Assembly (NCBI GenBank): GCA_002269645.1
Contig: NIVC01000085.1
Coordinates: 186,001-250,000, forward strand
Direction of reading: 5' to 3'
DNA length: 64,000 nucleotides
DNA from: Macrostomum lignano
Lineage: Eukaryota
Shown one piece after another: positions 1 through 64,000 of the stretch. Under the pieces are notes generated by a model. That model was not told the DNA's origin. It ran no database searches and saw only the letters and a list, made by a program, of their open reading frames with translations. A program made the position numbers and the translations under genes. Positions within the stretch are counted from its first letter, which is position 1. Each line of letters opens with the position of its first letter.

Positions 1-1
1 T

Positions 2-283
2 CACTGCCGTCAATGGCTGCAGAACGGCTTACCAACTTTGGTGCCCTGGTATTCCAGTTCGGCCTCGTGGAATGTCAAAGACTCATCGCGTCGTAATAGC
101 CATAGACTGCCTTCTGCCGACGCTGCGTCCGTAACTACAAAAGTTGAAAATGAAATCTCGGATCATTCGCAACTAATTGCCAGTGCATCCGAGCTGCTTG
201 TAGGATCTGTTGTTAAAGAAGAGCCGCAAGTTGTCGATACGATGTCTTTATTATCCGACTATAGCGATGGAGCTCAAGTATGA
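2..283 (+). CDS. Possible 3' end of an upstream gene (open from the window edge), product unknown
   Basis: Frame open from base 2 to TGA at 283 (HCRQWLQNGLPTLVPW...VKEEPQ...GAQV). Protein-like composition, no recognisable domain. Confidence 0.3.
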   Translation, partial: HCRQWLQNGLPTLVPWYSSSASWNVKDSSRRNSHRLPSADAASVTTKVENEISDHSQLIASASELLVGSVVKEEPQVVDTMSLLSDYSDGAQV

Positions 284-627
284 GTTTTCTGTACTTAACT
301 TAGTCGATTGTTTTCAATATGTGGACATTGATAATGAAAGTTTCACACAGATGTCTATACGCCCAATCTTAAAGTTACAATAAAGGACATTGACACCTAT
401 TGTTGCTGTTGTTGTGGAAAAATTAGCTTAAGCTTACTCAGCTCTAATCGGTCATTAAACAGAATCGCACAATAACCTCATGTATTTTTTCTTATCCTCT
501 TTATAACGATGGTGCATGGTCTGGGGTGAATTTCCTGTGTGTCTGTATGAATTGTCTTAGGAAGTTATACTCAAAAAGTGATTTGGTTATAATCTAATCT
601 TAAAAAAAACTAAAGTTAACAGAATAA

Positions 628-1338
628 CAACAAACAAACACGAGTAGAGACACGCGGACAAACACGAGAAGAGACAAGCAAACAAACATGAGAAGAGACA
701 GGCAGACAGACATGAGAAGAGACAGGCAGACAAACACGAGAAGAGACAGGCAGACAAACACGAAAACAGACAGGCAGACAAACACGAGAAGAGACAAGCA
801 AACAAACATGAGAAGAGACAGGCAGACAGACATGAGAAGAGACAGGCAGACAAACACGAAAACAGACAGGCAGACAAACACGAGAAGAGACAAGCAGACA
901 GACATGAGAAGAGACAGGCAGACAAACACGAGAAGAGACAAGCAGACAGACATGAGAAGAGACAGGCAGACAAACACGAAAACAGACAGGCAGACAAACA
1001 CGAGAAGAGACAAGCAGACAGACATGAGAAGAGACAGGCAGACAAACACGAGAAGAGACAAGCAGACAGACATGAGAAGAGACAGGCAGACAAACACGAA
1101 AACAGACAGGCAGACAAACACGAGAAGAGACAGGCAGACAGACATGAGAAGAGACAGGCAGACAGACAGACATGAGAAGAGACAGGCAGACAAACACGAG
1201 AAAAGGCAGACAAACACGAAAACAGACAGGCAGACAAACACGAGAAGAGACAGGCAGACAAACACGAGAAGAGACAGGCAGACAAACACGAGAAGAGACA
1301 GGTGGAACAATACAGGTAGACAGACAGGCTAGCAGACA
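628..1338. repeat. 24-bp minisatellite (GACAGGCAGACAAACACGAGAAGA and variants)
   Basis: Direct tandem copies, with an AAAACAGAC variant every 96-121 bp. Ends about 55 bp before the DNPEP ATG. Confidence 0.95.
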
Positions 1339-1397
1339 AACAGCGTAATTGTTAGATAGGCTCGTATTCTAAAAAAATGAGGTCATAAAAATTCCAG

Positions 1398-1715
1398 ATG
1401 AGCACCAGCTCCGCTCCATCTGTCGCCGCCGCCGCTGCAGCCGCCTGGAAAACGGCGGATCTGTCCCAGCAGCTGTGCGAGTTTGTCAACCGGTCTCCAT
1501 CGCCGTTCCACGCTGTAGCCGAGTCCCGGCGAATGCTCGAAGCCGCCGGGTTCGCCCAACTGCGGGAGGATCAATCCTGGTCTCTGCGGCCGAATCAGAA
1601 AGGCTTTGTTACTCGCAATGGGTCAACTATTTTTGCTTTCGCTACTGGCGGAAAATGGAAGCCGGGCAATGGCTTCAGCATTGTGGGGGCGCACACCGAC
1701 TCGCCGTGTCTGAGG
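1398..1715 (+). CDS. DNPEP: Aspartyl aminopeptidase (M18 family), exon 1 of 3
   Basis: [12 protein letters not shown] and [10 protein letters not shown] (first metal-ligand His). Donor AGG|GTGAG at 1716, phase 0, 106 codons. Confidence 0.95.
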
Positions 1716-2143
1716 GTGAGAGGAGGGTGGGACGTGGGAGGAGGGTATGGAAAGGAGGGTGAGGAGAGGGTAGGGAAAGGAGGGTGAGGAGAGGGTGGGG
1801 AAAGGAGGGTATGGAAAGGAGGGTGAGGAGAGGGTTGGGGAGGAGGGTGGGGAAATGAGGGTGAGAAGAGGGGGGTAAGGAGAGGGTGGGGAGAGGAGGG
1901 TGAGAGGAAGGTGGGGAAAGGTGGGTGAGAGGAGGGTAGGGAGAGGAGGGTGGGAGGAAGGTGGGTGAGAAGAGGAAGGTGGTGAAAGAAGGGTGAGAGG
2001 AGGGTGGGGAAAGAAGGGTGAAAGGAGGGTAAGAGGAGGGTAGAGAAAGGAGGGTGAGGGGAAAGGTGCGTGAGAGGAGGGTGGGGAAAAGAGGGTGAGG
2101 AGAGGGGGGTAAGGAGGGTGAGGAGAGGGTGGGGAAAGGAGGG
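1716..2143. repeat. G/A-rich degenerate minisatellite (AGGGTGAGGAGAGGG-like) filling DNPEP intron 1
   Basis: Starts at the donor GT itself and contains many AGG-GTGAG copies. Confidence 0.9.
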
Positions 2144-2309
2144 TTAAACTAAATTTTTAGTTTACGATCACAACCTCGTAACCTAGCCGTAAAATGATCA
2201 TTTTTGATATAAAAAGCTGTAATCCACTTATCCTTCCCCAACATCTTACTTATAAGTAGTAGCGTTTGATGGTTTATATTGATGTTTATTCATCGTTTTC
2301 AAAACCCAG

Positions 2310-2513
2310 CTAAAGCCCGTGAGTCTACGCGAGAGCGCCGGCGAACTGCTACAGTGCGGAGTTGAAACCTACGGCGGCGGGCTGTGGTATTCCTGGTTTG
2401 ACAGGGACCTCACTGTGGCTGGCCGGGTCATTGTGCGCAGCGGCAGCGGCGGTAGCAGCGACTCCTCTCGGCTGACTGAGCGGCTGGTCAATTTGGAGGC
2501 GCCCGTGTTTAAG
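2310..2513 (+). CDS. DNPEP: Aspartyl aminopeptidase, exon 2 of 3
   Basis: Acceptor CCCAG|CTA. Contains GVETYGGGLWYSWFDRDLTVAGRV. Donor AAG|GTTTGT at 2514, phase 0, 68 codons. Confidence 0.93.
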
Positions 2514-3588
2514 GTTTGTGTCTATGGGAAAGATTCGTAGTGTCATTTGTGTCTATGGGTGGGGTTTGTGGGTCATTTGTGTCTATTGGTGGGGTTTGTG
2601 GGTCATTTGTGTCTATGGGTGGGGTTTTTGGGTCATTTGTGTCTATTGTTGGGGTTTGTGGGTCATTTGTGTCTATTGTTGGGGTTTGTGGGTCATTTGT
2701 GTCTGTGTGGGGTTTTTCGGTCATTTGTGTCTATTAGTGGGGTTTGTGGGTCATTTGTGTCTGTGTGGGGTTTTTCGGTCATTTGTGTCTGTTGGTGGGG
2801 TTTGTGGGTCATTTGTGTCTATTGGTGGGGTTTGTGGGTCATTTGTGTCTGTGTGGGGTTTTTCGGTCATTTGTGTCTATGGGTGGGTTGTGTGGGTCAT
2901 TTGTATCTATGGGTGAGTTGTGTGGGTCATTTGTATCTATGGGTGAGTTGTGTGGGTCATTTGTGTCTATGGGTGAGTTGTGTGGGTCATTTGTATCTAT
3001 GGGTGAGTTGTGTGGGTCATTTGTGTCTATGGGTGAGTTGTGTGGGTCATTTGTATCTATGGGTGAGTTGTGTGGGTCATTTGTGTCTATGGGTGAGTTG
3101 TGTGGGTCATTTGTGTCTATGGGTGAGTTGTGTGGGTCATTTGTATCTATGGGTGAGTTGTGTGGGTCATTTGTGTCTTTGGGTGAGTTGTGTGGGTCCT
3201 TTGTGTCTATGGGTGAGTTGTGTGGGTCATTTGTGTCTATGGGTGAGTTGTGTGGGTCCTTTGTGTCTATGGGTGAGTTGTGTGGGTCCTTTGTGTCTAT
3301 GGGTGAGTTGTGTGGGTCCTTTGTGTCTATGGGTGAGTTGTGTGGGTCCTTTGTGTCTATGGGTGAGTTGTGTGGGTCATTCGTGTGTATGGGTGAGTTG
3401 TGTGGGTCATTTGTGTCTTTGGGTGAGTTGTGTGGGTCATTTGTGTCTTTGGGTGGGGTTTGTGGGTCTTAAATTGTGTCTATGGGTGAGTTGTGTGGGT
3501 CATTTGTGTCTTTGGGTGAGTTGTGTGGGTCATTTGTGTCTTTGGGTGGGGTTTGTGGGTCTTAAATTGTGTCTATGGGTGAGGTTTG
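2514..3588. repeat. 30-bp minisatellite (GGGTCATTTGTGTCTATGGGTGAGTTGTGT) in DNPEP intron 2
   Basis: Tandem copies from the donor onward; two unit subtypes arranged in blocks. Confidence 0.95.
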
Positions 3589-3739
3589 TAAGCCTTATGG
3601 TCCGTTTTTTTGTCTTTCACGTAGAATTTTAGATGCATTTTTATGTCTCTAGATTCATTTACATCTCTATAGGTGTGTTTACAGTTTTCCCTAGTCGTTT
3701 TCTGTAGATGTGCTTTCAGTTTCTTTAGTTAGATTATTT

Positions 3740-3843
3740 TGAATCTTTTGGCGAAAACGCGATTAAAATCGGTGAAGAATTGCGAGCTCTAGAGCGTTAT
3801 GGACATTCAAACATACAAACCTTAGAGATTTAGTATATTTAGA
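3740..3843 (-). mobile_element. Possible non-autonomous Helitron-like 5' end
   Basis: Minus strand reads TCTAAATATACTAAA...GTTTGTATGTTTG...ACGCTC...CCGATTTT. This resembles the TC start, short GTTT/GTCT microsatellite and CCGATTT layout of short Helitron-derived elements (pattern recognition only). Confidence 0.4.
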
Positions 3844-3848
3844 TGGAC

Positions 3849-4143
3849 TTGCAGTGTCTGTAGATGCGTTGGCAGTGTCTGTAGATGTTCTTGCAGTGTC
3901 TTTCGATGCGTTGGCAGTGTCTATAGATGTTCTTGCAGTGTCTATAGATGTTCTTGCAGTGTCTATAGATGTTCTTGCAGTGTCTATAGATGCGTTGGCA
4001 GTGTCTATAGATGTGCTGGCAGTGTCTGTAGATGTGCTGGCAGTGTCTGTAGATGTGCTGGCAGTGTCTGTAAATGTGCTGGCAGTGTCTGTAGATGTGC
4101 TGGCAGTGTCTGTAGATGTGCTGGCAATGTCTATAGATGTTCT
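3849..4143. repeat. 21-bp minisatellite (GCAGTGTCTATAGATGTTCTT) in DNPEP intron 2
   Basis: About 14 tandem copies, ending about 70 bp before the exon 3 acceptor. Confidence 0.95.
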
Positions 4144-4212
4144 CGCCTGTCTGTGCTCAAAGTGCCCGAGTACTCAGCATGCCGTACACAGCCGCATTTT
4201 CGCCCACCCCAG

Positions 4213-5133
4213 GTGCCCAGCCTGGCCATCCACCTGAACCGCACAGTGAATGACGAAGGCTTTGCCCCTAACAAAGAGAATCACCTGGCGCCAATTCTGT
4301 GCCGGAAGTTGGCCGCCGAAGCGTCGGGCGCCGGAACCGGAAGCGACACCTCGGCGCCGCCTCAGCGCCATCCAGTCGGCCTGTTGGCTCGCGTCGCCGA
4401 AAAACTGGGCTGTCAGCCTGCCGACATCCTAGACTGGGATTTGTACCTGGCCGACACCCAACCGGCCGCTGTGACCGGTCTGAATGGTGATTTTGTCTCA
4501 TCGCCAAGGCTGGACAATCTGCTCAGCTGCTACTCGGCACTCACCGCACTGATTGAAGCTCCCGGACTCGAATCCGACCCGAACTGCCGAGTTGTGTGCC
4601 TGTACGATCACGAGGAGATCGGCAGCGAGTCGGCGCAGGGCGCCGGCAGCGCGCTCACCTTGCACTTTCTCAGACGGCTGAGCCAGGGTGGCGAGTTTGA
4701 AACTGCCGTGCCAAAGTCGCTGCTGGTCTCAGCCGATGTTGCTCACGCTGTGCATCCCAACTATGAGGAGAAGCACGAGCGGAAGCACCGGCCCAGCCTA
4801 TTTGGCGGTGTTGTGATCAAGGAGAATGCTAACCAGCGCTACGCCACCAACTGTTTGACCTCCTCGTTGCTGCGGGAATGCCTGCGACTGTCTGACCCGG
4901 CTGCTCAGCTGCAGGACTTTGTCATCCGGCAGGACATGGCCTGCGGCTCCACCATCGGACCGATTCTAGCCGCTAAAGTTGGCCTGCCAACTATTGATGT
5001 TGGTTCGCCAATATTTGGCATGCACAGCATCCGGGAGACTGGAGCGGCTGCTGCCCCTGGCCAGGGTGTGCAACTGTTCTCCGCCTTTTTCAAGCACTTC
5101 CCAGCTCTGCGGGAGGCTATGGAGACTCAGTGA
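4213..5133 (+). CDS. DNPEP: Aspartyl aminopeptidase, exon 3 of 3 (total protein 480 aa)
   Basis: Acceptor CCCAG|GTG. Motifs LAIHL, RLDNL, DHEEIGS, SADVAHAVHPNY, CGSTIGPI and MHSIRE complete the M18 metal ligands. Stop TGA at 5133. Confidence 0.96.
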   Translation: MPSLAIHLNRTVNDEGFAPNKENHLAPILCRKLAAEASGAGTGSDTSAPPQRHPVGLLARVAEKLGCQPADILDWDLYLADTQPAAVTGLNGDFVSSPRLDNLLSCYSALTALIEAPGLESDPNCRVVCLYDHEEIGSESAQGAGSALTLHFLRRLSQGGEFETAVPKSLLVSADVAHAVHPNYEEKHERKHRPSLFGGVVIKENANQRYATNCLTSSLLRECLRLSDPAAQLQDFVIRQDMACGSTIGPILAAKVGLPTIDVGSPIFGMHSIRETGAAAAPGQGVQLFSAFFKHFPALREAMETQ

Positions 5134-5180
5134 AGGTTGCGTTGCAACCTTCAGTTTGCATCACCAGATGCAAACTGAAA

Positions 5181-5186
5181 ATTAAA
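5181..5186 (+). terminator. Candidate polyadenylation signal (ATTAAA) for DNPEP
   Basis: ATTAAA 48 nt after the stop, followed by T-rich sequence. Confidence 0.3.
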
Positions 5187-6835
5187 CTTGCGAATCATTT
5201 AATTATAATTGATTAGTAATACTACTAGTATAGTACTATATAGGGCTTGGCAAACTATTTTATCTGGCTCATGGCTACAAGTTAGATGAGAGCTAAGAAA
5301 GTAGTGGGCCGTGAGTTTGCCAACCTCCGGCCTATTTCAAATAGCTTTTGACCATAGACTAAACTTACAAGACACGGTCAACCATATTCAACTCATCGTA
5401 CTTGGACGATTGTCTATGGCCAAAACCGTGTATTAAGAGAGCGTCAATGAATTCAGATTTTGTATCTTGTGAGGATCTGTTTTTTTCAACCATAGGCGGT
5501 GTTTTGACCATAGACAAAAGTAGAAGCATCGGTTGAATAAAATGAAAATTGCTACCGGTTGCTATAATATAATGTTAATCAAGTGAGTTGTTCTCTTGTG
5601 TTAATTGTTTCACAATTGATTTGAAATATCAATAATAATAAAAACGATGTTTGATTCACAATTTTTCTCTTGTTCTGTCTGTTGAGCAACTTTTCAAAAT
5701 GGTTTCGATTTGTTATTCTTACGGAAAACGACGAATAAAGAAATTAAAACTGCTTTGTTTGCTTATAGAAATTGTTGATTTTTTGCTATAAAAATCTTTA
5801 CTTTCTACTTGCACTAGTAGGCTATTGCATGCTAGTAGAAATTTTATGCCAGTTTAAGAGAATCACTTCTCCAAGTAAAATCAGATTAAGGGATTAACCG
5901 TTTAGGCTTTCGGCTGCTAATTGCCAGGCGTCCTGTCCCTGGCCTATTGAATTATGATTTCGGCAATTCGAGGTTGGTTCGATATTTTTACTGCGCTAAA
6001 ACCCTGGAGTAGCAGTGGAGGTCATCTCGTCGACCTTTCTATTGACGCAATCAGCTTAAACTGATTACTGCGTTAAGCATGCTGTGCGCACGGCTGGTTA
6101 AGTGGCTAATTTTCGACAGTTTTTTAAAAGCAGAAATTGTTTTTTGCTGCAGCTTTGAGGTCAGGTCAGTTTTGTTTAGGTCATTGGGTCGTAAAACTAA
6201 TGAGTCGAGCTGTGTCGGACATCCATACAGAGGATCTAAAATTGATATGAATTCTAATTATCTAAACTAAAAGCTCTATGAATATCAATAGAGCTATAAG
6301 AAAGGCTTCTAGAAAGCTATAAGAACCCTTCTACATGTAGATCTCTGATTAATGTAGAACAATTCAGTAAAAGATCGGAATTAATTACTAGTTACTACGA
6401 TCGTATACTTGCTTGGCTTTTCGCGTCTGTCTATGTCTATGGGCAAGACCGAAAATCTACTGGCACTTTCAAATGAATTCTTAAATTCATTTGAAAATTC
6501 ATTTAAATTCCCGCTGGGCACTTATTCTTGCCTTTTAATGCCATAGACAGGTAATGCCACTGCAGGCAGGTACACTTAAGTCATTATTGTCGCTAGGTGT
6601 AATTCCATTTAAATGCACATTAGTAGTGCATGCTAAATTTCAAGTAGGATTATCATCACTGCCCTAGATGCTATCATTGATTTTTTTTGACCTCCTAAAA
6701 CATTACACGATCTTTGAGTTTTACGTCCTGTTATACTATACAGAGGTCCTTGGTCCTAGGGGCGTCACCACGAGGGGACAGGGAAATGTGGAAATCAATA
6801 AATTTTCTTCAGGGCGTCAAAAAAATAGCGCCTGT

Positions 6836-6960
6836 GGCGCCAAAATGAGTGCCCGCGGCGCTAAAATGAGTGCCTGCGGCGCTAAAATGGTTCCTGCGGC
6901 GCCAAAATGAGTGCTTGTGAGGCTAAAATGAGTGCCTTGAGGCGCTTAAATGAGTGCCTG
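6836..6960. repeat. About 21-bp short tandem array (GGCGCCAAAATGAGTGCCYGC), 6 units
   Basis: Direct inspection. Confidence 0.85.
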
Positions 6961-7084
6961 TATGGATAGCCAAAATAGGCAGCTGACAACACCCGATTCT
7001 CAAAATAAGGGACATGTAGAATTTAGTCATGTAATTGTACATGTACATGTAGAATTCTTGGCTTTGTCCCCCCCCACCAAAAAA

Positions 7085-7290
7085 CCCATGGCGACGCTCC
7101 TTGCTTGGTTCACAGATCTCAAGTTGCTTTGTCGAGCGTAGCCAAGCTTCCAGTTTTTCCTAATTGAATTTTTATCAAACGCATTCAACTTATTAAAGAC
7201 ATCTACTCGAAGCTGATTCAAGTTTGATCACTGTTTGGAAGACGCCATCATTTTGAGAGAGCGATTACGCGCGGGAGTCAGTCAATCCAT
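7085..7290 (+). mobile_element. Possible decayed Ty3/Gypsy gag fragment
   Basis: LAWFTDLKLLCRA followed, after an interruption, by FKFDHCLEDAIILRERLRAGV. Resembles the Gypsy gag motif F.TDL+.LA..C.F....+LRDR+V.G+. Confidence 0.3.
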
Positions 7291-8044
7291 GCTCTCTCTC
7301 TCTCTCTCTCTCTCTCAAGCCTGTCTGTCCACTTGTGTCCCACCAATACTCCACCCCACCCCCTTGTTGCTCTCCTTGTAGCAGCAATTGAATTTGCTTC
7401 CACAAGCTCTGCGCGTTTCTGTCGATCAGGCAGAGCACTCTCCGCGCCGCTTCAGTTGACTTTGGTCGAAGAAGAAAAGTCTGAATGAAGCTTTGCTGCT
7501 TTTTCTGCTTCTATACAAGTTCTCTCTCTCTCTCTCTCGCTCTGAGAAGCTGAAATTATTGCAACGCCTCCTCCTCATTGCTGCCAAAATGGCTGCTCCA
7601 GTATGCAGAGAAATTGGAGACTGAATAGGGTGGTCCTTCTCTGCCGGACAAGTGAGGGAACAGAGGCTAGTGAGGCTGCGGTCCTCTCAGCTCCTCTCTC
7701 TTATAAGGCCCGCCTGCTTTGAGAGTGACTCGTAGTAGCCATCATGCACTCGCAGCAATTGATCGAGTGAGGCGCTTTTTCAAAGAGTTCAATTTTAATC
7801 TGAGAGAAAGCTGCTGACTTTTACATGTATACATGTAGTTTGTATTCGCGTGTATTATAGGCAGTCAGATCAGGGCCGCTGTACACGAAGTGCACCCTGT
7901 GTGAGCGTGTGTATGAATTTTGAGTTCAGTGGGCATGTCGGAACTGCATGAGCACATGCAAGTACTCTTAGATCCAAATCCAACTATATTGATGCTGTTT
8001 TGTAAAAACTTTCAACAAAGAGCGAATAGCTCGAAGTTAGTAAT

Positions 8045-8935
8045 GAGAATTGCCCTAATTTCTGACTTCCTATGATAAGAATCGCCCTTCCTTAATTCCC
8101 TAGCAAGAATCGTTCTTCCTAATTTCATAATAAGAATCGTTCTTCCTAATTTCATAATAAGAATCGCCCTTCCTTAATTCCCTAGCAAGAATCGCCCTTC
8201 CTAATTTTATAATAAGAATCGCCCTTCCTTAATTCCCTAATAAGAATCGCCCTTCCTAATTTCATAATAAGAATCGCCCTTCCTTAATTTCATAACAAGA
8301 ATCGCCCTTCCTAATTTCATAATAAGAATCGCCCTTTCTAATTCTCTAATAAGAATCGCTCTTCCTTAACTCCCTAATAAGAATATCACGCTTCCTTAAT
8401 CTCCTAATGAGAATATCGTCCTTAAATATAATAATTAGGAATCGCCCTTCCTAATTCCCTAGCAAGAATCGTTCTTCCTAATTTCATAATAAGAATCGCC
8501 CTTCCTTAATTCCCTAGTAAGAATCGCCCTTCCTAATTTTATAATAAGAATCGCCCTTCCTTAATTCCCTAATAAGAATCGCCCTTCCTTAATTCCCTAA
8601 TAAGAATCGCCCTTCCTTTATTCCCTTATAAGAATCGCCCTTCCTTTATTCCCTTATAAGAATCGCCCTTCCTTAATTCCCTAATAAGAATCGCCCTTCC
8701 TTTATTCCCTTATAAGAATCGCCCTTCCTTAATTCCCTAATAAGAATCGCCCTTCCTTAATTCCCTAATAAGAATCGCCCTTCCTCTAATTCCCTAGTAA
8801 GAATCGCCCTTCCTTTATTCCCTTATAAGAATCACCCTTCCTTAATTACCTAATAAGAATCGCCCTTCCTCTAATTCCCTAATAAGAATCGAATCGCCCT
8901 TCCTAATCCCTGATGAGAATCACCTTCTTAATTCC
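8045..8935. repeat. 27-28-bp minisatellite (AATAAGAATCGCCCTTCCTTAATTCCCT)
   Basis: About 30 tandem copies. Confidence 0.95.
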
Positions 8936-10261
8936 TTACTTTCAAACCAAAAGTTTCAAGTGAATAAACTTTCTGTATAGATTAGATCTCCCTAATGGGC
9001 CTGCACTTTTGAGATGATGGACTCAGAAAAAACTGGCTACTCTTAATAACGTCCGTTGAAATTCAACGCAAGCGGAACACCTACTCTAGTGTCGGGGGGG
9101 GGGGGGGGTTTCATGGGCTGCTGGCCCAGCTGGGGAAAAAAAGTATTTTTTGCGCGATTTTTTTCAAAATGCAAAAATAACTAAAATTGACAGCTGAGGA
9201 TCAATAAACTCACTCCTAGCCTTTATCCCTCTTCCCAGTACCCCATTGTCTTTCTATACGTCCAACGCGCGCGGATGCCAAAAAAGTCGCCTATGTTACC
9301 TTCTCCCCACGCCCTCAGTTATTGTTCTCAACTCCAATGCAATTGCTGGGAAGGGCGGGAGAGCGAGAGACAGAGACAGAGTGCAGACTATGATGGGACT
9401 TCATTTTTATTCCTGCAAGCTACAGCGCATCATTTCTCTCTTTTACTTTAGGGATCTGTGCATGAATGCGTGAAGCTTGGGATGCTAGTGGATTATGGCA
9501 TCCGACTTAATGACACCTTTTATTAACCAGTTAGAGATTACGGAGCGTATTAGCGGCGAATATAGTTGCTATGCGAGCGAGTAAACACTGCATCTACTTG
9601 CTGGCACCTGGAACCTGGAACCTTCAACATGTCAGATGCTGTAGTGTAGACTAACGACTTCTTGTTGCTAAGTTGTCAAATATCACAATATCGGATCTGT
9701 GTGTTTTTTCCCCATTTAACCACTTCTTTGTCTATAAGATAGGCACGCTTCTATGATTGATGATGCTCTCCAGTAACGTCAGGCTCAAATTTCTTCTAAA
9801 AGAAGATATTGTTGACAAGAGACACGAGAGAGAGAGATTGGGGGGGGGGGGCAGACTCAGGACTTCCGGGGATGTTTTGATGGTTCTTGATTCTTCAACT
9901 TCAAGTCTCATTGTGTTCTCGGTTTTTTTCTTCTCACTGAGAATCGAGACTCAAGAGAGAGTTACGCAATCGCCCCCCCCCAATGGCTGCCCTAGTTGAG
10001 CTGGCTTTGAGCACAGTTAGAGAAGAGGGTAATAGAAAGTTAGCGGTTTTATAACTGGGGATCTTTTTATCGCGATACAATAATTCCCCTCTTCACTTTC
10101 TATCTCTGTGTCCGCTGTCCAATTGCAATTTTATATCGGCAAGGATATTCCCTGTTACAGCGGTTATGAGCCATGAGAATAGGACCAGTGGGCTTATGTA
10201 ACACTTTATGACCCAGTTGTATTGTATTTACTTACTATTTTACTGTCTCTGGCTCCCTCCA

Positions 10262-11310
10262 TTCTCTCTCTGCCTCTCTCCCTGCCTCTCTCCCTTCATC
10301 CCTGTCTCTCTCCCTTCCTCTCTCCCTGCCTCTCTCCCTGCCTCCCTCCCTTCATCCCTGCCCCTCTCCCTTCATCCCTGCCTCTCTCCGTGTCTCTCCC
10401 TTCCTCTCTCCCTGCCTCTCTCCCTGCCTCCCTCCCTTCATCCCTGCCTCTCTCCCTTCATCCCTGCCTCTCTCCGTGTCTCTCCCTTCCTCTCTCCCTG
10501 CCTCTCTCCCTGCCTCCATCCCTTCATCCCTGCCTCTCTCCCTTCATCCCTGCCTCTCTTCCTTCATCCCTGTCTCTCTCCCTTCCTCTCCCTCTGTCTC
10601 TCTCCCTTCATCCCTGTCTCTCTCCCTTCATCCCTGTCTCTCTCCCTTCATCCCTGTCTCTCTCCCTTCATCCCTGTCTCTCTCCCTTCATCCCTGTCTC
10701 TCTCCCTTCATCCCTGCCTCTCTCCCTTCATCCCTGTCTCTCTCCCTTCCTCTCCCTCTGTCTCTCTCCCTTCATCCCTGTCTCTCTCCCTTCATCCCTG
10801 TCTCTCTCCCTTCATCCCTGTCTCTCTCCCTTCATCCCTGTCTCTCTCCCTTCATCCCTGTCTCTCTCCCTTCATCCCTGTCTCTCTCCCTTCATCCCTG
10901 TCTCTCTCCCTTCATCCCTGTCTCTCTCCCTTCATCCCTGTCTCTCTCCCTTCATCCCTGTCTCTCTCCCTTCATCCCTGTCTCTCTCCCTTCATCCCTG
11001 TCTCTCTCCCTTCATCCCTGTCTCTCTCCCTTCATCCCTGTCTCTCTCCCTTCATCCCTGTCTCTCTCCCTTCATCCCTGTCTCTCTCCCTTCATCCCTG
11101 TCTCTCTCCCTTCCTCTCTCTCTGCCTCTCTCCCTGCCTCTCTCCCTTTGTCTCTCCAGCTGCCTCTCTCCCTTTGTCTCTCCAGCTGCCTCTCTCCCTT
11201 TGTCTCTCCAGCTGCCTCTCTCCCTTTGTCTCTCCAGCTGCCTCTCTCCCTTCCTTTCTCCCTGCCTCTCTCCCTGCCTCTCTCTCTTCCTTTCTCTCTC
11301 TCCCTTCTCT
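10262..11310. repeat. 20-bp CT-rich minisatellite (CCTTCATCCCTGTCTCTCTC)
   Basis: Homogeneous core with degenerate flanks. Confidence 0.95.
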
Positions 11311-11699
11311 CTTATAAATAGAAAAAGTATTCGCCGGAGGGCTGTGCGGGCACCCTGCTGGCGCAACGCCTTCAGCGACATGGTCCCGCAACCACAGCGC
11401 AATTCTGCCCAATCCGCGGACTCCTGACCACATGCAAGCTCTCCAAAACTGTACACAGGCACGCAGTCATACACACGCTCACGCAGGGTGCACAGCGGGC
11501 CTCTGACTTTCTAATCGTCAGGCAATGTACACTCTCTGTGTCTTGGGCGTTGATCTTTCTAATTCCCTGTTCTCCGTCTTTGATAGTTATCATAAAATCA
11601 CATTTGAATCAATATTCTTCCTCATTCGACGTCGCACTTTTTGCCAGCCGGAAACTTTTCTGTCCCTCGTGGGGTGGGCATGAAAACTCGCGCATTAAG

Positions 11700-11900
11700 C
11701 ATAATAATTGCTGAGCCAATAGCGCCGCACTCTTACCCTACAAGCATGCAGCCGCGGATTCTTGGCTTCCAACTCTGCTTCTGCAAGACGGATCTCGAAG
11801 CCCAGCAGCAATCGCCTGGGTCAGGGGATTCAATCAAGATCGCCCGCCACGATAACAACGTCTTGGCTGCCGCGTGGCGCCTGTGTTTTGAGCTTTAGAA
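11700..11900 (-). mobile_element. Possible decayed LINE APE-type endonuclease fragment
   Basis: Minus strand reads QDVVIVAGDLD followed by stops, resembling the EEP motif IIVAGDFN. Confidence 0.3.
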
Positions 11901-12104
11901 ATAATGAGTTTTGGGGAGACCCGATTCTCCCGGAAGCTTTCTAGCTGCAGATGCAGATCTGAGTGTCGTTTATTTTATCCCACAGCTCCCCGCAGATACT
12001 TCGGTCCCCAACAAGTCTTCTGGCTCGAATATTTGGTTAGCATTGAAGCTAAACTGTTGTAGCTAAATATTGGCCTGATATATGATACTCAGTCTATAGA
12101 TCCC

Positions 12105-12705
12105 CACCGCCGGCCTCCCAGATCCTCGGTTGCTGGTCCAGCCTCCCAGAGTGTCAGTTGCTGGGCAACAACCAGCCTACCAGATCCTCAGTTGCTGGGC
12201 CAGCCTCCCAGAGTGTCAGTTGCTGGGCTAGCCTCCCAGATCCTCTGTTTTTGGGCCAGTCTCCCAGAGTGTCAGTTGCTGGGCCAGCCTCCCAGATCCT
12301 CAGTTGCTGGGCCAGCCTCCCAGATCCTCAGTTGCTGGGCCAGCCTCCTAGATCCTCAAGTGCTGGGCCAGCCTCCCAGATCCTCAGTTGCTGGGCCACC
12401 AGCCTCCCAAATCCCCAGTTGCTGAGTCAGCCTCCCAGATCCTCAGTTGCTGGGCCACCAGCCTCCCAGATCCTCAGTTGATGGGCCAGCCTCCCAGATC
12501 CTCAGTTGCTGGGCCACCAGCCTCCCAGATCCTCAGTTGATGGGCCAGCCTCCCAGATCCTCAGTTGCTGGGCCACCAGCCTCCCGGATCCTCAATTTCT
12601 GGGCCACCAGCCTCCCAGATCCTCAGTTGCTGGGCCACCAGCCTCCCAGATCCTCAGTTGCTGGGCCACCAGCCTCCCAGATCCTCAGTTGCTGGGCCAG
12701 CCTCC
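12105..12705. repeat. 27-31-bp minisatellite (GCTGGGCCACCAGCCTCCCAGATCCTCAGTT)
   Basis: About 20 tandem copies with and without an ACC insertion. Confidence 0.95.
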
Positions 12706-13464
12706 AAAACCATCCATTTTTTAGGCAGCAGGCATAACTTACTGTTCAACTTTAGGCTCCAGTTTAAATTTCACTTTCACTAACTAACCAGTCCATTTTC
12801 TTTCAACATCATCAAATTTCCATTCTTAAAAATTCCTCGAAGCAACATGGCGGAACTGATCCCCGTAGCCGGTGCTAAATCCAGCAAGGTCACGTATAAT
12901 CTCTACTTGACCCCAAGAAGCTGAAATACAGGTTTTCTCCATCATATTCGTATCAATTGTTGCCTGGGTCAGGGGCTGAGTGCAAATCAGACAAATCAGC
13001 CTCCCTCCCTTCGATCTTCTTTCCTCTCTTATTCCTTTCCGCTGGGCACTTCGATTTTGAAAAGCGGCATTTTGAACCAACAGAAAAACTTCGATGCTTC
13101 CGCGAACCCGTGTTTTCTTTCCGCCATTTTTCTCTTTGGAAATCCCCCCCCCAATCTCCTTCTCGCTCACTTCCCGCCACCCCCTGCAGCGCTAATGATG
13201 ATGGCCGAACAGAAGATTGCTGTCTGAAAGTCTGAAAGCCTCTCTTGCTTGTCTTGTCTTCTTGTGTCGGGTGCCAAAGCAGATCCCAGAAAGGTGTACG
13301 AGTTTCCTTAGAAAGCTTTCCACGATTTTTAAAAGCCTGTTTTTCCCTTGCTGTTGTCGGAATTGCTTTGGCCATCTTGATCTTGACTGGCAGATATGCT
13401 CTGCGTTGGTTGCCAGGGCGATGTTGATACAACATTTTTGGCGGCTATTAGAGCTCTAGATGGG

Positions 13465-13925
13465 AATTTAGGATTGCTAATCTAGCCAATCATTGATGAT
13501 GAATAAAATACAATGGATTGCTAATCTAGCCAATCATTGATGATTATTAATAAAATACAATGGATTGCTAATCTAGCCAATCATTGATGATTATTAATAA
13601 AATACAATGGATTGCTAATCTAGCCAATCATTGATGATTATTAATAAAATACAATGGATTGCTAATCGATTCAATCGTTGATTATGAATAAAATAGAATG
13701 GATTGCTAATCTATTCAATCGTTGATTATGAATAAAATAGAATGGATTGGTAATCTATTCAATCGTTGATTATGAATGAAACAGAATGGATTGCTAGTCT
13801 ATTCAATCGTTGATTATGAATGAAACAGAATGGATTGCTAGTCTATTCAATCGTTGATTATGAATAAACCAGAATGGATTGCTAATCTAGCTTATAGGTA
13901 AAAGAATCGAATGGGTTGCTAGTCT
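13465..13925. repeat. 44-47-bp minisatellite (GGATTGCTAATCTAGCCAATCATTGATGATTATTAATAAAATACAAT)
   Basis: About 10 copies with progressive divergence along the array. Confidence 0.93.
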
Positions 13926-14644
13926 AACCTAACACTAAGACGTACCGTAAATCTTCATTGTAAAAAATTTAGTCAAGAATTTATTACACTTTTTTCGAGT
14001 CAAACTTCACGTTTTGCCGAAGTACAACGCGGAACACGACTCTCACATTAGCCTCAAGTCTCCGCAGTGCAAAGTCATTTTGGCTTCCAGCAGCTGCCGC
14101 ATCTGCATCTCCTGCCCCCCCCCAACCCTTCATTTTAACTGTCTACCCCAGTAATCCAGTCTGTATTCCCATATTTTAGGATCCATTACAACACTGATCC
14201 CCTCTAAGCTCCTCTCACACCAGGCGACAATAATTAGTCACCTGGAAGGGGAACTGAGGCGCAACCGTCGCCCGCCATCCACTAAGTGACCCAGCTAGGA
14301 AATGGCACCAAACCGCTGCCCCCCCCCCCCTGTAGCTGTGGCGGCAGCTTTTAACGATGCCCAGCAAAAAGTCTCCAAAAGCAAAAACTGCAGACTTTCA
14401 GCTCTGTGTCACCATTTGACTTAACGGGTATTGATATGGCTCTGGTGTATGCCAGAATTTTGTTGATAACTTGGACATAACAGTTTCTATACACGAGAGC
14501 CAGTTAAATAAAATGCTTCGCAAGGAGTTTGTTGCGTAAAATTTACAATTGTGCGCCTGATGGAGCCTATTGGCAATGCTACTTTATGTGTCTTGTGACT
14601 GGAATGAGCCTTTGTTTGGTAAACTTGTGAACAGCGCGCTTCCC

Positions 14645-15295
14645 TGATAGCGCCTACCAATAGGCGCTTCTGTAATGGCACTTCCTGATGGCGCCTACCA
14701 ATGGTGCCTCCTGATGGCGCCCTCCTGACGGCGCCTACCGATGGCACCTTCTGATGGCGCCCTCCTAATTTCACCCTCCTGATGGCGCCCCTGATGTCGC
14801 CTCTTAATGGCGCCTCCTGATGGCGCCTCCTAATGGCGTCTCCTGATGGCGCTTCCCCAGTGGCGCCTCCAAATGATGCCTCCTGATGGCGCCTCCTAAT
14901 GGCGCCTCCTAATGGCGCTTCCTGATGGCGCCCTCCTAATGGCACTTCTCTGATGGCGCCCCTGATGGCGCCCTCCTAATGGCGCCGACCGATGGCGCCT
15001 TCTGATGGCGCACTCCTAATTTCGCCCTCCTGATCGCGCCTCCTAATGGCGCCTCCTAATGGCGCTTCCTGATGGCGCCCTCCTAATGGCACTTCTCTGA
15101 TGGCGCCCCTGATGGCGCCCTCCTAATGGCGCCTACCGATGGCGCCTTCTGATGGCGCACTCCTAATTTCGCCCTCCTGATCGCGCCTCCTAATGGCGCC
15201 TCTTAATGGCGCTTCCTGATGGTGCCCTCCTAATGGCACTTCTCTAATGGCGCTTCCCAGTGACGCCTCCAAATGGCGCCATCTCATGACGCTTC
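14645..15295. repeat. About 13-bp minisatellite (ATGGCGCCTCCTG/A) with 147-bp higher-order period
   Basis: GGCACTTCTC landmark at 14941, 15088 and 15235. Confidence 0.93.
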
Positions 15296-15299
15296 CCTT

Positions 15300-15620
15300 A
15301 TTGGCGAGTCTGTCTGTCACTAACCATAGCCGTTTCTTATCCCTGCCATGCACTGATAACAAAACACTTCTAAAAACTGCTTGGCCACCAAAATTCTTCC
15401 AACTCGAAATGGATCTATACACAACCAACAGACCAATCAATGGTCGAATCTCCATCCTTTATTGACCTCGCCCGCCTGAAATCAGGACCAGCTGATGGAA
15501 GCGCTGCTGCCGGTCTTATTGAAGCATCTGGAAGTAACGATTCCATCATCGAAGTTCGAGCAGAAAGTTCCCCTTCCCCTCCATACCCTCCGCTCTCCCC
15601 ACTTGCTAAGGGCAGCGTCG
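15300..15620 (-). mobile_element. Decayed DIRS-type retrotransposon RNase H fragment
   Basis: Minus strand gives LLPDAS (TDAS-like) then, after a frame change, GGQAVFRSVLLSVHGRDKKRLWLVTD (LEL.AV..AL....V.+.TDN-like). Confidence 0.4.
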
Positions 15621-16073
15621 GCAGCGGTCGAGGGAATTCGTAGCCACCAGTTTGATTAATTTTTTTCTCTTCCGAGCTGACTGGGAGAGTCAGTGGCGGG
15701 GCGGCCCTAAGCATTGGCTGCGGCTGCGAGGGTGTCGGGAAGCCGCCTTGTTTGCTCTGCAGCCTGCCGTCCTGATCAATTATCATGGGCCGCCGGCCGC
15801 CTCCGCTCCTCCAACCGACTTTCCGAGCTCTGCGAGTGTTGGTGCCCAGCCGGGGCAGGCCAGGCACCGAAAAATGCAAAACAGCTGCCACCGACTCCAC
15901 TGAGCACGAGCTGCATGCGCACTCATCACTCAGACTCCGGGGATATATGGCTGCTGATGATGGCGCTTTGGCGAAGAAATTCCCCTGGGATCTGGCTGGC
16001 TATTGAGGCGGCTGGATATTGTCAACATTTGCTGCTATGCTCTGAGGCCTGGAGTTCCTGTAGTATACTGCAG

Positions 16074-16569
<496 letters not shown>

Positions 16570-16974
16570 TTCTTGAGCTCCTGAACCAAAATTCTCACTG
16601 TGAGGTTACGCAACCACTTTCACATTAAGTGCCCTGAGCTGCCAAATGCCCCATAGCCCACTCTCAAGTCTCAATTCTCAGAGCGCATCTGCTCCGCTGC
16701 TCAAGTGGCGCACGCAACTCGTAAAACCCCATCGATAGCCTCCTGCTCCGCCACTTAAAGGATTTCGCGGCTTCCCATTGCTGCCCAGTTGGAGATCGGG
16801 GGGGGGGCGCAGTTTAGATGCGTCAGCGAGATTAGTTTTCCCATTCAATAATCTGCGGGACTGCGACAATCTTGAGAAGTAGCTAAACGATTGAAAATGA
16901 ATTGTCTGGATTATCTGATGGTTATTTCCTCTGGTTGGTAAATAAAGGAATAAGTTGGCCGGTTTAGGGAGCAA

Positions 16975-18315
16975 GAGAAGTAGGTCATGAGGAAGAGAAG
17001 TTGGATCAGGGTTGGAGAGAAGTAGATCATAGAAAGAGAGAAGTAGATCATGGAATGAGAGAAGCAGATCATGGAAAGAGAGTGGATCATGGAAAGAGAG
17101 AAGTGGGTCATGGAAAGAGAGAAGTAGATCATGGAAAGAGAGAAGTAGAAAATGGAAAGAGAGAAGTAGAAAATGGAAAGAGAGAAGTAGAAAATGGAAA
17201 GAGAGAAGTAGATCAGGGAAATAGAGAAGTAGATCAGGGAAAGAGAGAAGTAGAAAATGGAAAGAGAGAAGTAGAAAATGGAAAGAGAGAAGTAGATCAG
17301 GGAAAGAGAGAAGTAGATCAGGGAAAGAGAGAAGTAGATAATGGAAAGAGAGAAGTAGAAAATGGAAAGAGAGAAGTAGATCATTGAAAGAGAGAAGTAG
17401 ATCAGGGAAAGAGAGAAGTAGATCAGGGAAAGAGAGAAGTAGATCAGGGAAAGAGAGAAGTAGATCATGGAAAGAGATAAGTAGATCAGGGAAAGAGAGA
17501 AGTAGATAATGGAAAGAGATAAGTAGATCAGGGAAAGAGAGAAGTAGATCAGGGAAAGAGAGAAGTAGAAAATGGAAAGAGAGAAGTAGAAAATGGAAAG
17601 AGAGAAGTAGATCAGGGAAAGAGAGAAGTAGATCAGGGAAAGAGAGAAGTAGATAATGGAAAGAGAGAAGTAGAAAATGGAAAGAGAGAAGTAGATCATT
17701 GAAAGAGAGAAGTAGATCAGGGAAAGAGAGAAGTAGATAATGGAAAGAGAGAAGTAGATCAGGGAAAGAGAGAAGTAGGTCATGGAAAGAGAGAAGTAGA
17801 TAATGGAAAGAGAGAAGTAGAAAATGGAAAGAGAGAAGTAGATCAGGGAAAGAGAGAAGTAGATCAGGGAAAGAGAGAAGTAGATCATGGAAAGAGATAA
17901 GTAGATCAGGGAAAGAGAGAAGTAGATAATGGAAAGAGATAAGTAGATCAGGGAAAGAGAGAAGTAGATAATGGAAAGAGATAAGTAGATCAGGGAAAGA
18001 GAGAAGTAGATCAGGGAAAGAGAGAAGTAGATAATGGAAAGAGAGAAGTAGAAAATGGAAAGAGAGAAGTAGATCAGGGAAAGAGAGAAGTAGATCAGGG
18101 AAAGAGAGAAGTAGATCATGGAAAGAGATAAGTAGATCAGGGAAAGAGAGAAGTAGATAATGGAAAGAGATAAGTAGATCAGGGAGAGAGAAGTATATCA
18201 GGGAAAGAGAAGTATATCAGGGAAAGAGAGACGTATATCAGGTAGATTGAGAAGTAGGTCGTGGAAAGACAGAAGTATATCATGGAAATAGAGAAGTAGA
18301 TCAGGGAGGTAGAGA
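16975..18315. repeat. 21-bp purine-rich minisatellite (GAGAGAAGTAGATCAGGGAAA)
   Basis: About 60 copies with ATCAG/ATAAT/AAAAT variants. Confidence 0.96.
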
Positions 18316-19254
18316 AGTACATGTAGGCCATTGAAGGATAATATTAGAGTTACTGCTTTTTGCTTGTATGCTAATAAATAAAATGAATGTATTTTACTGT
18401 ACATGTCAGGTGCCCGGAGGCAGTACAAGTGTCCCTGCACTTAATCAAGAATCGCATGCTGCTTGTCGCTTTCCAAAACTGCCCGCTTTTTGTTGGTGCC
18501 GCAGTTTTTTTTATTTTACTACATTGGCTTTTTCCCACGCGCCTAAACTCCAAAGTATGCGCGAATTTTGATTGTAGCAGCCATTCTTTTTTCTTGGCAG
18601 CTGGAGCCAGACGCTTGCCCCCAGGGTTGCAGAAATCGTGGGTGCGCCCTGGTGTCTGTCACACCAGTAGTTGCAGAGGCAAGCCAGGAAGTCAGTCAGT
18701 CCACTTCGGTATTCTCCGAACTTCGCGCACAAACACACACAAACACACTAATTGGGGTCTCTTCAGCCTTGACTAAATTGCATTTTGCTTTCACAAATTC
18801 GGTGATAAAGTTTCCTTTCTTCGAAAAAAATTCTGTCTATCATTCAATCTTCGAGCTGTCTTTCAATTCAGGCCGGCAAGTGTCCACTGCAGTGTCCACT
18901 GCGCAACATTATAAGACTAGACTTGATTAAACAAATACTCGTAGTAAGGGTCTCGTATGTCAGTCAAATTCTTACACTTCTGTTTTCAAATAGGCGCGCC
19001 GGTCTTTCTTCTCTTAGTAATTTAAACAAACCATTAAGTCGCGAAGTTGTGCGAATTCAATTCTTCGTTGGAGTGTGTAAGCAAAATGATGCTTTGATTC
19101 ATTCATTACTTACCGGGGAGTGCATTTAATTAAGAACATTCTCTTAAAGGTTGTAAAGTACTCGTAGATTGGTTCAGCTTGATTTTTTTAATTTTTAAGA
19201 AATTAATAAGAGTAGAGCTTCTAGCAGTTTGGTATTACAGTGAGTGTACATTTT

Positions 19255-19505
19255 TGGGAAGAATAAGTGTATGCATAGAGGGGCAGAAGGAGTGTACATA
19301 TAAGGGGCAGAGAGAGTGTACATATAGGGGCAGAGAGAGTGTACATATAGGGGCAGAGAGAGTGTACATATAAGGGGCAGAGAGAGTGTACATAGAGGGG
19401 CAGAGAGAGTGCACAGAGGGGCAGAGGGAATGTACATAGGGGGGCAGAGGGAGTGTACATATAAGGGTAGAATGAGTGTTCATATAGGGGCAGAAAGAAT
19501 GTACA
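19255..19505. repeat. 22-24-bp minisatellite (GGGGCAGAGAGAGTGTACATATA)
   Basis: About 11 copies. Confidence 0.9.
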
Positions 19506-20820
19506 TTAGGCTAAAAGCGAGTGTACGTCGAGGTACTGAGAGGCCTATTTATAAGTAAGATAGAAAGGCCTCAACAGATTGGACGTAGTTTGAAAAAAGT
19601 CAGGGTAGCAATTTATTTACTAGTATTTCGACCTTATCTACCTACCTGACACTTAAAGAGCAACTCAGAAACGGCAAAAATGACTGTTTAACGAAATTTT
19701 GTAAGACGAAAAACTGTTCAAAGCAATTTTAGCTCGAATTAAATTCAAATATATTTGTAATTAACGAATTGTTTTGACTGAAGCGGCAGCGGCCTACGCA
19801 TGTGTACAGCAATACACTAGACAGATGGACCTATTTATGGACAATATAGTTTAGTTAGAACTAAGTAAATTTATTATACACAAATACAAAATTAGTAGTC
19901 ACTGATGCTACAATAAACACACTTAGTGGGCAAGTGCAGCGCTATGACGGACGATTAATTCAGTAGTTAGTTAATTCAAGTGATTATAGGCAAGTATTAG
20001 ACTTAAAGAATAGAACAGAAAAATGGCTAAGGAAAATCTAAATCCAGTAGTGCAATAAAAAAGTACATATTCATATGTACAAAGACATCTGCACAAAACC
20101 TCAGGGCAAGGCGGTGAAAAAAAGAGTGAAAGATGATACTTAACGGACAAATAGTTGACAGGTTGACATTGTTAGTAAATAACAATTCGTGAGAATCTTA
20201 AAAACTGACTGAAGAAGGAAAATAAGTTGCTAAAAAAATAAAAACAATTATATAATTTTGTGTTTATCAATATGTACAGAGTACAGTTGTTCTATCCTCA
20301 TATTGACTTTGAGATTCCAGCTATAGGCAGCAATCAGCATCTGCGAACATCTGCGACCGAAATTATAATATTTTCCATTAACTAATCAATGGAAAAGTAG
20401 TGACTAACAAATGCAAACACTGGCACAGTGATAGGGGGGGGGCGACGTGATATTGGATTTGTTATACTCGTGAACACGCTCTGCTTTAAAGTCGATGAAG
20501 TGTTGAAAAAATAACTTTTTTTAAAGGTACTTTGAGCACCCCAAATAATTAATCAGTAAATATTCGAAAGATGCCTTTGGCGAAATCATCCTTATCGTCA
20601 GGCAAGTACTTCATGTACTTTCTCAGTGGGAGTGTTGGCCCTCACAAGTTGTGAATTGCACAACAATTCTAATTGGACAAATTTTTAGTGAGCAAGCCCC
20701 AAAAAATGGGGATCGAATCAAGTGGAGTAATTTATAATGACCAAATCAATTCGGTAATAATTATGTGTTTCCAGGAAACCGATCACCCTTCAGTGGCCTA
20801 TAGAGTCCTAGAGTTCCATT

Positions 20821-21513
20821 TCAAACTCGATTATACAGCCGCCTGCCGCTGTAGTCTACAAATTCGAAATCGGCAGTGCAGTTGTTGAGATGAGTCATCT
20901 TTGGACTCATCGGTTGTTGCTGCTGTTGCAGCTGCATACTCTCGATTCTGGGTACATCGTACTCGTGTGACGGCGGCCGGTGGGTCAGGTACTGGGTCGG
21001 CTGTTGCTGCAGCTGCTGGGAGCCGCTGGTGTAGTTGTACCCGCTGTATGGGTGTGCAGCGTAGGTTGCCCAGCGCTTCTTGTCTCGCTTCGAGTACCAC
21101 CTGGTGAACTGGCAGACCAGCACAAACACCAGGGCTGTTGCTAAGAAAGTGCCAATGACAGCTACAATCATCTCTACCAGGGTGAACTGCTTCCTAGAGA
21201 AGTAGTCGTTGCCAGAATTGTCCGGGGCTGCGCTGTCAGAGGCCGAGGCTACGACATCGCCAGGCCGGGGCTGAGGCAGCGAATGCAAAGGTGGTCCACC
21301 GTTTGAGGGCGTCCTGCCAGCTAGAACGGCGGTGGGTTGCTGCTCATCCGGCTGATGAGGCGGTCGTTGCAGCGGCGGCCACTGCAGGGAAAGCGTAAAA
21401 TTTGACTGCCTGCCATCGTCGGTGGCTGTAGTCAGCAAGTACTTGTACTGTGGCTGCGGCTGCTGCTGCATGACGCTGCGTTTGAAGGTGCTCACAAATG
21501 CGGCACCAGTTCC
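20821..21513 (-). CDS. LRR-Ig-transmembrane receptor, exon 3 of 3 (end of Ig-like domain, Pro-rich stalk, TM helix, Tyr-rich tail)
   Basis: Acceptor CAACAG|GGA, phase 0. TM segment MIVAVIGTFLATALVFVLVCQF followed by RWYSKRDKKR. Stop at 20821. Confidence 0.85.
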   Translation of the reverse strand, partial: GTGAAFVSTFKRSVMQQQPQPQYKYLLTTATDDGRQSNFTLSLQWPPLQRPPHQPDEQQPTAVLAGRTPSNGGPPLHSLPQPRPGDVVASASDSAAPDNSGNDYFSRKQFTLVEMIVAVIGTFLATALVFVLVCQFTRWYSKRDKKRWATYAAHPYSGYNYTSGSQQLQQQPTQYLTHRPPSHEYDVPRIESMQLQQQQQPMSPKMTHLNNCTADFEFVDYSGRRLYNRV

Positions 21514-21564
21514 CTGTTGATAGAGACGGTGGGGGTGGCATGGTAGGGGGATGGACTCACTCAA

Positions 21565-22855
21565 TAAAGAGTTTGAGAAGTGACTCATGATGCTCATCAA
21601 ACATCTGAGAGTTTGAGAAGTGACTCATGATGCTCATCTAACATCTGAGAGTTTGAGAAGTGGCTCATGATGCTCATCAAACACCTGAGAGTTTGAGAAG
21701 TGACTCATGATGCTCATCAAACATCTGAGAGTTTGAGAAGTGACTCATGATGCTCATCAAACATCTGAGAGTTTGAGAAGTGACTCATGATGCTCATCAA
21801 ACATCTGAGAGTTTGAGAAGTGACTCATGATGCTCATCAAACAGTTGAGAGTTTGAGAAGTGACTCATGATGCTCATCAAACATCTGAGAGTTTGAGAAG
21901 TGACTCATGATGCTCATCTAACATCTGAGAGTTTGAGAAGTGGCTCATGATGCTCATCAAACAGTTGAGAGTTTGAGAAGTGACTCATGATGCTCATCAA
22001 ACAGTTGAGAGTTTGAGAAGTGACTCATGATGCTCATCAAACATCTGAGAGTTCGAGAAGTGACTCATGATGCTCATCAAACAGTTGAGAGTTTGAGAAG
22101 TGACTCATGATGCTCATCAAACATCTGAGAGTTCGAGAAGTGACTCATGATGCTCATCAAACATCTGAGAGTTCGAGAAGTGACTCATGATGCTCATCAA
22201 ACAGGCGAGAGCTTGAAAAGTGTCTCATGTTACTCATCTAACAGGTGAGAGAGTTTGAGAAGTGACTCATGATGCTCATCAAACATCTGAGAGTTTGAGA
22301 AGTGACTCATGATGCTCATCAAACATCTGAGAGTTCGAGAAGTGACTCATGATACTCATCAAACATCTGAGAGTTCGAGAAGTGACTCATGATGCTGATC
22401 AAACAGTTGAGAGTTTGAGAAGTGACTCATGATGCTCATCAAACATCTGAGAGTTCGAGAAGTGACTCATGATGCTCATCAAACAGGCGAGAGCTTGAAA
22501 AGTGTCTCATGTTACTCATCTAACAGGTGAGAGAGTTTGAGAAGTGACTCATGATGCTCATCAAACATCTGAGAGTTTGAGAAGTGACTCATGATGCTCA
22601 TCAAACATCTGAGAGTTCGAGAAGTGACTCATGATACTCATCAAACATCTGAGAGTTCGAGAAGTGACTCATGATGCTGATCAAACAGTTGAGAGTTCGA
22701 GAAGTGACTCATGATGCTCATCAAACATCTGAGAGTTCGAGAAGTGACTCATGATGCTCATCAAACAGGCGAGAGCTTGAAAAGTGTCTCATGTTACTCA
22801 TCTAACAGGTGCGAGAGTTTGAGAAGTGACTCATGATGCTCATCAAACAGTTCAA
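21565..22855. repeat. 40-bp minisatellite (GAGAGTTTGAGAAGTGACTCATGATGCTCATCAAACATCT) filling intron 2 of the LRR gene
   Basis: About 32 units; 282-bp higher-order repeat in the distal half. Confidence 0.97.
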
Positions 22856-22900
22856 GTAATGGCTCATCAAATAAAGAATAATCTATCCGTCTTTTCTCAC

Positions 22901-23146
22901 CTGATAGGTGGCCCCATCCTGAAATTCTGGGTAGCCAGCAATCTGACGGTAGGTCCAGACCAGCCTCTCTGGCTGATCGGAGTCAGCCTTGCAGGCCAGG
23001 CGGCCCGACACGGGGCCCAGCTGTAGGTCGATAGACACAAGCCGGGGCGGGTCGCACGGCAGGTCTGTGGGGCCCAGGGAGCTCAGCTCGGCGTTGAGCA
23101 GTCGCTGCGGCGTCGCGCATCGAGGCAGCTGGTCTCTGGGTGACGC
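22901..23146 (-). CDS. LRR-Ig-TM receptor, exon 2 of 3 (LRRCT end and start of Ig-like domain); not in the ORF track
   Basis: Acceptor CTGCAG|GCG, donor CAG|GTGAGA, 82 codons in phase 0. Reads RCATPQRLLNAELSSLGPTDLPCDPP...LACKADSDQPERLVW. Confidence 0.85.
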
Positions 23147-23214
23147 CTGCAGTTATTAAAAGGTGTTTTATTGGTCTCTAACGGAATATATTCGGTTTAG
23201 AGATAGCACAGAGA

Positions 23215-23562
23215 GCACATAGTTGAAAATAGATTATAATGTACATAGTTTAAAGACAGAGTAGAATGTACGTAGTCTAAAAAAAGAGCAGAATGTACGT
23301 ATTCTAAAAATAGATCAGAATGTACGTAGCCTAAAAATAGACCAGAATGTACATAATCTAAAAATAGTGAAAATGTACGTATTCTAAAAATAGATCAGAA
23401 TGTACGTAGCCTAAAAATAGAACAGAATGTACATAGTCTAAAAATAGGGAAAATGTACGTATTCTAAAAATAGATCAGAATGTACGTAGCCTAAAAATAG
23501 AACAGAATGTACATAGTCTAAAAATAGGGAAAATGTACGTAGTCTAAAAATAGAACAGAATA
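23215..23562. repeat. About 26-bp minisatellite (AAAATAGATCAGAATGTACGTAGCCT) in intron 1 of the LRR gene
   Basis: About 13 copies. Confidence 0.9.
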
Positions 23563-23600
23563 TAAAAAACCCTACCCCAGTGTACACTGTCTTATCTCAC

Positions 23601-24389
23601 CTTGCTAAGCGGCGGAGAGACCCGATTCCAGTCAACATTGCGCAGCCACCGATTCTGACACGTACATGCCAGCGGATTATCGTCTAGATAGAATACTCTT
23701 AGCTGATTAATTAAGTCTCTCGCCTCTACTGGCACAGTCTGAATGCTGTTATGCGACAGGGTGAGCTCGCGCAGGCCGGCGATCGCATTTAGGCTGTCTA
23801 ACGGAAACTCGGACAGACCACAGCGGGACAGCAACAGCCGATCGAGTTGAAGGCCCCGAAACATGTCGGCAGTGAGCTGCAAGCGCCGGTTCTCGCCGAA
23901 CCGAAGCGCCGTCAGCGATTTGCCGTTGAGAAAGGCTGGTGGCAAGCGTTGCAGCTGATTGTCGCTGAGGTCGAGCTCACGAAGCTGTCTGAGACTGCTC
24001 AGAGCTCCGTCATCGATTGCGATCAAGTCGCAGCTTAGCACCGACAGGCGCGTGAGGTTCGCAAAGTGCTCCAATAAGCGGCTGGTCAATCGTTGAGATT
24101 TTAGCACTCGAGCGTTTTTACAATTGACGTAGAGCTCGCTGTAGGAGGCCGGGTTGCGTCCTAATCGTCTGAGCAGGCTGCTCGAAGGCACGTAGTCAGT
24201 CAGCTCGATGTTGTTGACAATCTCCGACTTGGCGGAGTCGAAGTCGCACGACACGGTTGGCCTGTCGCACATGCAATATCCGCAGCGGCTCAGCTGATGC
24301 CCGGGTTGGGCCATAGACAGCAGCAGAGCCAGGAGCAGGCAGAGAGAGAGCGGCGGTGCGGCTCCTGGCTGAATGCCGAGGGCGAACAT
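23601..24389 (-). CDS. LRR-Ig-TM receptor, exon 1 of 3 (signal peptide, LRRNT, about 6 LRRs, LRRCT start); total 575 aa
   Basis: Hydrophobic leader LSLCLLLALLLSMA, CGYCMCDRPTVSC, LRELDLSDNQL, LRELTLSHNSI, DNPLACTCQNRWL. Donor AAG|GTGAGA. Start taken at MFALG (24389), directly after an AG. Confidence 0.88.
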
Positions 24390-24459
24390 CTGCGGCGGAG
24401 AGCGGTTAGAAAGTGGCAAATTAGGGATTGTTTTTGGGTGATGCATGGCGGGATTCTGT

Positions 24460-25280
24460 GGGCAGATTGGGGGCGGTTCTAGGGGCGTATTTGGGGCGGT
24501 TCTATGGGGCGGATTGGGGGCGGTTCTAAGGGTGGATTGGGGGAATGGGGGCGGTTCTAGGGGCGGATTGGGGCGGTTCTAGGGGTGGATTGGGGCGGTT
24601 CTAGGGGCGGATTGGGGGCGGTTCTAGGGGCGGCTTGGGGGCGGTTCTAGGGGTGGATTGGGGGCGGTTCTAGGGGCGGATTGGGGGCGGATTGGAGGCG
24701 GTTCAAGCGGCGGATTGGGGGCAGATTTAGAGGCGATTCTATGGGCGGATTGGGGGCGATCATAGGGGCGGGATTTGGGGCGACTCTAGGGGCGGGATTT
24801 GGGGCGATTCTATGGGCGGATTGGGGGCAGTTCTAGGGGCGGATTGAGGGCAGTTCTAGGGGCGGATTGGGGGCAGTTCTAGGGGCGGATTGGGGCAGTT
24901 CTAGGGGCGGATTGAGGGCAGTTCTAGGGGCGGATTGGGGGTGGGGTTCTAGGGGCGGATTGGGGGCAGTTCTAGGGGCGGATTGGGGCAGTTCTAGGGG
25001 CGGATTGGGGCAGTTCTAGGGGCGGATTGAGGGCAGTTCTAGGGGCGGATTGGGGGGTGGGGGTTCTAGGGGCGGATTGGGGGCAGTTCTAGGGGCGGAT
25101 TGGGGCAGTTCTAGGGGCGGATTGGGGGGGGTGGGGGTTCTAGGGGCGGATTGGGGGCAGTTCTAGGGGCGGATTGGGGGGTGGGGGTTCTAGGGGCGGA
25201 TTGGGGGCAGTTCTAGGGGCGGATTGGGGGGTGGGGTTCTAGGGGCGGATTGAGGGCAGTTCTAGGAGCGGATTGAGGGT
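24460..25280. repeat. About 23-bp G-rich minisatellite (GGGGCGGATTGGGGGCAGTTCTA) upstream of the LRR gene
   Basis: About 35 copies, ending about 70 bp from the acceptor/ATG. Confidence 0.95.
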
Positions 25281-26056
25281 GATTTCTGTTTTTATGGCGG
25301 TAACTAAAATAAATTTTGGATTATTTAGTTATCTTTGTGAATTTGAACTAAAATTTGCGAATTAAATCAATATAAAACTTTACTAGATACAGAGCCGCAA
25401 AACTGCAGCTTTACATTATGCCTCACTGCAGTGGCAGCAGTGACAGCGACCTAAAAATGGGTCTAAATTGTCAAACATTCGCACACAATATGCTAATATA
25501 CTCTGTATAGACTAAACAAAACAGGAAACGTTTATGATAATTGATAGAGTCATTAATTAGCTGCACGAAATTAGTATTGGCAAAAAGTTAATTTTCCACT
25601 CTCGGAAAGCAAGCCCAATTATGGAAACACACATGCAGAGCCTGAAAAGTGGAGTCTATATAGCTACTCACATTGAGTTGAGTCACTTAGGGAGCGGCAC
25701 GCATGCATGCTAGTTATTTATTGACCTCTCTCTCTATCCAACAGTTTGACCCCAGAAGCAGCAGAAGCAAGAGTGGAGCCAGGTCCCATAAGGTCGGCCT
25801 TGCGCTCACAATATTCCCTCCATAGGTTTAGAGAATTTCGTGACGAAATTAAAAAAGTAATATACTCAATCTTATATATAGAAATGGGAAGTGGCGGAGT
25901 ATCCCAAGTGTGATTCCTTTAGTTCTTCCCATATGCGGTATTTTGGCATTGAGGGTCGTGGCGCACACGCAAGGACACTTGTAATTAACTTTTTTCTGCT
26001 TTTACATTCTCAATTACAAGTCAGTGCGCGCAAATGCATTATTAACTAGATATATA

Positions 26057-27360
26057 CGAGGGATACTCCAAAAGTTTTGCAATTCAACCACTTGCGCAAG
26101 TCGCACAATCTTCAAAACCAACTCTCTGTACAATAAACATGTACATAGTCCCCACCTCAATTTTCAAGTGAATTCATACATATACGCCTGCTCAGCCCCC
26201 AGTCAAAGTCAGAGACTCCTTAACTGTACAGCTGCAGCCATGGAATTGAATCGTGAGCAGAATCGGCTACTAATTTGGTACTGCCACAAGCGAAAGCTCA
26301 CGGCTTGAGACTCATGCCGAGCTACTAGCAACATTGGAGGCTCAAGCGCCGTCATATGCTACGGTTACACGCTGGTACCGCGAGTTCCAGGCCGGCAGGA
26401 CCAGCTTTTCTGACGACCCCCGGCCCGGGAGACCTCCGACAGCAGCGACGGAGGAAAACATCGCTGCAGTGCAGGAGCCGATTCATCAGGATCCGCGAAT
26501 CACCACGGACATGCTAGCTATGAATGTCGGCATTGGATCGGCAGCGGTCGATACGATTCTACACGATCACCTGAGAGTCAGGAAGCTTTGTGCCCGATGG
26601 ATACCCCACATCCTGACAGATGCTCAGAAACAGGCCCGCAGGGAGTTCTGTCAGTTTCTCATCGATCGATATGAGCACGGGAGCCATCAGCGCCGCTCTG
26701 AGGTCATCACTGGTGATGAGACGTTTCTCTATCATTTTGACGTCGAGACAAAGCGCAGCAGTGCAGAGTGGGTGCCGAAAGGTGGTCAACGACCCCTGAA
26801 AGCAAGGCGGTCCCGGTCCCAGGGCAAGCGGATGTTTGCCATCTTCTTCGACTCACAAGGCGTGGTGGCGATGGTGAAGCTGGAGGGTCAAGCTACAGTC
26901 ACTGCTCGATGGTACACTGAAGAGTGCTTGCCAGTCGTGATCGACAGCGTGACCCAGAGGGCGCCAAGGACGGGAATGCGAGGGCAGAAACTTCACCATG
27001 ACAACGCCCCCGCCCACACGGCTGCTGCAACTCGAGCGTTCCTGGACCAAGAGGGCATTTCAACACTACCACACCCGCCCTACTCACCAGACCTCGCCCC
27101 TGCGACTTCTGGCTCTTTCCAGAAATCAAAAAGTCGCTTAGGGGGCACAGGTTTCAGTCCGACGAGGAGCTGGAGCAGGCGGCGAAGGAGGCGATTGACG
27201 GCATCCCAATTGAAGACTTCCAGGGCTTGATGAACAAGTGGCTCGGACGACGCACAAGTGTTTGCAGTTCCGGGGAGCCTACTTTGAAGGATTGTAATAG
27301 AAAAGTTTGGCAAAATTAACTTTAAATAGTTGAATTGCAAAACTTTTAGAGTATCCCTCG
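26057..27360 (+). mobile_element. Full-length mariner (DD34D) transposon, 1304 bp
   Basis: 32-bp TIRs CGAGGGATACTC(C/T)AAAAGTTTTGCAATTCAAC at 26057-26088 and 27329-27360 (1 mismatch). TA target duplication on both sides. Confidence 0.97.
26240..27297 (+). pseudogene. Mariner transposase with three frameshifts (about 26306, 27100, 27255)
   Basis: MELNREQNR start; HTH region APSYATVTRWY; WIPHILT, TGDET, HHDNA, YSPDLAP(C)D with 34 residues between D2 and D3. C-terminus KCLQFRGAYFEGL is recovered after frame corrections. Confidence 0.93.
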
Positions 27361-27479
27361 TATATCTCTAGACTCAGCAGTTAATTCTGCGCGGGTGTCA
27401 ACAATTTTATTTTTTTAATTACACACAGACTTAGCTGAGGGCAGATCACCGATTTGGGTCAGTTCTCCAGTCTCTATTA

Positions 27480-27910
27480 TTGAGAAATCCTATCTATCAT
27501 TGGATATCTTATCTCTATCCTTGAGAAATCTAATCTATTATTAGATATCTTATCTCTATCCTTGAGAGAGCAATCTAATCTATCACTGGATATCCTATCT
27601 CTATCCTTGAGAAATCTAATCTATCATTTGATATCTTATCTCTATCCTTGAGAAATCTAATCTAATCATTGGATATCCTATCTATATCCTTGAAAAATCA
27701 AATCTATCATCGGATATCCAATCTCTATCTTTTAGAAATCTAATCTATCACTGGATCCAGTGATGATTCTATCTCTCTCCTAGATATCCTATTTCTATCC
27801 TTGAGAAATCTATTCCATCGCTGGATATGTAATCTATTCTTGGATATCTGATCTCTATAATCGAGAATCTATTCTTTATCCTTGGATATCTAATCTCTCT
27901 CCTTGCGTAT
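27480..27910. repeat. About 41-bp degenerate minisatellite (TATCTCTATCCTTGAGAAATCTAATCTATCATTGGATATCT)
   Basis: About 10 diverged copies. Confidence 0.88.
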
Positions 27911-28714
27911 CCAATCTCTCCTCTACTTTTACATCTACTCTCTCTTCTTCCATAATCTCTTTCTCCCCTTAACTCTGTCGTTCATTCTCTCCCCTCTCCC
28001 ACAACATTTCTTCTCCTTTCTAAAACCCACACCAGGCAGGCAGCCAGCATATTTTACAGCTCTTTTATCTGGCATATTTGGGTCATAGATTCATGGCATG
28101 GCACTGTTTAGGACAGGATTGAAGGAGCAACAGAGAGACAGGTAGTTAAGAGAATCAGAAGCTGCACAAATTGAAAAGTTTGTCAGTGATAAGAGTTGGC
28201 AAGCATGACTGCAATCGCCTATAGAATACACTATACTGTACAACTGTACAAAGGTAATAAAAGTTTCACAGTGCTGCATCACATCACATCGCATCATACA
28301 CTACACACAGATAGCATGTCTTTCTGAACTTTCTGACTATGTTGTGCAGCTGACTGTTTAACACGCGGTTTGCAGGGCAAGAAGATAAATGCTGAAGGAT
28401 GATCAACATTTTACTGCACCGTATAACGAGTGCCATCAATGCCCTAGCAACCCATTTCTAATCTGTTGTGTATATGGTCATCACACCTTTCAAACTTGAC
28501 AAACACCAGTTTAAAGCATCGATGCCAATTTCGGCGATTCCATCAGTTATAAAGTTTGAAATTTGACAAACTTCAGTATAAGAGAGACTAGAAGCGACAC
28601 CTGTTGTAAATATCTGCGATGAATCTAGTTAATACAATCAACTGCAGCTAGTGAGATTTTGTTTCGCTTTGATCTGCATCCTGCGTGTCTCTACATATTA
28701 TATAATAGACTAAC

Positions 28715-29355
28715 ATCTATAGACGCGTCAATAACAAACTAGACCAGGTTTATTAGATGTGCCGTTAACAAACTAGACCAGATCTATAGATGTGTCGTTA
28801 ACAGACTAGAACAGATCTATAGACATTTCATTCAGACTAGAACAGACCTATAGACATGTTATTTTGACTAGACCAGATCTATAGATGTGTCATTTACAAT
28901 CTAGACCAGGTCTATAGACGTGTCGTTAACAAACTAGACCAGATCTATAGATGTGTCGTTAACAAACGAGACCAGATCTATAGATGCGCCGTTAACAAAC
29001 GAGACCAGATCTATAGATGTGTCGTTAACAAACGAGACCAGATCTATAGATGCGCCGTTAACAAACGAGACCAGATCTATAGATGTGTCGTTAACAAACT
29101 AGACCAGGTCTATAGATGTGTCGTTAACAAACTAGACCAGATCTATAGATGTGCCGTTAACAAACTAGACCAGGTCTATAGACGTGTCGTTAACAAACTA
29201 GACCAGATCTATAGATGTGTCGTTAACAAACGAGACCAGATCTATAGATGTGCCGTTAACAAACGAGACCAGATCTATAGATGTGCCGTTAACAAACGAG
29301 ACCAGATCTATAGATGTGTCGTTAACAAACTAGACCAGGTCTATAGACGTGTCGT
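28715..29355. repeat. 33-bp minisatellite (TATAGATGTGTCGTTAACAAACTAGACCAGATC)
   Basis: About 19 copies. Confidence 0.95.
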
Positions 29356-29424
29356 CTACAGACGGGATCTCAAGCGAGACGGCCCGCCGGAGGCATTTGC
29401 AGTGTGCCAGTGTGCAGGTTAAAC

Positions 29425-29680
29425 TTAAGTGGCGCAAGACACGGGGAGCTGCATGGGCAGAAAAAAATCATTGAGGAAATCAAAGGCTAGAATAGCTAAT
29501 TGATTTTTGTCTTCTTCTTTCAGGAAAGGCAGGGGGCGCAAGAAACGAAATAGGGATGGATCGAGTATTTGAGATGGGAACAGGACAGACTCGGCATGGG
29601 TGGAGCTCCGGGATTCAGAGAGTGCTTGCTTCCTTTTCCTCAAGTCCAATTTGAGAAATCCCCTCCTCCCTTGCAATATC
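29425..29680 (-). mobile_element. Possible decayed DIRS tyrosine-recombinase fragment
   Basis: SRSSTHAESVL...DPSLFRFLRPLPFLKEEDKNQ resembles the DIRS YR segment RRVSELHALS..P..+.F....LRP.P.FL.K...NQ. Confidence 0.3.
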
Positions 29681-30122
29681 GTCTCTCCTTATACTTTTCC
29701 TCCTGCAGTTTACTCTTGAAGAAGTATCTAGGACTATAGGAAGGGAAAAAGCACTTCACCGGCAGTAGATATTCGCGGAATTCGAAATAGCCTGCAGGAG
29801 CTGGACAAAACTCCCATGAGTCCCAGAAAGGCAATAAAATTTAAAATTTCCCCCATTGGTGAAGGATAAACGCGACGACCGTCTCTTCATCATCTTAAGT
29901 AGCCATCATCAGCTTAAAAGCATTTTTTTCAATTTCCAAACCTTCCGTCCCAAATGGTGTGTGAGATTAATAGATAATGTGAGGATTTGTGGGGAACAAC
30001 TTCGAACAAGTGCATGAAAACAACTTCTCTTTCAAGTGTTTTTTGTCTGACTGAACCTGTCAATCACTTTATATATAGTGAAGAATGTCGAACTGCAGGA
30101 ATAGTACACAATCAATTGCAAA

Positions 30123-30199
30123 CAGGAGCGGATTGAGGGTCTCTTGACTCTCTTCTGGGGGTGGTCAGCGACCCCTTGACCCCCCTGTATCCGCCATTG
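30123..30199. mobile_element. 77-bp hAT-like micro-MITE
   Basis: Imperfect TIRs CAGGAGCGGATTGAGGG / CCCCTGTATCCGCCATTG. Flanks ATTGCAAA and ATTACAAG match at 6 of 8 bases (decayed 8-bp TSD). Confidence 0.45.
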
Positions 30200-30402
30200 A
30201 TTACAAGTTTAGCATATCAGCTTATGGATCGAATGAGAACTATAGTTTTAAAACTTAAAAGCATAGATTCCACGCACTACGAGTATTAAGACTTGTCAAC
30301 ATGGCTCACTAATGGCTTGAGTCATCTTGCCAATCGCACTGGACTGGAGTGAGTCATACAGGTCAAGGCAAATTCGAAATCCAAGCAACTTGCACTATAA
30401 AT

Positions 30403-30985
30403 TGACTCTATAGCTTCCAATTCATGTGACTCTATAGCTTCCAATTCATGTGACTCTATAGCTTCCAATTCATGTGACTCTATAGCTTCCAATTCATGTG
30501 ACTCTATAGCTTCCAATTCATGTGACTCTATAGCTTCCAATTCATGTGACTCTATAGCTTCCAATTCATGTGACTCTATAGCTTCCAATTTATGTGACTC
30601 TATAGCTTCCAATTCATGTGACTCTATAGCTTCCAATTTATGTGACTCTATAGCTTCCAATTCATGTGACTCTATAGCTTCCAATTCATGTGACTCTATA
30701 GCTTCCAATTCATGTGACTCTATAGCTTCCAATTCATGTGACTCTATAGCTTCCAATTTATGTGACTCTATAGCTTCCAATTCATGTGACTCTATAGCTT
30801 CCAATTCATGTGACTCTATAGCTTCCAATTCATGTGACTCTATAGCTTCCAATTCATGTGACTCTATAGCTTCCAATTCATGTGACTCTATAGCTTCCAA
30901 TTTATGTGACTCTATAGCTTCCAATTCATGTGACTCTATAGCTTCCAATTTATGTGACTCTATAGCTTCCAATTTATGTGACTCT
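30403..30985. repeat. 24-bp minisatellite (TGACTCTATAGCTTCCAATTCATG)
   Basis: About 24 near-identical copies; only a C/T polymorphism seen. Confidence 0.97.
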
Positions 30986-31114
30986 GCACACACGTGAATG
31001 CATTTGACTTAGTATAATGTTGTATATAAAGTAATATAACTGTAAACCCGTCTACAGCTGTTTCATAATCTCTCCTAATCCTATGAACCTCTTTACTCAT
31101 ATGATTTTTTTACT

Positions 31115-31745
31115 TCCTTTCTAATGACCCTTGCTCTTCCTCCCCAATGACCCCCCTGCTCTTCCTCCACAATGACCCCCTGCTCTTCCTCCCCAACGAC
31201 CCCCTGCTCTTCCTCCCCAATGACCCCTGCTCTTCCTCCCCAATGACCCCCTGCTCTTCCTCCCCAATGACCCCCTGCTCTTCCTCCCCTGCTCTTCGCC
31301 TCCAATGACCCCCTGCTCTTCGCCTCCAACGACCCCCTGCTCTGCCTCCAATGACCCCTGCTGTGCCTCCCCAATGACCCCCTGCTCTGCCTCCAATGAC
31401 CCCTGCTGTGCCTCCCCAATGACCCCCTGCTCTGCCTCCAATGACCCCTGCTGTGCCTCCCCAATGACCCCCTGCTCTGCCTCCAATGACCCCTGCTGTG
31501 CCTCCCCAATGACCCCCTGCTCTGCCTCCAATGACCCCCTGCTGTGCCTTCAATGACCCCTGCTGTGCCTCCCCAATGACCCCCCCCTGCTGTGCCTCCC
31601 CAATGACCCCCTGCTCTGCCTCCCCAATGACCCCGCTCTGCCTCCCCAATGACATCTTATCTTCCTCACCAATGACCCCCTTCCTCTCCAATGACCCCAG
31701 CTCTTCCTCCCATTATGACCTGGTTCTTCCTCCCCATGAGATGAC
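31115..31745. repeat. About 22-25-bp C-rich minisatellite (CCCCAATGACCCCCTGCTCTTCCT)
   Basis: Tandem copies. Confidence 0.93.
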
Positions 31746-34139
31746 CTCGGCCCTATAAACACACGCAGCACACACATTTCATCAAGACTAAAACGCAATT
31801 ATATTCTAAGGTTACAATTATCATATGTTTTGTTTTCTTGTGAAGCAAAGTAGCTATCAAATATCATTTTAAAAGCAGTGAAGCTTGATCTTTGACATTT
31901 AATATAGAACTGTTATTGTTTATACTATACTTAAATACTATAAAAGTAAAGTAGATCCAACTAGAAGCCAGCTGACCTAACAGAACAGAAGTGACCAAAG
32001 CAGAGCAGGCACCAAAGGAGCCAACCAAAAGTCAATACAGGCACCGGTTGCATTACAAGAATCACTGAGCTGAATAACTACCTTTTTGATTTCTCCCTGA
32101 ACTCATTATTTTGACCTTGGGAAACCCTCTTCGACTTCGGGTTATTTTTCTAATTTGACCATTTCGCTAATAACTTCTTTCTTTAGCATCCTGCTTTTCC
32201 AGTATTGAGGACAGCCTCTGGTGGATATTTTAGTCTTAGAAGTATTTATATTTATTTTTGGAGAACCGGGATATAAACGGATTAAACGGATAACCAATGA
32301 ATCAATCTATTTGGAAACATTGCACAAGTTGTAGCTATCTGTCTTACCTCGAGCTATTTGTCCACAACTCCTGGAACTGTCGAGATGAAGAAGACTGAAC
32401 TGGATGGATGTAGAATAACAATCAGATAAGCTTAGATAAGCTGCCGGTTCAGTTCAACTGCTGACATGTTTGGCTATTGCATGGCAAGATAATTTAATCT
32501 AAACACTTCTTTTATAAAACCAAGACGCTTTTCTTTTTAACTTTAAATGCTGAATTTTTGGCAGAGAGAAGCTAGCTGTCTCCGAGTCCTGCCTGTCGGT
32601 CTTCAGAACTTAAACTAATTGCTCAGTTAATATCCAGGGCCTTAATATAAAGGAGGGAATAGAGTTCTTTAACCATAGAAGGGAGGTCCGCGGGCTCCTC
32701 CTCCAAGGTCCCGTCCTTTTCTGTCTGAGCTAGACCCCGGGGGGAGAAAGGTCTGCCCCTACCACCCCACCACCAACCCCTGCCGGCTCTGAAACTTGAT
32801 TGTACACTGTCTGCCGGCTGCCCGTGAGACTTGAACGCTCATTGGCTGAGCCAAAACCCCTCTTATTTTTCAGAGTGGCGCCAATTCTTCACCCCCAAAA
32901 CGGTCCGGCCCCCTCCCCCGCCACCCCTTTCACTGTCGCGCCTTCTGAATTGAATAAGTAATTACCCCAGCCCCCCCCCCGACCATTTTAAATGGCCCCC
33001 CGCCCGCGCGGGACTTATACGGTTTTAAGAGTTTCAAAGACCTTTTTAGTCTCAGCTTGATTTCTAAGACAAAATGCTAAACAGCCCTATAATAAAATGA
33101 AACAAACCCTAACTTCTCTCTTCTATCTTCTGACTACTCTAACCTGTCAAATTCTAATTCTACTAATACTAACCCAAAGCCAAGCTAAGCCCTATTTTAC
33201 TATTCTAATATAGAAAGCTTAATGACCGCTCAGAACTTTATTAGACAGTTTCCCTTTCTGCACCCCCTCAGCCCTCGGCTCTCCGCCCTCCCAGGGAATC
33301 CTATTGGCTCGCTGCGCTCCCATTTGGTGAAACAAATAGGATTCCCTGGCCCTCCCGCCGCGCCGCCCTCCACCATGCAGGCCCGTAAGCTATTTTTCTT
33401 TCTCAACACCCCATAGCTAGAAAGCAACAAAAAGAATTAAGAAACAAAAAACTGACACTTGTCTGACTATTCAAGCAGCGCAAGAGGCCAAAAAAGAGAC
33501 AGATGCGCGCCCAAAAGGAGAGGGGACCCTGGGCTGGCCCACCTTCCGAGTTTTGCTATTTAAGCAGCGAAAAAAGCAATAAGCAATGAATTAAGCCTTG
33601 ATGAGAGTATGGAGGGGCTCCTTGCAGACTCAGTTTGGTCTTCTTGGCGTGGTGTTTAAGAATAATTTTGACGTTTTTCTTTTGTTGTCGTGACTCATTC
33701 ATTCATTGCCTGGCCCACCCCCCCCCCAGCCGTCTTTTAGCGTCTTTTTGCCTCCTTTCAAAGCCGGACTGCAGACACATGCCAAAGCATATTGGCAACC
33801 CCAGCAACAGCAATAGAAGAAGCCTTTGGTTGGTCCCGCAGAAAGCAATTGTATAGCAGAAAGCTGCAATACCAGTTTGACAGGCTTTCTTTTCGAATTT
33901 TTGACAGCAGCACGCAGCAGCTTACTGCCTCTGGACTTAAGCTTAATTCATTTCTCACTTAATAGCCATACTCCTAGCTAAAATGGAAACTATAAACTCA
34001 ACATCAACATTCAAAAAGACAGATTATACTCGTAATACAGAAAGTCAATAAAACAAAGCGAATCTGTTTTGCTCGACATAATCCCTAATCGTGACCTCAA
34101 TGAGCAACTCTTACCTCTGAACTGCTCCATTTCTCTTTG

Positions 34140-35070
34140 GCTTCTCTCCTTCTCCCTCTCCCTCTCCCCCTCCCTCTCCCTCTCCCTCTCCCTCTCCCTC
34201 TCCCTCTCCCTCTCCCTCTTCCTCTCCCTCTCCCTCTCCCTCTCCCTCTCCCTCTCCCTCTCCCTCTCCCTCTCCTCTTCCTCTCCTTCTCCCTCTCCCT
34301 CTCCTTCTCCCTCTCCCTCTCCTCTCCCTCTCCCTCTCCCTCTCCCTCTCCCTCTCCCTCTCCCTCTCCCTCTCCCTCTCCTCTCCTCTCCCTCTCCCTC
34401 TCCCTCTCCCTCTCCCTCTCCCTCTCCCTCTCCCTCTCCCTCTCCCTCTCCCTCTCCCTCTCCCTCTCCCTCTCCCTCTCCCTCTCCCTCTCCCTCTCCC
34501 TCTCCTCTCCCTCTCCCTCTCCCTCTCCTCTTCCTCTCCCTCTCCCTCTCCCTCTCCCTCTCCCTCTCCTTCTCGCTTTCCTTCTCTCTACCCTCTCTCT
34601 ATGCTCTCTCTACCCTCTCCCTCTCCCTCTCCCTCTCCCTCTCCCTCTCCCTCTCCCTCTCCCTCCCCATTTCCCTCTCCATCTCCCTCTCCATCTCCCT
34701 CTCCGTCTCCCTTTCCCTCTCCCTCTCCCTCTCCCTCTCCCTCTCCCTCTCCCTCTTCCTCTCCCTCTCCCTCTCCCTCTCTCTCTTCCTCTCCCTCTCC
34801 CTCTCCCTCTCCCTCCCCCTCTCCCTCTCCCTCTCCATCTCCCTCTCCATCTCCATCTCCCTCTCCATCTCCCTCTCCATCTCCCTCTCCCTCTCCCTCT
34901 CCCTCTCCCTCTCCCTCTCCCTCTCCCTCTCCCTCTCCCTCTCCCTCTCCCTCTCCCTCTCCCTCTCCCTCTCCCTCTCGCTTTCCTTCTCTCTACCCTC
35001 TCTCTCTACGCTCTCTCTACCCTCTCCTTACCCTCTCTCTACCATCTCTTCCCTCTCTCTATCCTCTCGC
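34140..35070. repeat. (CTCTCC)n microsatellite
   Basis: About 930 bp of hexamer repeat with minor variants. Confidence 0.97.
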
Positions 35071-35479
35071 TACCCTCTTTTTCCAATCATTGCAAACTGG
35101 AAAAAAGCTATAGCTAACACATTCCCTTTGGCATGATAGGAGTTTAGCCATAATGACCACACTTCCCTATCCCTATACACTTTATTCCCTCCAAACACTG
35201 CATGCTGCACACAACATCCCCCCACCTTGCATGCACATCTGCAGGAACTGTCAATTGTTAAAGCATGAATCTTATAGAGCATTATAATAGCCTCAATAAA
35301 TTATCCAATCCGTTAGATGGAGCTCTGCAGGTATAAAGCGCTATTGACGATTGAGAGAGAACAGGGAGTGTGGCCCGTTCACCTCATGTGACTGACTGCA
35401 TTGCTGTTTTCCTGCTCTATATTCCACAAAAAACTCCCCAACATCATCACATGTAGCAACTGTCCAAGCCAGATTCTCA

Positions 35480-35700
35480 GGTGTGATGGGGAGACGCGCG
35501 ACCATGCAGTCATGTTGGCGTTGGCAGCTCCTGTTCTGCTCAATTTTTCAGGTGCTATGAGCAGCCAAGGGCGGGCAACCCCCCTTCCCTCATTGTGCCG
35601 CGATTGTACTTCACGCACTGAGAGTGAAGCATGCAAATGGAAACAGGATGGATTGTCAGAACCATCGCAACTATAGCCTGATGGGCTTTGGACAACCCAA
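35480..35700 (-). mobile_element. Possible decayed non-LTR retrotransposon RT C-terminal fragment
   Basis: HQAIVAMVLTIHP...YNRGTMREGGLPAL resembles the RK.LT...HHP...LYLP.KEGG.GL region of RLE-type non-LTR elements. Confidence 0.25.
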
Positions 35701-36001
35701 ACGCTCGGGTGAGAGTCTAAAAAATTCATAAAAATCAATTTAGATTTCACAAAGTTCTACCATAGACAAATTTAGTCGAGAAAGTGTAATTTTCGTCAGA
35801 CTTAGGCTTGTTAAAGCTCCACGAATTAAAGCTTGGGGAATGTCTATGGTCAACATAGAAGGGGAAATGTCAATGGTGAAACGCCGAGACTGTCTATGGC
35901 AAATCCTTAGTATAGGCGCTGTGCTAACTGAAACATGAAAATTGAGATATCATCGGACAGCTGAATTAGGAGGACGCTATAGAAACTCTTAGAAACATCT
36001 G

Positions 36002-36530
36002 GGGCCTATTTCATAAAGCACTTGTCGGACAAATTACAAGTGACAAGTGACAATTCCTCAAAATAATGCGTTTCATAAAAACAAGCTACAACTTGACAAA
36101 TCGACAAGTTACAAGTGACAAGTGACAAGCGAAATTTGACAAATTACAAGCGCTCCTTCGGGGGTTTCGTCCATAGACATGCACTAAGCTGGATGCTTCT
36201 GTGAGAAAATACTTCCTCTTGTCTTGTGTTTTTGACAAGTCGCTGTGACACTTGTAGCTTTATTAAAGCTGTGTATTCAAGCCCGAAAAGAACGCAGAGG
36301 CCGTCTTGAAAGCAAGTCTGTCTAAAACTCAGATCCTAAAATTGTGGTCTGTGGTCTAAAGGCTGGATCGATTTCATATGGTATCTCAACCATAGACATA
36401 AAATTGAGTTATTTTTAACACGAGCAAGGACCCATGTTTATGAAACCAAAATCGTTGACACTTGTCACTTGTCACTTGTCATTTGTCGACTTGTCACTTG
36501 TCACTTGTAGTTTCTTTGTGAAATCGGCCC
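36002..36530. mobile_element. PIF/Harbinger-type MITE, 529 bp
   Basis: TIRs GGGCCTATTTCATAAAG / CTTTGTGAAATCGGCCC (2 mismatches), 3-bp CTG duplication at 35999-36001 and 36531-36533, and inverted subterminal ACAAGTG arrays. Confidence 0.72.
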
Positions 36531-37539
36531 CTGGCAGGCAAACGTCGGCTGGCAAACGGTCTCAAATCAGAACTATGGTATTAAGCCCCATTCAATTATA
36601 GCGTTCTTTATATAGCACATCACAGATTCTAATATAACACTAGATGGATCTCGAGGATCTCGAACGAATCAAGGTGAATTGCATGCAGCGATGCACCAGC
36701 TCCAAAATATGCTGCGCAGCTGCATTCAACACGAACAAAGGACCAATAGAAAGTGGACGCAAATTAAATATAAATCAATATCCGATCATTTGGATGCTAT
36801 TGGAGTTCGACTGAAGTGGAGTGCGATTCAGAGTCAGGAGTTGACGATCATGCTGCGACACTTTGGTTGCTCAGCCTTTTTCTGCGAGTTTCTTGTCTCA
36901 TTTCTCCAACAACACCCAGAAACCAGCGGTCAAAAAGTGGCAACTTTAATCCAACTCTAACCATAACTCTCCACTCTTTCCTTACACCAGCCTAAGCTGG
37001 GGCTTTGTGACGCAACTTGCATCTGCAACCACCAGTTGAGACGAGAACCGTACTAGGGCGTGGCTGTTATATACGTCCCTTACATGGATTCCAGCTATCC
37101 ATATTGATTGATCGTACTTGCTTTGTGCGTTGATTAGTACTATAGTTAACTACTGTCAGCTCGGAGCAGTATGCATTATCAGGTACATATCCGATGTATC
37201 GAGCAAAATGCAATTGGTTACGGAAAAAACGATTTCTTTACAATTGCATATTCAAGGGCTTGATGCATGGTAACACACTTTTGCCACCTCTTCGCCATTA
37301 CATGAGGCAGCTAGTCTTGGCTTATGAATAAATTAGTGATTAACCTCGCAAATTGCTTCAGTCCAAAGCTCCTTTCTCTCGCCTTTACAGGTGTTTAGTA
37401 AATTATTGATCGATTGTTATGCCTATTGTGTGTCGCTTCTCTAATTTGAATTCACTAGCTGGAGAAAAATGGGAAGATTCTGTAAGGTGCTGCTAGTGTA
37501 ACCGTACTTTAGGTGTGCAAAACCCAATGTAGAGAGTGA

Positions 37540-38080
37540 CAGTGCGATTGTGACAGTGAGTGATGCTGACATAGAAAGAGACATATTAGAGAGTGACCCG
37601 AACAGTGACAGAGTGACATCTTAGAAGGGTGACCTAAACATTGACATAGAGAGTGACATCTTAGAAGGGTGACCTAAACATTGACATAGAGAGTGACATC
37701 TTAGAAGGGTGACCTAAACATTGACATAGAGAGTGACATCTTAGAGACTGACCCAAACAGTGAAATAGAGAGTGACATCTTAGAGACTGACCCAAACAGT
37801 GAAATAGAGAGTGACATCTTAGAGACTGACCCAAACAGTGAAATAGAGAGTGACATCTTAGAGACTGACCCAAACAGTGACAGAGAGAGTGACATCTTAG
37901 AGACTGACCCAAACAGTGACAGAGAGAGTGACATCTTAGAGACTGACCCAAACAGTGAAATAGAGAGTGACATCTTAGAGACTGACCCAAACAGTGACAG
38001 AGAGAGTGACATCTTAGAGAGTGATCAAAACAGTGACAGAGAGAGTGACATCTTAGAGACTGACCCAAACAGTGACATCA
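37540..38080. repeat. 39-bp minisatellite (GAGAGTGACATCTTAGAGACTGACCCAAACAGTGAMAKA)
   Basis: About 13 copies. Confidence 0.95.
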
Positions 38081-38125
38081 AAGAGAGTAACGCAAGGAGT
38101 TATAAATATTCATCGTTCCAAAACG

Positions 38126-38126
<1 letters not shown>

Positions 38127-38171
<45 letters not shown>
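38127..38171. repeat. (CAA)15 microsatellite
   Basis: Direct inspection. Confidence 0.95.
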
Positions 38172-38172
<1 letters not shown>

Positions 38173-38889
38173 CACCTAACACAAAGAACCCCGAAAGAAG
38201 GTTAGCAAACTGAAGCGACTCTTAATGCCTCAGTCAAGTGCATTTCGTAGGAATGAAATAATGAATTTGATTGGAGACAACTGCATCAAAACCGATCTGA
38301 TTGGATAAAAACCATCGATCAGAGAAAGTGCTGCAAAAAAGCCCAATCGAGTCAGCTAGTTCAACAATATATAACATCAGCTGACTGCAGGATCAAGTAA
38401 GTTAAAGTAAATAAGGCAAAACTGCATGCCAGTCCGGGATCCAAGGTCGGTTAAGTGTAGAGAGAGCTTTCGAGAAGCGACTTTGAGAAGACACAAGGGT
38501 TGGGCGGCAACATGAGAGGGGAATGAGATAAGTAAGGACGAAGGGGATTCGAAAGAGAGCTTCCACTTAGCAGCCAAATTGCAAAATTGAAGCGCGCCAA
38601 GGAAGTGTATCGATTTCCTATCTATAGCTCCAGCTTCACCGGGGGCCCAGGTCATCCCCCTCTGAAGTTCAAGCCATGGACAACTTGAACTAAGTGTCTG
38701 GACTCGGGCGATCTAAGCTTTCTTTCAGTTTTTTTTGAAGAGTGTTTTTGCAGAGTGCTGAATGAGATTCTACCATAGACAATGTCTCATAGAAAAAATG
38801 TACATAAGATATAGAAACAACCGACATTTCGCAGGCGGCCGTCTTATGTACATGTATTGCCAGTATAGGGAACTAAGGACTTGAATGCG

Positions 38890-39150
38890 CTGCTTCTCCA
38901 GACTCTCCAGGCAAAATTTGGCCAAGAAGAACTCAATAGGCGGCAATAGAGCAGCTTCCCCTTTTTTTAAGTCAACTTTTCGTGCTTACACAGCCTCCTC
39001 CAGAATGTTGTCGGAGTGAAGTGCTTCACGGCAAACCCAGAGAGTGTTTGCGGGAGTTGACACGACGATACCTTTATAGTGTCAGTTCTCACCATCCTTC
39101 TTGAGTAGAATAGCGAAGATTGAGACATCTCGTGTCTCGAAAAGTAGGTT
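38890..39150 (-). mobile_element. Possible decayed LINE (RTE/CR1-like) RT N-terminal fragment
   Basis: RDVSIFAILLKKDGEN*HYKGIVVST resembles the DA.I..+.KKGD....NYRGISLLS motif. Confidence 0.3.
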
Positions 39151-39159
39151 GTGGGTGAG

Positions 39160-40175
39160 ATCGAGTAGCGATGGGGTGAGATTGAGTAGGGATTGGGGTG
39201 AGATTGAGTAGAGTTTAGGGTGAGATCGAGTAGGGATTGGGGCAGATTGAGTAGAGATTAGGGTGGGATTGAGCAGCGATTGGGGTGAGATTGAGTGGGG
39301 ATTGGGGGGAGAGATTGATATAGTGATAGGGGGTGAGATTGAGTAAGGATTGAGGGTGAGATTGAGTAGGGATTGAGGGTGAGATTGAGTAGGAATTGGG
39401 GGGGAAATTGAATAGTGATAGGGGGTGAGATTGAGTAAGGATTGAGTGTGAGATTGAGTAGGGATTGAGGGTGAGATTGAGTAGGAATTGGGGGGAAATT
39501 GAATAGTGATAGGGGGTGAGATTGAGTAGGGATTGGGGATGAGATTGAGTGTGAGATTGAGTAGGGATTGAGGGTGAGATGAGTAGGGATTGGGAGTGAG
39601 ATTAAGTAGAGATTGGAGGTGAGATTGAGTAGGGATTGGGGTTGAGATTGAGTAGGGATTGGGGGTGAGATTGAGTAGGGATTGGGAGTGAGATTGAATA
39701 GTGATAGGGGGTGAGATTGAGGGTGAGATTGAGTAGGGATTGAGGGTGAGATTGAGTAGGGATTGGGGGTGAGATTGAATAGTGATAGGGGGTGAGATTG
39801 AGGGTGAGATTGAGTAGGGATTGAGGGTGAGATTGAGTAGTGATTGGGAGTGAGATTAAGTAGAGATTGGGGGTGAGATTGAGTAGGGATTAGGGGTGAG
39901 ATTGAGTAGGGATTGGGGGTGAGATTGAGTAGGGATTAGGGGTGCGATTGAGTAGGGATTAAGGTGAGATTGAGTAGGGATTGGGGGTGAGATTGAGTAG
40001 GGATTAAGGTGAGATTGAGTGGGGATTAAGGTGAGATTGAGTGGGGATTAAGGTGAGATTGAGTAGAGATTAGAGTGAGATTGAGTAGAGATTAGAGTGA
40101 GATTGAGTAGAGATTAGGGTGAGATCGAGTAGGGATTGGGGGGAGATTGAATAGGAATTGGGGTTGAGATTGAGT
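39160..40175. repeat. About 23-bp G-rich minisatellite (GTGAGATTGAGTAGGGATTGGGG)
   Basis: About 43 copies. Confidence 0.95.
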
Positions 40176-41069
40176 ACGGAGCAGCATAATTTATTTGGCT
40201 GGCTGAGTAATACTCAAGGTGAATGGGTCCTATTTATTACAAATGATTGTTCCTAAAATTCGCACATTTTAGATGACTAACACTGATCCCACTTTAACCT
40301 GCCCTGCTGAACAGCACAGCAGGAAAAGCATATATTGCAGGCATCTTAATATCCCGGCGCAGGCCAATTGAATAATTGATACCAATTTTACATGATATTG
40401 CAATGCCTCTTTGCATTGCAAGCAAAACTGTGCAAAACTTGCTAATATAAGAAAGATTACGCAATCCCCCGAGTTGCTAGGGCATAATTTTTTACTAATT
40501 TTTTTTCACCTCCCATAATTCTTCATACTTTGCAGCTCGTAGGGTTCTTAAATCCCCTTTGGCTTTTCCCATTCAGCCAAGCAGCTGGCGGAAGAGAAGG
40601 CGGGAGTTGCTGCTGCAGGAAAGGCGGGGTTCACGGGAGGCTTAGCCGGGTCATTAGTTGCTGGGAGATGATGCAGAGGCAACCGCAGGTGACGACTGCT
40701 TGGCTGGGGGGATGGGGCTGGAAGCTGGGCGGATGATGCGGCTGACACGGCCGCACCAAATGGCCGGAGCATTTCGGCACATTTTCTGCAGGCCTTCCTT
40801 CGTTTCACTTCCCCCCCCCTCACCAACAAAATCCCCTCTTTGTCCTGCTTTCACCTCTTTCTCTGTCTCTCGACAGTCTGGTGAATTAATTATTAAATCA
40901 TCTCTTTGGCTTCATGCAGTTGCGAGGCAAGTCAAGGGAGCATCTTTCGGCACCTTCATGGCCGCACTGCTGCTGTGGATGCGAGAGCCGAGCTGATGCT
41001 TCAACTCAGGGATAGTTGGATAGATAGATCGATAGTTAGTTGATTAGAAGTCAATGAGGGAATGTGAGT

Positions 41070-41850
41070 GACGAAGAGAATGACAGAGAGACAGATAGTC
41101 ACAGCGAGAGTGACAGAGAGAATGATAGAGAGAGTGACAGAGAGAGTTACGGAGAGAGTGACAGAGAGAGTTACAGAGAGAGTGACAGAAAGAGTGACAG
41201 AGAAAGACTTAGAGAGTGACAGAGAGAGAGAGACTGAGAGAGTGACAGAGAGAGTGACAGAGAGAGTGACTGAGAGAGTGACAGAGAGAGTGACAGAGAG
41301 AGTGACAGAGAGAGTGACAGAGAGTGACAGAAAGAGTTACGGAGAGAGACTGAGAGAGTGACAGAGAGAGTGACAGGGAGAGAGTGACAGAAAGAGTGAC
41401 AGAGAGAGTGGCAGAGAGAGTGACAGAGAGAGTGACAGAAAGAGTGACAGAGAGAGACCGAGAGAATGACAGAGAGAGTGACAGAGAGAGTGACAGAGAG
41501 AGTGACAGAGAGAGACTGAGAGAGTGACAGAGAGAGTGACAGAGAGAGTGACAGAGTGACAGAGAGAGTGACAGAGTGACAGAGAGAGTGACAGAGAGAG
41601 AGTGACAGAGAGAGTTACAGAAGAGAGAGACAGAGAGAGTGACAGAGTGACAGAGAGAGTGACAGAGAGAGAGTGACAGAGAGAGTTACAGAAGAGAGAG
41701 ACAGAGAGAGTGACAGAGAGAGTTACAGAAGAGAGAGACAGAGAGAGTGACAGAGAGAGTGACAGAGAGAGTGACAGAGAGAGTGACAGAGAAATTGACA
41801 GAGAGATTGACAGAGAGAGAGAGTGACAGAGAGAGTGCCAGAGAGAACAA
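41070..41850. repeat. 10-14-bp minisatellite (GAGAGAGTGACA)
   Basis: Tandem copies with a variable number of GA. Confidence 0.95.
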
Positions 41851-42725
41851 TGGCGTGACACAGAGATGACCAGAGAATGACAGAAGGAAAGAACAGGCAA
41901 CGATAACTGCATCGAGTGATTGCCCAGAAAGGCTAAAGTGTCCCATGCGAAACAATTATTCACACCCTTCAATCGGTCAATCAGTTCTCTCAGCTCCAAA
42001 ACGGAGTTATATATATTTAAAGTGACTCAATAATGCCCCAGTCAGAACAGTTGGATATGACTGTTCTCACCTCAGATATCCAGTATTATCGCTGCGGGGG
42101 ACAAGTTCGAGTAAGCCGTCATTCCTTAGTCTCTAAGCCTCCCCTTATAGCCAAGCTTAGCTTGTCTCTCACGAGCCTCCCTCTGTGCAGAAAGCAGATT
42201 GAGAAGCTCCCCACTTCGGGATTAAGGAATATTAATCAGTCCTCCCCCCCAGACCCCACGAAATCAGCTCCACCATGCACCAAAATGAGTGACAGCCTGC
42301 ATATAACTGTCTATGATAAGCAGTTTGGAACCATATTTTTCCAACTCTTCTATCTAACGCAATATTAGACACGGATGCTTTCGATGAAGTCAGGAGAGGC
42401 TGAACGAAATTGGGTCATTCTGGATGCTGGACCCTGGCTGACCGGTTGAGACTGAGGGCGCGCTGAAGGAGATGAAGAGGGTAGGGGGGGCAGGACTCTC
42501 TGATCATCTCAGAGGATTCTGCCAGGCTGAAATGAAATCGCGAGTGGTGGGGATGGGTGACTCATTTCTGGTGTAACTCCCCATTTTGCTCTCCCTTCCT
42601 CCCTCGATTTGATTGCAGCGCCATCCCTTTGAAATTCTGAGCACTGGAATAAGATGAATGAACGAGTGGCACGTGAGGGAGTGGAATAGTTTACTGCTAG
42701 ATACGCAGTCTAAAGGGGGTGGTAC

Positions 42726-42728
<3 letters not shown>

Positions 42729-42764
<36 letters not shown>

Positions 42765-42769
42765 GGACT

Positions 42770-42808
<39 letters not shown>

Positions 42809-42878
42809 GGACTGACAGACAGACAGACAGACAGACAGACAGAAAGATAGACAGACAGAAAGACAGACAGACAGACAT

Positions 42879-42977
<99 letters not shown>

Positions 42978-42979
42978 GG

Positions 42980-43035
<56 letters not shown>

Positions 43036-43036
43036 A

Positions 43037-43127
<91 letters not shown>

Positions 43128-43128
43128 A

Positions 43129-43180
<52 letters not shown>
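42729..43180. repeat. (GACA)n microsatellite
   Basis: About 110 units with scattered point variants. Confidence 0.97.
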
Positions 43181-43181
<1 letters not shown>

Positions 43182-44739
43182 TAGCCACAGACAGTGAAAC
43201 AGATGAGAATGGAGCGCTGGTGCTCGAGTCCTAATGAGCACAACTTTAAAGATCGATAAAGTTTTTCACGCCCAGAAAAACTCCCCGACAAAATCATGCT
43301 TGGCCCCAGCCTTCGAGTTTTCGGAAATCGGATTAGCCATGAGGGGCCTCCACTGGCCACTCCCGTCTGGTTGGTCGCGGAGCATTCATAATTGCTCTAG
43401 AAAGGCCAGGCCGTCTTCTTCTCTTCAAGCCGAGAGCAGCTCCATAGATGAGTCGCGAGCATTTGGGATTTGGGATCCAAGATTTGGTCCTGCTGCAGGG
43501 ACTGAAAGGCGAAGAGTGAGTCAGAGAACCCAACGGACATCAGAAGCTATACGCGCATGTATTAAGAAAACAGTTTTTTTAGTTCAGTAATTAAGCAAAC
43601 TCTGCCGCCATCGATTTGTATCGGTGCTTGGGGAACAATTGAGAGCAGGCGGGCGCAGCGGTCCAGGACCCGGGAGCAAAGCGCTCTACTATTGTATACA
43701 TTTAGCCATGGAGACCGAATCAAACTAAAACTTGGAGAAATATAGGAGTAGGCCCTAGTGAATGATTTCAGTTCGTTATTGACCACGAAAACCGTGCATC
43801 TTCTTTCTGTACGTCGAAGGTTTGTTTGCATCACAGCGCCGCTTTCGATGTCCTATCTGGTAAAGTGTGAAAAATGTCGACTTTTTCAAAAATTGTGACA
43901 ACACCAGCTCACAGCATGTTGCTCAGAATGCAAAGATTTTTTATTCAAGTGTTGAAAATTTATTCAGCTTTAAGATGACACCAAGTTTACAAAAATCGGT
44001 TTTACCAAAATGAAGTTATGATAAATTTTGTGAAATATGACGAAGCGACTTGACTATCTTTTGTGTGTAAACGACAGCTGCTGTTACTCCAACTGCTGGT
44101 TCTGGACCTCCTTGATATTGCTAACGACTTTTCGCCTTTCTATTTTCTATTCTCATTTTTTTCTACTTTTCTTTATTCTTCTCCGACTGCTGCTCCCGAG
44201 AGCTTCCTTCCTTCCTCTCTCTCTCCTCCTCTCAGCTTTGCCTCTCTTTCATTCTTCAGTCGGCTTCCTCTCAGAAATTTTCTCCTGCGTTACTCACTCT
44301 TTCACTCGCTCTGAACTTACTTTTATTTTCTCACTGGGCTACTCACGCAGACTTTCGCTCCTATATAGGTTTCATTGAATTTCTTATATGTACGCGACTG
44401 TTTTGAGTCAGCGGTTATAAACTTGATTGGGGGGTTGGGGTTTATTGGAGTGGTTTTTTGAAGTTACTGCATTGTGACAAAAATGCTGTGCGGTTTTCTA
44501 ATCTCAGGTTTGAGCTCACTTTCGCGCTAGCGGATCAATAATAATTAATCTATAATACTATCTGTGACCACTGAGGAGGATCTCTTTTGGAGCGATCAGA
44601 TATTCGTAGGACTGCTGGGGTATTGACTTAAAGAGGTACTACGGTATTTAGTGAGCCCAGTTATCGAAGTAATCCAGGAGGGGTGGCATGGGTATCTACA
44701 TGTGGGCGTATCTAAACAGGTTTCAGGTACTCATAGATC

Positions 44740-45130
44740 GGTTCTGGGGTATCTAGATCGGTTCTAGGCCACCTAGATCGGTTCTGGGGTATCTAGATCG
44801 GTTCTAGGGTATCTAGATCGGTCCTAGGGTATCTAGATCGGTTCTAGGGTATCTAGATCGGTTCTAGGGTATCTAGATCGGTTCTAGGGTATCTAGATCG
44901 GTTCTAGGGTATCTAGATCGGTTCTACGGTATCTAGATCGGTTCTAGGGTATCTAGATCGGTTCCATGGTGTTTAGATCGGTTCTTCTGTATCTAGATCG
45001 GTTCCAGAGTATCTAGATCGGTCCCAGGGTATCTATATCGGTCCCAGGGTATCTATATCGGTTCCAGGGTATCTATATCAGTTTCAGGGTATCTAGATCG
45101 GTCACAGAGTATCTAGATAGTCTCCAGGGT
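44740..45130. repeat. 20-bp minisatellite (GGTATCTAGATCGGTTCTAG)
   Basis: About 19 copies. Confidence 0.95.
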
Positions 45131-45299
45131 ATGCACTCTGAATTTTTAAAAACTATTTTTTATCAATTCTCAAACTTTTTCATTAATCAAACAGACAAGG
45201 CGACGCAATGAAAAGTTGAGGAATTTTCCAACAGCCCACACGCGACAACAACAATAATTCATATGTCTCCTTTTTCTATCAACTCTTCAATTGCAAGAA

Positions 45300-46850
45300 A
45301 GATGGAGATAATAACAGGCGTTTTACACGGTCTCTGTTTGCACGCCATGACATGACAGCTGTCACAGGGGCTGCATGGCATGCCTCAGACACCCCTCCTC
45401 ATTGTGTGCAATTCTCACCTGCCCCTCCCACACCTTTGTATAAGATAAGGAAGAGTCTATAAAACTCCCATTCCACCCAATGCGTCCACCATAGGTCGCC
45501 CATGCAGTCCCAAACCACCAGGCCAAATCTGATTGCATAACCTTTTCAAGGTTGCAAATGTCTTGTGTGCACAGATGATTTACTGTAAGGAGATATTGCT
45601 CCAGCTCCAGTCTTCAGCTGCGCCTCAACAATTGAGAATATCTGCTTAAGAATTCATGATGAAGAAAAAGCGAAACAGGTAGTCAGCTAGCTGTATATTT
45701 TTGCAGCTGTAAGCACAGGTGAAAAAAAGTTGATCGGAAGGGGGGTGAGGGGACGACACGTGTCCGGGTTTTGGTGTTGGCAAACAGGAAGGCCGCCTCA
45801 TTTCTCATTCTTATTCTTATTCTTGTAAAGCCTTGGTTTCTTAACCTTTTAAACTCTCGGGAGTTCTCCACACTTTTTTTATAAGAAGTGATCTAAACTA
45901 AGTAGGGTTCAAAACTCCTCCTTCAAGATGATTCACACTCCCCAATGAGAGGATTCACACCCCAGAGAGAGGATTCACACCACCAGAGAGAGAGATTCAC
46001 ACCTCCAGAGGACCAGAGCCAGAGAGAGGCCGGATTCACACCCCCAGAAAGATTATTCACAGCTCCGAGTAGGATCCACAATTAATAAGACTATTTACAA
46101 TTCTGGTAGGCCTCACAGATCTACATGAGGATTTAGAATCCAGTTTTTTTTTCAGAAACATATTTCAAAAGAAATTCGAGTCTGGGGAGTTGTTTCAGTT
46201 CAAGTCGTGCATACATAGCAGAGCGCTTGTCTCTTGAGGAGGAGCGTTGTTAAGGTGTCAGATCTTTGCCCCGGCTGCAGCTATGACGCAACCTGCAGTT
46301 TTACAGCTCTCTTCATTGCTTAATTAACATTTTTGCAGTGCAAATGACGAGCCCAAGTTCATGTAGATAAGATTGAAGGACGAATGCACGCATTGGATTT
46401 TGGGGTGCTGGAACTGCATGCATGGTTGCTGCGCGCTGTGATGGCTATCAAAATTTTCTCCTGCCTGACGTGTGCAACAAGAATGTTGGACATCGCTCCG
46501 GAACCCGGGGGTCAAAGAGGCGAGAGAGAGAGAGAGAGAGAGAGAGACTGGGACGAAACCGGAGTAAAAACGGGAAGACCGGACAAAACTTAGTTTTCCT
46601 CTTCATCCTCCTCATTCTCTGTGCTGTTGCGTAACATGGGTGGCTGCATAGATCTTGGGATTCCGTCAGAGACTGCATGGTGGGAAGTGGGGAGCGTAAC
46701 TTCGTCTGCATGGGATTCAATGCGTAAGCATCCGAAATCCACTTCAGGATATTCAATTCTTACGATCAGTTGCTTGCAGAGATTTGCACGAGGCAATTGG
46801 GTGAGTCTGCAATTACTTGTACACACAAGTATAAAGTGACGAAGAACGTA
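45300..46850 (-). mobile_element. Decayed DIRS/Ngaro-type RT-RNase H region
   Basis: Colinear motif remnants on the minus strand: KWISDAYALNP (RT motif A-like, about 46740), FCPVFPFLLR (LPFGL-like), LQSYLHELGLVI, and SDLAWW...WNGSF (RT-RNase H linker, about 45520). Interrupted by (GA)n and a minisatellite. Confidence 0.4.
45930..46075. repeat. About 22-bp short array (GAGAGGATTCACACCCCA-like)
   Basis: About 6 degenerate copies. Confidence 0.8.
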
Positions 46851-47519
46851 AATCATAATGTTTATGAATTTGTACTGTTTTATTTCTCATTTTTGACTTC
46901 TGCTCTGCTTTGAAATCTTAAAGCTTCACCTCATATTATGGTTATGCATGGTTTTCATGGAAAAATTCGATTAAAAATACAATCATCGTGTAGCCTAAAA
47001 TTATTTTAAAATATACCATACGTCTACTTATAGTAGGCTAGTAGAGAGTTTAGCATGTAATAAAAGTTCTGTAGCCTTAAAACTATTGACAATTGAACGA
47101 TAATGAATCATCTATGTAGAAGTCAGACAGGCTCTGGCAGTGTAGATTATTTCTTAAATTCTCCAAAGCTAAAAGTTGGGAAATTCTAAAAAAAGTTTAG
47201 AAAATTGGCGTCACACAAAGGCAAATCTATGAATTTTTTTGCTGAAGAATGGTTCACACAGAGTGTACATCTATACTTGCAGATTTCCATCAAATGTCTA
47301 TCAAATGTACTTTACTGTACGGCTTAAATGTCTATTACAGAACCTTATAAGAGGTGCCTTCTTGTATACATTCTACGAGTACCTGAATCCTTGTTCACCG
47401 CTGCAAATTTTGATGGACAACCGCTGCTTATGGGCATCTAAAGTACAAGGGACACTACAGTCGGTCGGTAAGAAACATCCATATAGAATTGTCGTCTCGA
47501 TCAAATTTGTCTATGGCTG

Positions 47520-47810
47520 GAACCCTAATCTAGTAGAGCATAAATGTTCGGGGGTTCGATTCTCTACCTAACTCGAAAATTTTTGTGTCCTTGATCAAGA
47601 CACTTAACTCAGCATTGCGTCAGTTCACCCAGCTGTAACATGGATGCCAGCATTAGCTGGGGTAATTGAGGGGTGTGTGTGGAGTGGCTACACCCCCCCC
47701 CCCCAAGTCCTTGGACTGAACAGCCGTACGCAGCTTTAAGATGCGACGTGCAATAGCTGCGGCTGAGCTGTCGGTTGCACATTTGGCCCAATTAGGTCAG
47801 GTGCAATAAA
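47520..47810 (+). mobile_element. tRNA-derived SINE with conserved central domain
   Basis: B box GGTTCGATTC at 47553-47562, then TGTGTCCTTGATCAAGACACTTAACTC...CACCCAGCTGTAA, a core/Nin-like body widespread in invertebrate SINEs. Confidence 0.6.
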
Positions 47811-47924
47811 AAAGTGCTCTGAAAGCTTTCGCTAATGCATTTTTGCAGCAAAATGCATGCAGTCTCAAGTGAAATCGACAGTTCTTGTGTAATACAGTAT
47901 GTAGAATTTAGTAGTCCATGGTCT

Positions 47925-48047
47925 CTACGCCAACTGCTCCACCGCTTCGTCCATGACCAGACTGACCAGCGCGTTGGCCACGGAGTGCATCATGTCGCTG
48001 GATTCTCTGTAGCTCAGCTGGGCCTCCTGACCGGAGAAGTCCAGGCC
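47925..48047 (-). CDS. HEATR4: HEAT repeat-containing protein 4, exon 11 (last)
   Basis: Acceptor CCGCAG|GGC, phase 0. GLDFSGQEAQLSY...VEQLA then TAG. Non-conserved tail, so based on splice logic. Confidence 0.65.
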   Translation of the reverse strand, partial: GLDFSGQEAQLSYRESSDMMHSVANALVSLVMDEAVEQLA

Positions 48048-48109
48048 CTGCGGAACATTTGTTTGATTGTTGAATTTGATGTTGTTTTCTGCAGTTTCTG
48101 TAGGTACTT

Positions 48110-48600
48110 GCGGTGGTACTGGGGTGGTACTGGGGTGGCACTGGGGTGGTACTGAGGTGGCACTGGGGTGGTACTGAGGTGGTACTGGGGTGGTACTGGA
48201 GTGGTACTGGGGTGGTACTGAGGTGGTACTGGGGTGGTACTGGGGTGGTACTGGGGTGGTACTGGGGTGGTACTGGGGTGGTACTGGGGTGGTACTGGGG
48301 TGGTACTGGGGTGGTACTGGGGTGGTACTGAGGTGGCACTGGGGTGGTACTGAAGTGGTACTGGGGTGGTACTGGGGTGGTACTGGGGTGGTACTGGGGT
48401 GGTACTGGGGTGGTACTGGGGTGGTACTGGGGTGGTACTGAGGTGGTACTGAGGTGGTACTGGGGTGGTACTGAGGTGGTGCTGGGGTGGTACTGAGGTG
48501 GTACTGGGGTGGTACTGGGGTGGTACTGAGGTGGTACTGGGGTGGTACTGGGGTGGTACTGAGGTGGTACTGAGGTGGTACTGGGGTGGTACGGGGTGGT
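48110..48600. repeat. 11-bp minisatellite (GGGGTGGTACT) in HEATR4 intron 10
   Basis: About 44 copies. Confidence 0.97.
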
Positions 48601-48656
48601 ACCGGTTCATGCAACTGTCACGGGCTGGTTGTCACACTGAAGCCAAGGCTGCTCAC

Positions 48657-48930
48657 CTGAACAGCGGCCACCCTGTCGATTTCGTCACGCCTCTCCGGCT
48701 GCAGGAAGCCCTCCAGCTCCGCGGCCCGCTGTTCGCCAATCTCCTGACCGGCCCAGCGCGCCCGCTGATCCTTGAGCGCCTCGGCCGGCAGCGACAGCTT
48801 GGAGCGCGCCGACTTGGCGGCTTCGTCGTCGGCCGAGGCGGAGCGGTGGCGCCGAGCTGACTGCTCGATTTCGTCGCGAAGCGAGATGGAGCCGCCGCCA
48901 GCATCCGAGCCGGAGGGCGAGTGGCGACGG
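48657..48930 (-). CDS. HEATR4: HEATR4 exon 10
   Basis: Acceptor CCGCAG|C (phase 2) and donor CAG|GTGAGC (phase 0). Phases match both neighbours. Confidence 0.72.
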
Positions 48931-48959
48931 CTGCGGAGAATGGCGAATCGGAAGCAAAC

Positions 48960-49193
48960 GCGGCTATAGCAATACTCGTTGCTATGGTAACACCCGGCGC
49001 TAAGAAAACACTCGTTGCTAGGGTAAGACTCGTTGCTAGGGTAAGACTCGTTGCTAAGAGACCACTCTTTGCTAGGGTAACGCTCGTTGCTAAGAGAACA
49101 CTCGTTGCTATGATAACACAGAAAGCTATGAGAGGACTCGTAGCTATCGTAACACAGAAAGCTATGAGAAAACTCGTTGCTATGGTAACACAA
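48960..49193. promoter_or_regulatory. 18-bp minisatellite made of RFX X-box-like motifs in HEATR4 intron 9
   Basis: GTTGCTATGGTAAC at 48978 and 49176, GTTGCTATGATAAC at 49104 (all fit GTHNYY-AT-RRNAAC). The other units are degenerate X-boxes on the same 18-bp register. The repeat is certain; the regulatory role is inferred. Confidence 0.55.
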
Positions 49194-49340
49194 AGTGATG
49201 GCAACACCCATTGTAATACAGGCAGCACCCGATTTTAAGAAAACAACCGTTGCAATCAAAGCACGGACGCTATGGTAAACAGACAGACTTGTATCTTTCT
49301 AACCTGTGCTTACCATGCTAATATCCCCTACCGCACTCAC

Positions 49341-50095
49341 CCAGGTGTGGCAGCCGGCGTTGCCAGCAGTGACGATCGTTTCGACTTCGACGTCACCTGA
49401 GAGGTGGCCGGTCGCGAAGCAAAGTCGGCCGGCGACAATTCCGAGTCCTCCGGGATCAGCGAGAGACGGCCCTCGGCACCCCGCTCCAAGTCCTCCTCTT
49501 CCTCCGCTTCCCCATCGAGTTCCTCTTCCTCATCCTCGTCAAAGTCGCTCTCTTCTTCTTCTTCTTCTTCCTCCTCTGCGTCATCGTCCTGCTCCTCAAT
49601 GATGTCCCTATCCTGGCTGTCAGCCAGCAGCTCGCGGCTGAACTGCACCGTACTTGAAGGAGCCTCGGTGGGCTCAACCTCCGTCTGCTGCTGCTGCTGA
49701 ATCGGCGGCAGTGGACTGGGCGACTTCGGAATCATGCGCTGGTGCAAATCGGAAAATTCCTCAGCACGCTCGGCTTCCATCACCTCGCGACAGATTCGAC
49801 CTTTCTCGTCCAGCTTACGAACGGCCTCTTTAATCTGGGCGACCGTATCGCCGTCGGCAGTCGGCGACAGGCCCATCGCTTGTAGGCCGAGCCGGAGCTG
49901 CTCGAGCACTAGCGGCGACTTCTCCACTAGGAGGCGGTCGCGCAGCGCCTGTTTGGCTGGTTCGTCCCGCAACCGCAGCTGCAGGGCGATGGTGCGGACG
50001 GCGGTGGCCCGGACTCGCTCCTCTGGCTCGAACCGGGCTGCCCACAGCAGCGTCTCTGCGACGTCGGTGCTGACCAAGCCGATGAGGCCGATGGC
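49341..50095 (-). CDS. HEATR4: HEATR4 exon 9 (last HEAT repeats plus acidic tract)
   Basis: AIGLIGLVSTDVAETLLWAARFEPEERVR. Acceptor TGCAG|GCC, donor GG|GTGAGT (phase 2). Confidence 0.88.
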
Positions 50096-50748
50096 CTGCA
50101 AGGTGTGGAACATTTTTTGCATGCACTCGATTTCTAATTGGACGTCAATATAATCTCTTCTTCTTAAGGAAAGTACGTGTAGAATACAAGTGGATGGACG
50201 CCCTGCACTAATTTCGACAAAATTGTATCACAATCCCCTTCAAAGTATTAATGAGACTTTGGAGTTGGACCGACTGCGTTACACATCCGGGTACATGGGC
50301 GTAAGGGGATGTGAGACAAATAGCGTCGGGGGGGGGGGGGGGTTGTATCAAACGTTTTATAGACAGACGATTTCTACCTCGACGAAATGGAGGCTAACCT
50401 GACGTTTTTAGATATAATGGTCAAAGTTTCTAATCTCCCTCACAACCATTTCTACTCATAGAAATCCCCAAAATGCTAAAATGGTCGGGTTTTAGACATA
50501 ACGAGAGCTTTTAGATTTTTACTTTAAGTTCACATCCATCCCTAGAAACTATTTTGCTAACGAAACCTAATGGCCTAAACTTGGAGGGAGGGTGGCAGGG
50601 CAGCTCAATGATAAACACGTCACGACCCCTGCTTCGATTCTGTGAGCAGCCGCATTATGTGACGCAGTTTCCGTCAACGCTGGTTGCGAGACGATGTGGC
50701 CGAAGGCGTTGCGTCAGGATGCTTACAAGAACACCTGTGCAAACTCAC

Positions 50749-51066
50749 CTGGATTGCTCTAGCTTTCACCTTCCACCAGGGGTCGTGAGCGGCCAGTCGG
50801 AGCAGGCCTCGCACGCACTGCTCGTCCCGAATGCGCAGACGGCTGCAGGCAACGCAGGCGGCGATACGGACGGAGGCGTACTGGTCGTCGAAGCAGGCCA
50901 GGAAGGCCGGCATCAGTCGTCCGGTCATCACGCCGAGCAGGCCGAGCTTCTCAACAGCATCGGCGCGGATTCGTTCGCCGGATTCGCGAAGTCGACGAAG
51001 AATATCGTCGTGGACGTCTTTTCCGTGTCCTGTCTGGCCGAGAGCTTTGGCCGCCGAGCGACGTAC
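50749..51066 (-). CDS. HEATR4: HEATR4 exon 8 (HEAT repeats)
   Basis: VRRSAAKALGQ...FLACFDDQYASVRIAAC...HDPWWKVKARAIQ, matching my recollection of human HEATR4 (VRRAAAQALGQ, FLHCFSDDFTAVRRAAC, DPYWKIKAFAI). Phase 0 at both ends. Confidence 0.92.
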
Positions 51067-51404
51067 CTGAGCGAAATTGGTCGGACTGGCATTGTAAAGG
51101 CGTTGTCTGCTTTTCTGTAATCTATAGGCCCTTGAAGTGACCATCAACATCAACGTGATTATTTGTTAAATAGTTTTTCCTAGTCATATGAAGTAAATAG
51201 TAAGGTTTCTCAGCCCGTATGTACTTTTATTCAACTTTCTCAGAGAGTGTTCGGCTTCAATTTGGTGGTCATAGAAAGAGTTCGGCTTTAAATTGACAAT
51301 AAAAAATTGGCTTCTGAAGATCACGGATGCTTTTGATCTTCAAAAGTCATTTGGGGTCCTATTTAGTTCGAGTCCAGTTCATTCAATTTCCCCAAATTCC
51401 TCAC

Positions 51405-51809
51405 CGCCTTATGCGAATCGTTCCACATCAGGTGGCTCAGCTTCTGAGCCAGGTCGCGATTAAGCGAACCATTCAGAGTAGGCAGAGTCTTGCAGACGAT
51501 CACCCTGCGACGCCAGCTCGGACTGTTGAGCTGTTCAGCCAGCAGGCCGTGAACCAGTGGCGTGTGCTGACTCAGGCTGGCCAGCAGCTGGGTGGTCACG
51601 TGATGTCGCAGCGTGTCCTCATTAGTCATGAGCTCGTGCACCAGCGCCCCAATGACGTCGCTGTCAAAAGCGCCCTGACCGGCGAGGCACTGGACGGCGG
51701 CCCAGCGATCGTCGCCGCTGCCGTTCACGAGGCAGTCGCGTAGGAGGGCCTCGGCTCGCGGCGTGGGCTTGTTGGTCTGGTACAGGCAGATTGCGGCGGC
51801 GTACCGCAC
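51405..51809 (-). CDS. HEATR4: HEATR4 exon 7 (HEAT repeats)
   Basis: VRYAAAICLY...DRWAAVQCLA...QKLSHLMWNDSHKA. 135 codons, phase 0 at both ends. Confidence 0.92.
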
Positions 51810-52055
51810 CTGGGCAGGTATGAGTTTTTAATACTCGACTGTTAGGAGGAATGATAGACACTAATTGTACTGTAGGCTGTCAATTAAGACGAACCTAAAC
51901 CTTTCTACGGTGCTTTGACACTCATCTTAATTATCATCGCTATATTGTCTGTTATTGTCTGCTCGTGCAATTAACACCCTTGAGGGCCAACCCCTAAGGA
52001 ACAGCGAAGTGTACATGCCTAACGATAAATTGCCTGCCTCAGGGGAGTCAGCGGA

Positions 52056-52109
52056 ATGGCAGTGGTGCCTCTCGCCAGTTGTGTGACAATGTTGTCGAAT
52101 AAAGTGCAT
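52056..52109 (+). mobile_element. Truncated copy of the SINE body seen at 62585-62783
   Basis: ATGGCAGTGGTGCCTCTCGCCAGTTGTGTG...AAAGTGCA matches the reverse complement of 62590-62640. Confidence 0.55.
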
Positions 52110-52124
52110 CTCCCAGGCTCTCAC

Positions 52125-52384
52125 CTGCGCATGCTGATCGTCCAGCAGCAGCTCCAGGGCAGTCATCAACGACTGCGGCAGCTGACTGGAGGTGGCTGAC
52201 TCAGCTGACTCGTCAAAATGAATCGCGTCATCGGCTTCGGCCACGTATCGCTGGGCGTGGGCGCAGGTGAGCACCGCCTGCAGTCGGATTGTCGGATGAA
52301 CGTCGACCATGTCGCGCAGAAGGTCCTCCACGGTGCAGTCGCCGTAGCGACTGTTCAAATGCCATTTGCGGCGCCATTCGTCCA
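52125..52384 (-). CDS. HEATR4: HEATR4 exon 6
   Basis: Acceptor TCGCAG|TG (phase 1). VDEWRRKW...TVEDLLRDMVDVHPTIRLQAVLTCA...LELLLDDQHAQ. Donor CAG|GTGAGA. Confidence 0.9.
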
Positions 52385-53073
52385 CTGCGAGTGCAATTGG
52401 AGAGAAACATTGATTTGCGCCTGGTTGGTTCGCTTTCTGCATCATACTACTTATACTGTATTCCTGCACCATTTGGAAATATTGAAAGTTATGAGAATTC
52501 AATTGTGGACAATTTATTCTGCTTTTGACTGAATTGAGTCATGTTCCATTCCGAATATTTAAAAAAATTAGACCACATTAAGATCGTAAGTGGCTAAAGA
52601 AGTTACATTGTACACCTAAAGGATGGAGCAGCTGGGGGTGGCTTGGCTGCTCAAGATGAGGGCAGCCAAGCTCCACAGCTTCCACATTGAGCTGGAAGCC
52701 CCTCGAGCTTCGGGCCGAACCCCCATCCTCAATGCCCTCTGGGATGGCATGAGGCGTCGGGAAAGAAACAGGGGATTCCCACCCTAGGGTTAGGCTGGCC
52801 ACCAGCCTCCCAGATCTGAAGTGACAACACGCTGAGATGCACTAAATAAAACTAAGCTCGATGCCTGAGACAGAGATCGGTTGATAAGTCACTAGGACTG
52901 ACTGTCTAATTTCTGATCTCCTCATTGCTTATTTCTACACTTTTTTCCAACTGTGCTTTTACCTAACTGTTTTACAAATATTCCTAATTGCTTTTTTACA
53001 CCTTTACTATTCATACTGTTTTTACTAAATTGCCTCTCTTTTTATTTCAATAGGCCTTCAAATATTCTTGCAC

Positions 53074-53718
53074 GTATTTTCTTAGATTACCTATTTTTTA
53101 TGAGATTCCCTCTTTGTGCGGGATTTCTCTCCCCTCCCTTTTATCCCCAAACGCGTGCAAAATGCTGCAAAATATTGAAAAATAGTTTTATTTATTTTTA
53201 TTTCGACATAAATATAAATATTACCGTCGAAATCTGTACTAAATATTCTTTCGATCAAATAAAACAGTAATATTGCGGTAGAGTTCCCTGGAACTTTACT
53301 ACGGCACCTCGTTTTAATAAAAATGAATGAAGGCGGTGTGGCATTTTACAAGTGGATTTAATTTTTTAATTGATTAGTACCCTCTTCTTGGAAGAGGGTT
53401 TCACAAATCATGGAACACTCATTGAATGTTCCTCTCCACGGAAATCTTTGTTGTTAAAACGAGGTGCCGTCGAAACCGGCGCGGGTCAGTTCCGAAGAAC
53501 TCTGCCGCAGTTATATTTTGTATTTGATCGAAAGAATTAAAAATATTTACAAGATTTCGATTTGAATATTTAATACGAATATTGAAATTAAAAATATACA
53601 TATATAAAACTATTTTTCAATACTCTGCAGCATTTTGCACGCATTTGGGGATAAAAAAGAGGGGAGGGAAATCCCACACAAAGAAGGGATCTAATAAAAA
53701 CAGGACATCTAAAAATAC
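53074..53718. repeat. Long imperfect inverted repeat (foldback/MITE-like) in HEATR4 intron 5
   Basis: Arms about 53074-53317 and 53454-53718 are reverse complements over about 240 bp (e.g. TTATCCCCAAAYGCGTGCAAAATGCTGCA; ACGGCACCTCGTTTTAA / TTAAAACGAGGTGCCGT), with a loop of about 136 bp. Confidence 0.88.
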
Positions 53719-54806
53719 TTTTAGTAAAATACTTTTAGTAAATACTTTTAGAAATCTTTAGTAAAAGGCGAAAGATTTAATCGTGGAATGAAGAGAAACC
53801 AGAGTTACTGATTGTGGGTGAAAAGCCTTTGTATATAATACTAAGCTGTGGTTGTGCCTACTAAAAACCTCGTTTTCGTAACAGCACTAAAAGAAACATT
53901 TCAGGCGTTTATTATTGTATAAAATTTATACAATTTAATTTAGTTAATTCAAGAATTAAGCTTTTTGTGTTTTAAAACTTTTTAATGAAGTCCAAATCAC
54001 TTATAACCTCTGAAACAAAGCTACTTCAGTAGTAGGACACACAACCTAACTTTATACTACTTACCTTAGGTACATGAGTAGAACTAATTGCGCATCAAGT
54101 ACCAAAACTTAAATAAATAGACAATAAATATGCATTTAGCTACGAAAATCAAATTTTAATTAAGGTCTGACGAAATCTCATACAAAATTAGCAAAACTTA
54201 TTATTAACCTATAAAAAAGTAAAATAATGACGGCTTGACAGCGATAGTCAATAGTCTAGGTGTTGTATACATGAAAGCATGCCCCAAATACATTAGTATT
54301 TAAATCGTTGGCCATTCAAAACCTCTACAATGAAACATCTCTGGAAATTCAAATTGAAATTTCGATTTGATATGCTCTTCTTTACTAGATATGTTAACAA
54401 GCATTCTAGAAAGTTAAAAAAGGTTTACATCTTCCGAGATCATTGGCCAAGCATTCAGCAGCGAATAAATATCAGGTAATGCTACAGGGATGGATCTTGG
54501 GATATATAAAATTGATAAAAGCAAAGCGAATAAATTTGATTTTTATGAGATCTCACGAATTCCCACTGGCGATTTTGGCCTGTCGTCTGTTTCGTCTGAA
54601 AAATCGCAGTTTTGCTCGAATGGCTTAATTATTTTGTTCGAGTAGCATTGCAGTGGATTCACATCCTTTCGAGGCAAGAAGAATAGAAATAGCAAAAAAC
54701 GCTGTTTCATCTACTGACAGTAGACGCAACGGTTATTATTAACTGGAGCTCTTTATTATGGAAAAAAAAGAATTAGCAAATGTTTTCAATGCAAAAAAAG
54801 ACTCAC

Positions 54807-54918
54807 CAACATTGTGCAGATGTTCGTCATTTCGCTTTCGCTTGCTGCTCTCTAGCCGTCTGCGCTGTTCCTCATAGTCCTCTACCTCGCTTCCCAGCTT
54901 GTTCAGGTGCTGAGTAGG
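54807..54918 (-). CDS. HEATR4: HEATR4 exon 5 (112 bp); not in the ORF track
   Basis: Acceptor TTTCAG|CCT, donor G|GTGAGT. PTQHLNKLGSEVEDYEEQRRRLESSKRKRNDEHLHNV. Phases 0 and 1 bridge exons 4 and 6. Confidence 0.85.
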
Positions 54919-55871
54919 CTGAAATATAGGATATACACAAGTATATGTATAGCTGGGTAAAGAATTACAACGCCATTATTGAAAGGTATAAACTTAATAA
55001 ACGAAAATAGTTTACGAAGCATCGACTTGACACAAACCGAAATCCACAAATATTTAATACGAGTTCTTGCAAAAATAATTAGCTAAGCACAAATACTGAT
55101 ATGGAAGCATACACCACTTGTAGACATATTTTCAGATTCAGACGTTTTTAAGTTATTAGTTTGCTTCAAAATTATCAACTTAAACATTCATCGGTGCTTA
55201 ATAATGCTTGGTTTACCTGTCAGTTTGAACTGTATTTCCAGCAGCCATTTTCAAAAGTTAAAAACACAAATTCATTATAAAATGATTTTATGGTTACTTG
55301 GTAGTTATAAAATAGGTCAATCAACACAAGGTGAGGTTCAGTTTTATTAGTTATAACCAAGATGAGCATCAAATTTTACAGGTACAGCAATATCGTAGAA
55401 CCTTTTTATACATGAACATAATCCATTTAACTATTACTTTATATGTGCAAGGTCGAGCTTAATTGTGACACAACACAGCGACAATTACAGCTAATTACCT
55501 TTCCTCTGGAACCTTTAATTTGATTGTCCTGAAAATCATAATTTTCATTGATGGTGTTAAGCATTCATACACTCGTATATTACAAGATGATTTCATTTTT
55601 AAGCGCCATTGCATTTATTAAAGTAATACTACTACTAACACATGCAACTGTAAGTAGGCTATAAATAATGTTAATTTAACATTTAACACGATATGAAAAA
55701 GGTACGTGCAAAAATTAGTTTCTATCAAGAATAAATGTTAATTCAATTGCTGCAATAAAATGATTTATTTAGTCCAGGTGCGAATATTCAGTTGCTATGG
55801 TGCATGATTGTTAATATGCGCGAACTGCAATTCAACTTTTATAGTAAAGTTACTTTTCGATACATATCGGC

Positions 55872-55930
55872 TCTATCTATCTATAGTTTCTGTCTGTCCG
55901 TCTGTCTGAACGCTGTCTCTAGTCTAAACA
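55872..55930 (+). mobile_element. Possible Helitron-like element 5' end
   Basis: TCTATCTAT...TCTGTCTGTCCGTCTGTCTGAACGC layout, similar to 3843 and 61861. Confidence 0.25.
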
Positions 55931-55984
55931 ACTTGAATTCAGTGATAATTTTTAATGCATTTAACTAGGATCACTTAGACTTAC

Positions 55985-56292
55985 ATCCTGCGCCAAAGGT
56001 AGTCCAATCCACTTTCTCATTCCTCGTTTCGGTTTGGCACCATCGCCCTGTTCGTCTGGAACCTGTGGAGCCAACTGCAGGGTGTAGCGATTGTAGTTCT
56101 GCAGTAGCAGCTCCTTCTGGTTGCCTGGCTGGTGCACCAGCTTCACTCCAGACAGCCGCTCCCTCTCATAGTCATTGTCGGTAGTGTAGCATTTGTCACC
56201 GACTCGAGGATTCATCGAGTCTTTTAGCTGCGGCAGAGGCGACTTTGCTGGCAATTCAGAACTGATGGCGGCTGCCGTGCTGTTGCCGTGGT
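55985..56292 (-). CDS. HEATR4: HEATR4 exon 4
   Basis: NPRVGDKCYTTDNDYERE...LLLQNYNRY...KWIGLP, matching recalled human PRAGKFAYSTDNTFEQE...LENLNRY...RWTALP. Phases 1 and 0. Confidence 0.88.
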
Positions 56293-56484
56293 CTGCGGGA
56301 ATGGGAGCGTTTTATAAACTCAACATTTCACATCATCGAGAGAGCCGAACATCTATGATCTACACTGAAGACCATTGTTGGTTACTAAGTCGCTTCATGA
56401 TGCGCCTGATTTAAAATATATTCCCTAAAACAACTTGTAACGCTATGGACTTGGGGCTTTACAGGGGGCTTTGCAACCAGAGGC

Positions 56485-57150
56485 TTTAGGAAAGAAGAGA
56501 GGAGAGGAGAGAAAGGAGAGGAGAGAGTAGAGATGAGGGAAGAGAGAGAGGAAAGAAGACAAGAGACGAGAAAGGAGAAAGGAGAGAGGAGAAACGAGAG
56601 AGGAGAGGAGAGATGAAATGAGAGAAAACAAAGAGGAGAGTTAAGGAGGAGAGGAAGGAGGAGAGGAAATTAAGAGATGAGAGAGAATAGAATAGAGAAG
56701 AGGGAGTAGAGAGAAGAGAAGAGAGGAGAGAGAAGAGAGGAGAGAGAAGAGAGGAGAGAGAAGAGAGGAGAGAGAAGAGAGGAGAGAGAAGAGAGGAGAG
56801 AGAAGAGAGGAGAGAGAAGAGAGGAGAGAGAAGAGAAGAGAGGAGAGGGAGTAGAGAGAAGAGAAGAGAGGAGAGGGAAGAGAGGAGAGAGAAGAGAGGA
56901 GAGAGAAGAGAGGAGAGAGAAGAGAGGAGAGAGAAGAGAGGAGAGAGAAGAGAGGAGAGATGAAATGAGAGAAAAGAGAGGGAGAGGAGAGAGGAGAGAG
57001 AAGAGAGGAGACGATAAATAAGAGAATAGAGATGAGAGAAGAGAGAGGAGAGGAGAGAAGAGATGAGAGCGAAGAGAGAAGAGAGGAAGAGAGAATAGTT
57101 GAGAGAAGAGAAAAGAGAGGAGAGAAGAAAGAGAAGAGAGGAGAGATGAG
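56485..57150. repeat. GA-rich microsatellite (GAGGAGAGAAGA) in HEATR4 intron 3
   Basis: Direct inspection. Confidence 0.95.
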
Positions 57151-57450
57151 CATGAGTATGACTTCAGATTTTGGATTGCAATTGATAACCAACATGGAGG
57201 GTGAGGGCTGCATTTTGGGGATGCAGCAGCTTATCAATTTTTTAAATGAATCTCTTGCAAATTGGTGACAGCCAACTGGAGTTCAGTCCCAAGGATGATC
57301 GCTGCGGTACAATCGTAACTTTTGTGCAGGAGCTCAAGGCTTTCCTAAACCTATCGCACAAATTTTCTGATATTGAGAGAAGATTAGAATTGAGCTTGTT
57401 AAACCATAAAAGCAGAAACATACGGTATAAAGATCATTTCACATGCTCAC

Positions 57451-57779
57451 CATCGCTAACAGCCTGATCCTCTTTGACCCGCTTCCTGGATCCCAACGGC
57501 AGTCGGTAGAACGCAGCCCGGTTAGCTTCTCCATAAGGATCCGTGTCCGCGACCGCCTCGCCAGCCGCCTCCCTGCTTCTCTCGTCATCCAGCAGGCGCA
57601 GGAACGGCGAAGACAAACGAAAAGCGTTGGAATTCGGCCGATTGCGTCGCAGCTTGCGTCTGGCCTCGTCAGCTGTGGCCTCCAGCAGATAATGATCGGG
57701 CGACGGTACCGGTGGGTACTCGGTGAGGTCCGGACGGTCGGGCACGAGGTCCACCAGGTCAGGTGGCGCCTGCCCGTAC
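57451..57779 (-). CDS. HEATR4: HEATR4 exon 3
   Basis: Acceptor CAACAG|G, donor G|GTGAGC. ...ANRAAFYRLPLG... Phases 2 and 1 are consistent. Confidence 0.82.
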
Positions 57780-58217
57780 CTGTTGGTGAGGATTGATATA
57801 GAATCATGACGATGATTTGATCAATTTGCTTTAGTGATATCGGTGTGTTTTATCGAGAATTGCTCTCGTCGCTTCGTAGAAGGCAAGTAAACTGTAGTGC
57901 ATGATAAGTTCGATCAGAAATTCACAAGCTCGAAATTTCACAAGCACAGCCACCCTAGTGGAACCAAGGACCACTAGAAGTTACTAGCATGGGGAATCGA
58001 ATCAAGGATCGCGGTGCCACAGTCGGAAGCGTTTTCCCGTTGAGCTGCAGGACTCAAACTTGTAGGACACGTGCTTTGAAAGTGTCCATGTATTATGTAC
58101 ATGTAGATACAAAATACCTTCCAATCCTAAGGCATTTTTAGATGTCCATGGACCCCGCCGGAACGTGCAACTATTCTTTCCAATCTTAGAGGCACATAAT
58201 TTTGGCAGCCAACTCAC

Positions 58218-58514
58218 CATCGCTTCAATCGATCAACGTACGCCCTCCTATCCACCGGATTGTGCACCGCTTCCCTAGCAACATAAGCGGCCGTGTTGGG
58301 ATGCAGTTGGCGCAGCACGTAATCGTCCCAATCGTAGCCTGCGGTGTCCATTCCGGACACCCTGCCGGAGCCGTCAGCTGCCTCGGTGGCCGCCTTCGTT
58401 GCTGTTGTCGCTCGACTGTCAGCCTTCGCTGGAACGCCTTCGGTGAGGAAAATTCCGCCTGAGGAGCTCTTCTGAGTTTGTTGCTGTTGTTGTTGCTGCT
58501 GATTGGCTGGGGAT
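58218..58514 (-). CDS. HEATR4: HEATR4 exon 2
   Basis: Acceptor AAGCAG|A, donor TG|GTGAGT. WDDYVLRQLHPNTAAYVA resembles recalled human WEATVLEKLNERTARWI. Confidence 0.85.
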
Positions 58515-59213
58515 CTGCTTTTGACAGAATTTTTTAGGACCAAAATTTTATTAGATAACTTGCTAATAAGTTGTTCAGACACTATTAATTTAAGTTGGTC
58601 AGGAGTTACAATAATGGCCAATGGGATTATAAAATGAATTTATCAACTCACATGGCTTCTATACGTAACAAGAAGTCTGCGATAAAAAGAGAGGATTCTT
58701 GAGGAATAGTAGTTTAGTTCTATAGCCATGTGTCTCTCTCTGCCTCCATTCGCTCTGATTGGTTCGGTGGGTCAGGCTGGGTCCCCCCCAATTGGTTTTC
58801 TTCTCTGCCCCATCCCCCACCGGCGGCGGCTCGTGATTGGCTGGCCGGTGGAGTGAGGGTGACGCGACTGTCCGTTGGCTGCCTGTCCCCCTGTCCCTCC
58901 CCCACCCCAAGCTGGTTGCACAGCTCCAATAGGCTGTCCCAGTAGGGTAACAGCATTATAAGTATGACTCAGACATTCAGGATGGGATTTTCAAGGAATA
59001 TTGCGGAATAATTCGGGAATGGGATATGGAGGAGAGGGAGAGCTAAGAGAGTATGTTTCAATAGTTTTTTGATCTACATGTCATAGATCTTAAATATTTA
59101 GGAAAACTGGAATTTAAGGGGTGGAGTTCGATAGAGAACGTCAGCATAAAGTTCATGATAAGGAATTTAGGACACAGCGTACTTTCTGAGCATGATGCTG
59201 AGATAAAACTCAC

Positions 59214-59779
59214 CTTGTGGAAGCACGCTGCGCTGGCGCAGTCAGGGGTTCAAGTCGACGGCCCTCTTTCTCTTTTTGTCGGAGCTGAGGCCAGCGGAAG
59301 TTCGGACCTTTGTGACCGCAGCGCAGGCCGAAGTGCTGCTGCTGCTGCTCGGCTCGGGCGGCCCGCCGGTGCGGCAGTACCGAGCCAGGCGAGTACACAT
59401 CAGCAAACAGCGCGTCCGAGTACGGCAGCGTGTGCGAGCAGCGCTCCTTGACGACGCTCTCGTCGAATTTTAAATCGGCTGATACGGCACCCAGCACGCG
59501 GGATTGACGGAGTCTTCGGCTAGGCGGACTCGAGGCACGAACATCTCGGAGGTGGCCGCCTGATTGCTCTGACGATGTGCCCGCTGTTGATACTGCTGAT
59601 GCTGCTGTCGACGTCGGCCTGCCGAATCCGCTGGCGCGGAGGTGCCCATGCTCAGGGATGTTACCTGCACTCGACTTGCCACAGCATGCAAAGAGGACTG
59701 TCTCAGGGGCTGCGCGGGTGGCGGTGGTCCCTTCGGCGCCGGCTGCTGATGCTGTTGAATAGCTGCAGCTGACATCATT
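59214..59779 (-). CDS. HEATR4: HEATR4 exon 1 (start frame unresolved)
   Basis: Conserved VLGAVSADLKFDESVVKER...LPYS. Donor AG|GTGAGT (phase 2), acceptor TTCAG| at 59780. The conserved frame is open from the acceptor but has no ATG; the ATGATG at 59778 is in another frame that stops at 59470. Confidence 0.7.
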
Positions 59780-60681
59780 CTGAAGTTATAGTTTTTATAG
59801 TAAAAAAGCGCCTTCAAAAGACAAATCTAAATACGTTTTTTCAGCAAACATTTTGCACCATTATTTTTATGTAATTTTAGCTGTATTTACTTCTTTATTA
59901 ATTAATTCATTAGAAGTAGTGTTCCGTTATTGTTCCCCATGTTAAAAAGTAAGAACTTAATAAGTCTCTCAATAATTGCTAAAAATTTAAGTCGAAACTA
60001 AATAGAATTTAAGTATCAAACATAAATAACATCTAAAAGAATCTAGAATTTGTTGACACAAAACATATTTGAGTTAATCTGTGCCTATGCTATATATTGA
60101 AAGCAAGAGCTAGCTTTAAAAATACATAGAATCATAGATCATACATATATTGAAATTAGCCTTTAGGATAAATATCAACAATCGCTCAGATCTCAACATT
60201 GGCTTTTTATGATAGATTACAGTCCCAAATCAGCACTTCTAAAAGCACTTATTTTTTAGTAAGATTTTTTAACTGAAAAAAAGCAGAAATTCAAAGCTGT
60301 AATTCATCAGCTGACTTGAGAACTAGAGCTTTTTCTTTTTGTTTGGACTAAAATATGATTTACGGTTATTTCTGTTGTTTAAGCCTATCCAATGTTTTAC
60401 TTTAACTGTCTCTCCACAGACTAGACTGTTTTAAATCATGGAAATTAGTGTAAAGCTTGTATTAAAAAGAAACTTTTATTGCGAAGTTAATTAAGACAAG
60501 TGTTTACTCTAGAGACATTTTAATTTTTATAATAAACATTTTTTTCTAATGCAAAAAGTATTTTAAAATCTTTCGCACAAATCAGTTATAATTAATTGTA
60601 TATTATTGTAACTACTTAGTACTTTTTGTTGAAACCTTTAGAAGCACTATAACAAAAAACTAATTTTTAAACGCAAAACAC

Positions 60682-60878
60682 CTACACGGAATTCTGCTGC
60701 ATGTCGAGCGGCTGCTGCTCGTAAGATAGCTCTCCTTAACTTCGTCTCTCGGATCGCCTGCTGGGCCTACCTTTCTTCGGCTGGTGTGTTCTCTCCCGAT
60801 TTCTAATCGTTGTTGCATAGATATTAAAGAACATTCTGATTTCTTAGCAGCTTCTGTTTGTGCATAAATGCACATCAC
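60682..60878 (-). other. Candidate upstream (5' UTR or coding) exon of HEATR4
   Basis: GC-richer island in AT-rich DNA. The weak donor TAG|GTGTTT would join in phase 2 to the ATGATG frame of exon 1. Confidence 0.25.
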
Positions 60879-61860
60879 ATGCGCTGCAAACTGTTACTGT
60901 TTTTAACCTTTTATCTGGGGCCTATTATCTATTTAGATAGGCCTACTACTGCTAAATGCTACTGCTTACTTTAGTATTTATGCAGCAGGCCTAATTAGTT
61001 TCTTCTAACTCTATATAAGGACAAAAAAGCAACATGTACCCCCGTCTGTAGGCCTACCTTAATTCAATTAATAATTGGTCATTGACTGACTCTACTCTAT
61101 GCCATGTATTGTAATAACAGTCTATGGTCTATGGACTAAAGTTCTGCAGGACTACAGCTATAGGCTCCTACAGCTAATATTCACCATTCACCTAGCATGT
61201 AGCCATTGGCTGTGAGTGACCTTTTTAAGAAGAGGCCTCTTTCTCACATAGGAGGCATGTAATCTACTAGGCCTAGGCCTAGTGCAGCAAATATAACAAA
61301 TCTCATGTTGTGCCTTTAGTTTTAAAAAATGATGCACCTAAAATTTTTGCTTCTTGCAAATCATAGGTTGTGATTTAAGATGTGATACTAAATATAAAAC
61401 CCTATTAAAATAAGTATAGAAAACCTACAAACAAGCAATACAATGTCTAAAATTGTTGCCTAAAAATGCATTGTGACACAGAATATATTAGGGTTAGGCC
61501 TAACTTTTGCACCAAATACAGATGTAGTACTAATTAGATAATGGGGCATTTAGCCTTAATAAGATAGTCATAGTTACATTTGCTTATTATTGCCATTTAC
61601 CCTAAAATTGCACTACATACATTGCTATATTATCTACTTTTATTCTAGCCCCAATGCAACACCAAAAAATTCCAAAATTGCAATGGATGGGCAGATGCCT
61701 TTTGTCCACTTATTCCAATAAAGTGTATAAATGAAGCTTTGCTTTAATTGAGTTAAATAAATATCTTCAAGTCTTAATCATATCTTATAATGTATTATCA
61801 ACAAAGTATTGAAGCTTAAAAATATAAAAAAATTAATATTATCCAACTGTTACACTATAG

Positions 61861-61950
61861 TCTATATTAAATCAATAAGATCTGTCTGTCTCTGTCTAGT
61901 ATTTCAGTTTACAGCCTGAGTGCCTTGATCCATTTTGCGGATGGTGGGAT
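61861..61950 (+). mobile_element. Possible Helitron-like element 5' end
   Basis: TCTATATTAAA...TCTGTCTGTCTCTGTC...GATCCATTTT layout. Confidence 0.25.
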
Positions 61951-62584
61951 ATACGCTGGAAAATTCCGGCATACACTTGATTTCCGTGGCGTACACCAGC
62001 ATACATTTCTTGGCTGTGTACAGTGTGGTGTATGGCAACTGGCGTAGATATATATATAAAGATTTTTTTGTGCTTTTTCTGTGTTAAGTTATTTCAAAAA
62101 CTATTTTCTCATTTACTAATCATTTTAATTACCGGAATTGTCACAACAATTGTCATGTTATCAATTTTTTGTAGTTTAAATTTGAATTTAAATATTCGTT
62201 GATTTTTTTGACCATTTTTATTAAAAATGGCATACATTTAAAATCTGTTGGCATACCATTGAAAATTCAATAAAAATATGTCCGGCGTACACAGAAAACC
62301 TTTTGCAATATGGGCCTTGATCAATATGAAGTAATATATTAAAAGTTAATATAAAATCTATTTTATATTCCTAAATATTTTTTTAATATTGAATATACTT
62401 GAATTTTTTATAAAAGATATCAATTTCTTTATTATTTGTCTGATTTTATTATGTGTTAGTAAGACATATTTTTACTCAGGCAAATAATATTATTGAAATA
62501 GAATTTAAATCTAAAAAATTAATATAAAATCTCAATAGAGTCCTAATTTCTTAATTTTTTTAGAGACAAGGGGGTTATATGCAC

Positions 62585-62783
62585 CCTGGTGCACTTTAAG
62601 CAACATAGGCACACAACCGGCGAGAGGCATTACTGCATATTCTGCCGACTAATTGCCATTAATTGCACAAGCAAAGCCAAGCCGAGATTCCAATTCAGCC
62701 TCAAATTAATGACTGCACTTGGAATCAAGCCTGGGTTGCTGGCATACCAGAGCAGCTGCGTTACTGCTGGGCTACAGCCCTCC
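62585..62783 (-). mobile_element. tRNA-derived SINE
   Basis: Minus-strand head GGGCTGTAGCCCAGCAGTAA (A-box-like) ... CCAGGCTTGATTCC (B-box-like), followed by a non-tRNA body that also occurs at 52056-52109. Confidence 0.6.
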
Positions 62784-64000
62784 TAATTGCCTGGTATTAA
62801 AAAGCATAAGAACCAAAAGCATATATACCCTTTCCTCTAGCCTAGAAATAGAATAATAAATATCTGTGATACAAATATTTTAATAATATTTTTTTATTAA
62901 TAATAGCATTACATTATAGTTCTTATTTATAGTCTATCAGTAGTATTAACATTTTTAATCTAAACAAATTTTGCACCTTAATCTTCAAATCTTAGGCCTA
63001 GTTTGAAATAAAATGATAAATATTACTTGGAAACCTTATGACTATTAAAAAAACAGAATGTATTTTATTTGCTAATCTGATTAATATAAAAGTTAGAAGT
63101 GGCTATTAAAGATATTGTTTTCACTTTGTATTTGTATCTTATTATATTGATAAAAACATTTTCCTATGCAGATATCTTGGCTATTTTTGTAGAAGACTAG
63201 TATAAAATTACCAAAAAGGTTTGTGCATTATTTAAAATATTGTTTTTTTCCATTTCCTAGGTTGAAAAGTAACATATGATGACAAAAATTGGGACACCTT
63301 TTGATTTAAATTGATACTAACAACAAGTTACCTTTATCTGAATACATCTATATCTTTTTTGAAGCTATTGCTTATTTCAATATTAAGTCAATAAACATTA
63401 TTAAATTTATTTTTTCGCATTTCCAGATAAATATCCAATGAAGAAAATCTTGTCATCAATGATGATTATAATAAAGTGGTAAGTTCAATGACTCCAATTA
63501 ATTATCATTGTTTAAAAAATTAACTTTTTGAATTAGTTATATAGATTTATTCTTACATGATGACAATATACTCTTGGGACACCTCTGAGTCTAAATTACC
63601 ATGACTTCACTTTAACCAGTTACCTTTTGCTGATTTTACATTTGTACATTAGTAGTTTAACTATATCTGTGTATGCTTAAATTACAAAAAGTTATTGCCT
63701 ACTTGTTTTAGAATCATCAATGAATATTGGTCCTGGAATATAGGCCATGTAAATTGATATTTGGTAAGCTATGCTGTTCTTTTTCAAAGACTTAAAGCAG
63801 TTAATTTGAAATTTATAATAGGGCTTTTTACAGTTCTAACATAGTTTGAAATATAGCAATGGGATTATGGGAAGTTACATTATGCATATGTTTTAGAAAA
63901 TATATCGATAATAGGTGCCGGAACAGAAACACACAAGTTTTTTTCCATGTGCATTATGCATCATATATACACAAAGTTGGAGATTACACTGGTTATTCTA

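What the first reader, a model, noticed from the sequence alone, without database searches (positions are those of the whole stretch)
59214..59781. HEATR4 conserved frame has no AUG: spliced-leader AUG start, or a 1-bp assembly error
Seen: after the acceptor TTCAG| (59780) the frame carrying the conserved VSADLKFDESVV block is open for all 566 nt to the phase-2 donor (NDVSCSYSTASAAG...SRRLRQSRVLGAVSADLKF), yet it has no ATG. The ATGATG 1 nt after the acceptor opens a different frame of about 102 codons (MMSAAAIQQHQQP...SEMFVPRVRLAEDSVNPACWVPYQPI*). Established: flatworm spliced leaders end in AUG, which can act as the initiator codon. Inference: SL-AUG joined at this acceptor gives an intact protein and turns the Q-rich frame into an overlapping out-of-frame uORF. 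Alternative: one C is missing at 59518-59519 (GCC[C]GA), giving MFVPRVRLARRLRQSRVL; the Q-rich frame does look protein-like. A phase-0 upstream cis exon would also work.
Basis: partly seen in the sequence, partly recalled or inferred. Interest (0 to 1): 0.7.

Follow-up and report, generated by a model that had tools for sequence, protein, structure and literature searches.

The report
One-base gap, not spliced-leader start
The flatworm HEATR4 gene seems to lack a start codon only because this copy has one C too few in a short run of Cs; two sister copies in the same genome assembly have the extra C and start normally at the ATGATG, so no spliced-leader start codon is needed.

Summary
On the minus strand, exon 1 (59779-59214) has a fully open frame with no ATG that carries the conserved HEATR4 block. 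A 102-codon ATGATG frame overlaps it.

The window is Macrostomum lignano assembly Mlig_3_7, contig NIVC01000085.1, locus Mlig000186.g4. GenBank already lists its protein as 5'-partial.

Two paralogous loci in the same assembly, g1 and g3, have CCCC where the window has CCC (59502-59500). With four Cs the ATGATG frame runs straight into the conserved block (…MFVPRVRLAEDSVNP|RVLGAVSADLKF…), giving a 1244-aa HEATR4 in g3.

g1 is identical to the window for about 1.2 kb around exon 1 except for that one C. A codon-usage model trained on other exons of the window independently prefers the ATGATG frame upstream of the C run by 20 nats. It switches frame at about 59540-59510.

So the Q-rich frame is the real N-terminus, not a uORF, and the SL-AUG start is unnecessary.

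The tools cannot say whether the missing C is an uncorrected PacBio homopolymer error (my preference) or a real frameshift in a redundant paralog. Interest is low.

The parts
47925..59779 (-). HEATR4 orthologue, locus Mlig000186.g4 of M. lignano Mlig_3_7. There are about 12 coding exons and the stop codon ends at 47925.
   Evidence: tblastn of PAA91479.1 (P0281) against the window gives 11 collinear exon matches at 92.5-100% identity; a short stretch (residues 497-505, DNQIKGSRGK) matched nowhere, so a further micro-exon is inferred. Pfam HEAT_2/HEAT hits. Best named relatives are HEATR4 of Patella, Crassostrea, Saccoglossus, Branchiostoma and Lates.
59214..59779 (-).
59500..59502 (-). C homopolymer, CCC here and CCCC in paralogs g1 and g3. 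This is the site of the 1-nt deficit that separates the ATGATG frame from the conserved frame.
   Evidence: Three-way alignment. It is the only difference between g4 and g1 from 60247 to 59011.
59773..59778 (-). ATGATG, the annotated start of the paralog proteins. P0131 starts MMSAAA... and P0282 starts MSAAA.... ATG#2 has A at -3.
59503..59778 (-). Q-rich N-terminal coding segment in frame 2 (MMSAAAIQQHQQ...MFVPRVRLAEDSVNP). In this copy it runs on to TAA at 59472-59470.
   Evidence: Identical to the g1 protein N-terminus. The codon model prefers frame 2 over frame 1 by 20.2 nats, or 7.4 nats without Gln codons. There is a weak match of LRQSSLHAVASRVQV to the HEATR4 N-terminal motif LFPCAAKVKIPQIG: 4.9 bits, reached by 1 of 500 shuffles.
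59354..59506 (-). Conserved HEATR4 N-terminal block in frame 1 (...RVLGAVSADLKFDESVVKERCSHTLPYSDALF...).
   Evidence: HMM of seven invertebrate HEATR4 N-termini: 42.8 bits, E = 2.5e-15.
59780..59785 (-). CTTCAG, a candidate SL trans-splice acceptor. It fits the published M. lignano motif [T/C]TNCAG. It is present in g4 and g1, but g3 has CTTATG there.
   Evidence: Whether it is used was not testable.
59769..59770 (-). A second AG (gtcAG|CTGCAG). The GenBank 5'-partial CDS of this locus begins at 59767, so the annotated transcript begins at 59767-59769.
   Evidence: P0281 starts CSYSTASAAG. Locus start context. Recorded gene ranges end at the stop codon (L001, L003) or at the last coded residue (L002, no stop), so they are CDS ranges.
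59792..59799 (-). TATAAAAA, 21 nt upstream of ATG#1 and conserved in all three copies. It may be a core promoter element or an AT-rich chance match.
   Evidence: Function is inferred only.
59542..59544 (-). Internal frame-2 ATG (MFVPRV...), conserved in all copies. It is an alternative start if the mRNA 5' end lies downstream of ATGATG.
   Evidence: The other internal frame-2 ATG (59649-59647) is ATC in g3.

Best explanation
The HEATR4 reading frame normally starts at the genomic ATGATG (59778-59773) and runs through a Q-rich N-terminal extension into the conserved block. In this copy (Mlig000186.g4) a four-C run is recorded as three Cs (59502-59500). That throws the start and the N-terminal 92 codons out of frame with the rest of the protein and creates the illusion of a conserved frame with no AUG. 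No spliced-leader AUG, upstream exon or unusual initiation is required.

I think the missing C is most likely an uncorrected long-read homopolymer error in a multi-copy region of the Canu plus Pilon assembly.

Shown: the paralogs have CCCC and intact ORFs, and the frame switches at the C run.
Inferred: the CCC is an assembly error rather than a real mutation.
For: 1. P0131 (PAA86491.1, g3, 1244 aa) and P0282 (PAA90838.1, g1) begin M(M)SAAAIQQ...SEMFVPRVRLAEDSVNPRVLGAVSADLKF.... That is window frame 2 joined to window frame 1 exactly at the C run.
2. The DNA alignment of the three loci shows one gap column, CCC against CCCC. g1 is otherwise identical to the window over the 550 nt aligned and from 60247 to 59011.
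3. A codon-usage model trained on other exons of this window picks the right frame in 94-97% of leave-one-out windows of 90-150 nt. It gives frame 2 a posterior of 0.94-1.0 for the windows starting at 59629-59554 and frame 1 from about 59524 on. Over 59779-59504, frame 2 beats frame 1 by 20.2 nats, or 7.4 nats after removing Gln codons.
4. The rest of the g4 CDS is intact, and pN/pS against g3 is 0.18 over about 970 codons. This copy has therefore been under constraint.
5. Mlig_3_7 was built from PacBio reads with Canu 1.4 and polished only with Pilon using short reads (PMC5730564). Short reads carrying CCCC would map preferentially to g1 or g3, starving this site of corrective evidence (inference). 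Four of the ten g4-g1 differences between 62566 and 58903, the nearly identical stretch around exon 1, are 1-nt homopolymer length differences.
6. GC content jumps from 0.25 to 0.55 right at the ATGATG.
Against: - No raw reads were available, so CCC at this locus could be real.
- Over 15 kb, the ratio of 1-nt indels to substitutions between g4 and g1 (19:196) is not clearly above natural divergence. Most homopolymer indels lie in runs of 5 or more; this is the only one in a run of 4.
- Frame 1 staying open for 92 codons upstream has P of about 0.03-0.04 by chance.
- An SL AUG joined at the consensus acceptor CTTCAG would be in that frame.
- g3 has a genomic ATG in frame 1 exactly at that position.
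- Between g3 and g4 the four substitutions in the N-terminal segment are 1 synonymous and 3 non-synonymous in frame 2. This shows no constraint on the extension, though the numbers are too small to weigh.
- The annotated transcript of g4 starts at 59767-59769, downstream of ATGATG. The true mRNA 5' end, and so which frame-2 AUG is used, is unsettled.
Confidence: 0.6

Rival explanations
1. The CCC is real. This paralog carries a recent 1-nt deletion and is a null or decaying copy in a recently duplicated genome. Translation from ATGATG ends after 102 codons. The open upstream frame 1 is a coincidence.
For: M. lignano DV1 carries extra copies of its large chromosome, and three or more HEATR4 copies are assembled (PMC10468722), so loss of one copy would be tolerated. 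g4 differs from g1 and g3 by true substitutions elsewhere, so it is a distinct locus. The overall ratio of 1-nt indels to substitutions is compatible with natural variation, and a run of four is short for a consensus error.
Against: The remaining 1160 or so codons of g4 are free of stops and frameshifts. pN/pS is 0.18-0.26, so any inactivation must be very recent. It is the only difference from g1 in about 1.2 kb. The assembly method is prone to this exact error.
Confidence: 0.28
2. One reading: the CCC is real, the pre-mRNA is trans-spliced at CTTCAG|A (59780|59779), and the terminal AUG of the spliced leader starts translation in frame 1. This would rescue a full-length HEATR4 with a different 93-residue N-terminus.
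For: The M. lignano SL ends in ATG, and 30-39% of genes are trans-spliced at a [T/C]TNCAG motif, which this site matches. The SL AUG would be in frame 1, which is open to the conserved block. Use of the SL AUG is documented in S. mansoni. g3 has a genomic ATG at the equivalent position. The VLFAC peptide in frame 1 weakly resembles the HEATR4 N-terminal motif: 0.9 bits, reached by 3 of 500 shuffles.
Against: Codon usage rejects frame 1 upstream of 59504 by 20 nats. In g1 and g3 the same frame ends in a stop after 127 codons, so it cannot be the ancestral coding frame. The frame-2 peptide matches the N-terminal motif better, at 4.9 bits. In S. mansoni the SL AUG is in frame in only 28% of trans-spliced mRNAs, which is about chance. 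The annotated g4 transcript begins at 59767-59769, not 59779. There is no direct evidence that SL is added here.
Confidence: 0.05
3. A small GC-rich intron inside exon 1, or an upstream phase-0 coding exon, restores the frame in cis.
For: 131 GT...AG pairs of length 2 mod 3 would join frame 2 to frame 1 without a stop.
Against: Among the listed pairs (the output was truncated) none had both a good donor and a pyrimidine-rich acceptor. The one good donor (CAG|GTAACA, 59664) pairs only with poor acceptors. The real introns of this gene are AT-rich and 0.3 kb or longer. No upstream ATG exon with a good phase-0 donor exists in 59780-64000. The paralog proteins are collinear with unspliced exon 1.
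Confidence: 0.02
4. Non-AUG initiation in frame 1, or programmed +1 ribosomal frameshifting at the C run.
For: Nothing specific. Both frames overlap in an open state for about 30 nt around the C run.
Against: Paralogs with CCCC need neither mechanism. No known shift motif or stimulatory structure was looked for or seen. Codon usage rejects frame 1 upstream.
Confidence: 0.01

Closest known systems
Residual homopolymer indel errors in long-read (PacBio CLR, Canu) assemblies that short-read polishing fails to fix in multi-copy regions
   Same: A 1-nt length difference in a mononucleotide run. Near-identical paralogous contigs carry the intact length. The gene model becomes 'partial' or frameshifted. 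The assembly was made with Canu 1.4 plus Pilon.
   Different: The run is only 3-4 nt long. Raw reads were not inspected, so the error is inferred and not shown.
Flatworm mRNAs that use the 3'-terminal AUG of the spliced leader as initiator (Cheng et al. 2006, J Biol Chem 281:733; 'slORFs', PMC9851317)
   Same: The species has an SL ending in AUG. A consensus trans-splice acceptor sits 1 nt before the ATGATG. The SL AUG would be in frame with the conserved frame in this copy.
   Different: The gene family has its own genomic start codon, and paralogs do not need the SL AUG. The frame the SL AUG would open lacks coding signature and ends in a stop in the paralogs. SL addition at this site is unproven.
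HEATR4 (HEAT repeat-containing protein 4) of metazoans
   Same: HEAT repeats in the C-terminal half. 35-39% identity over about 450 residues to mollusc, hemichordate and amphioxus HEATR4. Conserved N-terminal block ISxDLxFSEDVV...LPY.
   Different: M. lignano has a Q-rich N-terminal extension of about 90 residues. The LFPCAAKVKIPQIG motif is only weakly recognisable.

Membership tests
SL-AUG-initiated flatworm mRNA | The organism's spliced leader ends in AUG | tested here: met
   The M. lignano SL is CGGTCTCTTACTGCGAAGACTCAATTTATTGCATG (PMC8629364). The window is M. lignano.
SL-AUG-initiated flatworm mRNA | The SL is actually joined at this acceptor (SL-containing cDNA or reads) | not testable with these tools
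   No RNA-seq data could be reached. The acceptor fits the [T/C]TNCAG motif. The annotated transcript of this locus begins 10-12 nt further downstream.
SL-AUG-initiated flatworm mRNA | The SL AUG is in frame with the conserved ORF | tested here: inconclusive
   Met in this copy. Not met in paralogs g1 and g3, where that frame stops after 127 codons.
SL-AUG-initiated flatworm mRNA | The ORF has no usable genomic AUG, so the protein requires the SL AUG | tested here: not met
   In the paralogs the genomic ATGATG opens the full 1244-aa ORF. Codon usage supports that frame in the window too.
Assembly homopolymer indel | The difference lies in a mononucleotide run, and near-identical copies have the other length | tested here: met
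   CCC against CCCC at 59502-59500. g1 is identical for about 1.2 kb around it.
Assembly homopolymer indel | Raw reads at this locus disagree with the consensus | not testable with these tools
HEATR4 | HEAT repeat domain, with best matches to proteins named HEATR4 | tested here: met
   Pfam HEAT_2 and HEAT hits. phmmer E-values of 1e-116 to 1e-152 against Patella, Crassostrea, Saccoglossus and Branchiostoma HEATR4.
HEATR4 | Conserved N-terminal block ISxDLxFSEDVV...LPY | tested here: met
   N-terminal HMM: 42.8 bits, E = 2.5e-15.

The most novel reading that the evidence does not exclude
The CCC is a real frameshift in this paralog, and the spliced leader's terminal AUG, joined at CTTCAG|A, happens to open the one frame that reads through to the conserved HEATR4 body. 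Trans-splicing would then rescue a frameshifted gene copy with a new N-terminus. The genomic ATG at the same position in paralog g3 would be a related trace of this frame being used.
Probability: 0.04. Interest if true: 0.55.

Novelty: not a real feature. Interest (0 to 1): 0.12.

Why it matters
It matters mainly as a caution. A conserved reading frame with no AUG next to a trans-splice acceptor in a flatworm looks like a textbook case of SL-donated initiation. Here it dissolves once paralogous copies are compared: it comes down to one base in a C run.

The practical consequence is for annotation. PAA91479.1 (Mlig000186.g4) is listed as 5'-partial with a wrong N-terminal 93 residues. The correct N-terminus is the one given for g3 and g1.

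If the base is truly missing, the locus is simply an inactivated duplicate. Only the low-probability rescue scenario would be of wider interest.

Tried and rejected
1. A protein word-index search with a chimeric N-terminal query found nothing. The HEAT-domain query found only fish HEATR4. These searches missed the same-species proteins, which the exhaustive phmmer search later found.
2. Exact-ORF look-ups of the window's frame-2 ORF (102 aa and 115 aa versions) and of the frame-1 GTG ORF in public assemblies found nothing on record. There is therefore no independent sample showing the CCC version, but absence is uninformative.
4. Frame-restoring mini-introns: 131 GT...AG pairs were enumerated, none in the listed (truncated) output with credible signals.
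5. A scan for an upstream ATG-containing exon with a good phase-0 donor in 59780-64000 found none.
6. The SL sequence itself is not in the window. Rfam found only a U5 snRNA.
7. Supplement searches for 'Mlig000186', looking for trans-splicing flags, found nothing held.
8. ML2-based UniProt fragments of this gene start at exon 2, so they say nothing about exon 1.
9. BLASTP of the N-terminus against Lates HEATR4 was not significant. The HMM of invertebrate N-termini was needed.
10. Synonymous versus non-synonymous counts in the 276-nt N-terminal segment rest on only four substitutions and are uninformative.

Full report
**Observation.** The gene lies on the minus strand.
- The acceptor ttcAG ends at 59780 and exon 1 runs 59779-59214 (566 nt). 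The donor is AAG|GTGAGT, in phase 2.
- The frame starting at 59779 (frame 1) has 188 codons, no stop and no ATG. It contains ...SRRLRQSRVLGAVSADLKFDESVV....
- The frame starting at ATGATG (59778, frame 2) gives MMSAAAIQQHQQP...VPYQPI*, 102 codons, with TAA at 59472-59470.
- The third frame has stops.

**What and whose gene.**
- Downstream exons carry Pfam HEAT_2 and HEAT repeats.
- An exhaustive phmmer search gave E-values of 1e-116 to 1e-152 against proteins named HEATR4 in Patella, Crassostrea, Saccoglossus and Branchiostoma. The word-index search found Lates HEATR4.
- An HMM of seven invertebrate HEATR4 N-termini matches frame 1 residues 92-142 (42.8 bits, E = 2.5e-15). The 'conserved block' is therefore genuine.
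- A DNPEP exon elsewhere in the window is 95% identical to a Macrostomum lignano UniProt entry.
- The window matches M. lignano Mlig_3_7 (GCA_002269645.1) contig NIVC01000085.1 exactly over the 801 nt tested.
- The locus is Mlig000186.g4. Its GenBank protein PAA91479.1 (P0281) is flagged 'partial' and begins CSYSTASAAG..., which is frame 1 from 59767. The annotators met the same problem.

**The decisive comparison.** The same assembly holds at least two more copies.
- g3 is PAA86491.1 (P0131), 1244 aa, on contig NIVC01000278.1.
- g1 is PAA90838.1 (P0282), on contig NIVC01000103.1.
- Their proteins begin M(M)SAAAIQQHQQP...SEMFVPRVRLAEDSVNPRVLGAVSADLKFDESVV.... That is window frame 2 joined to window frame 1.
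- The DNA alignment shows why. At AAT CCC GCG (window 59502-59500) both paralogs have four Cs.
- g1 is otherwise identical to the window across the 550 nt aligned. From 60247 to 59011 the missing C is the only difference. g3 differs by about 2%.

With CCCC the ATGATG frame reads straight into HEATR4. With CCC it stops after 102 codons and the conserved frame is left without a start.

**Independent support from the window itself.** I trained a codon table on 1464 codons of other exons in the window: HEATR4 exons 2-9, DNPEP and an LRR gene.
- In leave-one-out tests it picks the right frame in 94-97% of 90-150-nt windows.
- Along exon 1 it gives frame 2 a posterior of 0.94-1.0 for the windows starting at 59629-59554 and frame 1 from about 59524 on. 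The switch falls at about 59540-59510.
- Over the whole upstream part (59779-59504), frame 2 beats frame 1 by 20.2 nats. With all Gln codons removed it still wins by 7.4 nats.
- The first 130 nt are less decisive between frames 2 and 3, but frame 3 has stops and frame 1 is always the worst.
- GC content jumps from 0.25 to 0.55 exactly at the ATGATG.
- Frame 2 residues 25-39 (LRQSSLHAVASRVQV) weakly match the HEATR4 N-terminal motif LFPCAAKVKIPQIG (4.9 bits, reached by 1 of 500 shuffles). The overlapping frame 1 peptide VLFAC scores 0.9 bits (3 of 500).

- The Q-rich frame is the real N-terminus, not a uORF.
- The SL-AUG is not needed.
The site is 59502-59500, not 59518-59519, and the junction peptide is ...RVRLAEDSVNPRVLG....
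- No upstream ATG exon with a good phase-0 donor exists in 59780-64000.
- Among the 131 GT...AG pairs that could restore the frame, none in the listed (truncated) output has credible splice signals.

**Is trans-splicing still possible here?** Yes, but it is beside the point.
- The M. lignano SL ends in ATG. 30-39% of genes are trans-spliced at a [T/C]TNCAG motif, which CTTCAG (59785-59780) fits (PMC8629364; PMC5730564).
- In S. mansoni the SL AUG is in frame in only 28% of trans-spliced mRNAs, which is about chance, and more than 40 cDNAs need it (Cheng 2006, cited in PMC9851317).
- In the CCCC copies an SL AUG joined at 59779 would open a 127-codon out-of-frame ORF.
- The g4 transcript as annotated begins at 59767-59769, just after a second AG.
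- g1 and g3 CDSs start at ATG#2 and ATG#1 respectively.
- A TATAAAAA sits 21 nt before ATG#1.

I could not determine the true 5' end. If it lies downstream of ATGATG, the conserved frame-2 ATG at 59544 (MFVPRV...) would be the start, and it still needs the fourth C.

**Error or real mutation?** This was not testable here.

For an assembly error:
- The assembly was built with Canu 1.4 on PacBio CLR reads and polished only with Pilon on short reads.
- In a region where copies are identical, short reads carrying CCCC map better to g1 or g3 (inference).
- Four of the ten g4-g1 differences between 62566 and 58903, around exon 1, are 1-nt homopolymer changes.
- The rest of the CDS is intact, with pN/pS of 0.18-0.26.

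For a real frameshift:
- The gene is present in three or more copies in a genome with duplicated chromosomes.
- Over 15 kb the ratio of 1-nt indels to substitutions (19:196) is ordinary.
- This is the only indel in a run as short as four.

I put the odds at about 2:1 for an assembly error.

**Unexplained.** In g3 the acceptor CAG is replaced by ATG (cttATGaATGATG). That is a genomic ATG in frame 1 exactly where the SL's AUG would sit. In g3 that ORF ends after 127 codons. It may be a tandem double substitution. It may also be an artefact of polishing the assembly with RNA-seq reads that kept the SL's last three bases; if so, it would indirectly indicate trans-splicing at this site. I could not test this.

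**Verdict.** This is an ordinary gene with an ordinary start codon, broken in this copy by one base in a C run. The SL-AUG reading survives only as a roughly 4-5% 'rescue of a real frameshift' scenario.

Noticed in passing
L001 5996-5998 (g3), equivalent to window 59782-59780: Paralog g3 has ATG where the window and g1 have the acceptor CAG. This gives cttATGaATGATG, a genomic ATG in frame 1 at the exact position an SL-derived AUG would occupy. It could be a tandem double substitution or an artefact of RNA-seq-based polishing.
   Followed up: partly
window 53687-53807 (-): A U5 spliceosomal snRNA gene (Rfam RF00020, 40.7 bits, full length) lies inside a HEATR4 intron on the same strand as the gene.
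   Followed up: no
L002 against L003/L001; switch near window 57870: Copy g1 is a mosaic. It is nearly identical to g4 (the window) from about 62570 to 57870, then carries g3-type substitutions downstream. This suggests recombination or gene conversion between copies, or a chimeric contig.
   Followed up: partly
window 47911-48631 (-): A minisatellite (period not measured; peptide repeat about 11 residues, PVPPQYHPSTT...) is open in all three frames. It lies in the last HEATR4 intron, between exons at 48929-48657 and 48050-47925. Many other mini- and microsatellites fill the window, for example at 34000-35100, 41000-43400 and 56400-57280.
   Followed up: no
window 26274-27316 (+): A mariner/Tc1-like transposase remnant, with ORFs of 318 aa and 105 aa in two overlapping frames. 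It is probably a frameshifted dead copy.
   Followed up: no
window 1389-5130 (+), with a possible further exon at 12787-12894: An aspartyl aminopeptidase (DNPEP) gene. The older ML2-based UniProt model A0A1I8FAD9 shows local patches that look like compensating frameshifts (EEIAARR-RAAGS against EEIGSESAQGAGS). At those patches the window sequence agrees with other species.
   Followed up: partly
window 20824-24578 (-): A leucine-rich-repeat protein gene with a probable transmembrane segment, three exons or more. It was used only as codon-model training data.
   Followed up: no
window 58514-58519 (-) and between 55985 and 54921: A NAGNAG acceptor at exon 2: g4 and g1 proteins read RASTRSPANQ, g3 reads RASTGSPANQ. 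The g4 protein alone has an extra nine residues, DNQIKGSRGK, which points to an alternative micro-exon or splice site.
   Followed up: no
tool behaviour: The word-index protein search missed three 99-100% identical M. lignano GenBank proteins. The exhaustive phmmer search found them at once. A negative result from the first tool is not evidence of absence for eukaryotic genes.
   Followed up: yes
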